Shown here one piece after another: positions 1 through 64,000 of a stretch of 64,000 nucleotides of DNA. The translations under genes and the position numbers were made by a program. The notes beneath the pieces are model-generated. The model was not told the DNA's origin. It searched no databases and saw nothing but the letters and a program-made list of their open reading frames with translations. The stretch comes from Candidatus Poribacteria bacterium (lineage in GTDB: Bacteria > Poribacteria > WGA-4E > WGA-3G): assembly GCA_965208635.1 (NCBI GenBank), contig OZ242349.1, forward strand, positions 4,925,696 through 4,989,695. Direction: 5' to 3'. Position 1 is the stretch's first letter, and each line of letters opens with the position of its first letter.

Positions 1-40
1 ACTGGCTTGTTCCGTTGGCATATCGTTAAAAGAAGACTCC

Positions 41-865
41 TTACTTGAAAAATGGAAAGAGGGTGGGGATATTGTCTGCGGTGAGTGCGGAACCGTACTC
101 GCATCCTTCAAATGCCTCAGCATACTTGATTTGTGCTCCGGCTTCTTCGCCATAGAGTGCTATTAGCACATCTCGATGCTTTTCGGCAACATCCTGGAAA
201 CGATTTAACAAGCGTTCAGCAAGCCACGCACGCCGTTCCGATGCCCCAATAGGGACGGAGTCTAATGAACCGCCGTTGTAAGGAAGCCATTCGTAAAACT
301 GCGATACATGACAGTGGAGCATATCAATCTTCTGTTCAACGACAGCATCAATGCCTACAACGACATCTGGCGTGAACGGGTTGGGCTTCATGAAACCGTC
401 GCTCAAATAGGTAATAACGGGATTTTTATTCAAATGTGGTGTAAGCGCACAGATATTCGGCACGGTAACCATGTATGCCGCGTCCTGAACCAAGATCGAC
501 GTATACCGGTGGTCAGGATGATAATCGTTGGGTCGGTGGGTCATGATTAAATCTGGACGGAATTCACGAATGGCGCGAATAATCTTATATCGATTTTCTA
601 ACGTCGGCATAAGTTCACCATCGTGATTGTCCAATAATTCATATTCAATACCGACGACTTCAGCGGCGGCTTGCGCTTCTTTATATCGCCGCTGCGCCAA
701 AGGAGCACCACCCATCTCGTGATGCCCTGCATCACCGTTCGTAACTGAGACAAATTTAACGCGATGTCCCTGTTGCGTATACAAGGCAGCGACGCCGCCT
801 GCTTTTATATCACAGTCATCGGGATGCGCCCCGAAAACCAAGACATTTATCTGTTTTTTTGACAT
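41..865 (-). CDS. PIG-L/LmbE family N-acetylglucosaminyl deacetylase
   Basis: N-terminal VFGAHPDDCDI motif (the HPDD zinc-binding signature of LmbE/PIG-L); ATG start at 863-865; 274 aa. Confidence 0.65.
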   Translation of the reverse strand: MSKKQINVLVFGAHPDDCDIKAGGVAALYTQQGHRVKFVSVTNGDAGHHEMGGAPLAQRRYKEAQAAAEVVGIEYELLDNHDGELMPTLENRYKIIRAIREFRPDLIMTHRPNDYHPDHRYTSILVQDAAYMVTVPNICALTPHLNKNPVITYLSDGFMKPNPFTPDVVVGIDAVVEQKIDMLHCHVSQFYEWLPYNGGSLDSVPIGASERRAWLAERLLNRFQDVAEKHRDVLIALYGEEAGAQIKYAEAFEGCEYGSALTADNIPTLFPFFK

Positions 866-885
866 TTTTTTCCCACTTTTAGGAC

Positions 886-1365
886 ATGATTAAAAATATG
901 AAAAACTGGAAAGTTGAAGTCTCTTATAAACCTGAAGTCCCCGATACCGTTGGACAAGGCATACTTGAGGATATAACCGATCTGGGTATCAGTGGCATTG
1001 ATTCTGTCCGCACAGCCACAGCCTACTGGATCGAAGGATCTCTCGACGCTGAAACCATTGACCGAATCGGAACTGAGCTCCTCGCTGATCCCATTACACA
1101 AGTCTACACTTTCGGACGTGAAAATGATACCGAGACAGATTGGACCCTTGAAGTGCAATTCAAGCCCGGTGTTACGGACGCAGTCGGTGATAGCACCGTC
1201 AAAGGCATCACAGACTTAGGCATCGCGGGTGTCGCTGTCGTTCGCACGGGACATAAATATTGGTTCACTGGTACCCTAAATGCGGAAACTCTTGAAACAA
1301 TCGCCCAGCGACTGCTCATGAACGAGGTCATCCAAACATTCTCCTATCAAGCACCATCACCATAA
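886..1365 (+). CDS. purS: Tandemly duplicated PurS (FGAM synthase PurS subunit) fusion, two ~78-aa PurS-like halves
   Basis: Two internal repeats (KVEVSYKPEVPDTVGQGILEDITDLGISGIDSVRTATAYWIEGSL... and TLEVQFKPGVTDAVGDSTVKGITDLGIAGVAVVRTGHKYWFTGTL...) each matching the PurS fold pattern (K-PGV-D-G--V...LG...V.DVR-G); ATG at 886. Confidence 0.55.
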   Translation: MIKNMKNWKVEVSYKPEVPDTVGQGILEDITDLGISGIDSVRTATAYWIEGSLDAETIDRIGTELLADPITQVYTFGRENDTETDWTLEVQFKPGVTDAVGDSTVKGITDLGIAGVAVVRTGHKYWFTGTLNAETLETIAQRLLMNEVIQTFSYQAPSP

Positions 1366-1429
1366 CGCTCCGGACGTTTAGCTCTCCGATAAGCGTAAAC
1401 GCTCAATCCTTACATCTCCCTGTAGGAGC

Positions 1430-1510
1430 GAGTGTTTTTGCTTGGGGTGTTTTTGCTTGGGGTTTTTGCTTGGGTGTTTCCTCAATTTCCCCAATTTCTT
1501 CAATTTCTTC
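1430..1510. repeat. Non-coding element with 3 tandem copies of GTGTTTTTGCTTGGG followed by CAATTTCYY repeats; a second copy is at 30600-30690
   Basis: Read directly; the reverse complement is about 85% identical to 30617-30685. Confidence 0.55.
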
Positions 1511-1533
1511 ATGCTCGCGATCTCCTGAGGAAA

Positions 1534-2355
1534 CTAACTTGCATACACTCGAATCACTGTACCTAAGTGAAATCGGACGAGTGCAGCAGTCGCAACTTGA
1601 CGAAGTGCGAAACCGACACCGGCTATCGGACTCACGCGCTTCGGTTTCCCCAACGTAATGTCCCGAAAACCGTGCTTCCGCAGTAATTTTGGTAAGGAAC
1701 GCGCAGAGAAATAGTAGAGATGATCGTGCGGGTGGACATAGGGCCACTCCGCTTTCTGAAGACGGCTCTGTAAACCCTCACCGTTCGGCACTTCGATAAC
1801 AAGCGTCCCCGTCTGAGGCTTCAGGACCCGGCGTAACTCACTGAGGAGTGGATTTAATTCCGAGATATGCTCCAACACATGGTAGAGCGTAATCGCATCA
1901 AAGTGGGCAGATGGGAAATTCGCATCAAAGACCTCCCCACACTTCACATCTAACTTATACATTTCCTGTGCAAAAGCACTACCACTCTTGGATGGCTCAA
2001 CGCCGTGCGATTCCCAACTCTGTTCGCGCGCGAGGCGGAGGAACGTTCCAATACCACATCCGACATCTAAGAGCCGCCCCTTACCCTGATGGTGTTTCTC
2101 CAACTCCGATAGACGTTCCGCCATCTGTAACCATTCCATGTTATCCGTATGGATGCGCTCTACTTTATCCGGCGGATAGTAGGTCTCAACATACTCGTCT
2201 TCAAGCCTCTGACGATTGACTCTCGGATTGACATACCGCAAGAAACATCGCTTGCAGACGACCACCGATAAGGTGTCCTTACTGAACAGTTCTTCCGTTT
2301 CATCCCGTTCGCAAATTGGACAGTTGATACGTTCGAGATTCTCTGTTTTCATCAT
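1534..2355 (-). CDS. Class I SAM-dependent methyltransferase with N-terminal zinc-ribbon (CPIC...CKRC)
   Basis: LLDVGCGIGTF glycine-rich SAM-binding motif I; CxxC...CxxC in the first 40 aa; ATG start. Confidence 0.6.
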   Translation of the reverse strand: MMKTENLERINCPICERDETEELFSKDTLSVVVCKRCFLRYVNPRVNRQRLEDEYVETYYPPDKVERIHTDNMEWLQMAERLSELEKHHQGKGRLLDVGCGIGTFLRLAREQSWESHGVEPSKSGSAFAQEMYKLDVKCGEVFDANFPSAHFDAITLYHVLEHISELNPLLSELRRVLKPQTGTLVIEVPNGEGLQSRLQKAEWPYVHPHDHLYYFSARSLPKLLRKHGFRDITLGKPKRVSPIAGVGFALRQVATAALVRFHLGTVIRVYAS

Positions 2356-2381
2356 TCTGTAGGAGGGATTTGTAATCCCGA

Positions 2382-3350
2382 TTAAAAATACGGAACTCCC
2401 TGTGCTTCCACATAAACCGCGTAGAGAGACTGGCTACCCATCATAAACAGTCGATTCCTTTTCACACCACCGAAGCAGAGGTTTGCACAAATTTCTGGGA
2501 GATGAATTTGCCCGATACGTGTTCCGTCTGGTGCGAAAACATGTACCCCATCGTATCCATCGCCAGCCCAGCCAGCACTCGCCCACAGGTTTCCATCGAC
2601 ATCACACCGAATACCGTCAGCAATACCGGGCGATGTATCACAGAACACCTCCTGCTTGCCCAACCTCTCGCCATTTATTACGTCATAGACGAAGAGATGC
2701 CGCGGTGTTCCCTCTTTATGCGTAATCCCCGTATCCACGAGATAGAGTTTCTCATAATCGGGCGAAAAACAGATACCGTTCGGTTTCTCGAGTTCATCCG
2801 TTGCAATGGTCGCTTCTCCAGTATCGGGATTCAGGCGATACACGCAGGTCGGCAATTCAAATTCAGCGACATGGCCTTCATAGTTGAGCATAATCCCGTA
2901 TCCGGGATCGGTAAACCAGACATGCCCATCGGGATGGACGGCGACATCGTTCGGTGCGTTGAGCGGTTTTCCATCAAAGCTGTCCATCAGCACGGTAATC
3001 GTTCCATCGTATTCGGTTCGCGTGACACGCCGTGCGCCATGTTCACAACTGACGAGCCGTCCTTGTCGATCGCGGGTATGCCCATTGGTATAGTTCGAGG
3101 GTTTGCGATAGACGCTCACATCGCCGGTGGATTCCTCCCATTTCAGAATCCGGTTGTTCGGAATATCGCTCCAGAGCAGATAGCCGCCGTCGCCGAACCA
3201 AGCAGGTCCCTCTGCCCAACGCGAACCTGTCCATAACCGTTCGACGACAGAATTACCGATTGTATATTTCCCGAAACGGGGGTCTAATGCCTCAATTGCC
3301 GGATCTGGATAGCGGACAATTGAATCATCCCATTTTCTTTCTGTACGCAT
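2382..3350 (-). CDS. SMP-30/gluconolactonase/LRE-like beta-propeller hydrolase
   Basis: Overall SGL-family pattern (GEGPAW, repeated D..G.LY/W blades). The ORF track starts at a TTG at 3392; I prefer the ATG at 3348-3350 (MRTERKW), which has a GGAG 6 nt upstream on the coding strand. Confidence 0.55.
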   Translation of the reverse strand: MRTERKWDDSIVRYPDPAIEALDPRFGKYTIGNSVVERLWTGSRWAEGPAWFGDGGYLLWSDIPNNRILKWEESTGDVSVYRKPSNYTNGHTRDRQGRLVSCEHGARRVTRTEYDGTITVLMDSFDGKPLNAPNDVAVHPDGHVWFTDPGYGIMLNYEGHVAEFELPTCVYRLNPDTGEATIATDELEKPNGICFSPDYEKLYLVDTGITHKEGTPRHLFVYDVINGERLGKQEVFCDTSPGIADGIRCDVDGNLWASAGWAGDGYDGVHVFAPDGTRIGQIHLPEICANLCFGGVKRNRLFMMGSQSLYAVYVEAQGVPYF

Positions 3351-3444
3351 GCAAAACTCCTTACAAATAGCATTGCAAACAGTATACCACAAATTGAGAA
3401 GTTCTACACAGAAAATCTCAGGGGTAATCTTTGTTTTCCCAAGT

Positions 3445-3472
3445 CCGGTAGGTGCGGTTTCCCAACCGCACC
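3445..3472. repeat. REP-like hairpin CCGGTAGGTGCGGTT-loop-AACCGCACC (family copy 1 of 4)
   Basis: 9-bp perfect stem. The same element occurs at 6865-6891, 17445-17472 and 24494-24521. It sits in a divergent intergenic region, so it is not acting as a terminator here. Confidence 0.5.
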
Positions 3473-3574
3473 TTTTCGCTTTTCTTTTTTATACGCGCAT
3501 GATACAATTACTTTGAATGAACACAATACTATGGCTTTCGTAGAAATCAAGTTATACTACAAATAAAGATATCT

Positions 3575-6500
3575 ATGTTAAATAAAAACACATCCCTAAA
3601 ATCTGGTATCCGAGATAACCTCCTACGTGAAACAGTCCACGATTTTCTACAACAAGAAATTAAGAACGGTTCCGCACTCTCCATCGTCTCCGCCTACTTC
3701 ACCATTTATGCCTACGAAAAGATGCAACACTCCCTGGATAAAATAGAGGAACTCCGTTTTCTTTTTGGGGACCCTGATTTTGTCAAACGTATGGATCCGA
3801 ATAACACAGATACAAAAGCGTTTGATATGACGGATACAGGTCTACAACTCAACCAGCAACTCCGACAGAAACCGATTGCCAAAGCGTGTGCCGAATGGAT
3901 AAACGAGAAGGTAGAAATCCGTACGACCCGCGAATCTAATCTGATACACGGGAAAATGTACCACATCACCAATAACGGCGTTGACAAAGCAATTCTGGGT
4001 AGCTCCAACTTTACGGTGCGCGGACTCGGACTCAGTTCAAATAACAGCAACATTGAACTGAATCTTGAAGTGGATAGCGACCGAGACCGAACCGACCTCA
4101 AGGCGTGGTTTGATGAACTCTGGAATAACGATCAACTCGTTGAAGATGTGAAAAATAAAGTCCTCGCAAAACTGAAGCAGATAGGGCAAGATCACCCACC
4201 AGAACTCGTCTATTACAAAACCCTATACGAACTTTTCCGTGAAGAAATTGAGACCCGACAGACAAACGAACAGACCCTTGAGGATATACATCTATACGAC
4301 ACAAAAATTTGGGGCAAGTTATACGATTTTCAAAAAGAGGGCGCGAAAAGTGTTATTGCTCGGCTGCTGCGACACAACGGTTGTATTTTGGCGGATAGCG
4401 TCGGATTAGGAAAAACATACACTGCACTCGCCGTCATCAAGTTTTTTGAATTGCGAAACGAACGTGTCCTTGTTCTCTGCCCGAAAAAACTCCGCGAAAA
4501 TTGGGCACGCTACCCGGCACATAACTCACAAGCATCCAATGAGTTCCTCGATGATAAGTTCGGATACACCTTACTCTCGCACACCGACCTATCCAGATAC
4601 AGTGGTGATTCTGGCGGTGTCAATCTATCAGATTTCAATTGGCAGAATTTTGACCTGATTGTTATTGACGAATCCCACAACTTCCGAAATGACACCAAAC
4701 CCCGTGAGGACAAAGATGGCAGCTTCCGTCATAGCCGTTATTCCCGCCTATTAGAGGAGGTCATCAAAGAAGGCACAAAAACCAAAGTGTTGATGCTCTC
4801 CGCGACGCCCGTGAATACTTCACTCACTGACCTCCGCAATCAGATATATCTCATGACAGAAAAACGTGAGGATGTCTTTAGAAACAGTTTGGGGGTTAGC
4901 AATATCCGCACTTTAATACGACAGGCGCAAAAAGCCTTCAAGACGTGGGAAGAGAACACCACCAGAGATGGCACAAGAGATAAAACAGAATTATTTAATA
5001 CGTTAGGGGTAGAATTTTTTCAACTCCTCGGCGGCGTTTCTATTGCGCGTTCCCGAAGGCATATCATAAAATACTATGCCGAAGAAATAAAAAAAATTGG
5101 TGAATTCCCTACACAACTCGATCCAGTCAATTGCCATCCACCTACCGATCTGTCAGGCGAACTTTCATATAAAGTGTTGGCGGATCAGATTGGTGATTTC
5201 GAGTTGTCCATCTATAGACCCTCCAGTTACGTTGTAGATGAAACAGCAAAACAGCGGTTAGCAGATGAAAAACAGAAATTCCGTTTCAATCAGGAGGATC
5301 GTGAGAAATTCCTTATCGGTATGATGCAGACCAATTTCCTCAAACGGCTGGAAAGTTCTGCTTACTCCCTTTCCAAAACGCTTGAACGCACCATCAACAA
5401 ACACGATGAAATGCTGGAGAAGATTGACCGCTTCCAGAAAAACCAAAATATAGCAGACGCAGGCGCCGATGTCCTTCCCGATGATGATGAAGACGATGAG
5501 GAATTTTTAATCAATCGTGCCAGAAATCCCTACCATCTAAAAGAATTGGATTGCACCCGCTGGAAACAGGACATCAACCAAGATAAACAGACATTAACCG
5601 CTGTGTTGGAAAAAGTGAAATCCATCACATCAGAACGGGATGGAAAACTGAAAGAGATTAAAAAACACATCCGAGATAAGGTGCTAAATGCAACAAAAGA
5701 TAAGGACGGAAACCCCAATCGCAAACTGCTCATCTTTACCACCTTCAAGGATACGGCAGAATATCTCTATGATCACTTGTCTGAACTCATATCGGAATTA
5801 GGGCTGAATATGGCACTCGTTTCTGGAGATATGACGCGAACGACCTGCGGAGAAAATAAATTCAACGATATTCTTACGAACTTTGCCCCCCGCGCAAGAG
5901 GACGTTCTGAGGACATCAGCGACAACATAGACCTGATGATTGCGACAGACTGTATCTCAGAAGGGCAAAACCTTCAGGACTGCGATACCGTTCTAAACTA
6001 CGATATACACTGGAATCCCGTCCGTATTATTCAACGGTTCGGGCGGATTGATAGGATCGGTAGCAATAATGTCTCAGTCAAGATGATTAACTATTGGCCC
6101 ACAGAAGATATGGAGGTCTATCTCCGTCTACGAAATCGCGTTGAATCCCGAATGGCACTCGCCGATGCCACCGCAAGTGGTGATGACGACCCGTTGAATG
6201 AATGGGCTTACGAACAGGCACAGATGGAACTCAACTTCCGGGACAAGCAGTTGGAGCGGCTCCGCGAAGAGGTACTCGATCTGGATGACCTCTCTGACGG
6301 TGTAGTAATGAGCGACTTTACATTAGATTATTTCTTTGCGCAACTCCTGAAGTATCTCGAAAGAAACAGAGCAAAACTTGAGGCAACATCAGACGGTGCT
6401 TATGCCGTTACCAATAACGAAAACAATCCCTCGGAAAACGGTGTCATCTTCTTTCTCCAACAGACCAACGCCAGCACAAATAAACAGGAAAAAACCGCCA

Positions 6501-6853
6501 GTCCCATCCACCCTTACTACGCCGTTTACATCCGAGACAGTGGGGATATCCGTTACGGGTGTATCAATGCGAAACAGGTGTTGGATCTATTTGAGACATC
6601 TGCCGTTGGGAAAGAGGACGCAATAGATGATTTATGTCTCTGGTTTGACCAAGAGACGGAATACGGCGATAACATGACACATTACAACAAACTTTTAGAC
6701 GCCGTCATTTCGCATATCACACGGTCACATACGAAGACACAAAGCCAAATTTTGAAGAGTGGGAGTCCTCGCGACGCAAAACTGACACCCGCATCCAAAG
6801 CCCCTAAAGACACTGGCGATTTCAAGTTGGTGACATGGCTGATTATCACATGA
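3575..6853 (+). CDS. Fused PLD-family nuclease domain (single HKD motif) plus SNF2-family DEAH-box helicase
   Basis: HGKMYHITNNGVDKAILGSSNFT (HxK...GSxN PLD signature) near residue 125. Helicase motifs: I DSVGLGKT, II DESH, III LSATP, C-terminal helicase domain with QRFGRIDRIG (motif VI). 1092 aa, ATG start. Confidence 0.8.
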   Translation: MLNKNTSLKSGIRDNLLRETVHDFLQQEIKNGSALSIVSAYFTIYAYEKMQHSLDKIEELRFLFGDPDFVKRMDPNNTDTKAFDMTDTGLQLNQQLRQKPIAKACAEWINEKVEIRTTRESNLIHGKMYHITNNGVDKAILGSSNFTVRGLGLSSNNSNIELNLEVDSDRDRTDLKAWFDELWNNDQLVEDVKNKVLAKLKQIGQDHPPELVYYKTLYELFREEIETRQTNEQTLEDIHLYDTKIWGKLYDFQKEGAKSVIARLLRHNGCILADSVGLGKTYTALAVIKFFELRNERVLVLCPKKLRENWARYPAHNSQASNEFLDDKFGYTLLSHTDLSRYSGDSGGVNLSDFNWQNFDLIVIDESHNFRNDTKPREDKDGSFRHSRYSRLLEEVIKEGTKTKVLMLSATPVNTSLTDLRNQIYLMTEKREDVFRNSLGVSNIRTLIRQAQKAFKTWEENTTRDGTRDKTELFNTLGVEFFQLLGGVSIARSRRHIIKYYAEEIKKIGEFPTQLDPVNCHPPTDLSGELSYKVLADQIGDFELSIYRPSSYVVDETAKQRLADEKQKFRFNQEDREKFLIGMMQTNFLKRLESSAYSLSKTLERTINKHDEMLEKIDRFQKNQNIADAGADVLPDDDEDDEEFLINRARNPYHLKELDCTRWKQDINQDKQTLTAVLEKVKSITSERDGKLKEIKKHIRDKVLNATKDKDGNPNRKLLIFTTFKDTAEYLYDHLSELISELGLNMALVSGDMTRTTCGENKFNDILTNFAPRARGRSEDISDNIDLMIATDCISEGQNLQDCDTVLNYDIHWNPVRIIQRFGRIDRIGSNNVSVKMINYWPTEDMEVYLRLRNRVESRMALADATASGDDDPLNEWAYEQAQMELNFRDKQLERLREEVLDLDDLSDGVVMSDFTLDYFFAQLLKYLERNRAKLEATSDGAYAVTNNENNPSENGVIFFLQQTNASTNKQEKTASPIHPYYAVYIRDSGDIRYGCINAKQVLDLFETSAVGKEDAIDDLCLWFDQETEYGDNMTHYNKLLDAVISHITRSHTKTQSQILKSGSPRDAKLTPASKAPKDTGDFKLVTWLIIT

Positions 6854-6864
6854 TTAACCCGTCC

Positions 6865-6891
6865 CCGGTAGGTGCGGTTTTTAACCGCACT
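6865..6891. repeat. REP-like hairpin, copy 2 (GGTGCGGTT ttt AACCGCAC), 12 nt after the helicase stop
   Basis: Read directly; it may also act as a transcript 3' stem-loop, but there is no T-tract. Confidence 0.5.
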
Positions 6892-6928
6892 ATAGGTGTC
6901 AATTTAAGAAAAATTGCATCATGGCATC

Positions 6929-7169
6929 GTAGGTTGGGTTGAACGGGGAATACCAGAGTCCAGTGAATTGAAAGAAACAGTACGCCTTCTCTATACACCT
7001 TCCATTTCAGAGATATGGAGTGAAACCCAACGTCTTTGCGGTTCCCGAAACGCTGCGGGTATGAAGTTGGGTTTCACTCTGTTCTTGGGTATATCCGAGG
7101 CTGTGTTGGATTTCAGGGATATTTGGAACATCGGCATCTGCCTTCTAAGTTCCGTTCAACCCAACCTAC
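6929..7169. mobile_element. MITE-like element (~241 bp) with terminal inverted repeats GTAGGTTGGGTTGAACG / CGTTCAACCCAACCTAC and an internal inverted pair GTGAAACCCAACG / GTTGGGTTTCAC; copy 1 of 2
   Basis: Perfect 16-17 bp terminal inverted repeats; a homologous copy sits at 14726-14957 with shared internal blocks. It lies between the helicase and methyltransferase genes and has no coding potential (ORF 6914..7177 is spurious). Confidence 0.55.
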
Positions 7170-7261
7170 AGTACTAAATTGACACCTATGGTGCAGAAAA
7201 TAATAACATCGGGCGGATAAAGCCCTCCAAAAAGAGGAGTCTGTTATAGGAACACAAAATT

Positions 7262-10200
7262 ATGAACAAAGAAGCAATCAAAGCCGCACTATCCGCAATA
7301 CCGACCGGTGACTTTTTAGAAAAGTCAAAAGACCTGCTCGGCACAATAGGCTACCGCAGTGAACTCACCCTTGAACTTTCCGGCACCGTCCACGACTTTT
7401 TTGACGAATTTCCACCACTCAACCCGAACACCAAAACCGAACAGGAATTCCGAAAACACGCTGAATCCGTGCAACTCGTGTTCCAATTCACAAGCGACGA
7501 AATCGCTGATGATCCACAGGGAACACTTTTTGAATCCGCTTCCTTCGACAAAGGAAACATAAAAAGTTTCCTGTTCTGTGCAGTCGAGCTAAAAGACAAC
7601 AACTATTCCCGCACCAAATACGCCGAGTTCACACGAGAAATCAACAAACGTCTGTTCGCACCCACTGTGATTTTATTTCGCGCCGGTAATCATCTGACAG
7701 TTGCATTTGCCGATCGCCGCCCAGACAAAACCGACGAGGACCGCGATGTGCTCGGACAGGTTACCCTCATCAAAGACATCCGTCTCCACAACCCACACCG
7801 CGCACATTTGGACATCCTCTCTGAACTCTCACTTGAAGCGTGCGTCAAGTGGATAGATGAAAAACAAAAACCGAAAAACTTCGACGGTCTACTGGGGGCA
7901 TGGCTCGCCAAACTGGACACCGAAGAACTCAACAAACAGTTCTATCGAAAGCTGTTCGCGTGGTACGAATGGGCAAGAAAAGAAGCAACGTTCCCGACAG
8001 ACGAAAACCGAATCATAGAACCGGAGGAGCATGTAATACGCCTCATCACACGTCTACTCTTCATCTGGTTTATTAAAGAAAAAGGGTTGGTGGCAGATGC
8101 GTTATTCAACAAATCGCAAATCCAAGACCTACTGGCAGAAGACGATTTTGATACCGGAGATTCCTACTATCGCGCCGTGCTACAGAACCTCTTTTTCGCC
8201 ACATTGAACACCGAAATAGACAAACGTAAGTTTAGCACCGTTGGCTACGCCACAAATCGTGATTTCTCGCGTTACCGCTATAAAGCTCAGATGCCTGACC
8301 CCGATAAACTCTTAGAACTGTTTGACCAAACCCCCTTCATCAACGGTGGATTGTTCGATTGTCTGGATAGTTGGGAAGCGACGGGTCAAGAGAGTTACCG
8401 AATCGACTGCTTTTCTGATAATCAGTACCATAAGTTGTCCATCCCCAACCGTCTCTTTTTTCATATAGAGCAAGGATTGATTCCGTTACTTGAGCATTAC
8501 AAATTCACCGTCGAGGAGAACACACCGATAGAGCAAGAGGTGGCATTGGACCCAGAACTACTCGGCAGAGTCTTTGAAAACCTACTTGCTGCCTACAACC
8601 CGGAAACCGGTGCGACGGTGCGAAAACAGACCGGATCCTACTACACCCCACGTGCTATCGTCGATTATATGGTGGAAGAAGCATTGGTCGCCACGTTATC
8701 CCAAAAATGCGATCCAACCGATGGCGACGCGCAACTCTGGAACGAACGGCTACGCTATCTTCTCGACTATGCCCAAGCCTTTGATGATGCCAACGAATGG
8801 TTCGATGATGCTGAAAAAGATGCCGTTGTCCGAGTAATTTCCGAACTCAAGATATTGGATCCCGCAGTGGGTTCCGGTGCATTTCCTATGGGGATGTTGC
8901 ACAAATTAACCCTCGCATTACGCCGACTTGACCCAGACAACACCCGCTGGGAAAAGTTACAGAAGGAACGCGCGCTCCAACGAGCAGAAATAGCGTTTGA
9001 TACACAAGACGACCCAACGCGGCGTGAAGAACTCATCGAAATCGACGAGACTTTCAAACGCTATCGAGACTCAGACTTCGGACGAAAGTTGTATCTCATC
9101 CAAAATAGTATTTTCGGCATAGACATCCAACCCGTGGCGTGCCAGATCGCCAAACTCCGCTTTTTCATATCCCTTGCCATTGAGCAGGAACCCGAGCAGG
9201 ATACACAGAACTTCGGCATCAAACCGTTGCCAAACTTGGAGACGCGCTTTATCGCGGCAAACACACTGATAGGACTCACAGCACAACGGATGCTGACAAG
9301 TAACACCGCGCGAGATTTGGAACGCGAACTGGGTGACAATCGCGAGCGGCATTTTCATGCGACCACCCGTCAACGCAAACGTGAATATCAGCGAAAGGAC
9401 GAGCAACTGCGATCCGAATTGGCAGCGGAGCTAAAAAGCATGGGCACCCCAGCAGATGATGCCGAAAAAATTGCAAAATGGGATCCGTATGACCAGAATG
9501 CCACCGCCGATTGGTTTGATCCTGAATGGATGTTCGGAGTCATAGATGGATTTGATGTGGTGATTGGCAATCCACCCTACATTAGTCATGATAAAATCCC
9601 AAAACAACTTAAAGCCCAAATCAAGAATCATTACCAATCATACGAGCCATTTGCAGACGTATACTGTTATTTTATTGAAAAAACCTTAGAACTACAGAGT
9701 AAGAGGAGCATTCTTAGTTTCATTACCTCAAATTCGTATTTAAGAGCAGAATATGGAGCACCAACCCGCCGCCTATTGCTAAGTAAAAACATACTACTTA
9801 GAATGTTAAATATTGAGGACTCACAGGTCTTCGAGAGTGCAATTGTTAACGTCGCGATAATTGTGTCTCGTACACCGACCAATTCCACTGATGATTCCTG
9901 CCTTGTTGTTAATTCCCCATTTTCAGGTAATAGTTTCGCCGATTTTGTGAAAATCAATGGCTTTAACTATCCTCAATCATACTTTAACTCAAAGTCATGG
10001 AATCTCGCAGAACCGCAGCTGATTGAACTTCAAAAGAAACTGGAATTATCAGGAAAAACTCTTAAAGAGTTTCAGACGAAAATTAGACTTGGTATTGCTA
10101 CTGGTAGCAACGAAGCTTTTCTCATAAATGAAGATCAAAAACGGGAATTTTATGAGAAAAATCCTGTCAATGCTGAAATCATAAAACCTATTTTGAGGGG

Positions 10201-10813
10201 ACGGGACATTTCACGCTACAGTTACAACCTACCCGGGCAGTATATTCTACTCACCAAAAATGGAGTTAATGTAGAAAGAGATTACCCTGATATACATGAA
10301 CATCTAAAGTCGTTCGGGGATAAGTTCAGAAATCGTGGAGCACAGGGACAACATTGGACTAATTTAAGAGCTTGTTCATTCTATGACGACTTCAAAAAGG
10401 AAAAAATCGTGTGGATCGAATTGTCAGATTTGGGACGATTCGCACTTTGTAATGAGGAAATCTATCTACTCAACTCGGCGTACTTTTTATTACCACCTTT
10501 GGGTATAGACTCAAAATTCCTTCTTGGCATCCTAAATTCAAGCACAATTCGCTTTTACCTGAATCTTGTCGCAGAAACAAGCGGAATGGGAACAAGCCGT
10601 TGGATCAACAATTATGTGAAAGAATTCCCAATACCAATAGTTGCTTATGAACAACAAACTGAAATCATTGAACACGTCGATCAACTTCTTGCGATCAAGC
10701 GCGCTGACTCGGATGCGGACACTTCCAATCTTGAAAATGAGATTGACAAACTGGTATACGCCTTATACGACCTAACCGACGATGAGATTGCGATTGTGGA
10801 GGGAAAAGAATGA
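7262..10813 (+). CDS. Gamma-class N6-adenine DNA methyltransferase, large Type IIG / PglX-like architecture with a possible N-terminal PD-(D/E)xK region and a C-terminal target-recognition region
   Basis: Motif I LDPAVGSGAFPMGML near residue 531, then motif IV VIGNPPYISHD near residue 769. The I-then-IV order defines the gamma class. About 530 aa precede motif I, with a possible D-x12-ELK (SFDKG...AVELK). A 414-aa C-terminal region is markedly AT-rich. 1183 aa. Confidence 0.8.
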   Translation: MNKEAIKAALSAIPTGDFLEKSKDLLGTIGYRSELTLELSGTVHDFFDEFPPLNPNTKTEQEFRKHAESVQLVFQFTSDEIADDPQGTLFESASFDKGNIKSFLFCAVELKDNNYSRTKYAEFTREINKRLFAPTVILFRAGNHLTVAFADRRPDKTDEDRDVLGQVTLIKDIRLHNPHRAHLDILSELSLEACVKWIDEKQKPKNFDGLLGAWLAKLDTEELNKQFYRKLFAWYEWARKEATFPTDENRIIEPEEHVIRLITRLLFIWFIKEKGLVADALFNKSQIQDLLAEDDFDTGDSYYRAVLQNLFFATLNTEIDKRKFSTVGYATNRDFSRYRYKAQMPDPDKLLELFDQTPFINGGLFDCLDSWEATGQESYRIDCFSDNQYHKLSIPNRLFFHIEQGLIPLLEHYKFTVEENTPIEQEVALDPELLGRVFENLLAAYNPETGATVRKQTGSYYTPRAIVDYMVEEALVATLSQKCDPTDGDAQLWNERLRYLLDYAQAFDDANEWFDDAEKDAVVRVISELKILDPAVGSGAFPMGMLHKLTLALRRLDPDNTRWEKLQKERALQRAEIAFDTQDDPTRREELIEIDETFKRYRDSDFGRKLYLIQNSIFGIDIQPVACQIAKLRFFISLAIEQEPEQDTQNFGIKPLPNLETRFIAANTLIGLTAQRMLTSNTARDLERELGDNRERHFHATTRQRKREYQRKDEQLRSELAAELKSMGTPADDAEKIAKWDPYDQNATADWFDPEWMFGVIDGFDVVIGNPPYISHDKIPKQLKAQIKNHYQSYEPFADVYCYFIEKTLELQSKRSILSFITSNSYLRAEYGAPTRRLLLSKNILLRMLNIEDSQVFESAIVNVAIIVSRTPTNSTDDSCLVVNSPFSGNSFADFVKINGFNYPQSYFNSKSWNLAEPQLIELQKKLELSGKTLKEFQTKIRLGIATGSNEAFLINEDQKREFYEKNPVNAEIIKPILRGRDISRYSYNLPGQYILLTKNGVNVERDYPDIHEHLKSFGDKFRNRGAQGQHWTNLRACSFYDDFKKEKIVWIELSDLGRFALCNEEIYLLNSAYFLLPPLGIDSKFLLGILNSSTIRFYLNLVAETSGMGTSRWINNYVKEFPIPIVAYEQQTEIIEHVDQLLAIKRADSDADTSNLENEIDKLVYALYDLTDDEIAIVEGKE

Positions 10814-11235
10814 ATACAGGACTAAAGATTTTCATTACCTATGCCCATAAAAATTCAGAAGCAAAGGACGAATTGATAACCAGCCTTGCCGTCCTGAAGC
10901 AAAACGGATTAATAGATGTCTGGCACGACAACGAAATTCTACCTGGAGACAAATGGCGAGATGAAATTTTCAACAACCTTGCTGATTCGGACATTCTACT
11001 CTACCTTACCTGTCGGTATAGTCTTGCCTCTGAAAATTGCAATAAAGAATTAACTGCTGCGTTAAATCCAAATATAAGAGTGATTCCGATTATCCTTGAA
11101 CATTGCGATTGGCTAAATCACCAACTTAGCGATTTTCAAGCTCTACCGGATAAAGGTAAACCTATTAACGAGTGGCAACCTGAGAGCAAAGGGTGGTTAA
11201 ATGTACTGCCATCGGAAATTTGGACCACTCTCTAA
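10810..11235 (+). CDS. TIR-domain protein, start overlapping the methyltransferase stop (ATGA); 3' end replaced by IS-derived sequence
   Basis: IFITYAHKNSEAKDEL (TIR box 1, F-I/V-S/T-Y/H...D). ...DSDILLYLTCRYSLASENCNKELTAAL matches the S-x-W/N-C-x-x-E-L motif that carries the catalytic Glu of TIR NADases. The last 10 codons (VLPSEIWTTL*) come from the IS left end starting at 11202, so the native C-terminus is lost. Confidence 0.6.
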   Translation: MNTGLKIFITYAHKNSEAKDELITSLAVLKQNGLIDVWHDNEILPGDKWRDEIFNNLADSDILLYLTCRYSLASENCNKELTAALNPNIRVIPIILEHCDWLNHQLSDFQALPDKGKPINEWQPESKGWLNVLPSEIWTTL

Positions 11236-11360
11236 ACCAAGATTGTGATACAATAACAATCTATTTGAAAGGAGCATTCCGATGGCGAAACGCAGAAGAT
11301 TTACCCCCGAATTTAAAGCAGAAGTTGTGCTGGAGGCACTTCGCGGTGAAACTTCCCAAG
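11202..11360 (+). mobile_element. Partial (left-end, 159 bp) copy of the same IS3-family element in inverted orientation relative to the full copy; contains IRL and the first 26 codons of orfA
   Basis: Perfect reverse-complement identity of 11202-11360 to 12363-12521. Confidence 0.7.
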
Positions 11361-12170
11361 AGGTGTCAGATACCCTAACGCCGAATGCAGGCGTTTGAGA
11401 TTATACACCTGTGTGATAAAATGACCGATGCTTTGTCGAGCCTCGGTAATATCTTGATAATCATTGAGGTGGACTTCTTCTTCCTTGAGCGTTCGGATCA
11501 ATCTTTCAGCGTATCCATTCTCCCAAGGACACCCGCGGCGAGCTACCGAAATCTCAACACCGTATGCTTGGAGTGTTGCGATATACGCCTTTGAAAGATA
11601 CTGCACGCCTTGATCGGAATGATGAATCTCCGGAATCCTGTCGTGTAAAGCTTGCTCTAAGGGTTTCAAAGTCAGAGTTTGCGTCAAGTCTTGACTGAGG
11701 TTCCATCCTCGAATCATACGTGTGAAGACATCCATGAGCAGCGCGACATAGATGAAGCGTCTGTTGAGGCGGACGTAGGTGATATCGCCGACCCAGACTT
11801 GATCCTGTCGGGAGATCTCAAGCGTCTGTATTCTATTGACCCACGGGTGTGAACCTTCAAGGGACCTCGTGGTTTGACAGACCCGTTTCACCGAGACCGA
11901 GAGGTTATCTTCTTTCATCAACCGAGCGACGCGTCGATACCCAACAGGGTGTCCTTGATTCACCAACAGTTTGGTGATACGTCGATACCCGTAGGTGGGA
12001 TACCGGGCAGCTAACTGCTGTATGTCTGATCGCAGGACTTCTTCAGACGGGTCGCTTTTGGGGTGATAATAGAGCGTGCTCTTGTTGAAACCCAGCACCT
12101 CGCAAATCAGTCGAACCGAATACCTCGTCCGCAACTCCTCAACGATGCGTCGCTGTTGAGACGGGGTCAA
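11313..12170 (-). CDS. IS3-family transposase OrfB (DDE integrase domain); the reading frame runs about 48 nt past the inferred IS end into the inverted partial copy
   Basis: WVGDITYV...HSDQGVQY...NGYAE catalytic-triad context; C-terminal LHSALGYLTP. Confidence 0.75.
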   Translation of the reverse strand: MTPSQQRRIVEELRTRYSVRLICEVLGFNKSTLYYHPKSDPSEEVLRSDIQQLAARYPTYGYRRITKLLVNQGHPVGYRRVARLMKEDNLSVSVKRVCQTTRSLEGSHPWVNRIQTLEISRQDQVWVGDITYVRLNRRFIYVALLMDVFTRMIRGWNLSQDLTQTLTLKPLEQALHDRIPEIHHSDQGVQYLSKAYIATLQAYGVEISVARRGCPWENGYAERLIRTLKEEEVHLNDYQDITEARQSIGHFITQVYNLKRLHSALGYLTPLGKFHREVPPAQLLL

Positions 12171-12521
12171 TCCAACAATGTCGATGCTTTTTTTTGAATC
12201 TCCATCGCCAGGGTCAACCGTCCAACGAGTTGCTCAAGTTGAGCCACCCGTTCTACGGACTCGCTCGACTGCTTATCCGTAGCGTCAAAGAGCGTCGCTA
12301 TATTTTCAACGACTTGCTGCTTCCACTTTGAGACTTGGTCTGCACTTAGATTATGGTGCCGACACAATTCCGCTTGGGAAGTTTCACCGCGAAGTGCCTC
12401 CAGCACAACTTCTGCTTTAAATTCGGGGGTAAATCTTCTGCGTTTCGCCATCGGAATGCTCCTTTCAAATAGATTGTTATTGTATCACAATCTTGGTTTA
12501 GAGAGTGGTCCAAATTTCCGA
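11364..12521 (-). mobile_element. IS3-family insertion sequence (orfA plus orfB with an A8G -1 frameshift site), about 1.16 kb; left terminus TGTACTGCCATCGG... at 12521
   Basis: OrfA is an HTH/leucine-zipper protein (MAKRRRFTPEFKAEVV...). OrfB is a DDE transposase ending with the ...HSALGYLTP motif typical of IS3 OrfB. Slippery AAAAAAAAG lies at the orfA/orfB overlap (+ strand 12186-12196 TTTTTTTT). The right boundary is inferred from where the inverted duplicate ends and is uncertain by a few nt. Confidence 0.75.
12167..12451 (-). CDS. IS3-family transposase OrfA (HTH DNA-binding)
   Basis: 94 aa, MAKRRRFTPEFKAEVVLEAL... typical IS3 OrfA; overlaps orfB at the A8G slippery site. Confidence 0.8.
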   Translation of the reverse strand: MAKRRRFTPEFKAEVVLEALRGETSQAELCRHHNLSADQVSKWKQQVVENIATLFDATDKQSSESVERVAQLEQLVGRLTLAMEIQKKASTLLD

Positions 12522-12938
12522 TGGCAGTACACGGATTGATCGTTGTTGTCAAGTGAAAAACCGCCAAGTCGGGTGACAAGACGGTTTTCTTGACAATCCG
12601 TATACTTTGATGTTATCAAAGCATCAGCGGCGGATGCGTCGCGGATCGCTCACCTTGAGCAGCTCGTTGGGTGTCTAACAGTCGCCTTAGACATTGAAAA
12701 AAAAGCCGCGAAGTGGTTGAACTAACGGCATCAAAGAAACGAGAAATGGTGGAAAAAGTGCACTTAGTAAGTGGCTTACTTCTTTTTAAACTCTCATACT
12801 ATCCTTGATAAACTTGGCAAACATATCTCTACTCCGATAGTTATATTTATAGCACGCTTCAGCGAGATATAGAGGCGTGTATCCTGTTGAGTAGTGGTGG
12901 TGTGAACCATACCATGCCCGTTTGACGAAAGACCTATC

Positions 12939-12980
12939 TAAAAACCGCGAAACCTCCTATCGGTCTCGCGGTTTTTTATT
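12939..12980. terminator. Hairpin AAAACCGCGA-loop-TCGCGGTTTTTT (intrinsic-terminator-like, possibly bidirectional) in a 0.9 kb ORF-free region
   Basis: 10-bp stem including a GC core, followed by a T6 tract and preceded by an A-tract; no intact gene upstream. Confidence 0.3.
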
Positions 12981-13447
12981 GCCTACAAACAGCCAAAGTG
13001 TTAGAATGCATAAAAAGAGCTAAAGTAGAAATAACGTGAAACCAAAATTAACCATCCCCCAATCTACTAACTGCGAAATGTTATATTAGATTTAACCAAT
13101 CCCAAAACGACTTATTGCGAAAGATTATATCAAATCTCCTCGAAATCCGCAAAACCGTGTTATAGCACAAAAAAGCGTCTTCATTCGGCCTCCACAAGGT
13201 TTTCTTGAACAAAAACAATACACCGTCATTGATATTCCCGGATCGCTCAAAGAACCCATATTAGACCACCTGCAAAAACAACACGGCATCTCAACGCGAG
13301 ACGTCTACAACGATCTCCATGGATTTATTAGAGACCAGAGCAGCCACCAGAAAACCGCTATAGAAATTTATCAAGCCGAAATGGAGTTGATCGAAAATAC
13401 TTTGAAAACTTGATACACTCAATACCAAACAGAACGGAGGCATAAAC

Positions 13448-14251
13448 ATGAAGACCGAAGTTGTCCAGGATCCTAACGAAAACGCCATCCAACGTTTTAC
13501 CAAACTCATTATGGAAAGACCAAGTTTTGCCACGCCCTATAACTATAGAGGCATCGCGTATGGCAATATCGGCGAAATTGACCGCGCCATTGAAGACTTT
13601 AACACGGCAATTAGACGCAAGGACAACTATGCCGAAGCCTATAGCAACCGTGGCAGCGCATACCGTATCAAAGGGGATTACGATCGCGCCATCACAGATT
13701 GTAACACAGCGATAAAATTGGATCCTGATTTGCCAGAGGCATATAACAACCGTGGGATCGTTTATAAACTCAAGGGTGAGACAGATCGCGCCATTGAAGA
13801 CTATAACACAGCCATAACGCTCGATCCGAACTTTGCTTATGGCTATTACAATCGCGGTATTGTCTACCACGAAAGAGACGAGTTTGATCATGCCATCAAA
13901 GACTACACCAAAGCAATAGAACTGAGGCCAAATCTTGTCCATCCTTACAACCATCGTGGTAACGCTTATTCCCAACAAGGGAAATATAAACTTGCTATCA
14001 AGGACTATAACGAGGCGATACAACGCAAGCCGGATTTAGCAAAGCCATACTACAATCGCGGTATGGTGTTTGTACGCTTGCAAGAATGGGAAAAAGCCAA
14101 AGAAAATCTTACGACTGCCAGAGACAAGCAGGAAAATATTATCCCTGAACAGTTTCGCAAAGAATACGAAAACGTTGCCGATTTTGAGCAGAAATATGAG
14201 ATTAAACTACCGGAAGACATTGCCGCACTGCTAACTCCCTCGCAGGCATAG
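13448..14251 (+). CDS. TPR-repeat protein (about seven regular 34-aa repeats)
   Basis: Repeating AYNNRGIAY..G..D.AI.D.N.AI.L.P pattern; GGAGG RBS 6 nt upstream of the ATG. Confidence 0.7.
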   Translation: MKTEVVQDPNENAIQRFTKLIMERPSFATPYNYRGIAYGNIGEIDRAIEDFNTAIRRKDNYAEAYSNRGSAYRIKGDYDRAITDCNTAIKLDPDLPEAYNNRGIVYKLKGETDRAIEDYNTAITLDPNFAYGYYNRGIVYHERDEFDHAIKDYTKAIELRPNLVHPYNHRGNAYSQQGKYKLAIKDYNEAIQRKPDLAKPYYNRGMVFVRLQEWEKAKENLTTARDKQENIIPEQFRKEYENVADFEQKYEIKLPEDIAALLTPSQA

Positions 14252-14725
14252 CAGTAAAGTGATGTATCGCCGGTTTGCAAAATGTTGCACTTTCCGCCAA
14301 ATTATTTTTTTCGCACAGAAAAATCGAATAAAAAAACGCGCCTAAACCCACACACGCATTGGATTCTCAGACAATTTTAGCAAGTTATCCAAAATACAAA
14401 AAAAGTTACCAAATCGTAACTTTTTAGCAAATGAGTTAAAAATAAATTAACGTATGTTATCCATAAAGACTCATTGAAAACCGAGTCTGAAGTTTCAGAG
14501 TAAGCATTTCAGAAATCGCCTATCAAAACCACTCGAAACCCAGTCAGGGTCTATATTCACAACCTTTTTAAAATCCACCCTTCTTTAAATTTTACTCTGA
14601 ATACTCTGAAACTCGCCACATTTTCTTATCCCTATGTCTGAGCCGTGTCTCTGGGATCGCGATCCTATTGACTGCTAACTACTGAATGCTTCTGAAGGGT
14701 GTGTAAATATTTTGTCAAAATCCTG

Positions 14726-14957
14726 TAGGTTGGGTTGAACGAGGCCTGATTGAAGACCTCATAGCGGCGATGATTCTCAAACGCACAAAGCACCTGAACG
14801 CACCAGAATACAAGTGAAACCCAACGCCTTTTCACACCAGCACCGTTTGGGACGTTGGGTTTTGCTATCTCTATTTACACAGAACAGGTCATTGAAATAG
14901 CGGAGTTGCCGGGGGTAAACTCCAGTGTCTTGGTTTTTACCGCTCAACCCAACCTAC
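14726..14957. mobile_element. MITE-like element, copy 2 (same inverted termini as 6929-7169)
   Basis: GTAGGTTGGGTTGAACG ... GCTCAACCCAACCTAC; internal GTGAAACCCAACGCC / CGTTGGGTTTTGC blocks shared with copy 1. ORF 14855..15193 inside it is spurious. Confidence 0.55.
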
Positions 14958-15116
14958 GATTATACCGAATGCCAGAAATTTTACACACCCCTTCTGAACA
15001 AAAAACCTTGAAAAAAGTATCCAAATATGAGATAATGTCTCTTGGAATCAAAATACCATATAGGGCGAAACTTACAGGTTTCCCATTCTACACAAACAAA
15101 GGAGCAAATACACAAG

Positions 15117-16289
15117 ATGCCACTGAACAGGAAAGTCCGTTACGGCATGGTAGGGGGTGGACCGGATGCCTTCATCGGTGCTGTCCATCGTAAAGCCGCG
15201 GCACTCGATGGAGAAATAGATCTCGTTGCGGGTGCGTTCTCATCGTCACCCGAAAAATCCAACCAACAAGGTGCCGAACTCTTCCTTGACGCGAGTCGGG
15301 TCTATGGATCCTACAAAGAAATGGCAGAGAAAGAGAGCCAACTTCCCGAAGGCGAACGTATTGATTTTGTCTCAATCGTGACACCGAACCACATTCATTT
15401 CGATGTCGCCAAAACCTTTATCGAAGCCGGTTTTCACGTCGTCTGTGATAAACCCATGACAACAACCGTTGCCGATGCTGAAGCGTTATGCCACCTTGTC
15501 AAAGAACACGATGTCGTTTTCGCACTCACACACAACTACACAGGCTACCCAATGGTGAAGCAGGCACGAGAACTCGTGAAAGAAGGAAAACTCGGAACAC
15601 TTCGCAAAATCGTCGTTGAGTACCCTCAAGGCTGGCTCGCCACATTTTTAGAGGACGAAGGCGCGAAACAAGCCGTCTGGCGCACTGATCCGAATCAAGC
15701 GGGTGCCTCCTCATGTATCGGGGACATCGGTTCCCACGCAGAAAATTTGGCACATTATATCACCGGACTCGAAATCGAAGAAATTTGTGCCGACATGACC
15801 ACTTTTGTAGAGGGACGCCTGTTAGAAGACGATGGAAATCTACTCGTGCATTATGAAAACGGAGTCCGCGGCGTGCTTTATGCGTCCCAAATCTCGGTAG
15901 GTGAAGAGAACAACCTGCGTATCCGTGTTTACGGCACCGATGCATCGCTGGAATGGCATCAGGAAAATCCGAACTATCTCTATGTTCGCTTCCCCGATGG
16001 TCCCGAACAGGTCTACAAACGCGGCAACGACTATCTATCTGAGGTCGTTCAACACAACTCGCGGATACCTTTCGGACACCCTGAAGCTTTCATAGAGGCA
16101 TTCGCAAATATTTATGTAAACGCCGCACGGACAATAGCCGCGAACATCGCTGGCGAAGCCCCAGCTGAATTCGACACAGATTTTCCAACCGTTCAAGATG
16201 GTGCTCGCGGGGTACACTTCATCAATGCCGCTGTAGACAGTGGTAAACAACGCGCCTGGATCGATGCGAGTTATACGCCGCCAGCGTAA
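15117..16289 (+). CDS. Gfo/Idh/MocA family NAD(P)-dependent oxidoreductase
   Basis: N-terminal Rossmann motif VRYGMVGGG; ATG at 15117 preceded by AAAGGAG. The ORF-track start at 15042 is a TTG. Confidence 0.7.
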   Translation: MPLNRKVRYGMVGGGPDAFIGAVHRKAAALDGEIDLVAGAFSSSPEKSNQQGAELFLDASRVYGSYKEMAEKESQLPEGERIDFVSIVTPNHIHFDVAKTFIEAGFHVVCDKPMTTTVADAEALCHLVKEHDVVFALTHNYTGYPMVKQARELVKEGKLGTLRKIVVEYPQGWLATFLEDEGAKQAVWRTDPNQAGASSCIGDIGSHAENLAHYITGLEIEEICADMTTFVEGRLLEDDGNLLVHYENGVRGVLYASQISVGEENNLRIRVYGTDASLEWHQENPNYLYVRFPDGPEQVYKRGNDYLSEVVQHNSRIPFGHPEAFIEAFANIYVNAARTIAANIAGEAPAEFDTDFPTVQDGARGVHFINAAVDSGKQRAWIDASYTPPA

Positions 16290-16432
16290 TAGTTGTCAGT
16301 ACGCATTGGTCGCAATGCTTTCAGTTGTCGGTTAAGAAACGGCTTGTGGCAAACACAACTTATGCAACCGCCAGAAGCATTAACCGAAAACCGATAACCA
16401 AAAACTGATAACCGTAAAAAAGGAGTTACACT

Positions 16433-17431
16433 ATGGCAAGACCTGTAACACTCTTTACAGGCCAATGGGCAGACTTAACATTAGAAGAATTAGCAGAAAA
16501 AGCGAGTGGATTTGGCTATGATGGTTTAGAACTCGCCTGCTGGGGCGACCATTTCGAGGTAGACAAGGCACTCGCAGACGATAGCTACTGCCAAGGCAGA
16601 CACGATCTACTCGCAAAATACGGTCTCAAAGTTTGGTCAATCAGCAATCACCTTGTCGGACAGGCAGTCTGCGATAATATTGACAGCCGACATCAAGGCA
16701 TCGTATCAGAGACGATCTGGGGCGACGGAGATCCCGCAGGCGTTCAGGAACGTGCCGCCGAAGAGATGAAAAACACAGCGCGCGCTGCCGCGAAACTTGG
16801 CGTAAACGTCGTCAACGGTTTCACCGGTAGCTCAATATGGCATCTTCTGTACTCTTTCCCTCCGAACGACCCAGCACAAATTGATGCCGGTTTTGAAGAT
16901 TTCGCCAACCGCTGGAACCCGATTTTCGATGTTTTCGACGAAGTCGGTGTTAAATTTGGGCTTGAAGTTCACCCCACCGAAATCGCCTTTGACATCGTCA
17001 CCGCAGAACGTGCTATTGAGGCAGTCAACGGCAGAGAAGCATTCGGATTCAATTATGACCCCAGCCATCTCGGCTATCAAGGCGTTGACTATGTAGCGTT
17101 CCTTGAACGGTTGAGTGATCGGATTTATCACGTCCACATGAAAGATGTTTGGTGGGCAGATACACCCCGTTTATCCGGTGTATTCGGCGGACATCTGAAC
17201 TTCGGGGACGCCCGCAGAAATTGGGACTTCCGTTCCATTGGTCGTGGTAACATTAACTTTGAAGAAATTATTCGCGCTCTCAACACCATGGAATATGACG
17301 GTCCCCTCTCCATTGAGTGGGAAGACAGCGGCATGGACAGAGAACACGGCGCACGCGAATCGTGTGCTGCTGTCAAGGGTTATGACTTTGAACCCTCTGC
17401 TGTTGCCTTTGATGCGGCGTTTGAAGAATAG
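16433..17431 (+). CDS. Sugar phosphate isomerase/epimerase (xylose-isomerase-like TIM barrel)
   Basis: Length and overall pattern (GYDGLEL, HVHMKD, metal-binding His/Glu/Asp spacing) fit AP endonuclease 2 / xylose-isomerase-like TIM barrels; AAGGAG RBS. Confidence 0.55.
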
Positions 17432-17444
17432 GATTAAGCAATCC

Positions 17445-17472
17445 CCCGGTAGGTGCGGTTTCAAACCGCACT
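17445..17472. repeat. REP-like hairpin, copy 3 (CCCCCGGTAGGTGCGGTTT ca AAACCGCAC), 14 nt after the stop of the 16433 gene
   Basis: Read directly. Confidence 0.5.
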
Positions 17473-17582
17473 TATCCCGTAGGCATCAGTAGACACAACT
17501 ATCCGTCTCAGGCAGGTTCCTCATCAATTTTAGATCGGCGTTGACAACAGAAACGCCCTTCAGACATGCATGGTAAAAAAAA

Positions 17583-18686
17583 ATGGCGAAAGGAACAGTC
17601 CAGCCCCCTGAATCCCGATCCTTCATCGACCCACGCACCGGAACACAGATTCGGCAGGTGACGACCACATCTGCCGTGCACCATCACCCTTTTTTCATCA
17701 TACCCGCGTATGACGATGCGATGCAGCGGTTGATATTCGTCTCATACCGAACAGGGACACCACAGTTATTCGCAGAAGAACGGAGCACGGGTGAACTTCG
17801 CCAATTAACAGATAGACCTGACATATCAGAATGGTCGGTGCATCCCTCGCGCGATGGAAAAGCAGTCTACTTCACAGCAGGTACAAGCGGATGGAAAGTA
17901 GATTTGGAGACGCTTGAGGAGCGGGAACTCGTCAATTTCGCCGCGACGGCGATGCAGGATGAAGGCATGGTCGCTGCCGCTATGGGCACAACCGCTTTGA
18001 GTCACGACAACCGATGGTGGGCTATCAGATTCAAGATCGGTAAAGAATCCGCACTCGCTATCATAGATATAGACACCGGCAAGCACGACATAATCCTGCA
18101 GAGAGATAGCATTGGACACCTCCAATTCTGTCCCGATGATTCCAACCTGCTCTATTACGCAGGTCCCCTCACGGATCGGGTGTGGATAATTCATCGCGAC
18201 GGAAGCGGGAATCGTCGCCTCTATGCCCAGAACGTCGAAAAGAACGAATGGGTCACACATGAAACATGGATCCCAGGGACGCGTGAACTTGCTTTTGTCG
18301 ATTGGCCCCACGGCGTGAGATGTGTTAATGCTGATACCGGAATCGTTCGACAGGTGGCAACGCTCAACGCATGGCATGCCATTAGCAATCCCACAGGAAC
18401 ACTCATGGTAGCAGATACTAATTTCCCAGACATCGGCATCCAAATTTTTGATCCACGCGACGGTATCGGCGCACCGCAGACGTTATGTTATCCCAATGCT
18501 TCATCTATCGGTGAACATTGGAACCGACCGTTCCCGTATGCGGCAGGTCCAATTCAGGTCTATGCCCCACAGCATACACATCCACATCCGTCCTTCAGTC
18601 CAGATGGTAAGCATGTTGTATTCACATCTGATCGGAGTGGATATGCTCAAATTTACGAAGCAACCCTTAAAATAGTTAACAGTTAA
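17583..18686 (+). CDS. Beta-propeller protein, oligogalacturonide-lyase (PL22)-like / TolB-like
   Basis: The N-terminus MAKGTVQPP...DPRTGTQIRQVT...HHHPFF resembles the start of the Ogl family; repeated propeller-blade-like segments. Confidence 0.4.
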   Translation: MAKGTVQPPESRSFIDPRTGTQIRQVTTTSAVHHHPFFIIPAYDDAMQRLIFVSYRTGTPQLFAEERSTGELRQLTDRPDISEWSVHPSRDGKAVYFTAGTSGWKVDLETLEERELVNFAATAMQDEGMVAAAMGTTALSHDNRWWAIRFKIGKESALAIIDIDTGKHDIILQRDSIGHLQFCPDDSNLLYYAGPLTDRVWIIHRDGSGNRRLYAQNVEKNEWVTHETWIPGTRELAFVDWPHGVRCVNADTGIVRQVATLNAWHAISNPTGTLMVADTNFPDIGIQIFDPRDGIGAPQTLCYPNASSIGEHWNRPFPYAAGPIQVYAPQHTHPHPSFSPDGKHVVFTSDRSGYAQIYEATLKIVNS

Positions 18687-18764
18687 CAATCGTCAATCCC
18701 AAAAGACAACTTTTAAATGAAACCTCTTAACTGAAAACTGATAACTATAAAAAAGGAGAAAAAA

Positions 18765-20159
18765 ATGCCTACTGTCATACCGCGCCTCGTTGTTGAGGTG
18801 TTCCAACATACAAACTTCCGGGGCAGAATGGGATATGTTGTAGAGCCTGTTCCCTTTACACGAGACATCGGATTTCAAGACAATATCTCTTCTGTTCGCG
18901 TCTATAAGGGTCCGAACTTCTCGTCAAACCCGAACTACAAAGTTATCCTTTACCAGCATCGTCACTTCCGGGGTCAAAAGTTAGCACTTGGACCTGGATT
19001 TTACCCAAACCTCCATGACACCGCTTACAACTTCGCCGACAGAATTTCATCAATCAACTTCGGTTCCACACTGGAAGTGGTTGGACCAGAATGGGGCACT
19101 ATTCCCCTGATTGTGGACTGCTATGAACACGTCGAATTCCGAGGCAGGAAAATCACGATCCTGCGCGATATCGCCAACCTACGGGATGCGCAAGGCGGAA
19201 CTTGGTTCGAGGATCGGATTTCGTCAATCCGTATCTTCAAAGGACCAGATTTCCCACGCCATGGGGCGGAGGTCGTCTTTTACGAACACCCTGACTTTGA
19301 AGGCGCACCTCTACCTATCCGTATGGAACCCTCGGAATATAAAAAAGAATTGCCGAACCTCCATTTACTCCCTCAAAATTTCGGAGACTCCATCTCCGCT
19401 GTGAAGATCGAAGGATGGGCATCTTCAGGTGAGTTCACAGAGATGGTATTTGAAGATGAGTTCATCGGAAACCGTATGCGTCCGGAATGGCGATGGGATG
19501 ATCCGAAGGGCGGCGGCTCCTGGGCAGAACGCCAAGGCTACTTAGAAATGCGAACTGAACCCGGGCAAGACCTCTGGCACGGTCCAGATGGTAGAAGTGG
19601 CGATATGAGCGCACCACGTCTCCTCATGGAAGTCGCTGGTGACTTCGCTATTGAAACTCGCATGCGAATTTCGCCACAACTGAAAGAACACGGTGGCTTA
19701 TTAGTATGGAAAAACCCTAACCGATTCCTCAGACTTGAGAAAACCTCGGGACCACACGCTTTCAGAGGCGATGTCCGATTTGAACGCCATGTTGGACGTT
19801 CATTCAACTTACGCGGGCGCAGCGGTGGGCTTAGAAATGTCCGAGAACTCTTCCTACGCATGGAACGCAGAGGGAACCAATTCTCTGCTTTCGCCAGCAG
19901 TGACGGCATCCAATGGAAAAGCTGTGGACAAACGAATGTCGGCATGGGACGTTCAGTGCATGTTGGATTACACGCACTATGTCCAGGGAACATCCCGCCA
20001 ACCTTAAGTCGTTTCGACTTCTTCCGAGTGTTCAAGCGGAAGAGCGAAGTCGCTGAATACCGTCCCATCGTTTCTGAACAACAGGGTCGACTGTCTGATG
20101 AAGAACGTGAACGTCAAATCGCCGATCGACGAGAACGCGCCATGCGCGACATGTTTTAG
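18765..20159 (+). CDS. Protein with three N-terminal beta/gamma-crystallin (Greek-key) domains plus a C-terminal concanavalin-like (DUF1349-like) domain
   Basis: Three repeats of the Y/F-x-H/E-x-N/D-F-x-G...DRISS(I/V)R signature (VILYQHRHFRGQ...ADRISSINF; VVFYEHPDFEG...GDSISAVKI). C-terminal APRLLMEVAGDFAIETRM...GGLLVW block. AAGGAG RBS. Confidence 0.5.
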   Translation: MPTVIPRLVVEVFQHTNFRGRMGYVVEPVPFTRDIGFQDNISSVRVYKGPNFSSNPNYKVILYQHRHFRGQKLALGPGFYPNLHDTAYNFADRISSINFGSTLEVVGPEWGTIPLIVDCYEHVEFRGRKITILRDIANLRDAQGGTWFEDRISSIRIFKGPDFPRHGAEVVFYEHPDFEGAPLPIRMEPSEYKKELPNLHLLPQNFGDSISAVKIEGWASSGEFTEMVFEDEFIGNRMRPEWRWDDPKGGGSWAERQGYLEMRTEPGQDLWHGPDGRSGDMSAPRLLMEVAGDFAIETRMRISPQLKEHGGLLVWKNPNRFLRLEKTSGPHAFRGDVRFERHVGRSFNLRGRSGGLRNVRELFLRMERRGNQFSAFASSDGIQWKSCGQTNVGMGRSVHVGLHALCPGNIPPTLSRFDFFRVFKRKSEVAEYRPIVSEQQGRLSDEERERQIADRRERAMRDMF

Positions 20160-20241
20160 AATAGTTTTAACCATCTACTCGTGCCTTTGAATATTGTATC
20201 GGAGGCGAATAGATGGTTAAAGTCGTCAGTTAAGAGGTGTT

Positions 20242-20266
20242 AGAACTACCGTAGTTCTCTTTTAAC
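20242..20266 (+). terminator. Candidate intrinsic terminator hairpin AGAACTAC c GTAGTTCT followed by CTTTTAA
   Basis: 8-bp stem then a T-rich tract, 83 nt after the stop of the 18765 gene. Confidence 0.3.
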
Positions 20267-20315
20267 TGATAACTGACGACGAATCACTTTATCAATTAGA
20301 AGGAGGGAATCAATC

Positions 20316-21191
20316 ATGCGTCTGAAAAACAGTGTCTATCCTCAGAACAGACAATTTGTGAAATACTCACGACTCTACATCGTAACCTTTCTCCTTCTCG
20401 CGTGCCTCCTATGGAACGCGCAACCCACCGGAGCGATTATCGGTGCGGTTGAAGATGGTTTAATCGCTTACTGGTCCTTCGACAAAGACACAGTAAAAAT
20501 TAAAAAAGAGGCGGTAGATATCTTGTCAGGACTTGTTGCCGCTGTTCATGGGGATCCCGAAGCTGCACCTGCCGGCGATTGCAAAGTCGGTGAGTGCATC
20601 CTTTTTGATGGAAGTGTTGATCGCCTCCTCGTTGAAGACTCAAACCCAGCAAAAATCGATCGTGACTGGGAAGAGATCACCCTCGAATGTTGGGCATATA
20701 TCAACGCCTTGGACGACAGTTGGAATCGGATTATCTCACTTGACAATATGCCAACCAACACTGCTGTCGCGAGCCTCTATTACGACGATGACGACAACCA
20801 ACACGGTTTTTTCGTCAGATCCGGCGGTAAAAATACGGTGGCAGCACAGGACAACGTCCTGGAGGACATTCCACTTGAAGAGTGGTTGCACCTCGTAGGC
20901 ACCTATGATGGCGCAACGGTTCACTATTATGTGAATGGAAAACAGGAAAAAAAGTACGCCATGAAGGGTGGTAAGATTGCCAAAGGAGGGCTCCTCCTCG
21001 GCATCGGAGATCGATCAGATGGGTGCGATTGCGATACCATCCAGGGGTATATTGACGAATTTCGCATCTACGATCGCGTCCTGAGCATCGCAGAGGTCGA
21101 GAACAACATGAAAGCCACAGGGCTTGATGTCAGTCCTTCCGCAAGCAAACTAAGCGTTACATGGGGGCACATCAAATCAAGACGAAGGTAG
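20316..21191 (+). CDS. Secreted LamG-like (Laminin_G_3, concanavalin-like) protein; paralog 1 of 4 with a conserved C-terminal tail
   Basis: Signal-peptide-like N-terminus; LIAYWSFD...GDC..GE...FDG...WAYI...IDEFRIYDRVLSIAEVE LamG_3 pattern; C-terminus ...KLSVTWGHIKSRRR; AGGAGGG RBS. Confidence 0.65.
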   Translation: MRLKNSVYPQNRQFVKYSRLYIVTFLLLACLLWNAQPTGAIIGAVEDGLIAYWSFDKDTVKIKKEAVDILSGLVAAVHGDPEAAPAGDCKVGECILFDGSVDRLLVEDSNPAKIDRDWEEITLECWAYINALDDSWNRIISLDNMPTNTAVASLYYDDDDNQHGFFVRSGGKNTVAAQDNVLEDIPLEEWLHLVGTYDGATVHYYVNGKQEKKYAMKGGKIAKGGLLLGIGDRSDGCDCDTIQGYIDEFRIYDRVLSIAEVENNMKATGLDVSPSASKLSVTWGHIKSRRR

Positions 21192-21293
21192 ATAACCAAA
21201 GCTTGTAAGCCCAAGCAACGCGCCGGGCTGGATATACGTTTAGGCATGTTTTTACTAAGCCTGCCTAAACGAACCGCAAGGAAAATTAAAAAT

Positions 21294-22301
21294 ATGGAAA
21301 CGATTGGAGTTGGTGTTATTGGATGCGGTGGCATGGGCAGAAGCCTTGCCACCAGCGCACACGCTGTTGAGGGAATAGCGGTCATCTCCGTCAGTGATGT
21401 GCAAGAAGCATTGGCTGAAAAACTTGCTACAGACCTTGGTGTGTCCTATACGTTAGACTACCACGAATTACTCGCCGATGATCGGATTCGTGCAGTCCTA
21501 ATCGCGTCACCGCCGTTTATGCACTCACCGATGGCAGTCGATGCCGCGAACGCAGGAAAACACGTTTTTTCCGAAAAACCGATGGCGCCCACGTTGGAGG
21601 CTTGCGACGCTATGATTGCCGCCGCAGAGGATAACGGTGTCAAACTTACCATCGGTTTGGTATGTCGCTATCACGGGACGCATTCCGTTGTTCGCGAAAT
21701 CGTTCAGAGCGGAGAACTCGGTGCCCCTGCCTGTATGATGGTGCATCGCATCGGTGGATCGTGGGGTAGTGGGTATAGTCACACACCATGGCGACTGGAA
21801 CGTGCGAAGTCTGGTGGGACCCTCATGGAAATCAACGCCCACGAAGTCGACTTTATGCGCTGGACCTGTGGTGATGTAACATCCGTCTATGCCGCCGGTG
21901 GACAATACGGACCAGATAAAAGCGACTATCCAGATGTGGTGCTTGCTTCCTTGCAGTTTGCAAACGGAGCAATCGGCTTGCTCCATTCCAGTCATGTCTC
22001 CGCTGTTGGTGGTTATGGCGGACGGGTCGATTGTGAAGGTGGTTCCATCTATTTTCCACAGATATGGGGAGGCGATGCCGCCATCCAGATAAAACCTTTT
22101 GAGGGTGAAGGACGACAGATTAAAGTGGCAGATATTAAGGTGCCGCCGCCGGTTCAAGAAGAGATTCGCGTCTTCGCAGAAGCAATCCGTAACGACACGT
22201 CACCACCTATCACAGGTTTAGACGGTCGCGCCGCCGCTGAAATCGCATTAGCCGCATATCAATCTGTTGAGAGTGGACAACCCGTACCGTTGCCCCTTTA
22301 A
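21294..22301 (+). CDS. Gfo/Idh/MocA family oxidoreductase
   Basis: METIGVGVIGCGGMG Rossmann start; ATG at 21294 after the conserved leader CGAACCGCAAGGAAAATTAAAAAT. The ORF-track ATG at 21246 would add 16 non-Rossmann residues. Confidence 0.65.
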   Translation: METIGVGVIGCGGMGRSLATSAHAVEGIAVISVSDVQEALAEKLATDLGVSYTLDYHELLADDRIRAVLIASPPFMHSPMAVDAANAGKHVFSEKPMAPTLEACDAMIAAAEDNGVKLTIGLVCRYHGTHSVVREIVQSGELGAPACMMVHRIGGSWGSGYSHTPWRLERAKSGGTLMEINAHEVDFMRWTCGDVTSVYAAGGQYGPDKSDYPDVVLASLQFANGAIGLLHSSHVSAVGGYGGRVDCEGGSIYFPQIWGGDAAIQIKPFEGEGRQIKVADIKVPPPVQEEIRVFAEAIRNDTSPPITGLDGRAAAEIALAAYQSVESGQPVPLPL

Positions 22302-22430
22302 TGGCAAGTGGTTTTCTGCTTCTCTTCATAAACATCAAATTGCAAGCCCGTAATGAAATGGAGGGCGGATCTACGGCAGGGGACGTGAACGCTTAACCCC
22401 CTTGAACGAACCGCAAGGAATAATTAAAAC

Positions 22431-23369
22431 ATGAAAATTTCAGTCTGGGACGGTGGACTTTCAGATAGCTACCTCAAACAGGTCACACAACTCGGGGCAG
22501 ACTGTATCGACTTCGGAGGCGGTAACGCCTTTCCCGGGGTCGAAGAACAAGGTTACCCGGATTTGGATGAGGTCCTGAAAATCAAAAAACGGATCCGATC
22601 CTGGGGACTCGACATCAACCGTGTAACACTCCCGAATATCACAGAAAAGTTTATGCAGGGTCAACCCGATGGTGAAAAAGAATTAGAGAACACCTGTAAT
22701 GCCCTCCGGGTTTTCGCAGAAGCCGGCGTCCCTATCGCACGCCAAAGGTTTTGGGGTGATACATTTGACTACCTCATGACGCGTTATTCATCCGTACATA
22801 GGGGCGGTTACACCTCCCGTGGCGAAAGCCGCGCCGCAACCCAAAATCCACCACCGACACCGACGATGGAAGCCCTTGACGAGTGGTGGAAACGTTTCAC
22901 CGAAATCTACGGAGCACTCGTTCCTATCGCCGATGAATACGACATTAAACTCGCTATCCATCCATCAGACGTGCCGAATCCTGATACACCGCTCGGCAGT
23001 CTCGGATTCCACCGTGTCACCGATACCTTTCCCAGCAGGAACGTGGGCTATCTCTATTGTTGCGGCACTCGGGCGGAAGCCGGTGGCAGTGCGATTGTCC
23101 TTGACGAAATCAATAACTACGGACGTAAAGGGCGTATCTTCATGGTTCATCTACGGAACGTCCGCGGTAGCCTGGCAACAGCCGGAGCGTTTGAGGAAGT
23201 CCTGCTTGACGATGGTGATATGAATGCTTTCAAAATCGTCCGAGAATTACAAAAGGTCGGATTTGACGGATGCATCAACGCCGATCACATCCCGAAATTG
23301 GAAGGCGATGTTGGATTAGCTTACTCCGTCGGCTACATCAAGGCACTGTTCGCGGCACTGGCGGCATAA
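22431..23369 (+). CDS. Xylose-isomerase-like TIM-barrel protein (possibly UxuA/mannonate-dehydratase-like)
   Basis: ATG directly after the same CGAACCGCAAGGAATAATTAAAAC leader; weak family-level resemblance only. Confidence 0.4.
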   Translation: MKISVWDGGLSDSYLKQVTQLGADCIDFGGGNAFPGVEEQGYPDLDEVLKIKKRIRSWGLDINRVTLPNITEKFMQGQPDGEKELENTCNALRVFAEAGVPIARQRFWGDTFDYLMTRYSSVHRGGYTSRGESRAATQNPPPTPTMEALDEWWKRFTEIYGALVPIADEYDIKLAIHPSDVPNPDTPLGSLGFHRVTDTFPSRNVGYLYCCGTRAEAGGSAIVLDEINNYGRKGRIFMVHLRNVRGSLATAGAFEEVLLDDGDMNAFKIVRELQKVGFDGCINADHIPKLEGDVGLAYSVGYIKALFAALAA

Positions 23370-23508
23370 CCCTTAAAAATCCGTAAAGTAGCTTCCAAAG
23401 CTTACCTCTCGCAGGCAAGATTCCCTATACCTCAAAACATTTGGAGATTTAACGAAAAATCTGCCTTAGAGGAGAGGAATACCAACAAATAAGGTTCCTA
23501 TTGTCGCT

Positions 23509-24303
23509 ATGATCCAAACTCTTTTTTTTCGTGCGCAGTTTCACGCCCTCGTTCTGTTCTATTGCCTCTTACCCATAGTAACACAAGCACAACTGCCACG
23601 TGATGAACTTGTTCTCTATATGTCCTTTGACGATCCCCAAAGTAATGAAGTTATAGATGGTTCGACATCCAGGAATGACGGAACGATTATGGAAGCATCT
23701 ATTGCGAAGGGCAAGGGTAAGTATGGCGACGCGATGGAATTCAAAGGTAGAGATAATTATGTCCTAATCAGGAATTCTGAGTCCCTCTCAATGGCAGATG
23801 AAGTCACGATTGCTGCTTGGGTTAACTGGAATGATGCGCCTGGAGACGGCTGGCTGTGTATAATGGCAAATGGAACGCAAGGTGGACCGTGGGAGAATTA
23901 CGGGCTCTTTGTTAATCGCGGCAATCGCTACTTCTATTTTACGCTCTCGGCAGGTGGTAAAGGGGCACACAGGGTGATGAATTCCGGCCATAACACTACT
24001 GAACCTGGAAAATGGACCCACTGTGCCTGTACTTATGATGGCAACAGTGCCAAAATCTACATTGATGGAAATTTGGTGAATACAGTACCTCATGGGGCTG
24101 AATTGACTGCTGGAGATCAGGACCTGCGACTTGGCCATCGTGATGGGAGTAACCATTGGTACAACGGCTATCTTGATGAGGTAGTAGTATTCTCAGTTGC
24201 TTTAGATGCAGATCAAGTTAAAGAGTTGAAAAATAACATCGTCGATGTCAAAGTGAGCGGTAAGTTAACGACAGTCTGGGCGAAAGTAAAGAGTAGAACA
24301 TAG
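23509..24303 (+). CDS. Secreted LamG-like (Laminin_G_3) protein; paralog 2
   Basis: Signal peptide (LVLFYCLLPIVTQAQ); LVLYMSFDD...DGS...GKYGDAMEF.G...AAWVNW...YLDEVVVFSVALDADQV; C-terminus KLTTVWAKVKSRT. Confidence 0.65.
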   Translation: MIQTLFFRAQFHALVLFYCLLPIVTQAQLPRDELVLYMSFDDPQSNEVIDGSTSRNDGTIMEASIAKGKGKYGDAMEFKGRDNYVLIRNSESLSMADEVTIAAWVNWNDAPGDGWLCIMANGTQGGPWENYGLFVNRGNRYFYFTLSAGGKGAHRVMNSGHNTTEPGKWTHCACTYDGNSAKIYIDGNLVNTVPHGAELTAGDQDLRLGHRDGSNHWYNGYLDEVVVFSVALDADQVKELKNNIVDVKVSGKLTTVWAKVKSRT

Positions 24304-24493
24304 CCCAATGTCTTGTGCTATACCATCGCTTCCAGTTCGACAGAAAATCTCCAAATTTGAACGAAAATTGCGTCGTCAACATTAATTGTGCGAATCTACT
24401 TCGCAAGAGCCAGCCTAAAAGATTCAGAGCCATTTAGTTTATATATTTACTTTATATCTGTGAATATTTTTTACTCTTTTTAACTCCCTCAAC

Positions 24494-24521
24494 TCGGTAG
24501 GAGCGGTTTCTAACCGCTCCG
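24494..24521. repeat. REP-like hairpin, copy 4, variant GGAGCGGTT tct AACCGCTCC with a compensatory stem change
   Basis: Read directly; the T-to-A change in the left arm is matched by an A-to-T change in the right arm relative to the other three copies. Confidence 0.5.
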
Positions 24522-24604
24522 AATCGTCAAAAGAAGCGTAAAAACCCGAATAAATTCTTAAAACTAAATGACCCTGTAAAAGATTTGACATAGATTGAAA
24601 TTCA

Positions 24605-25660
24605 GTGTATACTTGCCAAAATGAGTCTTTCGATTGTAATAATGTGCCTGTGTACACCTTAGATCCCTTGACCCCTCAAACCCAAGAGAAATGGGATGCC
24701 ACGCTTCGGCAATGTCCGGATGCGACTGCCTTTCAAAGTCTGGCATGGCGAGATGCATTAGCGAATGCGTTCAGCCAACTCACCCCAACTTACCTGCTCA
24801 TCAATCAAGCTAATTCAGTGATAGGTGGGTTGCCTGCTTTCGTTTTTCAACCCATACCGAGCATCCGTCTATGGCATTCAATGCCGTGGAATCTGTTTGG
24901 CGGTGTACACCTTATCGAATCAGTAGAAATAAATCCTGAAATACTACTAAAGTCCATTGAAACCGCAGCAGTAGCAAAGGGGTGGTGTGAAATTCGTTGG
25001 ACGCTGACCCCCAAGTGCACCGCAATCTATGGTAATCTCTTCACTGAAATGGGCTACGCGCGGACAGATCACTTCACGCATCTTTTGAAAACGAACGGAG
25101 ATGTTGAATCCCTCTGGCATGCCTATAACAAACGGGTACGGGGTGCCGTCAGAAAGGCAGAAAAATCGGGTGTGACGGTTACGGACAGTGAAGAGGCGTT
25201 ATCAACCTTTTACGACATGTATCTCATCACAGTCAAACGGTTAGGGGGCACCCCGAAACCGTGTGCGCTTATGCAGACACTCCTGGAGCGGAAAATCGCC
25301 AAACTTGCTATCGCTATATATCGCGGCACGATTATCGCAGGACTTCTCTATCTACACTTCAATAAGACTGTAACGTTATGGTGTGAAGCATCTGTGCCAG
25401 CGTTCTTGAAATATCGTCCTAACAACGCGATTTTCCACCACATCATCACACAAGCGTGTCGTGAACAATACGAATGGGTGGATTTTGGAGCATCTCCACC
25501 AGAGAACACAGGTTTAATTGCCCATAAGGAACAGTATCGCGCAGTCCGGACAAACTTCGCCAGTTACACAAAGGTCATTTCGCCACTGAAAAGGGCGTTG
25601 TGGACAAAGAGTGAAGGGGCACTTCGCCAAATTTATACATGGATGCAAAGGAGTGGTTAA
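24605..25660 (+). CDS. FemAB-like / BioF2-like GNAT-fold acyltransferase (Acetyltransf_6-like)
   Basis: Size and general pattern (two GNAT-like halves; LAWRDAL...; HHIITQACREQYEWVDFG). The ORF-track start is a GTG; the true start is unclear. Confidence 0.4.
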   Translation: MYTCQNESFDCNNVPVYTLDPLTPQTQEKWDATLRQCPDATAFQSLAWRDALANAFSQLTPTYLLINQANSVIGGLPAFVFQPIPSIRLWHSMPWNLFGGVHLIESVEINPEILLKSIETAAVAKGWCEIRWTLTPKCTAIYGNLFTEMGYARTDHFTHLLKTNGDVESLWHAYNKRVRGAVRKAEKSGVTVTDSEEALSTFYDMYLITVKRLGGTPKPCALMQTLLERKIAKLAIAIYRGTIIAGLLYLHFNKTVTLWCEASVPAFLKYRPNNAIFHHIITQACREQYEWVDFGASPPENTGLIAHKEQYRAVRTNFASYTKVISPLKRALWTKSEGALRQIYTWMQRSG

Positions 25661-25752
25661 CGGTTATCAGCTGTTAGTTGTTGGAAGAATGGTTTTCAGT
25701 TCGCTTAACCATCTATCTGAAAACTGATAACTGAAACTGACAACTATAAATA

Positions 25753-27111
25753 ATGAAAACTACTCGTAAACCCAATTTAATCTTCGTTTTCGGGGACCAG
25801 CATCGCCAATGTGATGTCGGATGCGCAGGAAATCCACAAGTCCAAACGCCTGCGATGGATAAACTCGCACAGGAAGGGATGTTCTTTCCCAATACCTTCA
25901 CCAATGTCCCGATATGCGTGCCAGCACGCGGATGTCTGATGACAGGCAAATATCCGTTGAATCACAAAGCTGTCTCCAATGATCTACCACTCCCGCTAAC
26001 AGAAACTGGCATCGCAGAGGTATTCAGAGAAGCAGACTACGCCACAGGTTACATCGGCAAATGGCACCTCGGCGGTATGCCGAGAGACAAGTTCATCACA
26101 CCTGAGATGCGCTTCGGCTTCGATCATTGGGTCGGATGGAATTGTCACCACGACTATTTCAATGCCCCTTACCACGATTCCGATGGAAATCAGATGCAGA
26201 TTGACGACTATGAACCGGAATTTCAGACCGACAAAGCCATTGAATACTGCCGAGAGCATGCCGATGAACCCTTCTGTCTCTATATGAGTTGGGGACCACC
26301 ACACAATCCGTATGAACACGTGCCGGAACGTTACACAGCGATGTATCCACCCGAAGAAATTCAGTTGCGCCCGAACGCCGTGGACACACCCGAAACGCGG
26401 AAAGATCTATCCGGCTACTACGCGCATATCACGGCTCTGGATGAAAATCTCGGACGTTTGATGACCGCGCTCGACGAAATTGGTATCGCTGACGATACGA
26501 TCCTTGTGTACACGTCTGACCACGGTGATATGCTCGGTAGCCACGGACATGTCAGGAAAGAACGTCCGTGGGACGAATCCAGTCGTATTCCTTTCATGAC
26601 GCGTTGGCCCCGCAAAATTCCAGCAGGCGTTACCCGCGACACCTTGCTAAGTCTCGTCGATTTCATGCCGTCAATGCTGTCGCTGTGCGATTTACCGATT
26701 CCAGACGGAGTGGAAGGTATAGACCTTTCAGAAGCAATGCTCGGTAACACAATTGACGAACCACAATCCGTCCTGCTTGAAGTTCCATTGCACGGAAGTG
26801 AAGGATTTAACTTCGGTATTCGTGAGTGGCGTGGTGTTCGCACGCATCGCTATACCTACGCGCGCCACTACGACGGAACGGGATGGTTGCTTTACGACAA
26901 CGACAACGATCCCTATCAGTTGAACAATCTCATCGACGATGAAGACTCACAAGACCTTCGCGTAGAACTCGAAGCGGAACTCCAACGATGGTTAACCCAT
27001 GTAAACGATCCGTGTCTGTCCGGACTGGAACACATCCGGCAACTCGGCTTATCAGAGTTGTGGAATATCAGCGAACAACGGTTCGGTGGAAGAAATCCGC
27101 GTTGGGCATAA
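25753..27111 (+). CDS. Sulfatase (formylglycine-dependent arylsulfatase family)
   Basis: CVPARGCLMTGKYP matches the C-x-P-x-R sulfatase signature with downstream GKWHLG and SDHGD motifs. Confidence 0.8.
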   Translation: MKTTRKPNLIFVFGDQHRQCDVGCAGNPQVQTPAMDKLAQEGMFFPNTFTNVPICVPARGCLMTGKYPLNHKAVSNDLPLPLTETGIAEVFREADYATGYIGKWHLGGMPRDKFITPEMRFGFDHWVGWNCHHDYFNAPYHDSDGNQMQIDDYEPEFQTDKAIEYCREHADEPFCLYMSWGPPHNPYEHVPERYTAMYPPEEIQLRPNAVDTPETRKDLSGYYAHITALDENLGRLMTALDEIGIADDTILVYTSDHGDMLGSHGHVRKERPWDESSRIPFMTRWPRKIPAGVTRDTLLSLVDFMPSMLSLCDLPIPDGVEGIDLSEAMLGNTIDEPQSVLLEVPLHGSEGFNFGIREWRGVRTHRYTYARHYDGTGWLLYDNDNDPYQLNNLIDDEDSQDLRVELEAELQRWLTHVNDPCLSGLEHIRQLGLSELWNISEQRFGGRNPRWA

Positions 27112-27159
27112 TTTTCTAATTGTGCTTTATCACAAAGATAACATAGGAGATACCAGCCC

Positions 27160-27960
27160 ATGACTGATGAAGAAAAATTTCGATTTGACTTAACTGGATT
27201 CCTCATTCGTCCTGCGATTCTTGAACGCGATGAAGTAGATGCAATCATTGATCAGATCGACCGGATGCATCACAACAAAGAATCCTTACCACCAGAACAT
27301 CGTGCCGTACCGGGCGGTCCCGCGAGCGTCCTGATTGATCACCCCAAAGTCCTGGAGGTCCTACATGAAATTATCGGACCCGAGATTCGGTTAGAGCACT
27401 CTTACTCTGTCTGGCGCGAAAAAGGACAGAGGCATGGCGAACTCCACGGTGGTGGACCACAACAGGCAGATCCAATCTTCGGGTATCGCGTCAATAACGG
27501 GCAGATCCACGCTGGAATGGTGCGTGTCGTCTTTGAACTCACAGACATTTCTAAAAAGGATGGTGGGACGCATTTTATAGTTGGTAGTCACAAATCCAAC
27601 TTCCCAATGCATCCCGACCACATGTCGTTAGAGGAAGGGAAGCGGAGCCCGTTTCTGATGACCTACGAATGCCCGGCTGGCAGTGCAATCTTCTTCACAG
27701 AAAACTTATGTCACGCCGGTCCCGTGTGGCAACGGGAGACACCGCGTGTGGCAGTACTAAACGCCTACGCGCACCTCGCAACACATTGGCACCGGCTACC
27801 GATTCCGCCTGAAGTTCTGTCCGCTTTACCACGTGAAAAGCAAGCGTACTTCCGTGAACCGTGGGTTGCGGATTTCCGCACACGCCCGGCAACGAGAAAC
27901 ACGATTGAGCGGTTCCTTAGCAACGACGAACCGCCTGTTAATACCGATCGCAAGCCGTGA
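27160..27960 (+). CDS. Phytanoyl-CoA dioxygenase (PhyH) family Fe(II)/2-oxoglutarate oxygenase
   Basis: Length and His...Asp...His spacing (HGGG...D; HAGP) in the PhyH-like pattern; GGAGA RBS. Confidence 0.55.
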   Translation: MTDEEKFRFDLTGFLIRPAILERDEVDAIIDQIDRMHHNKESLPPEHRAVPGGPASVLIDHPKVLEVLHEIIGPEIRLEHSYSVWREKGQRHGELHGGGPQQADPIFGYRVNNGQIHAGMVRVVFELTDISKKDGGTHFIVGSHKSNFPMHPDHMSLEEGKRSPFLMTYECPAGSAIFFTENLCHAGPVWQRETPRVAVLNAYAHLATHWHRLPIPPEVLSALPREKQAYFREPWVADFRTRPATRNTIERFLSNDEPPVNTDRKP

Positions 27961-28120
27961 TTTATAGTAAAGTCGAAAAATAAGTTGACGGATGTAGCAT
28001 AAACTGTTAGTTTGTGCATCTTTAGCACGCAGATGAACGGTCTACGCTACAATAAAAGTGTTCACGTAATTGTGGACTTTACTATAAAATGAACAGGGAC
28101 CAGATTTTATAGGTAAAAAT

Positions 28121-29494
28121 ATGAGAAAACGCGTCCTCATTATCGGCTGGGATTGCGCCGCACCCGAACTTGTCTTTGACGCTTTTAAAGCCGATATGCC
28201 CAATACACGTCGTTTGATGGAAGAAGGCATCTACGGCGAGCTGGAAAGCACGATCCCACCGATCACCGTGCCAGCGTGGATGTGCATGATGACCAGCCGT
28301 GATCCGGGTGAACTCGGCATCTACGGCTTCCGAAACCGCAAGGATTATTCCTACGACACCCTCACTATCGCCAACTCTCGCGTCATCAAGGTGCCGACGC
28401 TCTGGGATCTGCTGGGGCAGGCGCAAAAGAAATCGGTCATTTTGGGAGTGCCACTCACCTATCCAGCGAAACCGTTTCCGGGATGGATGGTTACCAGTTT
28501 CCTCACACCTAATCTCAATTCACAATGGACCTTCCCGCGGCGACTTACACGGGAAATCACACAAGTCGCAAGCGACTACATGATTGATATACCCAATTTT
28601 CGCACCGATCGGCGCGCAGAACTGGAGCAACAACTCCTTAAAATGACCGCAGAACGTTTCAAACTCGCACGCTATCTGCTTGAAACAAAGGACTGGGACC
28701 TCTTTACAATGGTTGAAATGGGGTCGGATCGACTCCATCACGCTTTCTGGCGATTTTGGGATAAAACACACCCGAAGTACGAACCGAATTCGCCGTTCTC
28801 AGATACGATGCGGAACTACTATCGCGCCCTCGATGCAGAACTCGGAGAGACATTAGCGTGTGTAGACGACAATACTACAATCATGGTCGTCTCCGACCAC
28901 GGTGCCAAACGGATGGACGGGGGTATCTGTGTTAATGAATGGCTCCGAAAGCATGGCTATCTGACGCTAAAAACCGAGCCGAGTGAAATCACGCGATGGA
29001 CACCAGATATGGTAGATTGGGACCAAACAAAGGCATGGGGAGAAGGCGGGTACTACGCGCGAATTTTTATTAACGTTGAAGGTAGAGAACCTAACGGAAT
29101 TGTCAGGGCAGAAGATTATGAGAGCGTCCGAGACGAATTGAAGGAGCAACTCGAAGCGATTGTAGATGAGGAAGGACACAACATCGGCACACGTGTCTTC
29201 AAGCCCGAAGAGGTTTATAGAGAATGTCGAAACATCGCGCCTGATCTCATCGTCTACTTCGGTAATCTCTTTTGGCGTTCAGTCGGGAGTGTCGGATACA
29301 ACAGTATCTATACCTACGAAAACGATACCGGTCCTGATGACTGCAACCACGCCGAGATGGGAATTTACATCATAAAACGGCATGGACAAACAAGTGGACA
29401 CACTTCCCCAAAAAGTCTGTACGATATTGCCCCGACAGTTCTGAACGAGTTCGGCATCGACATCCCAGCAGCAATGCAAGGGTATCCGATGTAG
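28121..29494 (+). CDS. Alkaline-phosphatase-superfamily enzyme (type I phosphodiesterase / nucleotide pyrophosphatase-like)
   Basis: N-terminal VLIIGWDCAAPELV and VVSDHGAKRMDGG resemble the metal-binding core of PF01663-type enzymes. Confidence 0.55.
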   Translation: MRKRVLIIGWDCAAPELVFDAFKADMPNTRRLMEEGIYGELESTIPPITVPAWMCMMTSRDPGELGIYGFRNRKDYSYDTLTIANSRVIKVPTLWDLLGQAQKKSVILGVPLTYPAKPFPGWMVTSFLTPNLNSQWTFPRRLTREITQVASDYMIDIPNFRTDRRAELEQQLLKMTAERFKLARYLLETKDWDLFTMVEMGSDRLHHAFWRFWDKTHPKYEPNSPFSDTMRNYYRALDAELGETLACVDDNTTIMVVSDHGAKRMDGGICVNEWLRKHGYLTLKTEPSEITRWTPDMVDWDQTKAWGEGGYYARIFINVEGREPNGIVRAEDYESVRDELKEQLEAIVDEEGHNIGTRVFKPEEVYRECRNIAPDLIVYFGNLFWRSVGSVGYNSIYTYENDTGPDDCNHAEMGIYIIKRHGQTSGHTSPKSLYDIAPTVLNEFGIDIPAAMQGYPM

Positions 29495-29502
29495 GGGCGA
29501 GG

Positions 29503-30417
29503 TTATCTCGTCCTCACAGCGTTGACAATCGCCTCCGCGACCACTTCCGCCGCGAGAATACCAATAGTATTTACCCGACCCCCAATGTGCGATCCTGTGG
29601 CGAGCGCAAAAAGCGTATCTCCATCAAACATCGTATGCGCCGGACGAATGGCGCGTGCCATTCCGTCGTGTGCCATCTCTGCGACGCGGTGAACCTCTGC
29701 TGGGGAAAGCGTTGCATTTGTAGCCATAACACCGATAGTCGTGTTGGTTCCCTGAACTAAATCTGCGTCCAAGAGCCGTTCCGTGATGTCTACGAAATCG
29801 CCATTTTCTTTTCCACCTGCGAGTATCTCACCCGTCCTTGGACGCACAACATTCCCAATGGCATTCACAACCACAATTGCCGCAACAATTAAACCTGAAT
29901 CGAGACGCACACATGCGGAACCGACACCACCCGGAGAAGACGTAACACCCGGCGCTTTACCTACTGTTGCCCCTGTGCCGGCTCCGACAGCACCCATCAC
30001 TACGGGTTCATCTGTAGCGTTGAGACACGCCTGATACCCCATCTCTTTATCAGGACGGACATTCGCGTCGCCAACCCCGAGATCAAAGATAACAGCCGCG
30101 GGAACAATAGGCACACGAACAGAACCCGCAGGAAAACCGACGTTCTGCTCCTCAAGATACTGGACGACACCACTTGCCGCGTCTAACCCGAAGGCACTTC
30201 CACCTGTCAAAAGGACTGCGTGTGCTTTTTGGACCAAACGTCCCGGACGGAGTGCTTCCGTCTCCCGCGTGCCCGGGGCAGCACCACGCACATCAACACC
30301 AGCAGTCACTCCTGCCGGACAGAGGACAACGGTACACCCTGTTCGAGCGGTTAAATCGGTGGCATGCCCTACCGTAATTCCGTCTATTGCTGTGAGTGTT
30401 CGATTTGTTGATTCCAT
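29503..30417 (-). CDS. DmpA/ArgJ-like S58 (P1) family aminopeptidase
   Basis: TAIDGITVGHATDLTARTGCTVVL N-terminal block and a GxG-rich self-processing region typical of the DmpA family. Confidence 0.6.
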   Translation of the reverse strand: MESTNRTLTAIDGITVGHATDLTARTGCTVVLCPAGVTAGVDVRGAAPGTRETEALRPGRLVQKAHAVLLTGGSAFGLDAASGVVQYLEEQNVGFPAGSVRVPIVPAAVIFDLGVGDANVRPDKEMGYQACLNATDEPVVMGAVGAGTGATVGKAPGVTSSPGGVGSACVRLDSGLIVAAIVVVNAIGNVVRPRTGEILAGGKENGDFVDITERLLDADLVQGTNTTIGVMATNATLSPAEVHRVAEMAHDGMARAIRPAHTMFDGDTLFALATGSHIGGRVNTIGILAAEVVAEAIVNAVRTR

Positions 30418-30599
30418 AGTTTACACATTGTTTCGGGATTTCAAAGATTACTATAGCGAATCCCGATGAAATCTGCAAGAATAATGCTACAAACACCGCG
30501 ATACGAACCAAGTCAAACTGGTTGACTAAAAAAGGGAACACTGCTAAAATCAAATCAACCGTATCAGGGAAGTCGGGGTTACTTAGGGGAAATCCGCAG

Positions 30600-30690
30600 A
30601 AGCACCCAAGCAAGGGGAAATTGAAGAAATTGGGGAAACACCCAGCAAAAACACCCAGCAAAAACACCCCAAACAAAAACACCCTCCCAC
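30600..30690. repeat. Second copy, in inverted orientation, of the tandem-repeat element seen at 1430-1510 (GAAATTGAAGAAATTGGGGAAA plus 3 copies of CACCCAGCAAAAA)
   Basis: Read directly; ORF 30522..30713 across it is not conserved in frame with the other copy. Confidence 0.55.
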
Positions 30691-30715
30691 AGCACATAGC
30701 AAGGGGGACATGAAC

Positions 30716-31906
30716 ATGGCAAAGTTAGCACTTAATGGCGGTGATCCTGTCGTCAAAGGTAGTTTAGGGAAAAACTGGCCCATTTACGATGAAACCGAAG
30801 AAAACGCACTTTTAGAGACCTTGCGGAGTGGTGCCTGGAACCGACGCGAGAAAGTCGATGAAGTCGGTGAAAAGTTCGCGGCGTTTCAGGATGCGAAATA
30901 CGGTATTCCACTCGCAAACGGCACTGTAGCACTACAATGTGCCCTAAAGGCGGCTGGCATCACAGCGGGTGATGAAGTCATCGTTCCTGCTCTGACATTC
31001 GTGGCGACAGGAACGTCAGCTGTGTGTGTCAATGCAGTCCCGGTCATCGTTGACATCGACCCACTCACTTACAATATCGCCCCCGATGCGATTGAAAAAG
31101 CCATCACGCCTCGAACGCGAGCGGTTATTCCGGTGCATAACGGGGGCTATCCTGCTGACATGGACGCAATCATGGAGATCGCTGAAACACACAATCTCAA
31201 AATGATTGAGGACTGCGCGCATGCACACGGTTCACAATGGCGAGGGAAAGGACTTGGCTCAATCGGACACCTCGGCGCATTCAGTTTCCAGATGGGAAAG
31301 ACACTCACCTGTGGCGAAGGCGGAATGGTGCTAACAAACGATGAAACCCTTGCAGAAAAGGCAAGTCAATTCGCACAACTGAATATGCGGATGACCAACT
31401 TCCAAGCGACGCTCTTACTGAATCAACTGGAACGGTTTGAAGAGCAGGTAGAGACGCGCGAACGCAATATCGCATACCTATCCAAAGGCATGGAAGCAAT
31501 AGATGGACTCCACCCTATCCCGCGCGATGCGCGTGTCACACGATGGTGTTTCTACTATTGGGATTTTCGATTTGCATCTGAGGAGTTTGGTGGTGTTTCA
31601 CGCGATCGGTTCTTAGAGGCTCTTCGCGCAGAAGGCGTTCCGTGCGGTGTCGGTGCGCATGGTGAACCTATCTACAATGAAGGTCCCTTTGGCAACCCTG
31701 AACTGTTTGATCGTCTCGGATTACCTCGTAAATACCTTGGGGAGCAAGCAATTGACTACAGCACACTCAATTGCCCAAACGCAGAACGGGTCTACAGAGA
31801 AGAGGTTTGCAGTTTCAGCCATTCCATGTTTTTAGGGGACACAGATGATATGCAACAGATTTTAGACGCGTTCCAGAAGATTCGTGCACACGTCAACGCA
31901 TTGTAG
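30716..31906 (+). CDS. DegT/DnrJ/EryC1/StrS family PLP-dependent aminotransferase
   Basis: Characteristic N-terminal ...NGGDPV...W...E..A...F block and an internal SFQMGKTLTCGEGG (PLP-lysine region). I prefer the ATG at 30716, 8 nt after GGGGGA, over the one at 30710. Confidence 0.7.
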   Translation: MAKLALNGGDPVVKGSLGKNWPIYDETEENALLETLRSGAWNRREKVDEVGEKFAAFQDAKYGIPLANGTVALQCALKAAGITAGDEVIVPALTFVATGTSAVCVNAVPVIVDIDPLTYNIAPDAIEKAITPRTRAVIPVHNGGYPADMDAIMEIAETHNLKMIEDCAHAHGSQWRGKGLGSIGHLGAFSFQMGKTLTCGEGGMVLTNDETLAEKASQFAQLNMRMTNFQATLLLNQLERFEEQVETRERNIAYLSKGMEAIDGLHPIPRDARVTRWCFYYWDFRFASEEFGGVSRDRFLEALRAEGVPCGVGAHGEPIYNEGPFGNPELFDRLGLPRKYLGEQAIDYSTLNCPNAERVYREEVCSFSHSMFLGDTDDMQQILDAFQKIRAHVNAL

Positions 31907-31935
31907 AGGCAGAAGACAACATCAATAAATAAGAA

Positions 31936-33336
31936 TTACCCACTCTCTGTCCCGGTTTGAAATGCATAGAGTTTTGCGTTATGCACCTGGAATCTTAACC
32001 GAATTTCCTTGCCTCGCAAATTCGTTAAATTCTGACTCAGTTCCCATTTCACACGGCAATCTGTAACAGTCGAGCGAACTAATTGACTACTGGCAAGTTG
32101 GTTCCCTGCTTTATCCAGAATCGCTACGCGCACAGAACCACCATCCGATACATCTGCTGTTATACCCACCGATGTGCCATCAAAGGTTAAGGGTTGGGTC
32201 GTTATGACGGCAGGCATGTCAGTTGTGATCGGTTCGTAGCCTGCCCAACCGTCGGGACGAAGCATTGCGAGTGCGAGGTAACCCTTACGCCAGTTGAAAA
32301 AGTAGCCGTCTCCGGCACCGTAGTAGATACGTACCTCATCATCAAAGAAAATCGGAGCAGAGGGGAAGATCGTTCCCCAGTCGTAAGGCGTCGCTTCGTA
32401 ACGTTCTGTGTCCGATGCAGTATGCCCGATAAATGGGATCCCTTCTTGTATGCGGTGCCACTGGACGGTGTCCGGACTCCAAGCCAATTCAACATGCTGT
32501 TTGACATCAATATTGGAGTCTTCTGGATAAACCATCATTCCGAGCATCCCGATGTAAATCCCACACGTTGGAAACACTATCATATCATGCGCCTGTAGAC
32601 GCGGATTGGGACCTTCAAGGATAGATTTATCTTGTGTCCAATGTAGAAAATCAGGAGACTCCGTCCGTGTTACGAGACGAATACTACGAGCATGTTGACG
32701 GGTAATACCGACATATTTACCCAATGTCTCTGCCCAAAAAGCGTTGGGATGCGTGCCATGCGCTTCAACCTGTGGAATTGGAAGCGGTTCGCCCCAGTGC
32801 AACCCGTCTGCAGAGAAAGCGACCGTCATTTGTGGCTCTCCACAGAAGAACATTTTATAACGTCTTGTCGGATCGGTTTCACGTTCATCCTTGAAAACAC
32901 CCGCCCCGTTTACGCGGCGCATCAGAATGTTATTCTGTTTGCTTCCATCGAACGCAACGAGTCCAAGCTCAGGTTTCTCCCAGTGAATACCGTCTACCGA
33001 ACAAGCATAGCAGAGCCCCATCTCCCGCGTGTTCGGCTTTACATCCATGTAGTTGCACCAGTCAGGATGCCGTTTTTCGGGCGGCGTGTGCGTTACCCGT
33101 TCATCTATGATAAACGGATTGTACCAACATTTATAGAGTGTGTCCTCCACATCATAGATGACGTTGGCATAAACGTTATCGAAACGGGGTTCCCACGGTT
33201 TGTCTTCACCAAAGAAGGGATTCTGTGGATGCTTGGTAATCTCGCCAAGAGTCAGCTCCGCTGCGATCACCTCGTCAATGATACGATCATCCAAAACAAG
33301 GTATTGGGACGGAGGAATAGGATGAGGTTCAGACAT
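31936..33336 (-). CDS. Putative glycoside hydrolase, beta-propeller type (GH43/GH32/GH117-like; family uncertain)
   Basis: Weak pattern only (aromatic/acidic blade motifs, WYNPF, WCNYMD). The ORF-track start is a TTG; I prefer the ATG at 33334-33336. Confidence 0.3.
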   Translation of the reverse strand: MSEPHPIPPSQYLVLDDRIIDEVIAAELTLGEITKHPQNPFFGEDKPWEPRFDNVYANVIYDVEDTLYKCWYNPFIIDERVTHTPPEKRHPDWCNYMDVKPNTREMGLCYACSVDGIHWEKPELGLVAFDGSKQNNILMRRVNGAGVFKDERETDPTRRYKMFFCGEPQMTVAFSADGLHWGEPLPIPQVEAHGTHPNAFWAETLGKYVGITRQHARSIRLVTRTESPDFLHWTQDKSILEGPNPRLQAHDMIVFPTCGIYIGMLGMMVYPEDSNIDVKQHVELAWSPDTVQWHRIQEGIPFIGHTASDTERYEATPYDWGTIFPSAPIFFDDEVRIYYGAGDGYFFNWRKGYLALAMLRPDGWAGYEPITTDMPAVITTQPLTFDGTSVGITADVSDGGSVRVAILDKAGNQLASSQLVRSTVTDCRVKWELSQNLTNLRGKEIRLRFQVHNAKLYAFQTGTESG

Positions 33337-33485
33337 TTCTGTTTCCGTAAGCGTCAATACTATCGTGAATTAGGGAAATAAGTTTACATCTTGTAGAGGC
33401 AGGTCTTGTGCCTGCCCGCAAACATACTTCCACAAAAGCTTCGTAGAAAGAAACGAGTCGCGACCCAGTGGTATGTGCGCTGCTA

Positions 33486-34316
33486 TTATTCATAGCCGCG
33501 TTTTACGCGTGCCCACGTCATTGGAAGTTTGTCCGCCGGATCAACAGCAAATGCGCCAGAGATATTTTGGTTAATCTCCGCTTCTGTCAGTGCTTTATCA
33601 TAAGCGCGGACGATTGCGAACGATCCGTTGAAAGTCCGACGACGTTCATCGAAGGAATTGGCACCGATTGAAATGTCGTTTATCGGTAATTTCTTATCGA
33701 ATTCAAAACCGGCTTGTTTGCTGACTTCTTTACCGTCTTGATACGCCACAATCGACTTGCCACTCGTGCCGACGACCGCTATCCAGGTCCAGACCCCTTC
33801 TTCAAGTTTCAGGTTAAGCGGTTGAACACCTTGTTTACTCCCCTTGGCATGGATGGAAACATCCAAATTCTGACCGCCGACTATCCAAAGTCGAATTCCC
33901 TGCTGACCTTCCCGTGGACTGTTCTGGAAACCGGCGAAATGGTGCTCTTCAACAAAAAAATCACCATTGCGTCTACAGAGGAACTCCAAGGTCCAATCTT
34001 GGAAAAACAGTGGTGTGTTTTTTGCGGGTGGACCGCCAAAGGTTGAAAGAGACTCCGTGGTTGTGTAATACTTTGAATTCGGTTCACTGATACCGAGTGC
34101 AGGAATTTTAATTTCACCCTCTTCGAGGTCCATTGGTTTTTCTGTGGCAAGCAATTCACCGCCTTCAGTGCCGAGATTTTCCCATGCATCCGGGTGGGCA
34201 GGGTTGTCAGCGGCATTGAGGTAGAGCACAGGATCCTCAACAACGTTAGCAAATGCGAGCGTGCTCGCCATTACCAGAAAAAATATCGTAGTGTAACTTG
34301 AAATAAAGATTTTCAC
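33486..34316 (-). CDS. Secreted LamG-like (Laminin_G_3) protein; paralog 3
   Basis: GTG start 6 nt after GGAGGA; signal peptide; C-terminus ...DKLPMTWARVKRGYE. Confidence 0.6.
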   Translation of the reverse strand: MKIFISSYTTIFFLVMASTLAFANVVEDPVLYLNAADNPAHPDAWENLGTEGGELLATEKPMDLEEGEIKIPALGISEPNSKYYTTTESLSTFGGPPAKNTPLFFQDWTLEFLCRRNGDFFVEEHHFAGFQNSPREGQQGIRLWIVGGQNLDVSIHAKGSKQGVQPLNLKLEEGVWTWIAVVGTSGKSIVAYQDGKEVSKQAGFEFDKKLPINDISIGANSFDERRRTFNGSFAIVRAYDKALTEAEINQNISGAFAVDPADKLPMTWARVKRGYE

Positions 34317-34488
34317 GTAAATTCCTCCTAAAGTAGGGATTGGGTACCAACAGAATTGGGTAGGATTCGTAAGCTTACTAACTATATTCTATTATATCAA
34401 ACGAGCATCTGATTATCAAGTAAATTATGAGGCGTATCGTCTGTAATCACATCCATTGCGGAAGGAGTTCACCGTTCATAGACAAAAA

Positions 34489-36813
34489 TTACGGCACTTC
34501 TAACGGAATATCCAATGTCTGTGGTAACAGACATTCAGTCTCGCTACAGAGTTGGTAGGTGAGCTGTAGCGTAATTGAGACATCTCTGTCGGGCTTCATA
34601 TTCGGTTTCTGTTTTAACTGCAACGGAATTGTGAGACCCTCTTCATAAACGTTCAAGGGTTCGTTGCTAAATTCAAAGCGTGTCGATCTACCTTTGGGAT
34701 ACGCTACATCAAGAATTTCAAACGGCGTATCAGTATTCACCGTAATAGTTGTCGGAATTAAATTATCTTGACCTGCGGGGTTCGCGTTCATGTGCCATCC
34801 CTCAGCAATGTTGAGTTGAAGCATCACATCGTATACTCCTTTGTTTTCTGCATTAACCTTAGCGGTCGCGCTTACGATCAATGGTTCAACCTCATTAGAC
34901 TTTTCTCCTGAGGTTAGAAAACGGTTAAGGGCAAAATGCATATACATGAACGAGGAGGGGCTTTGTGACATGGATTGTGCGAAAATTTGCAAGGTTTCTT
35001 CAGCATAACTTCGATAATCTGTTCCAAATGCCAATAGATTTGCGATGGCAACAGCATTACCAGACGGGATAGCGGAGTCATAAGGTTTCTTGGTTCGCAC
35101 AATAAGATGCTCTGCATCCGCCTTCGTGTAATAGAAGCCACCGTTTTTGTCATCCCAAAAAAGCTGAATCATCGCATCAGTCAGCCTTTTCGCTGAATCC
35201 AGCCACTGCTGTTCCCCCGTAGCCTGATACAATCCAAGCAACCCCCGCACAAAAAAAGCGTAGTCGTCAAGGTAGACATCCTGCTTTATAACACCTGCAG
35301 TATAGGTATGACATAATTCGCCATCCGGCTTTTTTAGGGTGTCAAGAATAAACTGAGCAGCCTTCGATGCCGCGAGAAGATACTGCTCTTTCCCAAGCAC
35401 CTGATAGCCATAAGCGAGCGCATCTATCATCAAACCGTTCCAATTGACAATAATTTTTGTGTCCAGCAAGGGGTACTCGCGATCAAAGCGTGCCGTCAAG
35501 AGTTTCTCTCGTGCAGATTCCACTTCCTTGAGAGCATCCTCCGCCGCTGCGCCATTCGGAACATAGAGAACATTTTTACCCTCAAAATTAGGATCCTTAT
35601 CGACACCGTAAACACCAGCGAAACGTGCCGAACGCTTCTTACCGAGAATTTTCTGAATCTCATCAGCCGTCCAGACGTAATACTTCCCTTCTTCAGCATC
35701 CGTCTCCGCGTCCAAGGCAGCGTAAAACCCACCTTCAGGTGCCGTCATCTCTCGGAAAACGAAACTGAAGATCTCTTCAGCAATACGCCGATAGCGAGGT
35801 TCTTGTGTTAACTGATGTGCTTGGAGATAAACTTTCGCCAATTGCGCGTTGTCGTAAAGCATCTTCTCAAAATGCGGAACGAGCCACATTTCGTCAACAG
35901 AATACCGGTGAAATCCGCCACCTATCTGGTCATACATCCCACCGTAAGCCATCATATCCAGCGTATATGTCACCATCTTCAACAGTGATTCATTTTCTGT
36001 GGGAGGGGTGTTTTTGCTTGGGTGTTCCCCCGATCTTCGCTCGTATTCACTCAGCAAGAATTCAAGATTGGCTGGACTTGGGAATTTCGGGGCACCACCA
36101 AATCCACCATAAGCTTCACTATAAGTCGTTCGGAGATAGTCCAATGCCGCAGTCGTAAGAGATCTATCCAGTGGCGTGGCAGTAAGTGCTCTGAATCCTC
36201 TACTTGTTGCCAACTCAATAGTGTCCGAAACCTGGTTCGCCGATTCAATGACTTCCACCTCTCGCGTTACCCATGCTTCATGCACCGCATCAAGAATCGT
36301 TGGGAACCCCGGTCTGCCGGGTACATCCGTAGGCGGAAAATAAGTGCCAGCATAAAAGGGTTTTAAATCAGGGGTGAGAAAAACAGAGTTGGGCCACCCA
36401 CCGCGCTGTGTCAACAACTGCGTCGCTGTCATATAGATTTCGTCGAGATCTGGACGTTCTTCTCTATCAATCTTGATATTGATGAAGTCTTTATTCATCA
36501 TAGCAGCGATTTCTGGGTTTGAGAAGACTTCCCGCTCCATGACGTGACACCAGTAGCACGTGGAGTATCCGACAGAAAGGAAAATGAGCTTGTTTTCTTT
36601 TTTCGCACGCGCTAATGCTTCATTGTCCCATGGGTACCAATCTACGGGATTATGCGCGTGGAGCAACAGGTAAGGACTCGTTTCATGGATAAGCCGATTC
36701 GTCCATTTCCATGAGCCATCAGGGTTCTTGAGTGCGGCTTCATCGGCACCTACTCTCAATACAAAATTAAGAAGCAACAAACAAGCGAGAAATTTCTGTA
36801 TTGTATTTTTCAT
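34489..36813 (-). CDS. Thioredoxin-domain (DUF255) / six-hairpin-glycosidase-like YyaL/SSP411 family protein with a signal peptide and a C-terminal extension of about 100 aa
   Basis: [46 protein letters not shown] is the DUF255 thioredoxin-like block with CxxC. Confidence 0.7.
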
Positions 36814-36905
36814 ACTGGAAACCTTTGTTGAAAAATGAAACGTGTGATGAATCGCACTACTACAAACCTATGAAATTCTTTTAACGTCCAATGCGCACAG
36901 CATGA

Positions 36906-38063
36906 TTATTGCACAAGTGCCTGCTGTGCTACCGTGCGTCCGCGTTCTGTTAGCGTTAACTGTGTCTCTTCTTGAGAGACACAACGGTTGTTCAGGGCAT
37001 ATTTCACAACTTGTGCTGCAAATGCGGGATCCCATCGAAGATGCTCATGGAGATGTGCTATCTCCGACTCTGCCTCAGCTTCCGGAAGGCCCTCGTGATT
37101 AAAGAGATGAATCACTAACATCGTTTGGGCAAACTCCCATTTTTGGCGCGCCCGCCTACGTGCGATAGCAATAAGTCCACGGTTGGGAACAAATAGAAAA
37201 ACCAGACCAAACACAAGGAGCGTCATCGTCGCAATCGCTCCTGCAATAGAAACATCAAAGAGATACGCCAGCCAATAGCCACTTACAGCGTTCACACTCC
37301 CGATAACCGCACTCAATGTGAGCATCAGTGAAAGCTTGTTTGTGATAAGGTACGCCGTAGCAGGTGGTCCAGCGATGAGAGCAACGACTAATATCGAACC
37401 AACAGCGTCAAATGCTCCGACTGTTGTCACGGATACAAGTGTCATCAGTCCATAGTGAATCAGGGTAGGCGCGAACCCTAACGCGGCAGCTAAACTTACG
37501 TCAAAAGTCACTAACTTCAATTCTTTGTAAAACAGTAAAATAAAGGCGAGATTTAACAGAAGGATTGTTCCCATCACATACAGAGAAATGGGACCCAAAT
37601 CGTACCCGAAAATATTTAACCGGTTAAGCGGTGCATAAGCGAGTTCACCGAGGAGAACGGCATCCATATCCAAGTGAACATTGCCTGCAAATCTGGAGAT
37701 TAGGATTACTCCGATGCTGAAAAGTGCGGGAAACGTCAAGCCGATCGCGGCATCCTCTTTCACCAGTTTCGTTCGCTGGAGCAACTCAACGAAAACAACG
37801 GTGAGCACACCCGTCCCTGCGGCGGCAAGAATGAGGAGTGGCGACGATAGACTCTCCGTGAGAAAAAAAGCGAGCACGATGCCGGGGAGTATCGCGTGGC
37901 TGATCGCGTCGCTCATCAACGTCATCCGCCGCAACACTAAGAACACACCGGGCAAAGCACACGCTACCGCTGTGACAATCGCAATGAGTTGGATATCAAG
38001 ATGGTCTTGTATCACCTTTTTTATTCTGGAGTTTCTACCCTGTGCTCCACTTCTCTTACGCAC
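36906..38063 (-). CDS. ABC-3 family metal (Mn/Zn/Fe) transporter permease with a C-terminal cytoplasmic extension of about 90 aa
   Basis: Multi-TM pattern typical of MntB/ZnuB. The extension ...HLFNHEG...HLHEHL...LTLTERGRTVAQQALV is His-rich and weakly resembles a DtxR-like winged helix. The ORF-track start is a GTG; an alternative GTG lies 48 nt downstream. Confidence 0.6.
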   Translation of the reverse strand: MRKRSGAQGRNSRIKKVIQDHLDIQLIAIVTAVACALPGVFLVLRRMTLMSDAISHAILPGIVLAFFLTESLSSPLLILAAAGTGVLTVVFVELLQRTKLVKEDAAIGLTFPALFSIGVILISRFAGNVHLDMDAVLLGELAYAPLNRLNIFGYDLGPISLYVMGTILLLNLAFILLFYKELKLVTFDVSLAAALGFAPTLIHYGLMTLVSVTTVGAFDAVGSILVVALIAGPPATAYLITNKLSLMLTLSAVIGSVNAVSGYWLAYLFDVSIAGAIATMTLLVFGLVFLFVPNRGLIAIARRRARQKWEFAQTMLVIHLFNHEGLPEAEAESEIAHLHEHLRWDPAFAAQVVKYALNNRCVSQEETQLTLTERGRTVAQQALVQ

Positions 38064-38208
38064 AGGTTTTTGCTTATTCTATAGGTTCTTCTTAAAATCG
38101 GGTCCGTAGTTCGTATTGAAATGGAGAGCGGATACTCAGGAAGGGCACGTTAAAGTTGGAACCTATATAGTTCTCCTGCAAGGTATAATTAAAAAAACCG
38201 TCACGTTT

Positions 38209-39147
38209 TTAGTCATCCTGCGGCTGAGCATACGAACTACCACCATAACTACGGACGGTTAGACTCCGTTTGTTTCGTTGGTGCCGAAGCCAATCCCATA
38301 AAAGCCCTCGATTCGGGGCAAAAAGGATCGAGAACCCTACGACCACTGTTGCACACAACACAATCGTTGGACCCGTCGGGATGCGTGAAGCACTACTACT
38401 GATAATAGTTCCACTCACGCCAGCGAGTGCCCCAAAGCATGCCGCGAGAAACACCATCACGCTCAACTTATCTGTCCACTGCCGTGCGGCGACTGCTGGC
38501 GCGACCAACATAGCACTCATCAGGACAGCACCGACAGCCTGCAAACCGAGAACGATTGCTATAACCAGGAGGCTCGTCAACAGAATATCAAGGACGCGGG
38601 TCGGAAAACCAAGCGATGCCGCGAAACCTTCATCGAAAACCAGCAACTTCAACTCCTTCCAAAAGACAAGCATGATGGCGATTGCAATGCCCCCGAGTAT
38701 ACCTATGGTTAAGACATCGCTCTTCAGCATTGTGGCGGCTTGTCCGAAGAGAAACGTATCTAATCCCGCCTGATTTGCGTTACCGGTCCGCTGAATCAGT
38801 GTATGCAGCACCAAACCGAATCCGAAAAAGGTAGAGAGAATGATCGCAAGCGCGCTATCGTATTTGATACGCGTCAACCTCACGACACTCAAAATGAGTA
38901 GCGTGCCGAGCCAGCCTGCAATTGCTGCCCCAAGGACCAGAATTAGAGGTGTTTTGCTTCCCGTCAGCAGAAATGCGATTGCAATACCGGGCAACGCGGC
39001 ATGCGAGATTGCATCGCCGAGAAGGCTCTGCCGTCGCAAAACCGCATAGGTGCCAAGTGCCCCACTCACAGTGCCAAGTAATGCAGCACCAATGGCAACA
39101 ATCACGAGCGTATAATCAAGATGGGTTAAGATATTTAGAGTTTCCAT
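38209..39147 (-). CDS. ABC-3 family metal transporter permease
   Basis: Paralogous TM pattern. The ORF-track start is a TTG; I prefer the ATG (METLNIL...) at 39145-39147. Confidence 0.65.
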   Translation of the reverse strand: METLNILTHLDYTLVIVAIGAALLGTVSGALGTYAVLRRQSLLGDAISHAALPGIAIAFLLTGSKTPLILVLGAAIAGWLGTLLILSVVRLTRIKYDSALAIILSTFFGFGLVLHTLIQRTGNANQAGLDTFLFGQAATMLKSDVLTIGILGGIAIAIMLVFWKELKLLVFDEGFAASLGFPTRVLDILLTSLLVIAIVLGLQAVGAVLMSAMLVAPAVAARQWTDKLSVMVFLAACFGALAGVSGTIISSSASRIPTGPTIVLCATVVVGFSILFAPNRGLLWDWLRHQRNKRSLTVRSYGGSSYAQPQDD

Positions 39148-39221
39148 GATCAGTATGGAATAGAAGTAAATCGCGTTTGAAAACCGCTCCCACAAATCTG
39201 GTTTTGGCGCACGGAGTATGC

Positions 39222-39965
39222 CTACGACTTTGTTATAAATGCGACGCGACCACCGTAAGTTGTCCGCAAATTTTCAGGTGTAAAGGTTTCATCAATAGGA
39301 CCGCTCGCGATCCGACGAATATTCAAAAGCATTACCCAATCGAAATAGTCCGTTACCGTTTGTAAATCGTGATGCACCACGACAACCGTTTTTCCCTTTT
39401 CTCGGAGTTCTTGAAGTAGCGTAACAATCGCTCGCTCTGTAGTAGCATCAACGCCTTGAAAAGGCTCATCCATCAAATATACTGTAGCGTCTTGAACAAG
39501 GGCACGGGCAAGGAAAACACGTTGTTGTTGTCCACCGGAGAGTTGACTGATTTGCCGGGTGGTATACGTCTCCATACCGACCTTTTCTAAGGCATGCATA
39601 GCAAGCTCCCGCTCCTGCTTCCCCGGTCGTCGCACCCACCCAAGTGCACCGTAACGCCCCATCATGACCACATCTAAGACGTTTGTCGGAAAATCCCAGT
39701 CAACGGTGCCCCGTTGGGGGACATAGCCGACAATCCGACGTTGTGCTTCATAAGGCTTGTCATAAATCAAGACGTTGCCTGCCGCGGGACGCACCAATCC
39801 CAAAATCGCCTTGATCAGTGTTGTTTTGCCTGCACCGTTGGGACCAACAATTGCTAAAAGCACACCCGGCGGCACATCCAAGTCGACATCCCACAAGACA
39901 GGTTGATCTTGATAGGCAACTGTTAGATCTGTTACTTCAATGGCTTTCGTTTCGGACACTCGCAC
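39222..39965 (-). CDS. Metal ABC transporter ATP-binding protein (MntA/ZnuC-like)
   Basis: Walker [10 protein letters not shown]; signature LSGGQQQR; Walker B LLDEPF; GTG start 2 nt after the upstream stop, with GGTGGAG upstream. Confidence 0.8.
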
Positions 39966-39967
39966 AC

Positions 39968-40927
39968 CTAATTCTCCACCATAGAACTGGCAGATGTTCT
40001 CCCAATGAGTGCTGTCACAATCGTATCAATGTTATGGCGAACCATACCGATATAAGTGCCTTCAGGTGTTCCCTCGTTCCCCATGGCATCGGAAAAAAGT
40101 TCTCCACCAATTTCGACATCAAACCCTTTTGACTTCACGGCGGCTTTCACTGCTTCAAGACTTCTTGTAGAGACGGAGGATTCCACAAAAATTGCAGGGA
40201 TACGCCGTTCGGCTATAAAAGCCGCCAGCTCCTGAACATCAGCGATACCTGCTTCTGTTGCGGTGCTAATACCTTGTAGTCCGCGCACCTCAAACCCATA
40301 AGCCTTCCCGAAGTAGTTAAAAGCGTCGTGAGCCGTTACGAGCACCCGCTGTTCAGATGGTACACGCGCTGCCTGTGCCTTCACGTATTCGTGAAGTTCA
40401 GCGAGTCTGGCGAGGTAGTGTTCAGCGTTGGTGTAGTACATTAACGTATTGTCCGAATCGACTTCACTTAACGTATCACGAACTCTTCCCACCGCTTCCA
40501 TCCAAAGCGGCACATCAAACCACAAGTGCGGATCGTATTGCCCTTCAAATTCTGGCGGTCTCAGCAGCAGACTGCGGTCAACTACATCTGTCACGGCAAC
40601 AGTTTTCGTATCTCCAGACATTTTGGCAAGGATGTCACCCATTTTAGACTCAAGGTGCAGTCCGTTATAGAAAATGAGTTGCGCCGAAGTTAATCGCTGT
40701 ACATCACCGGCACTCGCCTTATAAAGGTGTGGATCTACCCCGGGCCCCATTAATCCTGTGACCTCAACGCGTTCACCACCAACATTTTTAACAATATCGG
40801 TAACCATACCGATCGTCGTGACAACGCGAAGTTTCCCACTTGTGGAAGCATCAGGTTGCCCTTTCGGATCGCACCCAATGAACACAAAAACGACTATCAA
40901 ACATAGTAAAATATAAACTCTATACAT
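39968..40927 (-). CDS. Periplasmic metal-binding lipoprotein (cluster 9 SBP; ZnuA/MntC/TroA-like)
   Basis: Lipobox ...VFVFIGC; conserved His/Glu/Asp metal-site spacing. ATG at 40925-40927 (the ORF-track TTG at 40942 is rejected). Confidence 0.7.
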
Positions 40928-40931
40928 ACTT

Positions 40932-42071
40932 TTAATTCCCAAAAAAGAAGCGTTCTAAGAACTCACCGACGAGGTAACCAACACCTGCGACACCAAGCCC
41001 TACAACAAACATGTCAATACCACTGCGAAACAAACCACGTCCGGTGAAGACACTCCGAGCAGCACCGACAGCAAAGTGAGACAACATAGCTAATGTGAAC
41101 GAAATCCAGATAGCAACTAATCCCTCTGTAAAAAGGAACGGGGCGACCGGGATGAACGCACCAATAGCAGTTGCGAACCCAGTAATCCAGCCTTCTTTTA
41201 ACGGGGTTGCATAGACTTCCCCGATTTTAAGTTCGGTTTGAATTTTCTCTCCGAGCGCTCTTTCCGGATCGCTCATCACTTCCTTGGCAAGCTCGCGAGC
41301 CTGTTCTTCCGGCATACCTCGCGCCGCATAAATCAGAGCGAGTTCCTCCTCCTCAATGTCAGGCATGAGGCGAATTTCCTCTTTTTCAACCTCGATTTCA
41401 TGTTCATAAACCTCTTGTTCACTTTTTGCCGCAAGGTATCCCGAAGCTCCCATAGAGAGGGCGTCAGCGACCGTCCCAATGATGCCTGTCACAAGAATTG
41501 TGGAGAGATCCGATGTCGCCGCGATGACCCCAGCGACTAAACCGAAGTTCGCCGTTAATCCATCGTTAAACCCATAAACAATGTTGCCGACCATCCCCCC
41601 AGATTCCGTTTTGTGCCACGGTTCGCCAACCGTGCCGGTGAGTTCTTTCAAACTCTCGGTATGCATCGCGGATTCTTTGGCTAAAATAAGTGCTGTCTCC
41701 TTCGCATCTGCCAATGTGCTGTTCCTGTGAAGCGTTAGATAGTCCTTAACTTCACTAGCCTCCTCACCGAGCATCTGTGAGAGTGGAAACTCACTACCGA
41801 ACTTACGAGCATACCACGCCATCAATCTTGCTTTCAACGTTGGTCGCTGCTTCTTAACCTTTATATCGTAGGTGGCAAGCATCTCCCGCCAACGTATTAC
41901 ATGCCGATTTTCTACTCCGGCGAGTTCACTTAATATGTCCTTTCGCTTTGGATCGGACTCAAGACCAGCGAAAACACTATAAAGGAAACCCGCGTCAACT
42001 TCATCCTGTAAATGGTGTTTCCATATCTTGATTGTTTTTCTATCCGGCCGTATCTGGTTTTGCTGTTCCAT
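40932..42071 (-). CDS. MbfA-like protein: N-terminal ferritin-like (erythrin) domain fused to a C-terminal VIT1/CCC1 metal-exporter membrane domain
   Basis: N-terminal ExxH-type ferritin-like pairs (LQDEVDAGFLY...ELAGVENRHV), then a C-terminal approximately 5-TM VIT1-like region (GFNDGLTANFGLVAGV...). Confidence 0.55.
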   Translation of the reverse strand: MEQQNQIRPDRKTIKIWKHHLQDEVDAGFLYSVFAGLESDPKRKDILSELAGVENRHVIRWREMLATYDIKVKKQRPTLKARLMAWYARKFGSEFPLSQMLGEEASEVKDYLTLHRNSTLADAKETALILAKESAMHTESLKELTGTVGEPWHKTESGGMVGNIVYGFNDGLTANFGLVAGVIAATSDLSTILVTGIIGTVADALSMGASGYLAAKSEQEVYEHEIEVEKEEIRLMPDIEEEELALIYAARGMPEEQARELAKEVMSDPERALGEKIQTELKIGEVYATPLKEGWITGFATAIGAFIPVAPFLFTEGLVAIWISFTLAMLSHFAVGAARSVFTGRGLFRSGIDMFVVGLGVAGVGYLVGEFLERFFFGN

Positions 42072-42213
42072 TTTTTTATAGTTGTCAGCAGTCAGTAATC
42101 AGTTGTCGGTTAAGAAGTTTCATGTAAAAATTCATCATTTCCCAAGATATTCCAAGTTGGTAAAGATTGTTACAGCAACTCTTAACCAATAGCCGACAGC
42201 CGATAGCCAATAA

Positions 42214-42873
42214 CTATTCCTCCACATCCTCGACAAAGACATGTTTCGCAACCTCACGTCCAATAACGACCTGCTGTCCTGCAACGTCAATAGTAAAGGG
42301 CCCCTCAAACGGAGCTACCTCAATGACTCGGAACGCCGTGCCCGGGTAGAGATTGAAACTTCCTAAATGCCGAAGCAATGCCGAATCAGTGTCACTCACT
42401 TCAGCAACAACACAGGACTGTCCATTACGCAAGTCTGTCATTGGAACGGACGGAGTTTTTGTCACAACGCCGTTTTTATCGGGTATTGGTGCACCATGCG
42501 GATCAGCAGTTGGGTAGCCGAGAAACGCGTCCATCCGTGCTTCCACATCTTCCGATATGACATGTTCCAATTTCTCGGCTTCATCGTGAACACCATCCCA
42601 CGGGACACCGAGTGCCTTGAATAGATAAAGTTCCAACAAACGATGGTGCCGGATAATTTCAAGTGCGATTGCCTTCCCAGCATCCGTCAGTGTGACGCCC
42701 TGATAGCGCTCATGTCTTACCAGTTGCATCGTCTTTAGTTTTTTAATCATCCCGGTGGCAGATGCTGGCTTCACATTGAGATATTCCGCCAAAATACCGG
42801 TCGAAACTTTACCGACCTTCTCTTGCAATTTATAGATTGACTTGAGGTAATCCTCAGCTGCATGTGTAAGCAT
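42214..42873 (-). CDS. DtxR/MntR-family metal-dependent transcriptional repressor with a C-terminal SH3-like/FeoA domain
   Basis: MLTHAAEDYLKSIYKL...ATGMIKKL...RYQGVTLTDAGK...RHHRLLELYL is the classic DtxR N-terminal HTH plus metal-site region. ATG at 42871-42873 (the ORF-track TTG is rejected); GGAAAG upstream. Confidence 0.75.
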   Translation of the reverse strand: MLTHAAEDYLKSIYKLQEKVGKVSTGILAEYLNVKPASATGMIKKLKTMQLVRHERYQGVTLTDAGKAIALEIIRHHRLLELYLFKALGVPWDGVHDEAEKLEHVISEDVEARMDAFLGYPTADPHGAPIPDKNGVVTKTPSVPMTDLRNGQSCVVAEVSDTDSALLRHLGSFNLYPGTAFRVIEVAPFEGPFTIDVAGQQVVIGREVAKHVFVEDVEE

Positions 42874-42961
42874 TGTTCTTTCCAATCCGCAAAGGGAGCT
42901 GACAATGCTCTTCGTTTTCCCCTGCGGTACGTTAATGTACAGGCATTACACCCATTCAGTT

Positions 42962-42980
42962 TTAGGCACTATGTGCCAAG
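42962..42980. promoter_or_regulatory. Palindrome TTAGGCAC-TAT-GTGCCAAG in the dtxR-operon leader; possible second DtxR-family box
   Basis: 7-bp inverted arms AGGCAC/GTGCC[T] read directly. Confidence 0.3.
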
Positions 42981-43005
42981 ATTGTTAGAAACGTTGAGAA
43001 ATTAA

Positions 43006-43021
43006 TTTAGGCATACCTAAA
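43006..43021 (-). promoter_or_regulatory. Candidate DtxR/MntR operator TTTAGG-CATA-CCTAAA (coding-strand reading TTTAGGTATGCCTAAATTAA, 15/19 to the TTAGGTTAGCCTAACCTAA consensus) immediately downstream of the -10
   Basis: Perfect 6-bp inverted arms; the position overlaps the predicted transcription start of the metal-uptake operon. Confidence 0.45.
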
Positions 43022-43049
43022 TTATATATTATGCAAAACAAAATGTCAA
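43021..43049 (-). promoter_or_regulatory. Sigma70-type promoter for the dtxR-mbfA-mnt operon: -35 TTGACA, 17-bp spacer, -10 TATAAT (minus strand)
   Basis: The + strand has TGTCAA at 43044-43049 and ATTATA at 43021-43026, i.e. a perfect consensus on the minus strand with a 17-nt spacer. Confidence 0.5.
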
Positions 43050-43057
43050 ATTTTAAT

Positions 43058-43087
43058 TTTTCCTTGCGGTTCGGTCAGGTAGATTTG
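43058..43087. repeat. 30-bp dispersed repeat TTTTCCTTGCGGTTCGGTCAGGTAGATTTG (copy 1); its reverse complement contains the GAACCGCAAGGAA leader motif
   Basis: Identical to 48278-48307. Confidence 0.6.
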
Positions 43088-43214
43088 GATGCTCACGTGC
43101 TTCTCCGTATATCCGCCTGCGCGTTGTTGCAGGCTACAGTTTCTCTTTAACAGAAGAAATAGAAGCACACAGACTTCCGATTTGCCCAGAAGTCTCTTTA
43201 CTGATTGCTGATTG

Positions 43215-44267
43215 CTAAAAGTCGTTGAATACCTTTACGGGTTGTCCAGTTTCAATAGACTCCCACGCGGCTACACCGACAGCAATAGACTTCGCCCCGT
43301 CAATCACATTCGGTGACGGTTCTAAATCTTCCTCAAGACACTGCTGAAAATGGCGCATATATCGGATAACCGTCTGTCCATGTCCATAAACACTTGTATC
43401 TATTTCAGGAGGACAGATCACTTCAAAGGGTTCTCTGACGGACATTTTATCGAGCATCAACTTGACGTGTCCTTCTTTGTTGTCCGTAAAATCCCCAATT
43501 ACCGTCCCTTTGCTTCCGAAAACGGAGATCTGCTGCATCGGCATCGGGGGATGGACGACATCGTAAAGCCCCATCGCTCTCGCAATCTGTCCACTCTTAA
43601 ACTTCAGGTTGAGAAAAAAATTGTTCTTTATAGGGTATTCCGGTGTGAGCAATCCTTTCGTCCCATAGGCGTGCACCTCATCTATATCACCGAGGAGACA
43701 GCGCAATAAATCAACAGGGTGCACAATACCGCCGAACATCAAATCTTGCGGTTCATGGAGTCGCCACGGCGTGAAATCGTAGACCTCGCGCATGTCGTGG
43801 ACATAATAGGCATCCGCCAGCATAATGTCGCCTAAATCACCATCATCGAGAAACGCTTTCATTGTCAAAAATTGGAGATCAAACCGCATCGACTGCCCCA
43901 CAAGGAATTTGACCTTATGCTCGCGCACCAGATCCACCAAGTGTTGTGCGTCGTCTAACTTGGTCACCATCGGCTTTGTGCAAATGACATGCTTACCGGC
44001 TTCAATCGCCGCGACGCAATGCTCGGCATGCAAGTGGTCGGGGGAATAGATAGCGACGACAGAAATATCTTCCCGCTGCACCAGTTCGCGATAATCCGTC
44101 GTCCAAAAGTCCACGCCAATTTGGTTGGCATAGTTCTCCAGCACATCCGCTCGCTTCGCGCAGATACCGCGGAGTTCATATTTCAGATCCGGTACATCCT
44201 TTAACAGTGTCGCAGTTGATCCCATATTCGTGGGATTCATCCCAATAACGCCTAATCCTATTGCCAT
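43215..44267 (-). CDS. Gfo/Idh/MocA family oxidoreductase
   Basis: MAIGLGVIGMN Rossmann start; AAGGAG RBS; ATG. Confidence 0.65.
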   Translation of the reverse strand: MAIGLGVIGMNPTNMGSTATLLKDVPDLKYELRGICAKRADVLENYANQIGVDFWTTDYRELVQREDISVVAIYSPDHLHAEHCVAAIEAGKHVICTKPMVTKLDDAQHLVDLVREHKVKFLVGQSMRFDLQFLTMKAFLDDGDLGDIMLADAYYVHDMREVYDFTPWRLHEPQDLMFGGIVHPVDLLRCLLGDIDEVHAYGTKGLLTPEYPIKNNFFLNLKFKSGQIARAMGLYDVVHPPMPMQQISVFGSKGTVIGDFTDNKEGHVKLMLDKMSVREPFEVICPPEIDTSVYGHGQTVIRYMRHFQQCLEEDLEPSPNVIDGAKSIAVGVAAWESIETGQPVKVFNDF

Positions 44268-44340
44268 TTCGTATCTCCTTCCTAAGTCAGTTGACGTACC
44301 GCTATTCTATCACAATTCGCTTTTGTTGGCAAATAGGAGA

Positions 44341-45978
44341 TTATTTTTCGATATCTGTGTCAAGTTCCCTCGCCTTTTTGAAATCCGCCTTCGCTTCCCT
44401 TTTTTGCCCAAGCCACACTTTCACAAGTGCGCGATTGTAGTAGGCTCTGGCAAAATCAGGTTTGAGACCGACGGTTTTGTCGAAATCCTCAAGTGCTCCA
44501 CTATAGTCATCAAGAGCCGCCTTCGCGACACCGCGCGTGTGGTAGCCGTAAGGATGCTCCGCGTCAAGTTCGATAGCCGAATCACAATCAGTTATTCCTG
44601 CTTCGTATAGGCTTCGGGCATCTGCCATATTTCCTTTATCAAATTCAAAATCCGCCAAGCAAATCCTCGTATATCCACGAATGATGTAGGCGTATGCATC
44701 ATGCCGGTCATAACTGATAGCCTTATCAAAGTCTTCAATCGCGGCGTAATAGTACCGCTGTGCTTCCGTGGCATGTCCTTGGTTAGTTTCAGAGATGCCC
44801 AAGGCGACCTTTACCGCCCCACGCTCGGCGTATGAGGGAAACTTTGGGTAGATACCGATGGCTTTATCAAAGTCTTCAATCGCTGAACGATAGTACTGTT
44901 GCGATACCTCGGTATGTCCCTTGATAAATTCAGAGTGCCCAAGGAGGGTTCTCGCATAGCCGCGCTTGAAATACGCGGGAGTATTCTTGGGGGTAATGCT
45001 GATGGCTTTATCAAGATCCTGAATCGCTGAACGATAATATTGCTGTGCTACCTTTGGCGCATTTTTGTCAAATTGAGAGCGACCCAGGTGGGCTTTGGCA
45101 TATCCACGATTTTCATATCTCATGTCTATTCCTATGAATGTAGGATTTATCGTAAAAAAATTATCAATTGCCTCTATCGCACCAGCATAGTCAGCAGCAT
45201 AGAATCTCTCTGATGATTGTCCGAGGTAGAGATAGGCGCGTATTGTGTCCCTCTTCTGCCATTTCGCCAAAGGCTCAACTGCTCCCGACCGGTCGAGTAG
45301 TCCTTTGAGTACGTTTGACCCAACGGCATAACCGATAGCACCGCTACCAGCAACAGTAATACCGACGACTTCGCCTTTGGTATTCAGCACAGGACCGCCA
45401 CTGGTACCCCCCGGACTGTTGGGTGTTACACGAAGCCACACACCGTTAAGCCGCTCCGGAAGGACGGTGTTCTCCATGATATTAAATCTATCAGCAGGAT
45501 AGCCTACATAGCTTACACCGAAAACAGTCTCACTACTGCTAACTGCGTCACTATTGCCGAGGACAAGCGGTCCGCCTTCTCCAGATATTTGTAGAATGAC
45601 GAGATCATTTTGGGTATCAAATGCCGTAACACCTCGAATTGTATAGTTCGCGTTATCGGTCCTCACGTGTAATGACGCAAGATCAGCATCTGCAAGACCA
45701 TGAATGTTAGTAACAACCTTGTCATTTGCCACGAAAAAGCCGCTACCGATCATCGTTGAATCTCCCTCTCCGTAAACCACACGTACTGTGGATTTTCTGA
45801 CTTTTTCTGCGTCTAAACCCTCAGCCACACCCAGAGGTATACCGGGACCTAATGGCGTGCCGCGTGGCATAGCGTACACTGGGTGCAATTCAATACGTTG
45901 GGGTGTCCGAGTACATGAAAGCATTAGCCCTAAAGCGAGAAAACTGAGTAAAAATTTAGTGATGCGGTTCATCAACAT
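44341..45978 (-). CDS. Lipoprotein with an N-terminal trypsin-like serine peptidase domain and C-terminal TPR repeats
   Basis: GSGFFVANDKVVTNIHG (His), DLVILQI (Asp), GGTSGGPVLN (Ser) catalytic triad context; about 6 TPR-like repeats (YAKAHLGRSQFDKN...). Lipobox LMLSC. I prefer the ATG at 45976-45978, after GGAAGGG. Confidence 0.65.
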   Translation of the reverse strand: MLMNRITKFLLSFLALGLMLSCTRTPQRIELHPVYAMPRGTPLGPGIPLGVAEGLDAEKVRKSTVRVVYGEGDSTMIGSGFFVANDKVVTNIHGLADADLASLHVRTDNANYTIRGVTAFDTQNDLVILQISGEGGPLVLGNSDAVSSSETVFGVSYVGYPADRFNIMENTVLPERLNGVWLRVTPNSPGGTSGGPVLNTKGEVVGITVAGSGAIGYAVGSNVLKGLLDRSGAVEPLAKWQKRDTIRAYLYLGQSSERFYAADYAGAIEAIDNFFTINPTFIGIDMRYENRGYAKAHLGRSQFDKNAPKVAQQYYRSAIQDLDKAISITPKNTPAYFKRGYARTLLGHSEFIKGHTEVSQQYYRSAIEDFDKAIGIYPKFPSYAERGAVKVALGISETNQGHATEAQRYYYAAIEDFDKAISYDRHDAYAYIIRGYTRICLADFEFDKGNMADARSLYEAGITDCDSAIELDAEHPYGYHTRGVAKAALDDYSGALEDFDKTVGLKPDFARAYYNRALVKVWLGQKREAKADFKKARELDTDIEK

Positions 45979-46082
45979 GTTCCCTTCCATAGTTGAAGTT
46001 TCAATTGCATATTCAAATGATACTGACTGTTTTCAATATTAGTTTATAATTTGGTCAGTCTTCTTCAAAAAGATGTGAAGCC

Positions 46083-46167
46083 CTATAAACATATCGTCCC
46101 TACGGGACTCAAGAGGGTGTAGATGACGTTTTTCTATAAACATATCGTCTCTACGGGACTCAAGAGC
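46083..46167. repeat. Two 33-bp direct repeats CTATAAACATATCGTC(C/T)CTACGGGACTCAAGAG separated by 19 bp, 220 nt upstream of the TRAP permease gene; each contains the palindrome GTCCCTACGGGAC
   Basis: Read directly; 32/33 identity. Confidence 0.6.
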
Positions 46168-46385
46168 ATATCAATCCATGAGAAACGTGGACGAAATATT
46201 CTGCTGATGTGAAACGATGTTTTACAAAAAGTTATTTAGCACAACTCGTTAAAGTATACAATTTATGACGGAAAAGAAAATAACGAAAACTTAGAGCATA
46301 AAGAGATCGTACCTATGAAAACTGTTGCCTTACGCACCAATATGATGTAGAATTATTTAAAGGGATTACCCACAGCGGAGGAAAA

Positions 46386-48302
46386 ATGACACAAACTGAA
46401 ACCAAAGAGATCTCCGGTCTTGACACCCAACGAACCGAGTTAGAAAAAATATACAGATGGATTTTTGAACTCGGTGCGGCTGCCCTCGTTCTCTTTTATA
46501 TCTACAGTGCGGGGTTTGGGAGTGCCAACGAGCAATTCCATCTCGGTTTCTATATGCTACTGACCTTCGCACTGATCGGTATCTTTTACCGATGTCGGAA
46601 GAATTCCCCAACATCCCGTCCATCACTCGTAGACTTGGGTATGATTGCGCTCAGCATCTTCACTATCGGCTACTGGATTGTAGAGTACCCGGATCTCGTC
46701 AATCGGGCAGGCAATTACAATCAACTCGATATTTTTGTAGGTGCAGTCGCAATAGTGATTAGTTTTGAAGTGAGCCGTCGGACAGTCGGGTGGGCATTGC
46801 CCATCATCGCCATAATCGGTATCCTATATGCCCTTGTGGGACGCTCTTTGCCAGATGCTATCTCGCACCATGGATTTACACTCCGCAGGATTATCGAATA
46901 CTGTTATTTCAGTCAAGCGGGTGTATTCGGCATCATGGCGAACGTGATGGCAACGTATGTGATTCTCTTTATCTTCTTCGGGGCGTTTCTGGAGAAATCA
47001 GGGGTCGGACAATTCTTTATCAATCTGCCGATGTCCTTGGCGGGCCGTTCAACAGGCGGGGCAGCAAAGGTTTCAGTTATGACTTCTGGTTTCTTTGGCT
47101 CTGTTGCGGGAAGCGCGATTGCGAACACAGTCGCCACTGGGACGTTCACTATACCGTTGATGAAACGGACCGGCTTCCGCCCACACGTCGCTGGGGCAGT
47201 CGAGGCTTCCGCCTCTGTAGGTGGGCAATTTTTACCACCCGTGATGGGAGCAGGTGCGTTTCTCATGGCAGAACGAACAGGGCTTCCATATAGTCAAATT
47301 GCGCTCCTATCCATCGTGCCAGCGGTTCTCTACTTTTTATCCGTCTGGGTCATGGTGCATTTTGAAGCGAAAAAGCAGGGAATTGAACGGATACAAGATT
47401 CAGAGATCCCCAAATTTTTACCTCTTCTTAAAAGCGGCTGGTATTACTTACTACCGTTGCTCACGCTTGTCGGCATCTTAATCGCTGGGTATACCGCTTA
47501 CAAAGCGGCATTCTTCTCGATTCTTGTTACAATTGTAGTGAGCTATTTCCGTCCAGAAACACGACTCACACCGAAACGTATCTGGGAAGCAATGGTGACG
47601 GGTGCAAAGAACTCGCTTGCCATTGGCGGTGCCGTTGGCACTATCGGCATCATCGTTGCTGTCATAGACTTAACTGGCTTGGGACGGATATTCCCGGACT
47701 TAGTGCTGTCGGTTGCGGGGAGTAGCAAGGTTATCGCGATTCTGCTTCTCGCGGCGGCATCTTTAGTTCTGGGTATGGGTATTCCTGTGACCGCCGCCTA
47801 CCTGATCACTTCCGAACTCGCTGTGCCGATCCTAACAACTCCTGAGATGGGCATACCGATTATCGCGGCACACCTCATCATTTTCTGGCTGAGCCAAGAC
47901 TCCAACATCACGCCGCCGGTCGCCTTGGGTGCATACGCTGGTGCCGCCATCGCTCGTGCCGATCCATGGAAAACAGGGTGGGCATGCTTCAAGTTTTCCA
48001 AACTCCTCTATATCATGCCACTGCTGTTCGCGTATACGCACATCCTATTTACAGGCGGCACTTTGTTTTCCTACACTCTATCTGTGGTATCGGCTGTCGT
48101 CGGCACAGTTATCTTCTCAATTGTAACGATGGGCTTCTTCGTCCGCAAAACGTATTGGTATGAATGGATATTGCTGGCACTTGCGACGTTCCTCGCCTAC
48201 GTCTATAACATCTGGACGTTCCTTATCGCTATAGTCCTCGTTGCGATTGTGTACATCCTCCAGAAACGTACTTCTAATTTTCCTTGCGGTTCGGTCAGGT
48301 AG
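46386..48302 (+). CDS. TAXI-family TRAP transporter fused 4TM/12TM permease
   Basis: 638 aa polytopic protein with DctQ-like then DctM-like halves; GGAGG RBS; the stop codon lies inside the 30-bp dispersed repeat. Confidence 0.65.
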   Translation: MTQTETKEISGLDTQRTELEKIYRWIFELGAAALVLFYIYSAGFGSANEQFHLGFYMLLTFALIGIFYRCRKNSPTSRPSLVDLGMIALSIFTIGYWIVEYPDLVNRAGNYNQLDIFVGAVAIVISFEVSRRTVGWALPIIAIIGILYALVGRSLPDAISHHGFTLRRIIEYCYFSQAGVFGIMANVMATYVILFIFFGAFLEKSGVGQFFINLPMSLAGRSTGGAAKVSVMTSGFFGSVAGSAIANTVATGTFTIPLMKRTGFRPHVAGAVEASASVGGQFLPPVMGAGAFLMAERTGLPYSQIALLSIVPAVLYFLSVWVMVHFEAKKQGIERIQDSEIPKFLPLLKSGWYYLLPLLTLVGILIAGYTAYKAAFFSILVTIVVSYFRPETRLTPKRIWEAMVTGAKNSLAIGGAVGTIGIIVAVIDLTGLGRIFPDLVLSVAGSSKVIAILLLAAASLVLGMGIPVTAAYLITSELAVPILTTPEMGIPIIAAHLIIFWLSQDSNITPPVALGAYAGAAIARADPWKTGWACFKFSKLLYIMPLLFAYTHILFTGGTLFSYTLSVVSAVVGTVIFSIVTMGFFVRKTYWYEWILLALATFLAYVYNIWTFLIAIVLVAIVYILQKRTSNFPCGSVR

Positions 48303-48307
48303 ATTTG
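48278..48307. repeat. 30-bp dispersed repeat, copy 2 (it supplies the last 8 codons and the stop of the TRAP permease)
   Basis: Identical to 43058-43087. Confidence 0.6.
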
Positions 48308-48400
48308 AAATTTGAAGTCAATGCCCGTAGAACCGCCCTCCGCTACGCTTACGGGCTACAGGTCTTCAAATAACTTTCAATGCTGCACTCTGATGGCTGA

Positions 48401-49258
48401 TTAAGGTGTACCGACGATTTGTTGGAGTCGCTGCAAGATTGCATCAGCGGCTCTGCGAGATTCCTGTAGGTTGAACTGTTCAGCGGCATGTCCAGCGCGG
48501 TAAGTATTCCCGCGGTAGTATCGCCAGAAAATGAGTCCTCCCCACAACGCCGCGTCTATGTAATGCCCATCTAATGCGGCATCTATGGTGAGAAAACCGA
48601 GTGCCCCGTTTAGTAGAAGCGCATTTAACCCATCGCCCCAATCACCAACATAGACTTGCCCTGCACCGGGGAAGATTGTTGACAATACCCTTGCAAGTCT
48701 GGCAGATTTCAGAGGCATATCAGTAGCCGCATCAAAAAGCATATCCAGTCTTTCATCAGTGGTATAGTTTCGCAGTGATTCGCGCGCTTCTTCCCACCGA
48801 AATTGATAAATATACGCAACCGCTTGCAAAAAAAGTGCGCGTCGGTACAGTTGTGCAGAAGGCACTCGCATCGTCACCTTAATTAACTCCAACCGAGCGA
48901 GGTCGTAGTCCTGCATAGCGATCAACGTCACGGTGAGTTCCAATTGGTATTCTGATTTCGTTTCGGCATCTGTAGCGAGATGTGTTGCAGCCCGAAAAGC
49001 GGTGACTGCCTCCGTCCACAACCCTTGTGCTCTATAGGCGAGTGCGATGTCGTAATATACCTCGCCAACACGTGTGTCCTCTGGATGAAAAAAGAGGAAG
49101 CGTTTATACTCGGTGATGGCGGCATCATAGCTGCCCTGTGCGGTGAGATGTCTGCCGAGAAATAAGGGAGGAACTTCTGCGATTGCCGTGAAAGCACTGA
49201 AAAATAAAGAAGCACTGATGAAGAAAAGAGAGATAGATTTGTTTAAAACTTTAGACAC
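48401..49258 (-). CDS. Secreted/membrane TPR protein with a C-terminal PGAGQ-Y-G membrane-associated (DUF5683-like) domain
   Basis: Signal peptide; TPR-like N-terminal half; C-terminal LSTIFPGAGQVYVGDWGDGLNALLLNGALGFL; paralog of 63357..>64000; GTG start. Confidence 0.5.
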   Translation of the reverse strand: MSKVLNKSISLFFISASLFFSAFTAIAEVPPLFLGRHLTAQGSYDAAITEYKRFLFFHPEDTRVGEVYYDIALAYRAQGLWTEAVTAFRAATHLATDAETKSEYQLELTVTLIAMQDYDLARLELIKVTMRVPSAQLYRRALFLQAVAYIYQFRWEEARESLRNYTTDERLDMLFDAATDMPLKSARLARVLSTIFPGAGQVYVGDWGDGLNALLLNGALGFLTIDAALDGHYIDAALWGGLIFWRYYRGNTYRAGHAAEQFNLQESRRAADAILQRLQQIVGTP

Positions 49259-49556
49259 TTGGAAGATAACTCCACAAGAACGGGATTAGAAAACTCATTA
49301 GCAAAAAGAATTAACCGACGCATCAAATGCCTCGGCACCGCCCTCTATCACTCTCGGACGTAAACATCATCAGGAGTCACAACGTTCACATTGCTGAAAC
49401 GCCGCTTTGTCCATAGTATACGCTATCACGATCGGTATGTCAATGCATATTCGCGAACTTTTTTCAGACTTACTTGTCCAAATTGAACAAACATGCCCAA
49501 GTGCCGGATGCCCCTTGCATAAACGGATTCCTCGACAAAGAAAGAGATTTACTATC

Positions 49557-50159
49557 ATGAAAACAGACACAATTAAACAATCAGAAACCTTTGTTCACAT
49601 GAGGATGAAAGCACTCTTTACCGCCCAAGAGAATAGCCCCGCAACCTTAAGAAAAATTAATCTTGCTCGCCTCACACCCTTTCAACGTGGACTGCTCGTT
49701 ACAGACGGAACGGTTACACGACTCATCGAAGCGTATACATTCTTGACGGTGGAGGTCGTCCTACTGCAACAAAGAAAACAAATATTAGACACTGAGCATA
49801 CCTGGCTCAAACTGCCCGCCGGAGAAGAAATTATCTCACGGCAGGTTATCCTTCAAACCCACTCGCAAGAAGAGCCATCTCCGACAATTCATACCTACGC
49901 AGACTCGTTAATTGTGCCGCAACGTCTGCCACAGTCACTTCTGAACGAGTTAGAATCCGACAAACAAGGATTGGGTGGACTTTTGCGGCACAGTGGTTTA
50001 GAGACTCGGCGTGAACTACTCTGGTGTGGTATGGAAACCTTAAGCGATCTACCACCTACCATTGAGGATCTTGAAGGTGAGACGTTTATCAGTCGTACCT
50101 ATCGAGTGTTCGCGAATCAGGAACCGCTCATGTTGATTAATGAGAAGTTCCCGCTCTAA
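49557..50159 (+). CDS. Chorismate-lyase-like / UTRA-fold protein (DUF98-like)
   Basis: ...TYRVFANQEPLMLINEKFP C-terminal block resembles the UbiC-like fold family. The ORF-track start at 49407 is a TTG; ATG at 49557. Confidence 0.35.
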   Translation: MKTDTIKQSETFVHMRMKALFTAQENSPATLRKINLARLTPFQRGLLVTDGTVTRLIEAYTFLTVEVVLLQQRKQILDTEHTWLKLPAGEEIISRQVILQTHSQEEPSPTIHTYADSLIVPQRLPQSLLNELESDKQGLGGLLRHSGLETRRELLWCGMETLSDLPPTIEDLEGETFISRTYRVFANQEPLMLINEKFPL

Positions 50160-50259
50160 TTTATTTTCGGAACAGTTCTTCAGGCATAGTGTTCATGCAC
50201 TGATACTAAAATCTGAAATAAAATAAAAACCGAAGGGAGCACATTTCAAAGAGGATGTC

Positions 50260-51486
50260 ATGTTACGCAAAATTTTAATTATACTCACCATAATGCTGAC
50301 ATCGAGTATAATTGCACTCACACTCAAAACCTTCGAGGCCCAAACCGTTGAAGCAGAAAAAATAGAAGGGATCGCTGAAATCTCTACAAAACCCTCAATT
50401 GTGGCTTTGGCAACCGTCACGAAAAGTTTTCGGGCATCGTTGAGCAGTGAACTCCTTGACGCAGCATCTTACCCACTCGGACACAAAGAATCTTACTCAT
50501 GGACGAATACCCCGCCAGGTATGGACGGCGATCGCGGCGGTATCCGTTTTGGCAGATTGTCCGCTGAACAATTGACACTTTTTTATCAAGTTCTGGACGC
50601 TTTCTTGAGTGATGACGGCTATACGAAAGTCTCTCTGATTACCAAAGAAGTTGAAACGCATCTCAGTAAAATCAGACCCGGCTTTTGGGACCCAAATCAT
50701 TACCATATTGCTCTGTTTGGTAACCCAGAGACAGACGGCTCGTGGGGTTTCCAGTTAGATGGTCATCATTTGGCACTCAACTTTCTGGTACATGGTGATG
50801 AAGTCTCTATTGTTCCCGCCTTCATCGGATCCGAACCGGCAACCATCAACGGCATTGAGGTGCTTGCGGATGAAAGAGGCAAAGCTTTCGCCTTAATGAA
50901 TAGTCTCAATACCACCCAAAAAGAGAAAGCAATTCAAACAGGTCGTCGTAGACTTCAAGTCGGTCCTGGTAGATCTGCAGATCCGTTTCTGAATTACGAT
51001 TACTCCGATTTTGTGGGGGTCGGTTTAAAAGCCTCGGAAATGAAAGAGGTCCAGAAAGCGCACCTTCGGAACCTCATCAAAACTTACGTCTATAATCTCG
51101 AAACCGAGTTTGCCGACATCTGGATGGCAGATATCGACACAGGACTTGATGACACCTATTTCGTCTGGATTGGTGGCACGACCACGGATGATCCAATCTA
51201 CTATCGCGTTTTCAATCCCGCCGTTTGGATCGAATTCAACAACGAAGGCGGTGTCGGTGGTGGACGTAGGCACCGTGGAAGGGGAACCCACGGGGGTTAT
51301 CTGGATCACATTCACTCTATTACCCGATCACCAAACGGAAAAGACTACGGCATTTTCGCCTTGAATCACGGTCCCAAGACGCTCTTGGAACACTACGCTC
51401 TTGAAGACCATCACGGAACCATCGACACGTTATTTGATTATAGCATTGCAGATCCGCACGAGAGAAAAAATAGGGAGGCACCGTAA
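50260..51486 (+). CDS. Secreted hypothetical protein (possibly DUF3500-like), Gly/Arg/His-rich near the C-terminus
   Basis: Signal peptide; DGHHLALNF block; GGGRRHRGRGTHGG low-complexity segment; no confident family. Confidence 0.35.
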   Translation: MLRKILIILTIMLTSSIIALTLKTFEAQTVEAEKIEGIAEISTKPSIVALATVTKSFRASLSSELLDAASYPLGHKESYSWTNTPPGMDGDRGGIRFGRLSAEQLTLFYQVLDAFLSDDGYTKVSLITKEVETHLSKIRPGFWDPNHYHIALFGNPETDGSWGFQLDGHHLALNFLVHGDEVSIVPAFIGSEPATINGIEVLADERGKAFALMNSLNTTQKEKAIQTGRRRLQVGPGRSADPFLNYDYSDFVGVGLKASEMKEVQKAHLRNLIKTYVYNLETEFADIWMADIDTGLDDTYFVWIGGTTTDDPIYYRVFNPAVWIEFNNEGGVGGGRRHRGRGTHGGYLDHIHSITRSPNGKDYGIFALNHGPKTLLEHYALEDHHGTIDTLFDYSIADPHERKNREAP

Positions 51487-52052
51487 TGTTGGATCAAGTT
51501 TTAGAAGAAGTCGAAGAACAGTGTCGGGAAGAACGAGTCCCGATGCTGGGACCTGACAAAGCACAATTGCTCGCGAGTTGCATTGAAGAAGCAAAACCGT
51601 CCCTGATCGTAGAGTGTGGGACTGCTATCGGTTATTCCGGTCTGTGGATATTACGCGTGTTGAGAAATTTAGGGACAGGTCGCTTAATAACGGTAGAAAT
51701 AGAGGACGCTAACGCACAGCGAGCACGTGCGAATTTTGAAGCGGCAGGTGTCGCAGAACTTGTGGACTCACGCATCGGCGATGCCTCAGAAGTCCTCAAA
51801 ACCATCCAAGACCCCGTCGATTTCCTGTTCCTTGACAATAACAAAGACGGATATTTCGCCTGTTTCCAAGCAATTGAATCTCAACTAACCAATCCAGCAA
51901 CGCTTGTCGCTGATAACGTCGGTAGACCAGAGCCGATGGCAGCCTATCTGGAGCATGTTCGTTCTCATTACGATTCCGAAACACATTGGTTCGAGAGTCG
52001 ACGGCGACCCGGCAGACGTGATGGGATGGAGGTAAGCATCTATCGTCACTAA
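51486..52052 (+). CDS. Class I SAM-dependent O-methyltransferase (caffeoyl-CoA OMT-like), start overlapping the previous stop (TAATG)
   Basis: VECGTAIGYSGLWIL motif I; DFLFLDNNKDGY typical of OMT family 3. Confidence 0.6.
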   Translation: MLDQVLEEVEEQCREERVPMLGPDKAQLLASCIEEAKPSLIVECGTAIGYSGLWILRVLRNLGTGRLITVEIEDANAQRARANFEAAGVAELVDSRIGDASEVLKTIQDPVDFLFLDNNKDGYFACFQAIESQLTNPATLVADNVGRPEPMAAYLEHVRSHYDSETHWFESRRRPGRRDGMEVSIYRH

Positions 52053-52284
52053 TGTAAAAGGTAGAAACTAATGGGCGGGGAAACCCCCTGCTGACTCTCA
52101 CTGCGAGGCAACACGCGCAAATGTAATACATTGTCCCGCAAGTCCACATGTTGTCCTCGGATGCCACACGCGCATCCGTTCTGGCGCGACGGATTTAGTC
52201 TCTCCCCAGACGAAATCCAGCGTTGATTCGCAAAACACCTCGCCTTTTATACAGCACTTGCTAAAAAGGAGGCACCAACCTGTA

Positions 52285-54540
52285 ATGAGACATACCACTA
52301 TTGACTTTCAGTTGAGCCGACACATACGAAACACCAAATTTTTCCTCCTATTGTGGATGTGCGTCCTATTCGTTCCTCACGGTGCCGATGCGCAAACCGA
52401 ACGAGAGTTACCGCGTATGTCAGCGCACCGGACTTCTGATGAAATCAAAGTCGATGGAGTGTTTGATGAACCCGTTTGGCAAAGCGTAGAACCGATCCGT
52501 CAGTTATATCAGATCCAACCCGATCAAGGCGAACCAGCGACTGAACAGTCCGAAGTACGCATTCTTTACGATGACAAAAAATTGTACTTCGGTTTCATTT
52601 TTTTTGATGAGATGGACAAGATCGTCGCGAACGACATGCGTCGAGACTCTCCAGGCTTGCGCTCCAACGATTACGGCTTTTTGCTATTAGACACCTACAA
52701 CGACCGCCGAAACGCCGTTTTTTTTCGATTTACTCCAGTGGGTGGGATGGAAGACACAGCGGTATCCAACAGTGGTGGAAGCCTCAACACAAGTTGGGAT
52801 ATTGTCTGGGAGTGCCGCTGTCGAATTAACGAAGACCATTGGACAGCAGAAATCGCGATCCCGTTCAGCCAACTCCGATTTGAACGAAGTGATGTGATGA
52901 ACTGGGGGTTAAACTTCGGTCGCGAAATCGCACGAAAGCAGGAAATTGACGCATGGAATGAAGCACCCAAGACGTATGGCGGATTGGCAAAGTACCGTAC
53001 CGCATACTTCGGAACGCTTGAAGGGTTAGAGGGGATTACGCCATCAAGGCATCTGGAATTGCTGCCTTATGTCCTGCCCGGTGCGAGTTACGATTCACCA
53101 ACGGAGGAAACCGATGGCGTATTTGAAGCTGGCATGGATTTCAAATACGGCGTAACCCCGAACCTCACTGCCGACCTGACCGTTAACACCGATTTCGCCC
53201 AAGTGGAGGCAGACCAAGAGCAGGTGAACCTCACGCGATTTAGTCTCTTTTTCCCAGAACAGCGTCCATTTTTCTTGGAGGGTGCCAGCATCTTCGATGT
53301 CGGGATTCCACGTCCGAGCTTCCGTAGACCACCCCCTTTACTGCTCTTTTATAGCCGTCGCATCGGGCTTGCAGAGGGGCGCGCTATTCCGATTCTCGGT
53401 GGCGGCAAAATGACTGGAAAAATCGGACCCTACGGTATAGGGGTTCTGAACGTCCTGACAAACAAATTTGAAGATGACGAGATCGGAGTTCCTGAGGAGG
53501 ACCTATTCAGTGAACCGCGCACAAATTACTCAGTGGTGCGGGTGAATCGAGACATTTTTGAGGGTTCAACCATTGGAGGAATCTTTATCAATAAACAAGA
53601 CACTGATGCGTATAATCGCACAGCAGCACTTGACTTTTCTTACCGTCCGACGCGAGAGATTAATATTCAGGGGTTGTGGTCCGGCACTTTTGAAGCCGAT
53701 ATTACCGGAAATAGCAACGCCTTCTTTATTGGTGGCGATTGGCGGACGAACCTATTTCGACTCGATGCCTCATATACAGACATTGGGGAGGACTTCAATC
53801 CCGAAGTCGGGTTCGTTCAACGTCTGAATCCAGATAACCCTATCAATTTCCGTCGCATTCGGGGTGATGCCAGCTACACGCCGTGGCCCGACAAATTTGG
53901 TATCCGTGAGATTCAAATTGGACCGGAAATCGATTTTATTCTGACCCATGAGAATGAATTAGCAGCCGGAGAGATAACCTTTGACACGCAATTTGAGTTT
54001 GATACAGGTGATGACATCGGGTTCGAAGTCAAGAACACCACCGAAAATCTTGATAACCCTTTTGGGATTCAAGGGGTTGACATTCCGGTTGACGATTACA
54101 ATTTTACATCGTTTCAGGTATCGGCTCGGACCAGCAGTGCGCGGATGATTTCCGCACGAACACAAATAGAGTTTGGTGAGTTTTATCACGGCACGAGACG
54201 TGGATTCTCAATAGATGCAAACGCCAGACCAACCGCAAGGCTTAGCATAGAACCCTTTATCGAATTTAACCGAATTGTCTTACCTGACGAAGAATTCGAT
54301 GCCAATGCCTTCGGGGGACGTGTCGGCTATTCCTTCTCAACAATACTCTTCGCGAAGTTGTTCTCACAATGGAGTACTGATAGAGATGTCCTCTCCGCCA
54401 ACTTTCTTATTAACTATATCTACCGCCCGGGCAGTGATATCTACCTGGTCTTCGACCAGAGTTACGACACCCGTGATGGCGGTTTCAAACTTCTCGGTTG
54501 GACGGTTGTCGGGAAGATGACCTACTGGTGGAACCGTTAA
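52285..54540 (+). CDS. Secreted CBM9-like domain protein with a DUF5916-type beta-barrel C-terminal region
   Basis: IKVDGVFDEPVWQSVEPI...YDDKKLYFGF is the CBM9-like start; ATG at 52285, 11 nt after AAAGGAGG (the ORF-track TTG at 52258 is rejected). Confidence 0.5.
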   Translation: MRHTTIDFQLSRHIRNTKFFLLLWMCVLFVPHGADAQTERELPRMSAHRTSDEIKVDGVFDEPVWQSVEPIRQLYQIQPDQGEPATEQSEVRILYDDKKLYFGFIFFDEMDKIVANDMRRDSPGLRSNDYGFLLLDTYNDRRNAVFFRFTPVGGMEDTAVSNSGGSLNTSWDIVWECRCRINEDHWTAEIAIPFSQLRFERSDVMNWGLNFGREIARKQEIDAWNEAPKTYGGLAKYRTAYFGTLEGLEGITPSRHLELLPYVLPGASYDSPTEETDGVFEAGMDFKYGVTPNLTADLTVNTDFAQVEADQEQVNLTRFSLFFPEQRPFFLEGASIFDVGIPRPSFRRPPPLLLFYSRRIGLAEGRAIPILGGGKMTGKIGPYGIGVLNVLTNKFEDDEIGVPEEDLFSEPRTNYSVVRVNRDIFEGSTIGGIFINKQDTDAYNRTAALDFSYRPTREINIQGLWSGTFEADITGNSNAFFIGGDWRTNLFRLDASYTDIGEDFNPEVGFVQRLNPDNPINFRRIRGDASYTPWPDKFGIREIQIGPEIDFILTHENELAAGEITFDTQFEFDTGDDIGFEVKNTTENLDNPFGIQGVDIPVDDYNFTSFQVSARTSSARMISARTQIEFGEFYHGTRRGFSIDANARPTARLSIEPFIEFNRIVLPDEEFDANAFGGRVGYSFSTILFAKLFSQWSTDRDVLSANFLINYIYRPGSDIYLVFDQSYDTRDGGFKLLGWTVVGKMTYWWNR

Positions 54541-54571
54541 TACTTTTCAAACTGAATATGGAGATCTTTTA

Positions 54572-55612
54572 ATGCCAAGAAAATTTACAATAAAATCAAA
54601 CAACCCTTTGTTTTTTAATTGGGGGTGGTTATTCGCCATCTCACTCGCTTTCCATTTGAGCCATAACGCTACAGCTGAAAACTGGATCCAAAAAACAAAC
54701 ATGCCAATTCCCAGACTTTTTTTCTCCGTATCCGCTATTAACAACCAACTTTACACTATCGGTGGGATGCTCGCTGAACCCGTTGACTTTGTTGATGCTT
54801 ATGACCCAGATGAGGATAAATGGGTTCAGAAAGCGAGTCTGCCAGCGGCACGCGCTGGTGTTGTAACCTGCGTCGCCGATGGGAAGATCTACGCTATCGG
54901 CGGGTGGAGCGGACAAGCTCCAGCCCTCGGAACCGTAGAAGAATATGATCCCGTAACTGATACATGGACCCAAAAAGCAGATATGCCGACATCCCGTTCC
55001 TTTTTTACAGCGACCGCTGTAGCTGGAAAAATTTACGCCATTGGTGGTGTCGCACAAAATGTTGGCCCCATATTACCGACGGTAGAAGAATATGATCCCG
55101 TAACTGATACATGGACCCAAAAAGCAGATATGCCGACACCGGTTTCAGGAATGGCTGCCGCGAGCATTGATGGGAAAATATATCTTATTGGTGGGACACC
55201 TGCGGTGCAAGGCCCCGCACTCGAAACAGTTCAAGAATATGACCCAGCCACTGATACATGGACCCAAAAAGCAGATATGCCAACCTCTCGAACAGCTTTG
55301 GCAGTGGGCGTTGTGACGGGAAGAATTTACGCCATTGGCGGGACCGCCAGTGTGCAAGGTCCTGGGCTAACGAACGTTGAAATATACGATCCCGATAGCG
55401 ACACATGGACAGAAGCCGTCGAAATGCTAACGGGGAGAGTGTTCTTAGGAGTTGACACTATTGCGAATAAAATCTATGCTGTTGGGGGTGTTGCAGAAGG
55501 ATTGGGGCCAGCGATTCTTCCAACTGTTGAGCAATTCGCTCCGAGCGGTCTCAGCGTAGCAGGACTGGATAGATTTCTTACAATCTGGGGTGAAATTAAG
55601 AAAACGAATTAG
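54572..55612 (+). CDS. Secreted Kelch-repeat beta-propeller protein (6 blades)
   Basis: Six repeats of ...YAIGG...YDP.TDTWT.KADMPT.R...; signal peptide. Confidence 0.7.
   Translation: MPRKFTIKSNNPLFFNWGWLFAISLAFHLSHNATAENWIQKTNMPIPRLFFSVSAINNQLYTIGGMLAEPVDFVDAYDPDEDKWVQKASLPAARAGVVTCVADGKIYAIGGWSGQAPALGTVEEYDPVTDTWTQKADMPTSRSFFTATAVAGKIYAIGGVAQNVGPILPTVEEYDPVTDTWTQKADMPTPVSGMAAASIDGKIYLIGGTPAVQGPALETVQEYDPATDTWTQKADMPTSRTALAVGVVTGRIYAIGGTASVQGPGLTNVEIYDPDSDTWTEAVEMLTGRVFLGVDTIANKIYAVGGVAEGLGPAILPTVEQFAPSGLSVAGLDRFLTIWGEIKKTN
54935..54991 (+). repeat. 57-bp intragenic perfect DNA repeat inside the Kelch gene (second copy at 55082-55138, a third diverged copy near 55232-55290)
   Basis: Identical string GTAGAAGAATATGATCCCGTAACTGATACATGGACCCAAAAAGCAGATATGCCGACA at both places. 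Confidence 0.7.
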
Positions 55613-55717
55613 CATTACTATGCACACTTAGCATCAAGGACAAGGTTCCGAAACTCAATGTCCAGATTATCGAATTGTGCACATAATAGGCGCGGTTGGA
55701 AGACCGCGCCTTTGAGG

Positions 55718-57868
55718 TTAATATCCCCACGGCCTCGCCTGCTTGACTGCAAGCTTGCCCTCACTTGTAATTTTGAACTCAATTTCCATAGCAAAATCCG
55801 CCGTTTGCGCAGCAGGACCGTACAACTGACCGAACTTGTTGTGTATTGCCGCAAGATAACGACTCAATTCGCGTAAGTACGCATCCTTTAGAATTCGCGC
55901 GCCATCTGCCGTCCGATTGGATGTTGTTATGACCCTATAATTATTGCTATCCCACCAATCCAACAAAATCTCCTCTGGAACAGACCGTTCATCGGGATTC
56001 GTCACGAGGTCCTCGCCGACTTGGGTGTTGAGGTAATAATTTCCCGTCGTTTGATAAACGACGTCATCAGTTACAGCAACCCCATTCGCCAATTCGCTTG
56101 CAAAATTGGGATGGACAAGTACCCCCATAGCCGTAGCGAAGTGATCAATGCGATAGAATTCGCGTGCTTCAAACGCACGGAAATTCCAAAGGCTTGCAAA
56201 CACTTGTTTAATCGATTTGGATAGGTGTCCTTCGTCTGGATGATGTGTGTACGAATCATATAAGCCTGCTCCACTGAAGCCCGGTAAATCCTCATTGTTC
56301 GTGCTCGAACGGCATCGGAGAGATGTGCCCTCTGGAAATGCGTTGTGTAATTCCGAAAGTGCGTTCATCATCCATGTCGGCACCTCCCCTTTCTTGATGC
56401 GCTCTCTGAACCTTTTCAGCTCAGCCTCCCTCCTGTCATAACTATCCTGAAATTCGGAATCTTTGAGCAGCACTTCTACCTCCTCATAGAACCCGTTGTG
56501 TTTCATAAATGCATCGTAAAAGTAGAACGGCACACCAAAACCGTTGGGCACTGTACCTTCGGGAAATCCTAACGTGCGCAGTGTTGCTATGTTAGCCGTT
56601 TTCACACCGAAACGTGCAGCGTCTGAAAAACTGATACCATCAAGGGGCAGCCCCTTCGTAACAGAGAGATCTCGCGCAGGTTTCTGTGCCTTCGATGGAC
56701 GCAAATCGCTGAAGTGTGTCTCTACTTCCTTAAATGTTGCCTCCCGAATCTCGAAACCATCGGCGTTCACCTCGTAGTAGACATATCTACCGATGAGTGG
56801 TGCAATTTCCTTGTTTTCCCACGCGTTAGCGATGAAAGCGTTAGGGACCTTGTCTTGAATCGCACGGAGGTTAACGTGTGAAAGGGGCGTTTGGCGCGCA
56901 CCGGTTATAACCCCAGCGACTCGTGACATCTCGTTCGGTAGGGTCTTGCAGATGACAATGTCACGTGGTGAAGGACGTTCACCCATCTCCAATATACGCA
57001 GCCGACCGAACGACGCGGCTTGATTCAGCGGAAGGTAGCCGATATTCGCATAGAGATCGTCCTCAAAATAGACGGGGAATTCCGCTCCGTCATAAAGGGC
57101 TTTTTCGTGAAAATAAATATCGATCGCCCCCCATAATGGACAGTAACCGAGCCGATTTTTCAGTATCGGCATCTTCGCCACAAGCAGATCGTGTGCAAGC
57201 TTAATTTCTTCAAAAGGGAATGCATCATTTGGATTAAACTCAAAGGTATAAACACCGGGCTTGCCATTCGGTGCTGTGGAGAGTGGACGGTAACTCAGCA
57301 CACCCCGCATCTGCCCTTGACCTCGTCTCAAACCAGCAGCACTCATGAAACTACCATGGGAGCGATGGGTCTCTGTATTCATGAAGTAAAGTTGTGGATT
57401 TTGTGTATGCGTCCTCTCAATCTGAAATTTTACAAATTCTATTCCCGTAAGTTGGGTATCAATACGTACATCTGTTCCCTGATACGATAACTTTTCAAAG
57501 GTCTCTCGATCTGGAACTGTAGCTGCGCCATCCTTGAAGGTGACCTGCTCCGGGTTTAGGCGCGGTCCTGACGGCTCTCTGGAACCGCGTCGTCCACCGA
57601 ATCCACCCCTTCGGCGGGATCTATTTCCCTGTCCACTTTGCATTTCACGGATCTGTTGCGCACTGAACTTGTTACCTCTGGCGGCTTCGAGTCTCATCAC
57701 CCTAAACATAAGTTGCTTTTCGGATTCACTGAGTTCATCATTCTGATCAAAATCGAACCGCTTCTCGTCTTCTGAGAGTTTATCTTGCGTCCAAGTATTC
57801 AGGACAATTGCCAGTGTAAATACTAAGGCACAGAGAAAAAAGGTTATGATAACATGTTTCCGTTTCAT
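55718..57868 (-). CDS. Signal-anchored protein with a C-terminal PEP/pyruvate-binding ATP-grasp domain (PPDK_N-like) and an N-terminal unknown domain containing an RGG-rich tract
   Basis: RFGVKTANIATL and SLRCRSSTNNEDLPGFSGAGLYDS match the GGKGANL and VRSSATAEDLP..SFAGQ motifs of the PEP-synthase/PPDK nucleotide-binding domain. N-terminal hydrophobic segment; GAGGAGA RBS. No phosphohistidine swivel domain. Confidence 0.55.
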   Translation of the reverse strand: MKRKHVIITFFLCALVFTLAIVLNTWTQDKLSEDEKRFDFDQNDELSESEKQLMFRVMRLEAARGNKFSAQQIREMQSGQGNRSRRRGGFGGRRGSREPSGPRLNPEQVTFKDGAATVPDRETFEKLSYQGTDVRIDTQLTGIEFVKFQIERTHTQNPQLYFMNTETHRSHGSFMSAAGLRRGQGQMRGVLSYRPLSTAPNGKPGVYTFEFNPNDAFPFEEIKLAHDLLVAKMPILKNRLGYCPLWGAIDIYFHEKALYDGAEFPVYFEDDLYANIGYLPLNQAASFGRLRILEMGERPSPRDIVICKTLPNEMSRVAGVITGARQTPLSHVNLRAIQDKVPNAFIANAWENKEIAPLIGRYVYYEVNADGFEIREATFKEVETHFSDLRPSKAQKPARDLSVTKGLPLDGISFSDAARFGVKTANIATLRTLGFPEGTVPNGFGVPFYFYDAFMKHNGFYEEVEVLLKDSEFQDSYDRREAELKRFRERIKKGEVPTWMMNALSELHNAFPEGTSLRCRSSTNNEDLPGFSGAGLYDSYTHHPDEGHLSKSIKQVFASLWNFRAFEAREFYRIDHFATAMGVLVHPNFASELANGVAVTDDVVYQTTGNYYLNTQVGEDLVTNPDERSVPEEILLDWWDSNNYRVITTSNRTADGARILKDAYLRELSRYLAAIHNKFGQLYGPAAQTADFAMEIEFKITSEGKLAVKQARPWGY

Positions 57869-58036
57869 CTGTCTCCTCTCTAAACGTTGGAAATTTCTGT
57901 GGGGTGCATACGTTCTTTACTTAGATTAGGCAAATAAGGTCTGAATTTGTTCAAAAAATACCTACTTTTCTATTTACCGTCTTTGCCAAACGTGTTATGA
58001 TTCAGACAAGGTTTCGTTTGCCACCGGAGGTCAATT

Positions 58037-58861
58037 ATGTCTTTCAACATGCTAATGCTTAGGTGTATGATCGCCGCACCACCAAAGCCAATGGCGCAGG
58101 AATCGGTCGCGGATCCAATCTTACTCGCCCATCGCGGTTTGGTGCAGCACGCGCCCGAGAACACTTTGCCCGCTTTTGCCGCGGCTATCGAACTGGGATT
58201 ATCGATAGAGTTAGATGTCTATCAAACACACGACGAACACTTGGTGGTCATTCACGACAAAACTGTGGAACGCACGACCAACGGCACCGGTGAAGTGATC
58301 AAAATGACGTTGGCGGAAATCCGTAAACTGGATGCCGGAAGTTGGTTCGATACCCGTTTCAGTGGTGAGAAGGTGCCGACATTGGAAGAAGTATTTAAAC
58401 TCATTCGCGAGCGTCAACGAACCCCAGTGACTATCGCACTTAACATGAAAGTCATCTCGCCCGGGATTGAGAAGAACATCGTGCGACTCGTCGAAAAATA
58501 CGAACTGTTTGATCAACTTTGTGCCTTCGGTCAACCCAGCGATTCGAGTCATCGCTTTAAACAAGCCAATCCGAAGTTGCAAACCACGGTTTATCTAAAT
58601 AGTAGTGAAGCCGAGCAGTTCACTGCAGCTCTGCATGATCCGCTGGCAGACTGCCTTTGGGTGCACTTCATTCCGACTGCGGAAGGGATGGAGCAGGCGC
58701 ATAAGCTTGGTAAGCAGGTCTGGCTCGGCTTACACATCGGCGAGCAGCAACCTGACACTTGGGACAAAGCCCGCGCCATCAAAATGGACGCTATCTGTAC
58801 CGATTGGCCGCTGGAGTGCGGTCAACATTGGCGGCTTGTTGCGAACCCCTCCGCTCTCTGA
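58037..58861 (+). CDS. Glycerophosphodiester phosphodiesterase (GDPD) family
   Basis: HRGLVQHAPENTLPAFAAAIELGLSIELDVYQTHDEHLVVIHD matches the GDPD His-Arg-Glu-Asp core; GGAGG RBS. Confidence 0.7.
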   Translation: MSFNMLMLRCMIAAPPKPMAQESVADPILLAHRGLVQHAPENTLPAFAAAIELGLSIELDVYQTHDEHLVVIHDKTVERTTNGTGEVIKMTLAEIRKLDAGSWFDTRFSGEKVPTLEEVFKLIRERQRTPVTIALNMKVISPGIEKNIVRLVEKYELFDQLCAFGQPSDSSHRFKQANPKLQTTVYLNSSEAEQFTAALHDPLADCLWVHFIPTAEGMEQAHKLGKQVWLGLHIGEQQPDTWDKARAIKMDAICTDWPLECGQHWRLVANPSAL

Positions 58862-58941
58862 CGTTTCGTTTAACACCAACAGATGTCCTCTATGCATTCA
58901 GCGTTAATCCACAACATACCCAAGCGAATATCTTTAGCAGT

Positions 58942-59709
58942 TTACCGTTCCGCTTTCAATTTTGCCCAAGACATCGCCAGTTTCGCTTGAGGAGAAACCG
59001 CGGCAAAACCGAGTGCGACAGATAATCCACTGTCCGCAATCGCTTTCACATCAGCACCTGTGAGTGCGACATTGAAAAATGCGATCTCATCAATGAGACC
59101 TGTGAATGCCTCCTGTTTATCATCTCTGGAACCGATGAACTTCGGTCCTGTTTTAAATGGACCCGCGGCGGCATTAGATGCTTCCTCCTCACCATCGACA
59201 TAGACCTTCACTTCTTTACCGTCATAAGTGCCTGCAATCTGATGCCACTTATCATCGTTCAACAAGGATTTAGACCATGTATTATGGGGAATCGGTTGGG
59301 CACACTGTCCCGCGAAATTTAATTTGTGGTCCCTTAATGTCAAGATAACATCGCCACAGGGACCTACGATGATGTCAGACCATGCAGGGGCGGCAGGCGT
59401 TTTAATAAAAGCAACGATCGACACTTCATCTTCGTAGTCAGAAAAATCACCGACAGCAACATGAGCACCACCTTCAAACTTTAAAGCTCCTTCAAATTTG
59501 CCATCGACCCATTGGGCATCAACAATCTTTCCATCATTGCCATTCTCGGAAGAATCCTTTGCCTCACCGCCTTTACCTTCATCAAAGAACCATATTCCCA
59601 CAAGTGCGTCTGCATCGAGCTTGGCAGAACTTAGATTTGGGATCATGAAACTGATGCAGATCAGGATTCCATATACCAAAATTGCTTTCCTCAATTGGAT
59701 TGCTCTCAT
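58942..59709 (-). CDS. Secreted LamG-like (Laminin_G_3) protein; paralog 4
   Basis: LVGIWFFDEGKG...DSSENGNDGKIVDAQWVDGKFEGAL start; C-terminus KLAMSWAKLKAER. I prefer the ATG at 59707-59709, after GGAGGT. Confidence 0.6.
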   Translation of the reverse strand: MRAIQLRKAILVYGILICISFMIPNLSSAKLDADALVGIWFFDEGKGGEAKDSSENGNDGKIVDAQWVDGKFEGALKFEGGAHVAVGDFSDYEDEVSIVAFIKTPAAPAWSDIIVGPCGDVILTLRDHKLNFAGQCAQPIPHNTWSKSLLNDDKWHQIAGTYDGKEVKVYVDGEEEASNAAAGPFKTGPKFIGSRDDKQEAFTGLIDEIAFFNVALTGADVKAIADSGLSVALGFAAVSPQAKLAMSWAKLKAER

Positions 59710-59799
59710 TTTTACCTCCATTTGCGAACGGACGGTTTAATTATCACCAATTACGCTGTTTTTCGTCACAGGCTCCCGGTATCGAAAATTAGGGAGAAC

Positions 59800-61851
59800 T
59801 TACATTTCAGGTTCAATAACGAGATAACTAACGCTCTTTGCTCCCATCTTAATCGGAATCTCAACGGTGTAATTTCTGTCAATTTCGTACTGCTTAGGTT
59901 CCCCTTCTTTTTCACGAATCTTGGCACTTTTAGACAACCCAGTATAATAGAGCGGTAATTTCAAAACGATCTGTTGCGCTGTCGGCGTAGGATTATAGAG
60001 CATCGCCAATCCGCAGGGACGGATTTGCGCGTTAACGTGGAGCGCACAATCAATAGAGCGTCCATCCGGGCGGCACACGTGAATCAGGTCAGAATCCAAT
60101 ATCGGGCGGTACCTTTTGTAGAAGTCAACCCATTTTTTGACCACGACTTTCGTTTGTTGCGTATCAAAAAGCCGAGGGCCGCGATAGCATGCAATCACAC
60201 CACTGCCAAAGTTCTGTGCTAAATGTGATTCGTAATCATCAAGGTGTTCGCAAAGCGGCTCAAATGTCGCGGCAGCACCGCCACCGTGGTACTCTACCAA
60301 GGGGACGAACATCCACCCCATACTCGGTGTTTTTTCATAAGTCCCGTCGTAGATATTCTGTCGGGCAATTAAAATTTGCCGCTCACGGGGCAAACTGAAA
60401 TTCGTTTCGCGATACCCCATACCGCATTTGTTTGAGCCGTTGAGGTAATACTGATCTGGGGAATTGATATAGATACCGCGTGCTCGGCATTCGTGATAAA
60501 AATGAACGCACGCCTCCCACTGGCGCAACTGTGAATCCTCCAAACCGTTATGGTGTTCGTGCGTCGTTGCGGCACAGACATCACCATGATAAGGACCATC
60601 AGTCTCTATGACATCCATTTCGGTTTCATCCATGAAATTTAGCACTCGTTGGAAATAACCATCTGCCCACCTGCTGGCAAGACAAGCACTCTGTCCAAAC
60701 CTACTTCCGGGTTGTCCGGTGTCCGGGTCAATACAGTTGAAGTCGTCACCCACATTCCGAGAAGCACACATCAAAGTATATCCACCGAGTTGAATCCCTT
60801 TACTATGTGCATAATCCGTCAATTCCTTCATCACAGCGATGTATTCCACGTCTTCGCTTTCAATATCGAAACCACTTCCGAAGGTCATAATTACCATTTC
60901 AAATCCAACCTCTGCGCACTGATCAATCGCCAAACGGACAGCGTCCGGTTCAGCACTCCGAACGTGCATTAAGATCGGATTCTCGGTGACCTGTGGTGCG
61001 ACCGTGCGATACATCCTGCGACGTGCGAGTCCTTTTCGTTCACGATCATCACTATCATGCAGAATCTCAAAAGTGCGAAAACTCTTGAAAGTCTCTCCCT
61101 GTTGAAGCAGTACGCCCGGACCGAGTGGATAGCGACTTGTCAGCAACAGTGGCATCTGATAGTGATAATCAACTTGTGTCTTGTAATCCGCATCTGGTCC
61201 CCATTGCGTCGTTTCCATTCCACTGAAGGCATAATCGCTTTCGACACGCAACCGATGCTTTTCTTCTTCATTGACAGCGAGGATTTCACAGCTTAAGGCA
61301 TCCAGTTGAATCGGTTTTTGACTCTCATTGCGAACAGTGATCCATTTGGACAGTACCGGAATGCCTTTGTATAGTTCATAATGCACACAAACCCTAATTG
61401 CATCAACGGATGATGGGGGCGCGAATTCAACGCTCAGCGTCACACCTTCTGGTGGATACACTGATGATGTGTCAGAACGCCTGCGTACCCACGGATATCG
61501 GGTTTCGGGTTCACCGACCCGGTAGCCGCGAAATTGAAACGCATTCTCGTCACTGGTCAAATCTACAACCCAATCCGAATCAAGATAAGCGTAGTCGGGC
61601 TGTCCTTTCAAGCCACCCACCTCAAATGGGTGCCCGTCAATCGTAAGTATTGCCTCTGGTTTAATGCCACGAAGAAGACTGCTATCGGTAATTTGATTGG
61701 TATAATCGACTGTTGCGAAATTAGGTGAAGTGACGAATGTCCGTCGAATGAGTCCATTATTGAGAATGAGCCGATTGTCCGTTTCCTCTACTGAAGCAGG
61801 ACGACCAAAAGGGTGAACCAACCAATCATTTCGCTGTGATGTGTGCTGCAT
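59800..61851 (-). CDS. Putative TIM-barrel glycoside hydrolase (alpha-galactosidase/GH36-like; family uncertain)
   Basis: Weak resemblance only. I prefer the ATG at 61849-61851 (MQHTSQ...), 6 nt after GAGGA. Confidence 0.3.
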   Translation of the reverse strand: MQHTSQRNDWLVHPFGRPASVEETDNRLILNNGLIRRTFVTSPNFATVDYTNQITDSSLLRGIKPEAILTIDGHPFEVGGLKGQPDYAYLDSDWVVDLTSDENAFQFRGYRVGEPETRYPWVRRRSDTSSVYPPEGVTLSVEFAPPSSVDAIRVCVHYELYKGIPVLSKWITVRNESQKPIQLDALSCEILAVNEEEKHRLRVESDYAFSGMETTQWGPDADYKTQVDYHYQMPLLLTSRYPLGPGVLLQQGETFKSFRTFEILHDSDDRERKGLARRRMYRTVAPQVTENPILMHVRSAEPDAVRLAIDQCAEVGFEMVIMTFGSGFDIESEDVEYIAVMKELTDYAHSKGIQLGGYTLMCASRNVGDDFNCIDPDTGQPGSRFGQSACLASRWADGYFQRVLNFMDETEMDVIETDGPYHGDVCAATTHEHHNGLEDSQLRQWEACVHFYHECRARGIYINSPDQYYLNGSNKCGMGYRETNFSLPRERQILIARQNIYDGTYEKTPSMGWMFVPLVEYHGGGAAATFEPLCEHLDDYESHLAQNFGSGVIACYRGPRLFDTQQTKVVVKKWVDFYKRYRPILDSDLIHVCRPDGRSIDCALHVNAQIRPCGLAMLYNPTPTAQQIVLKLPLYYTGLSKSAKIREKEGEPKQYEIDRNYTVEIPIKMGAKSVSYLVIEPEM

Positions 61852-61990
61852 GTTAAGTCCTCGTTCCATTGGGGTCCAAAGTTTGGATATCTGGAATTTA
61901 TTCTAACATGAGTTCGATAATATAAGGTGAATTGAATTTCAAATTGCCCATGAGACATATTCATGATAAAATAGCGATCACACCGAACCC

Positions 61991-62320
61991 TTGAGAATAT
62001 ACACGACAGAGGAGAAAATATACGATGAAAAACGTTATACTTCAGACATATTGTGTAATACTGATTACTTTGTTAATTTCCGGCGAGAGGCCGATCTTGG
62101 ACAACCCATCCAAGAAACAGCAGCCCAATATCAAGGCGTGGTAGGTCTTTTTGCCCGCGAATTTGAAAAAGGTTGGGCAGTGTATAATCGTAGCGGTTCC
62201 AAGCAAACCATCACTTTCAATGACAGCACTATGGGAGTTAACGGCGGCAATCGTCAGTTCCACCATGAGATTCCAGATTTTGACGGAGAGATTCTCTTGA
62301 AAGAAAAAAGAAAGGATTGA
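61991..62320 (+). pseudogene. Possible 3' remnant of a larger gene (protein-like C-terminal segment ...GWAVYNRSGSKQTITFND...) with no plausible start; overlaps a 39-codon ATG/RBS ORF (62025-62144) in another frame
   Basis: The ORF begins at a TTG with no RBS, and its sequence looks like a domain C-terminus rather than an N-terminus. Confidence 0.2.
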
Positions 62321-62322
62321 AA

Positions 62323-63333
62323 ATGTTAAAAGCAATTTTGCACACACGTCCCGCGCGGCAACTCGACACTATTTTCACATCGACAGATCTGCAACGCCTC
62401 GGGAACACTGTTGAAGTGATATGGGGTAAGGACGAACAGATGCCTGAAGAGGCATGGACAGAAGCGAAAAAAGAGGCATCAATTCTCATCGGTATCCCTA
62501 GCTACGGCATCGGTGATGTCGACGAAAATGCGGCCCCGCATCTGAAGGCTATTATGGAGGTGGGTGGAGCACATCCAAGAAAAGAGTCAGTTGATTACCA
62601 GACCTGCTTCAGACGGAGCATTCGTGTACTGAGTTGCGCCCCTGCCTTCGCCAAAATGGTGGCTGAGATGGCGTTGGGACATGCTCTGGGGGCGTTACGA
62701 AATATCGTCGATGCGGATCGGCGAATGCGTCGTGGTGAGGAGAACTGGGGATGGCGCGGACAAGCCGATATTTGCACACTCTATAATGCAACAGTGGGTA
62801 TCATCGGCTATGGAAACCTCGCACGGGAACTGCGACTGTTGTTGGCACCTTTCAAATGTGAACTTCATGCCTACGACCCATGGCTTCCTGACACACATCT
62901 ACAACAGCAAGGAGTACATCCGATGGGGCTGGAGGAACTGCTACAAACGTGCGATGTAACATTCGTTTTAGCGATTCCGACACAAGAAAACAGGGAGTTA
63001 CTCACTCGTGAAAAACTGGAACAAATTAAACCGGGAGCAGTGCTCGTTCTCGCGAGCCGATCGCATCTCGTTGATTTCGACGCACTCCTTGAATTAGCAA
63101 ATACTGGTAGATTTCGTGCGACGATTGATGTCTACCCTGAGGAACCACCCCCGCCCGATCACCCAGTCCGGGAGACGGAAAACACAATACTGACGTGTCA
63201 CATGGCGGGTGGTATTGATCCCGCATTTTTCGACATCGGGAGAATGGTTACAGATGACGTTGAAGCTATTGTGGCTGGGTTACCACCAATTCGTATGCAA
63301 GTTGCACAACCTGAACTTGTCGCAAGGCGTTGA
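62323..63333 (+). CDS. D-isomer-specific 2-hydroxyacid dehydrogenase family (NAD-binding)
   Basis: GIIGYGNLARELRLLLAPFKCELHAYDP (GxGxxG NAD-binding); catalytic Arg/Glu/His region ...CHMAGG; ATG at 62323 after AAGGA (the ORF-track TTG at 62317 is rejected). Confidence 0.7.
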   Translation: MLKAILHTRPARQLDTIFTSTDLQRLGNTVEVIWGKDEQMPEEAWTEAKKEASILIGIPSYGIGDVDENAAPHLKAIMEVGGAHPRKESVDYQTCFRRSIRVLSCAPAFAKMVAEMALGHALGALRNIVDADRRMRRGEENWGWRGQADICTLYNATVGIIGYGNLARELRLLLAPFKCELHAYDPWLPDTHLQQQGVHPMGLEELLQTCDVTFVLAIPTQENRELLTREKLEQIKPGAVLVLASRSHLVDFDALLELANTGRFRATIDVYPEEPPPPDHPVRETENTILTCHMAGGIDPAFFDIGRMVTDDVEAIVAGLPPIRMQVAQPELVARR

Positions 63334-63356
63334 ACCCAGTGTAACAGGGACCTCAA

Positions 63357-64000
63357 TTAATACGGTAATTCGATAGATAACGTTGTCATAAATTCGTCCG
63401 CTACGCGGCGGTTGTACACACGTGCTGAAATGACCGAGCCGTAGATGTTGCCGGCATAGAAAATACCACTGAGTGTGCCAAGCGTCCACCCTTTTGCCGA
63501 TGAAAGTCCATCTCTCTGGAAACCATCGTACGCCTGCCAACCCGCTAAACCAACAATGAACAGAGAAGTGAGTGCGTCGCTGATCCTGCCTGTATAGAGT
63601 CGTCCGGCTCCGGGTACGATCGTAGAGAGAGCCCCGGCTAAAAATGGACTGCGGGTAGGTAGGTCTCCTCCTTTCTCTGCGTAACTGTGATACACTACCG
63701 CCTTTTGGCTGATAGAAGTCACCTCCGATCTCTGCAGCGTTTTGAAAACCTGACCTGCTTCAGACCACTGTTTCTGCATCAGATATGAAAGTCCAATCAA
63801 CTGCTCGGCTTCAGCGTGTTGTCGTGCATCCGTTACGTGTGGCAGTACCTCACGGAGAAATCCCACAGATTGCTCAAATTGATCCTGGAGAAAATAGGTA
63901 GCACCAATCTGATAGTATGCTTGGCTTGTAAATCGACCTTCGGGGTGTGCCTGCAAAAGCATCTGAAAATTCTGGATGGCTTGCTCTGTTTGACCGGCAA
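63357..64000 (-). CDS. TPR plus DUF5683-like membrane protein, paralog of 48401..49258; 5' end probably beyond the window
   Basis: LAGALSTIVPGAGRLYTGRISDALTSLFIVGLAGW aligns with the paralog's C-terminal block. The frame stays open upstream of the ATG at 63962 to the window edge, and there is no signal peptide after that ATG. Confidence 0.45.
   Translation of the reverse strand, partial: AGQTEQAIQNFQMLLQAHPEGRFTSQAYYQIGATYFLQDQFEQSVGFLREVLPHVTDARQHAEAEQLIGLSYLMQKQWSEAGQVFKTLQRSEVTSISQKAVVYHSYAEKGGDLPTRSPFLAGALSTIVPGAGRLYTGRISDALTSLFIVGLAGWQAYDGFQRDGLSSAKGWTLGTLSGIFYAGNIYGSVISARVYNRRVADEFMTTLSIELPY

What the first reader, a model, noticed from the sequence alone, without database searches (positions are those of the whole stretch)
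10810..11235. TIR gene translationally coupled to the methyltransferase and 3'-truncated by IS insertion
The TIR start ATG overlaps the methyltransferase stop (ATGA). From nt 11202 on, the reading frame is IS left-end sequence, which supplies the last 10 codons and the stop. The native C-terminus is therefore lost, along with any C-terminal domain. Either the system is inactivated in this genome, consistent with IS attack on a costly abortive-infection effector, or a standalone TIR of about 130 aa remains functional.
Basis: seen in the sequence. Interest (0 to 1): 0.65.

Follow-up and report, generated by a model that had tools for sequence, protein, structure and literature searches.

The report
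IS-truncated remnant of TIR-TPR defence gene
This 141-codon ORF is the broken front end of a much longer TIR-plus-TPR-repeat gene that follows a DNA methyltransferase in sponge-symbiont (Poribacteria) genomes: an insertion sequence sits at the break and the rest of the gene is deleted, so it is an ordinary decayed defence gene that happens to expose an uncharacterised gene family.

Summary
The TIR ORF (10810-11235) starts in an ATGA overlap with the methyltransferase stop. From 11202 on it reads into the left end of a 1240-bp IS3-family element, which supplies VLPSEIWTTL and the stop. An independent TARA metagenome scaffold carries the same junction.

Intact orthologs in Candidatus Poribacteria genomes are 568-673 aa: TIR, a ~30-aa linker, 11-15 hypervariable TPRs and a conserved tail. 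At least three quarters of the protein is therefore missing. The break also removes about 17 of the 23 residues of the last TIR helix (alpha-E, 125-147 in a pLDDT-86 model). A functional stand-alone TIR is unlikely.

This is not a simple insertion. The IS has no target-site duplication here, although 3 of 4 other copies have one, and the gene's 3' part is not behind the IS. The downstream TPR ORF (13448-14251) belongs to an older, separately decayed FRG-TPR gene. In this genome the IS itself is rearranged: positions 1-159 are joined to an inverted copy of positions 1-1173.

The helicase and methyltransferase genes are intact. A related genome carries an independent TAG stop at Trp129. Verdict: ordinary gene decay in a dynamic defence island, with moderate interest in the intact family.

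The parts
3575..6853 (+). PLD(HKD)-SNF2 helicase gene, 1092 aa, intact; first gene of the conserved helicase / methyltransferase / TIR-TPR array
   Evidence: Pfam PLDc_2, SNF2-rel_dom, ResIII and Helicase_C. PADLOC 'HKD+Snf2' C3a139 E=2.5e-109. Orthologs of the same length and order in L093, and in L004.
7262..10813 (+). Eco57I/TaqI_C-type (type IIG / PglX-like) N6-adenine DNA methyltransferase, 1183 aa, intact; its stop overlaps the TIR start
   Evidence: Pfam Eco57I 1e-34 and TaqI_C 1e-17. PADLOC REase_MTase_IIG 1e-107, covering residues ~600-1182 only. NCBIfam PglX 100 bits against a cut-off of 500.
10798..10813 (+). GGAGG Shine-Dalgarno (10798-10802), 7-nt spacer, ATGA stop/start overlap (10810-10813)
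   Evidence: Read directly. Same arrangement in 11 of 82 related loci.
10810..11201 (+). Native part of the TIR gene: codons 1-130 plus two bases of codon 131; retains invariant Glu80 (NCNKEL) but only the first ~6 residues of helix alpha-E
   Evidence: TIR_2 7e-17. 88-93% identity to the TIR domains of intact 568-673-aa orthologs. Alpha-E at 125-147 in the ortholog model.
11202..11235 (+). IS-derived end of the ORF: third base of codon 131, VLPSEIWTTL, TAA
   Evidence: IS left end defined by canonical copies. Same fusion protein in TARA scaffold L001.
11202..11360 (+). IS3-family element, copy A remnant: positions 1-159 (IRL plus the first 26 codons of orfA) in + orientation
   Evidence: Identical to canonical copies over 1-159. 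Joined to the inverted copy through a 2-nt AG microhomology at 11359-11360.
11359..12531 (-). IS3-family element, inverted copy: positions 1173 to 1. orfA is 12451-12167. orfB is 12170-11313, and its last codons are read from the other arm. The native right end (1174-1240, including IRR) is missing.
   Evidence: 100% identical to canonical IS copies L005, L008 and L010 over 1173 bp. Canonical orfB is 279 aa, against 285 aa here. Pfam HTH_Tnp_1, HTH_21, rve.
12590..12810 (+). Internal fragment of a different, related IS3-family element (end of orfA and start of orfB)
   Evidence: Translation ...IAHLEQLVGCLTVALDIEKKAAKWLN*. 77-83% nt identity to other IS copies in L006, L033 and L011. Boundaries are approximate.
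13096..13413 (+). 5'-truncated remnant of an FRG-domain head (no start codon) that ends in a stop
   Evidence: 50-64% aa identity to FRG-TPR genes in L075, L051, L072 and L023. FRG PF08867 1e-13 in the intact L023 homolog.
13448..14251 (+). 267-aa TPR ORF with the family tail; 3' part of the decayed FRG-TPR gene, not of the TIR gene
   Evidence: Directly follows the FRG remnant in the +1 frame. Tail matches L023 FRG-TPR (47% over 257 aa). An orthologous stand-alone 267-aa ORF is in L093 (79% nt identity from window 13258). Identical ORF in TARA L010/L091.

Best explanation
The ORF is the 5' remnant of a TIR-TPR gene. In Candidatus Poribacteria that gene is the third gene of a conserved array: PLD-SNF2 helicase, type IIG/PglX-like methyltransferase, TIR-TPR. 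The TIR-TPR gene starts in a 4-nt overlap with the methyltransferase stop.

Shown: an IS3-family element (1240 bp, 3-bp target duplications elsewhere) abuts codon 131. Everything after that point is absent: most of TIR helix alpha-E, the linker, some 9-15 TPR repeats and the conserved C-terminal tail. In total 340-540 aa are missing.

Inferred: the IS has no target duplication here and the 3' part is not behind it, so the loss is an IS-associated deletion of several kb and not a simple insertion. The deletion could have arisen by recombination between two IS copies or as an adjacent deletion. In this genome a second IS copy then appears to have inserted in inverted orientation 48 bp downstream, and the centre of the resulting near-palindrome was deleted. 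That left IS 1-159 joined to inverted IS 1173-1.

Inferred: the 141-aa product (130 native residues plus a proline-containing 10-residue IS-encoded tail) most probably cannot fold or assemble as a TIR and has no sensor part, so the TIR-TPR module is dead. The upstream helicase and methyltransferase genes are intact and may still work as a restriction-modification-like pair.

Inferred for the intact protein: the hypervariable TPR array acts as the recognition or regulatory part, and the TIR domain (invariant Glu80) acts as an NAD+-consuming effector.
For: - Junction and IS end.
- Independent assembly of the same fusion ORF.
- Intact orthologs: ORFs at 80 reference loci are 226-1212 aa, mostly 430-1000. 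The closest MTase-linked ones are 568-673 aa with TIR, linker, 11-15 TPRs and the tail.
- Conserved NTGA overlap and SD in 11 of 82 loci.
- Homology to L002, L004, L023 and L093 ends at 11194-11205 and does not resume for the TIR-TPR gene.
- No TSD at this copy (AAA/GAG), against GAC, CAA and GCT at three others.
- Downstream TPR ORF assigned to an FRG-TPR remnant.
- Alpha-E at 125-147 with pLDDT 97-98 over residues 121-140 in a model of mean pLDDT 86.2.
- TIR fold confirmed: 135-160 aligned columns to solved TIR domains, TMt ~0.7 for isolated domains.
- The ThsB-type profile aligns to residues 7-147 in the intact ortholog but only 6-132 here.
- Canonical IS against rearranged IS.
Against: - Loss of function is inferred from sequence and a predicted structure only. 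Glu80 and all strands up to beta-E are retained, and TIR-only proteins exist in other systems.
- In the BcTpr analogue, an NADase head without its TPR tail still depleted NAD+ (preprint 10.1101/2023.05.26.542521).
- The ORF keeps its SD and its operon position, so it is probably still translated.
- The order of events (deletion, second insertion, palindrome collapse) is a reconstruction.
- The rearranged IS form is seen only in the window's own assembly. The TARA sample has a canonical IS at this site, and the chimeric orfB was not found elsewhere.
- No experiment links the intact TIR-TPR, or the three-gene array, to phage defence.
Confidence: 0.8

Rival explanations
1. The truncated protein still works as a stand-alone TIR (NADase or signal producer), freed from its TPR regulator.
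For: Glu80 and the conserved core motifs are retained. The SD and operon position are retained. The fusion ORF is identical in two independent samples. The BcTpr head alone depletes NAD+. A second lineage separates the TIR from the rest at Trp129 by a TAG followed directly by an in-frame ATG.
Against: About 17 of the 23 residues of alpha-E are gone and are replaced by VLPSEIWTTL, which contains a proline. The TIR-type profile and solved TIR domains extend ~15 residues beyond the break. No intact family member is TIR-only. Identity between the two samples reflects recent common ancestry (99.8% nt identity), not demonstrated selection.
Confidence: 0.1
2. Simple IS insertion: the rest of the TIR gene survives behind the IS, and the TPR ORF at 13448-14251 is that rest.
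For: The TPR ORF ends with the same kind of tail as TIR-TPR proteins and aligns with their last ~260 aa at 41-46%. This was my own working idea.
Against: An FRG-head remnant lies directly 5' of the TPR ORF. Its tail matches FRG-TPR better. The same stand-alone 267-aa ORF exists in L093, where the TIR-TPR gene is full length. There is no TSD. No linker or TPR1 sequence occurs anywhere in 12532-13447.
Confidence: 0.03
3. Assembly artefact: the TIR/IS junction, or the inverted IS structure, is not real.
For: The element is a multi-copy repeat. The 159-nt perfect inverted arms with a 2-nt microhomology junction resemble chimeric-read artefacts. The rearranged form is not seen in the TARA sample.
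Against: The TIR/IS junction was assembled independently. The window's right junction (IRL directly on CGGATTG) is a precise IS-end junction 48 bp away from the TARA one, which a misassembly would not be expected to create. The stated confidence applies only to the inner junction at 11359-11360. For the TIR/IS junction itself it is below 0.03.
Confidence: 0.2
4. The TIR-TPR family is not a defence module but a eukaryote-like repeat protein family used by the sponge symbiont to interfere with host TIR signalling. The truncation would then be loss of a host-interaction factor.
For: The family is expanded in sponge-associated Poribacteria and Latescibacterota: 155 relatives, with several per genome. 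Most copies are not next to a methyltransferase. TPR proteins are typical of such symbionts (my own knowledge, not checked here).
Against: There is conserved 4-nt coupling to an RM-like methyltransferase/helicase pair. Neighbours include Pycsar and FRG genes. Its sibling family carries an FRG head matching PADLOC candidate PDC-S15. No secretion signal was looked for or seen.
Confidence: 0.15

Closest known systems
IS-disrupted defence or restriction genes (pseudogenisation by IS3-family elements, with IS-mediated adjacent deletions)
   Same: An IS3-family element (HTH_Tnp_1 orfA, rve orfB, TG...CA ends, A8G slippery run, 3-bp TSD elsewhere) sits exactly at the break of a defence-island gene. 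The ORF closes in IS sequence.
   Different: There is no TSD and no 3' remainder. The IS itself is a head-to-head composite (1-159 joined to inverted 1-1173) without a right end, so it can probably no longer transpose.
Bacterial TIR effectors fused to, or paired with, sensor or regulatory parts (SPARTA TIR-APAZ, Thoeris ThsB, SpbK, Cat1, TIR-STING)
   Same: TIR fold with the conserved Glu in the xCxxEL motif. The best structural matches are SPARTA TIR-APAZ and animal TIR domains. The best sequence matches are Cat1 and a PADLOC ThsB-type profile.
   Different: The partner part is a long hypervariable TPR array on the same polypeptide, followed by a conserved ~25-aa tail. There is no ThsA, Argonaute, CRISPR or STING partner. 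All curated family scores are far below cut-off.
BcTir/BcTpr system of Bacillus cereus (preprint 10.1101/2023.05.26.542521)
   Same: An NAD+-cleaving N-terminal head is fused to a C-terminal TPR domain that controls its output. Truncation series show that the TPR part matters.
   Different: The BcTpr head is described as a glycosidase domain, not this TIR family. It works with a separate TIR protein, has 12 TPR helices rather than 11-15 repeats, and has no methyltransferase/helicase linkage. I found no sequence relationship.
DISARM class 1 (DrmD + DrmMI) and BREX (PglX + BrxH) methyltransferase/helicase modules
   Same: An SNF2-type helicase with a PLD nuclease domain lies next to a large Eco57I-type adenine methyltransferase. 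There are weak profile matches to DrmD, DrmMI, PglX and BrxH.
   Different: No DrmA/DrmB, PglZ or BrxC lies nearby. All scores are far below curated cut-offs. A TIR-TPR gene is translationally coupled to the methyltransferase, which is not described for these systems in the papers I could search.
PDB 9m0n / 9umd, 'Tetratricopeptide repeat protein', 824 aa
   Same: A solved protein whose N-terminal ~95 residues match this TIR profile (E=1e-3) and which is named for its TPR repeats, so it has the same overall head-plus-TPR layout.
   Different: Only a weak N-terminal match. I could not find the associated paper or compare the TPR and tail parts. This is a lead only.

Membership tests
TIR domain (Pfam TIR_2, PF13676) | Profile match above the curated threshold | tested here: met
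   62.4 bits against a cut-off of 28, E=7e-17, residues 7-111 matched to profile positions 1-105 of 122.
TIR domain (Pfam TIR_2, PF13676) | Complete flavodoxin-like TIR fold including the terminal helix alpha-E | tested here: not met
   In the ortholog model alpha-E is 125-147 and solved TIR domains align over 135-160 columns. The window copy ends its native sequence at residue 130. The ThsB-type profile covers 7-147 in the intact ortholog and 6-132 here.
TIR domain (Pfam TIR_2, PF13676) | Conserved glutamate of NAD+-cleaving TIRs (xCxxEL motif in alpha-C) | tested here: met
   E80 in NCNKEL is invariant in 34 sequences and nearly invariant in 93. It aligns with the E of CWDEL in Cat1. Its catalytic role is inferred, not assayed.
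Thoeris (ThsB with ThsA) | ThsB-type TIR protein reaching the curated score, with a ThsA-type effector gene adjacent | tested here: not met
   NCBIfam ThcB4 scored 29 bits against a cut-off of 220. Neighbouring genes are the helicase, the methyltransferase, IS sequences, a TPR ORF and metabolic genes.
IS3 family insertion sequence | orfA (HTH) and orfB (DDE/rve) overlapping at a slippery A-run; imperfect IRs ending TG...CA; 3-bp TSD | tested here: met
   Pfam HTH_Tnp_1 and rve. An A8G run at the orfA/orfB overlap. IRL and IRR both begin with TG and share a conserved core, so the element runs TG...CA. Length is 1240 bp, with TSDs GAC, CAA and GCT at three canonical copies. The window copy itself lacks IRR.
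Simple IS insertion into the TIR gene | Target-site duplication flanking the IS and the gene's 3' part immediately beyond it | tested here: not met
   Flanks are AAA and GAG (TARA form), or AAA and CGG (window). No TIR-TPR sequence follows.
DISARM | DrmA and DrmB core genes plus DrmD/DrmMI at curated scores | tested here: not met
   DrmD 145 bits against a cut-off of 610. No DrmA/DrmB-like ORF lies within ~3.5 kb upstream or downstream of the array.
BREX | PglZ and BrxC together with PglX | tested here: not met
   PglX model 100 bits against a cut-off of 500. No PglZ or BrxC neighbour.
Type IIG restriction-modification enzyme | Nuclease, methyltransferase and specificity domains in one polypeptide | tested here: inconclusive
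   PADLOC IIG profiles match only residues ~600-1182, the methyltransferase and TaqI_C specificity part. The N-terminal ~430 residues have no assigned domain.
Poribacterial head-TPR-tail family (defined here) | N-terminal head (TIR or FRG), TPR array, C-terminal ...FE(Q/R)xxG(I/V)xLPxDIAAMLTP tail | tested here: not met
   The window TIR ORF has the head only. Intact members are described. The 13448-14251 ORF has the array and tail only.

The most novel reading that the evidence does not exclude
The intact array (PLD-SNF2 helicase, type IIG/PglX-like methyltransferase, translationally coupled TIR-TPR) may be an uncharacterised three-gene defence system of sponge symbionts. In this reading a hypervariable TPR array senses phage factors and fires a TIR NADase as a second layer behind an RM-like module. 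The recurrent breaks at the TIR/alpha-E boundary (the IS here, TAG at Trp129 in L093) would then reflect selection to disarm an autoimmune effector while keeping the RM-like part.
Probability: 0.35. Interest if true: 0.6.

Novelty: new member of a known kind. Interest (0 to 1): 0.3.

Why it matters
As a single locus it matters little. It is a decayed defence gene next to a mobile element, which is common in defence islands.

Its value is as a pointer. Chasing the missing C-terminus showed that Poribacteria carry a large, unannotated family of head-TPR-tail proteins. The heads (TIR or FRG) are conserved, the TPR arrays are hypervariable, and a ~25-aa tail is conserved. One branch is tightly coupled to a methyltransferase/helicase pair. 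That architecture has the logic of an immune receptor without a STAND NTPase, and it could be tested directly by cloning an intact operon such as L023 or L022.

The locus also offers a natural example of a head-to-head IS pair that collapsed into an immobile remnant.

Tried and rejected
1. I first read the protein-database hits as showing a native length of ~210-227 aa. This is rejected. The list contained nothing longer than 229 aa (1.75 times the 131-aa query, so probably a length filter, which is my inference), while reference genomes encode 430-1200 aa.

2. I then took the TPR ORF at 13448-14251 for the displaced 3' end of the TIR gene (after). This is rejected by the FRG remnant directly upstream, the better match to FRG-TPR tails, and L093.

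3. I first set the IS length at 1284 bp and saw an 'SNP' between the arms. Both were wrong. The IRR is at position 1240, 48 bp of flank follow in the TARA sample, and the 'SNP' is the recombination junction.

4. The first structure prediction, with 15 sequences, was too poor to use (pLDDT 57.7). It was repeated with 93 sequences.

5. The PDB profile search with the TPR part included was swamped by designed TPR proteins. It was repeated with a TIR-only profile.

6. An Rfam scan of 11000-14500 found nothing. The promoter and terminator scan did not exceed the shuffled controls.

7. A look-up of the chimeric 285-aa orfB found no record, so there is no independent support for the rearranged IS.

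8. Literature searches for Poribacteria TIR proteins, for PDB 9m0n, and for this helicase/methyltransferase/TIR array found nothing specific.

9. I considered a hotspot for frameshifts at VV(D/E)GIRK among the short homologs. I did not pursue it, because the sample is biased by length and includes 2-3x coverage long-read contigs.
Full report
**1. Observation**

The ORF 10810-11235 (+, 141 aa) exists as described. Its ATG at 10810 overlaps the TGA at 10811-10813, which ends the 1183-aa methyltransferase ORF 7262-10813. A GGAGG lies 7 nt upstream of the ATG. The product is a TIR domain: Pfam TIR_2 at 62 bits against a cut-off of 28, E=7e-17. The best PADLOC match is a ThsB-type profile, of which only positions 3-134 of 319 are covered.

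From 11202 the sequence is the left end of an IS3-family element. Five canonical copies elsewhere begin with the same TGTACTGCC.... Codon 131 takes its last base from the IS. The next ten codons (VLPSEIWTTL) and the stop are IS sequence.

The junction is not an artefact of one assembly. A TARA metagenome scaffold (L001, 99.85% identical over 6136 bp) encodes the identical 141-aa protein and breaks 55 bp inside the IS.

**2. What the gene was**

A scan of reference genomes placed the family in Candidatus Poribacteria and related sponge-associated lineages. It found 155 relatives, of which 80 loci were fetched. In those genomes, many of them complete chromosomes, the ORF starting at the TIR is 226-1212 aa and mostly 430-1000 aa. 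It consists of TIR, a ~30-aa linker, a TPR array, and in most cases a conserved tail ...FE(Q/R)xxG(I/V)xLPxDIAAMLTPPQA.

The closest copies (88-93% identical over the TIR domain) are 568-673 aa with 11-15 TPRs. In these the methyltransferase gene ends at the TIR start. An NTGA overlap with a long upstream ORF and the same GTGGAG(G) motif occurs in 11 of 82 loci. L004, L023 and L093 show the PLD-SNF2 helicase upstream of the methyltransferase as in the window.

Among these orthologs the TIR domains are 89-96% identical, while the last 260 residues are mostly 37-50% identical. The repeat array is therefore hypervariable.

The protein-database search had suggested lengths of 131-229 aa. That list had a hard upper limit at 1.75 times the query length. 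It consists of contig-end fragments, frameshifted copies (tails such as RRYPKSR are the -1 frame of DGIRKV) and truncated genes.

**3. Where the break falls in the fold**

A model of the ortholog P0003 built from 93 sequences has mean pLDDT 86.2 and pTM 0.70. It shows strands at 5-10, 35-39, 62-67 and 90-95, helices between them, and a long helix at 125-147 with pLDDT 97-98 over residues 121-140, followed by TPR helices.

Foldseek matches it to solved TIR domains (SPARTA TIR-APAZ, TRAM, Hydra TRR-2, SARM1, MyD88, MAL) over 135-160 columns, with target-normalised TM of about 0.7 for isolated domains. A TIR-only sequence profile aligns TLR2/15 TIR up to query residue 128, with more of the chain following. 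The ThsB-type profile reaches residue 147 in the intact L023 protein but only 132 in the window protein.

The native sequence therefore stops about six residues into alpha-E. The IS-encoded replacement contains a proline at its third position. Glu80 (NCNKEL, aligned with the CWDEL motif of Cat1) is invariant or nearly so in the family alignments and is retained.

My inference is that the remnant is unlikely to fold or assemble as a working TIR, and it has lost its entire TPR part.

**4. How the gene was broken**

The canonical IS is 1240 bp. It has a 94-aa orfA, a 279-aa orfB, an A8G run at their overlap, imperfect inverted repeats that each begin with TG (so the element runs TG...CA), and 3-bp duplications (GAC, CAA, GCT) at three of four other copies.

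In the TARA sample, scaffolds L001 and L010 overlap by 55 bp. They give the order: TIR remnant, canonical IS in + orientation, 48 bp, then sequence identical to window 12532-14610. The flanks there are AAA and GAG, so there is no duplication. No linker or TPR1 sequence follows in either assembly. The two flanks were therefore not neighbours before the IS arrived, which is the signature of an IS-associated deletion.

In the window the element is further rearranged. IS positions 1-159 (+) are joined, through a 2-nt AG microhomology at 11359-11360, to an inverted copy of positions 1-1173. The IRL of that inverted copy abuts 12532 directly. IS positions 1174-1240 and the 48 bp are missing.

The simplest reconstruction is as follows. 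A second copy inserted in inverted orientation 48 bp downstream of the first. The centre of the resulting 2.5-kb near-palindrome was then deleted. This is inference. The inner junction is supported only by the window's assembly.

**5. The region behind the IS**

The region 12590-12810 is an internal fragment of a different IS3-type element. The region 13096-13413 is a start-less remnant of an FRG-domain head. It is 50-64% identical to FRG-TPR genes that accompany TIR-TPR genes in other loci. It ends in a stop and is followed 35 nt later, in the +1 frame, by the 267-aa TPR ORF 13448-14251.

The tail of that ORF matches the FRG-TPR gene of L023 (47% over 257 aa, with ARDKQE..FRKxYExVxDFEQKxEIKLPEDIAA nearly identical) better than it matches any TIR-TPR tail. 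In L093 the orthologous 267-aa ORF already stands alone downstream of a full-length TIR-TPR gene (79% nt identity from window 13258).

The TPR ORF is therefore the remnant of a neighbouring gene that decayed earlier, not the lost C-terminus of the TIR gene. Compared with the gene orders of L023 or L093, the window lacks roughly 4 kb. In L023 that stretch holds the TPR part of the gene, a Pycsar pair (PycTIR 3e-108, PycC 5e-101) and the front of the FRG-TPR gene. The actual ancestral content is unknown.

**6. A second independent break**

In L093 the 473-codon TIR-TPR gene carries an in-frame TAG at the invariant Trp129 codon (GGG TAG ATG, where orthologs read G-W-M), two codons from the IS junction in the window. 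In the high-quality reference set, about 5 of 80 copies are clearly cut short (under 300 aa and lacking the tail) and two more end inside the TPR array. I regard the coincidence of position as suggestive only.

**7. Mechanism and classification**

Shown: the domain content, the conserved gene order and overlap, the hypervariable array, the break point, and the absence of the 3' part.

Inferred: the intact protein works as a sensor/regulator (TPR) plus effector (TIR NADase) attached to an RM-like helicase/methyltransferase pair. In this genome that module is dead, while the helicase (1092 aa, the same length as in L093) and the methyltransferase (1183 aa, against 1200-1231 in orthologs) remain intact.

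None of the three proteins reaches curated cut-offs for Thoeris, DISARM or BREX, and their defining partners are absent nearby. The closest functional analogue I could find in the literature is the BcTir/BcTpr system, in which a TPR tail tunes an N-terminal NADase head and the head alone still depletes NAD+. That result is the main reason not to exclude residual activity. A solved 824-aa 'tetratricopeptide repeat protein' (9m0n) with a weakly matching N-terminal TIR is a lead I could not follow.

**8. Verdict**

It needs correction on the mechanism (deletion, not simple insertion; a rearranged IS), on scope (only the TIR-TPR module is broken) and on the likelihood of a functional stand-alone TIR (low).

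As a locus it is ordinary gene decay. The intact head-TPR-tail family and its methyltransferase-coupled branch are the more interesting by-product.

Noticed in passing
window 11202-12531: The IS3-family element is not canonical. Positions 1-159 are joined head-to-head to an inverted copy of positions 1-1173 through a 2-nt microhomology. The right end (IRR) is missing, which gives 159-162-nt near-perfect inverted arms. A TARA sample has a canonical 1240-bp copy plus 48 extra bp at the same site.
   Followed up: yes
window 13096-14251: A decayed FRG-TPR gene: an FRG-head remnant without a start, a stop, then a 267-aa TPR ORF in the +1 frame with its own GGAGG and ATG. The same stand-alone ORF is conserved (79% nt) in L093 and identical in two other samples, so it may be expressed as a TPR-only protein.
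   Followed up: partly
window 12590-12810: An internal fragment of a second, related IS3-family element (end of orfA, start of orfB), 77-83% identical to copies in other Poribacteria loci. It shows repeated IS activity at this spot.
   Followed up: partly
L093 6385-6399 (equivalent to window ~11194-11199): An independent in-frame TAG at the invariant Trp129 codon of an otherwise full-length 473-codon TIR-TPR gene, directly followed by an in-frame ATG. This is two codons from the IS junction in the window.
   Followed up: partly
window 9583-10718 (methyltransferase, TaqI_C / specificity region): This stretch has no DNA-level match to the otherwise 82-89% identical loci L002 and L004, but it is conserved at 82-85% with L023 and L093. 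That suggests exchange of target-recognition domains between alleles.
   Followed up: no
window 6854-7261 against L093 1487-2294 and L004 5509-6393: A PDDEXK_3 gene sits between the helicase and the methyltransferase in L093 and L004. It is absent from the window and L002, where unrelated spacers of ~400 bp and ~100 bp respectively take its place.
   Followed up: no
L011-L090 (80 Poribacteria loci): A modular family: different heads (this TIR, FRG, another TIR type, or none), a variable number of TPRs, and a conserved ~25-aa C-terminal tail. TIR heads are 89-96% identical where the TPR arrays are 37-50% identical. Some members carry a further C-terminal domain ending ...NLFFLDSVKPIRIIEGK.
   Followed up: partly
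L023 7976-9607: A complete Pycsar pair (cNMP-binding PycTIR effector and PycC cyclase) lies between the TIR-TPR and FRG-TPR genes in the closest reference locus. This marks the neighbourhood as a defence island.
   Followed up: yes
output (protein database search): No hit was longer than 229 aa (1.75 times the 131-aa query), although genomes encode 430-1200-aa relatives. The list is enriched for broken copies and would mislead a length-based judgement.
   Followed up: yes
window 12940-12976: A 15-bp GC-rich inverted repeat followed by a T-run (terminator-like hairpin) in the patchwork spacer. There was no Rfam match anywhere in 11000-14500.
   Followed up: partly
L006 2228-4093: Another copy of the same IS is itself interrupted by a ~690-bp insertion after position 47.
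   Followed up: no
window 44341-45990 (-): A 549-aa Trypsin_2-TPR protein. A gene of the same length and domain content lies next to an IS copy in L007. It lacks the family tail.
   Followed up: no

Follow-up and report, generated by a model that had tools for sequence, protein, structure and literature searches.

The 64-kb window, by which we mean the whole stretch of DNA analysed here, encodes four proteins, A to D, each composed of a signal-peptide-like N-terminus, a Laminin_G_3 domain (LamG_3; PF13385) and a short C-terminal tail. Gene A (20316..21191, plus strand) encodes 291 amino acids, with LamG_3 at residues 119-261 (E 4.3e-24), and ends in the tail VSPSASKLSVTWGHIKSRRR (21129..21188, plus strand), which was identified by translation, by a motif match and by a score of 13.8 bits with an HMM built only from the tails of other genomes. 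The product of gene B (23509..24303, plus strand) has 264 amino acids (LamG_3 at residues 80-238, E 1.9e-29), and its tail, read by translation and scoring 17.1 bits with the same HMM, is VKVSGKLTTVWAKVKSRT (24247..24300, plus strand). On the minus strand, gene C (33486..34316) starts with GTG and encodes 276 amino acids, with LamG_3 at residues 129-249 (E 1.8e-13) and the tail VDPADKLPMTWARVKRGYE (33489..33545, minus strand; translation, 17.0 bits), to which the database fragments P0066 and P0070 are near-identical. Gene D (58942..59721, minus strand) encodes 259 amino acids (LamG_3 at residues 83-225, E 3e-24) ending in VSPQAKLAMSWAKLKAER (58945..58998, minus strand; translation, 12.3 bits). 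The positions given for A, B and C in the preliminary description were confirmed, whereas 59709, its start for D, is an internal ATG and the longest ORF starts at 59721. Its assignment of all four proteins to LamG_3 held (E 1.8e-13 to 1.9e-29, all above the 27.6-bit cut-off), as did its statement that the remainder of each protein is divergent, the other LamG_3 paralogues being 23-26% identical to protein A.

The tail common to A-D had been described as K-L-x-x-(T/S)-W-(A/G)-(K/R/H)-(V/I/L)-K at the extreme C-terminus. Six-frame translation of the window indeed yielded exactly four matches to the pattern KL..[TSV]W[AG][KRH][VIL]K, each located 3-4 residues before a stop codon, and 200 shuffles of the window yielded none. 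With the HMM from other genomes, A-D scored 12.3-17.1 bits, compared with a maximum of 4.2 bits for ORFs of the shuffled window. The region common to the tails extends beyond the motif recognised at first, to a V located five or six residues before the K (V-x-P/V-x-x-K-L...). The full motif comprises ~17 residues, [LF]-[AP]-V-[EDS]-[PA]-x-G-K-L-[AT]-T-T-W-[GA]-x-[LIVM]-K. Downstream of it, 1-8 further residues form a stub that shows no conservation of sequence and an excess of R, S, Q and K; a variable linker joins the passenger to the tail. The tails of A-D have a negative mean hydrophobicity, and their hydrophobic moments reach only moderate values, without consistency from one tail to another. 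Protein B has a 100% identical counterpart in the database. Orthologues of B, the named ones of which belong to Candidatus Poribacteria, retain ...V-x-P-x-G-K-L-[AT]-T-x-W-G-x-[LIVM]-K plus 1-7 residues down to 47% identity, and the linker preceding the tail drifts.

The four carriers were all genuine, but a fifth had been overlooked. Gene E (54572..55612, plus strand) encodes 346 amino acids, composed of a signal-peptide-like N-terminus, a Kelch beta-propeller (Pfam Kelch_1, E 1.7e-71) and a diverged tail, VAGLDRFLTIWGEIKKTN (55556..55609, plus strand; translation, HMM and BLASTP), in which R-F replaces K-L; the C-terminus of the protein reads ...SVAGLDRFLTIWGEIKKTN. We refer to this tail as a diverged copy because the HMM by itself gives only 4.6 bits. 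Its homology follows from BLASTP alignment to P0333, a 337-amino-acid Kelch protein with a canonical tail (C-terminus ...SVEAKDKLATSWGKIKSN), and from the Kelch-tail fragments P0069 and P0096. Protein E and P0333 align from end to end, including the tail region (SVAGLDRFLTIWGEIK and SVEAKDKLATSWGKIK, respectively). An exhaustive representative search with the Kelch protein was dominated by giant multi-Kelch proteins, and P0333 was the sole informative relative of the same size. Support for the label "secreted" comes from signal-peptide-like N-termini, which all five carriers possess as judged by eye and by a crude hydrophobicity heuristic. Other exported proteins of the window do not carry the tail, and the tail is therefore selective. 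The window also encodes a Trypsin_2+TPR protein.

A profile search in which the query consisted of tails duplicated in tandem returned 68 short database fragments ending in the tail; all matches being short fragments, the search informs on the diversity of the passengers and not on their number. The passengers included LamG_3 ends, Kelch (P0069 and P0096), a PD40 propeller (P0082), ankyrin (P0088) and DUF1080 (P0058 and P0101). When Pfam was applied to 112 tail-bearing proteins from genomes, LamG_3 was assigned to 67, LTD to 6, DUF1080 to 5, CBM9 to 3 and LRR to 2; Kelch, He_PIG and CBM_4_9 occurred once each, and many proteins had no Pfam match. On one contig, six paralogous PD40 propeller proteins, all of which have a signal peptide and end in the tail, form a tandem array. 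Two 40-amino-acid ORFs consisting of a signal peptide and the tail (P0099 and P0104) were considered as pointers to a sorting enzyme and were rejected, as they are remnants that end this array, and no obvious sorting machinery was found near it. A signal-peptide-like start was detected in 97% of 125 N-terminally complete carriers versus 29% of 472 other ORFs at the same loci, as scored with the hydrophobicity heuristic and not with SignalP.

A DNA pattern for GK[LF][AT]TxW[GA]x[LIVMF]K, in which the stop codon was unconstrained, was run against 185,579 species (one genome per species) and detected at least 119 loci with the motif. Among the 119 loci listed, with taxonomy taken from the record titles, 110 loci belonged to Poribacteria and 6 to records titled "uncultured bacterium." Real tails were also present at one locus each of Pseudomonadota (L040) and Planctomycetota (L085), and a single match was in a membrane protein of Elusimicrobia (L075); this match, the only internal one, looks like the product of chance. 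Among the matches listed, the motif was located 1-12 codons before the stop in 130 of 131 assessable cases (mode, 3), and its K was the last residue in none of the 131. Positions that the pattern had left free were conserved, namely V at -4 (126/130), [LF]-[AP] before the V and [EDS]-[PA] after it, and every synonymous codon was used for the G, L, T, V and K of the tail. The constraint therefore acts on the peptide, and a conserved DNA or RNA element over the 3' ends of the genes was ruled out because synonymous positions vary freely. The commonest neighbours at the at least 119 loci were metabolic genes (Gfo/Idh/MocA, PhyH, sulfatase and aldo-keto reductase), together with CTD-bearing LRR proteins (see below), and the test for neighbour enrichment at these loci yielded no candidate reader, receptor or enzyme.

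The tail lies outside the LamG fold. The Pfam LamG_3 match ends at residue 261 of 291 (A), 238 of 264 (B), 249 of 276 (C) and 225 of 259 (D), 20-30 residues before the tail. In an AF2 model of protein B (22-sequence alignment; mean pLDDT 85), the jelly roll (pLDDT ~90) was complete by residue 228 and was followed by a helix at residues 234-242; the tail (residues 246-264) had pLDDT <50 and no secondary structure. The disorder predicted here and for the fragment described below comes from modest alignments (22 and 49 sequences) and is compatible with folding on binding.

Poribacterial loci also encode LRR/cadherin proteins ending in a C-terminal domain (CTD) of ~90 residues, LLxNYPNPFNPETWIPY...RKMLIRK, which matches FlgD_ig and also TIGR04183 (45 bits versus a cut-off of 23 bits). 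A tail-like sequence directly precedes the CTD in one LRR/cadherin protein; five of the six strong-scoring CTD proteins in the poribacterial genome loci have no motif before the CTD, and the motif and the CTD are therefore not obligatorily coupled. A metagenome scan for W[GA]x[LIVMF]K, a gap of 12-24 nt and N[YF]PNPFNP detected at least 120 loci with the motif and the start of a CTD. Of the 124 matches listed, 109 had a gap of 18 nt between the motif and NYPNPFNP and 12 had one of 15 nt; the motif stands 5-7 residues upstream of the CTD. The upstream residues, on which the scan placed no constraint, reproduce the tail ([AS]-V-[EN]-P-x-G-K-[LQ]-x-x-T-W-G-x-[VI]-K); they are followed by (R/Q)-T-x-L-(Y/F/L)-Q-N-Y-P-N-P-F and by a stop ~101 residues after the W. 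The tails in turn conform to the pre-CTD junction motif, [AS]-V-[EDN]-P-x-[GD]-K-x-x-x-T-W-G-x-[VIL]-K. At unconstrained positions, 153 tail-only sequences and 104 pre-CTD sequences have matching profiles (V, 96% and 80%; P, 51% and 68%; G, 88% and 56%, respectively), and the K of the motif was present in 87% of the set searched without a constraint on K.

Matches to TIGR04183, PF18962 and FlgD_ig start at NYPNPF, after the motif. When a motif+CTD fragment (P0151) was modeled with AF2 (49 sequences), the sandwich had pLDDT >90 and the motif residues 1-21 had pLDDT <50. The best PDB match of the CTD model was FlgD, followed by PorU, PorZ and T9SS-bound substrate CTDs. The organism names on the best 120 motif+CTD database matches were Candidatus Poribacteria only. 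Contigs chosen for motif+CTD contained, among the matches listed, 63 pre-CTD, 25 tail-only and 1 internal occurrence of the motif. On one 5.9-Mb contig, an LTD protein ending ...KNKLTTTWSELKSSR adjoins WD40-CTD genes. Homologous passenger families (LRR, Kelch and PD40/WD40) have members with the tail and members with the CTD at the C-terminal end. A CTD HMM applied to six-frame translations of the window and 121 loci (~1 Mb) detected 7 CTDs, none of them in the window. In these sequences no tail-only gene was followed by a CTD remnant, which rules out frameshifted or truncated CTD genes. Because the motif stands at a fixed spacing before the CTD and tail-only genes are located on the same contigs, the tail corresponds to the pre-CTD junction motif without the CTD. 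Apart from the very end of the protein and the position at constant spacing ahead of a CTD, the motif occurs essentially nowhere.

Type A CTDs are Ig-like export signals; the sortase PorU cleaves them off, and the C-terminus thus created becomes linked to anionic LPS (PMC10202324). The poribacterial carriers resemble T9SS type A cargo (TIGR04183/PF18962 Por_Secre_tail; FlgD_ig-like PF13860) in their N-terminal signal peptides (here by heuristic) and in their varied, mostly binding or enzymatic passengers. Further, the position of the motif 5-7 residues upstream of bona fide TIGR04183 domains is the region of CTD removal and attachment in characterised systems (PMC10202324). In contrast, the tail comprises ~17-25 disordered residues and a CTD is an Ig-like sandwich of 70-100 residues; A-D had no match to TIGR04183 or PF18962, even at NCBIfam E<=1, and thus do not end in a type A CTD. 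In Bacteroidota, the CTD itself is the export signal, PorU cleavage is described as sequence-independent (PMC4804311) and, unlike in Poribacteria, no conserved pre-CTD motif is described. Because of this sequence independence, a conserved junction motif has no known precedent in the characterised T9SS. A review of T9SS effectors places motifs A-E within the CTD fold; the motif studied here precedes the region covered by TIGR04183, is disordered according to AF2 and may conceivably be related to "motif A." A further difference is that T9SS structural genes are reported to be absent from Poribacteria (PMC3909097): in the single-cell genomes of that study, which are incomplete, TIGR04183 domains were reported without any Por structural genes. 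The pathway for poribacterial TIGR04183-bearing proteins "remains to be revealed" in the words of its authors (Kamke et al., 2014; PMC3909097).

The tail also shares features with the signals of sortases and exosortases (LPXTG, PEP-CTERM and GlyGly-CTERM), which are short, lineage-restricted, near-C-terminal signatures on many exported paralogues, with a variable fold before the motif and a basic-rich stub after it. However, only 1-8 residues and no hydrophobic transmembrane segment follow the tail motif, which therefore lacks the tripartite architecture of these signals. None of the NCBIfam CTERM models matches the tail, and no cognate sorting enzyme for it was identified. Encapsulin cargo-loading peptides and BMC encapsulation peptides are similar in that varied folded cargos carry, after a variable linker, a terminal peptide that is conserved, ~10-20 residues long and unstructured by itself. 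This resemblance concerns design only; the cargos of encapsulins and BMCs are cytoplasmic and have no signal peptides, whereas 97% of the tail carriers have signal-peptide-like N-termini. Nor does the tail have the form of a PDZ ligand or an OMP beta-signal, since the last 1-8 residues vary in sequence and length.

The preliminary description had suggested that the tail could be a novel C-terminal sorting, secretion or anchoring signal. With regard to novelty, no Pfam or NCBIfam model covers the tail, a PDB sequence search with the tail profile returned nothing significant, and literature searches on Poribacteria with LamG, laminin, sorting signal or T9SS yielded no description of the motif; however, the same motif directly precedes T9SS type A-like CTDs, and the tail represents, in a version lacking the CTD, one part of a C-terminal signal region of a known kind. 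With regard to function, a putative signal of this kind fits all of the evidence (terminal position, modularity, carriers with signal-peptide-like N-termini, selection at the protein level and occurrence throughout the lineage).

The tail is an autonomous, intrinsically disordered linear motif on many folds in genomes labelled Poribacteria. Because it tags many exported poribacterial proteins and the same motif stands upstream of T9SS-like domains, it is probably an undescribed sorting or attachment signal. On balance, we lean towards a tag on the mature C-terminus that would be recognised in trans, at the envelope, for sorting or attachment. The motif would mark the C-terminal end of the mature passenger and would be read by a putative trans-acting envelope component, either a receptor or a PorU-like sortase or attachment enzyme, so that lectin-like proteins would be retained at or attached to the cell envelope. 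In motif+CTD proteins, the CTD may carry the protein across the outer membrane; its subsequent removal would expose a C-terminus resembling that of the tail-only proteins. In the tail-only proteins, five of which are encoded in the window, the tag would be available without such a step, the short stub perhaps being trimmed first, and the final location of the tagged proteins would be the periplasm or the cell surface. A point against this reading is that tail-only proteins have no CTD to take them over the outer membrane. A more specific proposal, which we advance only tentatively, is that the motif is the substrate signature of a putative non-T9SS envelope sorting or attachment system of Poribacteria, in which a dedicated enzyme or receptor would read ...V-E-P-x-G-K-L-A-T-T-W-G-x-I-K where exported proteins end. 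Such a reader may cut off what comes next, be it the stub of 1-8 residues or an entire CTD of the FlgD_ig type, and link the protein to a glycan, lipid or scaffold of the surface.

The tail might instead bind membrane or LPS directly, without a protein partner, as a basic Trp-containing segment that tethers the protein non-covalently to anionic lipids or glycans. The invariant Trp flanked by Lys, the R and K in the stub and the disorder of the isolated tail in AF2 models agree with such an anchor, and PBP5 of E. coli is an example of a periplasmic enzyme with an amphipathic anchor at its C-terminus. We nevertheless consider it unlikely, given the negative mean hydrophobicity and the moderate, inconsistent hydrophobic moments of the four tails. 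Further, the near-invariance of G, K, L, T, W and K, with V at -4, over hundreds of paralogues favours a specific binding site, and the fixed spacing of 5-7 residues to the CTD suggests joint recognition by a protein.

The tail may also be an element for a periplasmic quality control factor, chaperone or protease (e.g., of the HtrA/Ctp type with PDZ domains) and govern folding or turnover and not location. A disordered, conserved C-terminal motif on exported proteins suits this role, as do the Trypsin_2+TPR protein of the window and an HtrA-like Trypsin_2+PDZ gene that lies, with an ECF sigma/anti-sigma pair, near the PD40-tail array (L120). However, this protease gene was met near the tail at one locus only and does not recur among the neighbours. 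PDZ-type recognition depends on the free carboxylate and the 3-4 terminal residues, which here belong to the stub of variable sequence and length (1-8 residues), and the fixed position of the motif before CTDs would be left unexplained; we regard this role as quite improbable.

It is very unlikely that the tail is a functionless vestige, that is, a junction peptide left behind when an ancestral motif+CTD protein lost its CTD by truncation. Such an origin would agree with the occurrence of the same motif at a fixed spacing before CTDs in related proteins and with the coexistence of tail-only and motif+CTD genes on the same contigs. However, the motif is the best conserved segment of paralogues that are only 23-26% identical to protein A, B orthologues keep it down to 47% identity as the adjacent linker drifts, and synonymous sites vary freely. 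Further, ~155 tail ORFs in ~1 Mb retain the motif, with no CTD remnants downstream.

The fallback offered in the preliminary description, a structurally required last beta-strand of this LamG_3 subfamily, is virtually untenable: the four proteins listed there are all LamG_3 and LamG_3 accounts for 60% of the carriers in the wider sample, but the Pfam model and the AF2 jelly roll end before the disordered tail (pLDDT <50), the tail is also present on Kelch (including protein E of the window), PD40, LTD, DUF1080, CBM9 and LRR proteins, and the same motif precedes T9SS-like CTDs. A buried core strand with no occurrence outside LamG domains had been named as the finding that would tell against sorting; the model and the non-LamG carriers contradict the fallback and not the sorting signal.

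Poribacteria are dominant uncultured symbionts of sponges, and the question arises by which route their many lectin-like and eukaryote-like proteins are exported and displayed. The tail is a sharply defined, easily searchable tag that marks a large set of proteins with signal-peptide-like N-termini, five of them in a 64-kb window, and its sequence tie to the T9SS-like junction provides a handle on the tagged proteome, its reader and the processed C-termini in sponge metaproteomes. The present results suggest that the residues just ahead of type A-like CTDs can be informative in themselves, which the sequence-independent PorU model of Bacteroidota does not predict. If a non-T9SS system of the kind proposed here exists, it would build a lectin-rich surface coat with which the sponge symbionts meet host glycans and would explain the "T9SS" sorting domains in bacteria reported to have no Por genes.

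Among the matches listed, proteins that carry the tail without a T9SS type A-like C-terminal sorting domain (CTD; tail-only proteins) retained the motif Trp without exception. In contrast, Leu often replaced this residue ahead of CTDs in long-contig poribacterial-type genomes. Replacement of Trp before a CTD, as in ...LTTLGEVK... and ...KRLVTLGDIK..., occurred at two loci (L117, 7540-7998, minus strand; L242, 6001-6354) and in the database proteins P0153, P0157, P0159-P0161, P0168, P0169 and P0171, of which P0169 possessed Gln rather than Leu at this position. Judged from these sequences, the difference at the Trp position between tail-only and pre-CTD motifs may indicate that the motif differs in function between these two settings.

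The final Lys of the motif was followed by at least one residue in all 131 tail-only poribacterial matches listed from the motif scan of species genomes (L001-L119), in which the stub comprised 1-12 residues. At least two tail-only ORFs from metagenome loci (L154 and L157) terminated exactly on the motif Lys. The presence of a stub in every poribacterial match could hint, at the sequence level, at a scissile bond after Lys, or the stub could simply protect the Lys.

At L120 (2937-10123), six PD40 beta-propeller paralogues encoded in a tandem array all combined a signal peptide with the tail, whereas the seventh copy was frameshifted. Further, a 40-aa ORF in this array (P0099) consisted of nothing but a signal peptide and the tail. 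Genes encoding an ECF sigma factor, an anti-sigma factor and an HtrA-like PDZ protease were located within a few kb of the array. At two other loci, long ORFs combined an N-terminal ECF sigma-70 region with Kelch or BNR/Sortilin-like propellers (L111, 29-1885, plus strand; L081, 4311-7244, minus strand), and that of L111 ended in the tail. These ORFs may be artefacts of ORF extension across adjacent genes or real sigma/anti-sigma-propeller fusions.

In the window, positions 3575-12170 likely represent a restriction-modification or defence islet. This region encodes a PLD-nuclease with a SNF2/ResIII helicase (3575-6853; 1092 aa), an N6-methylase of the Eco57I/MmeI type that contains a TaqI_C specificity domain (7262-10813; 1183 aa) and a small TIR_2 protein (10810-11235). 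The start of the TIR_2 gene overlaps the stop of the methylase gene. Next, on the minus strand, lies a gene for an rve transposase of the IS3 family (11313-12170).

The Kelch-tail gene E (54572-55612) is directly preceded by a gene for a 760-aa DUF5916 protein (52258-54540) with a signal-peptide-like N-terminus and the C-terminus ...MTYWWNR. Immediately upstream of the LamG-tail gene A (20316-21191) lies a gene for a 464-aa beta/gamma-crystallin and DUF1349 (ConA-like) protein (18765-20159), on which neither a signal peptide nor the tail was found. This product is a cytoplasmic ConA-like relative, in contrast to the tagged, exported ConA-like proteins.

Sugar and sulfate metabolism genes alternate with tail genes, both in the window (20316-27111), where they encode a Gfo/Idh/MocA protein (21246-22301), a UxuA-like TIM barrel (22431-23369) and a sulfatase (25753-27111), and at the poribacterial loci L001-L119. 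Among the 119 loci listed, the most frequent non-tail neighbours were Gfo/Idh/MocA genes, present at 16 loci, followed by PhyH dioxygenase genes at 11. The position of tail genes among sugar and sulfate metabolism genes therefore suggests that the tagged lectin-like proteins are members of glycan-utilisation loci.
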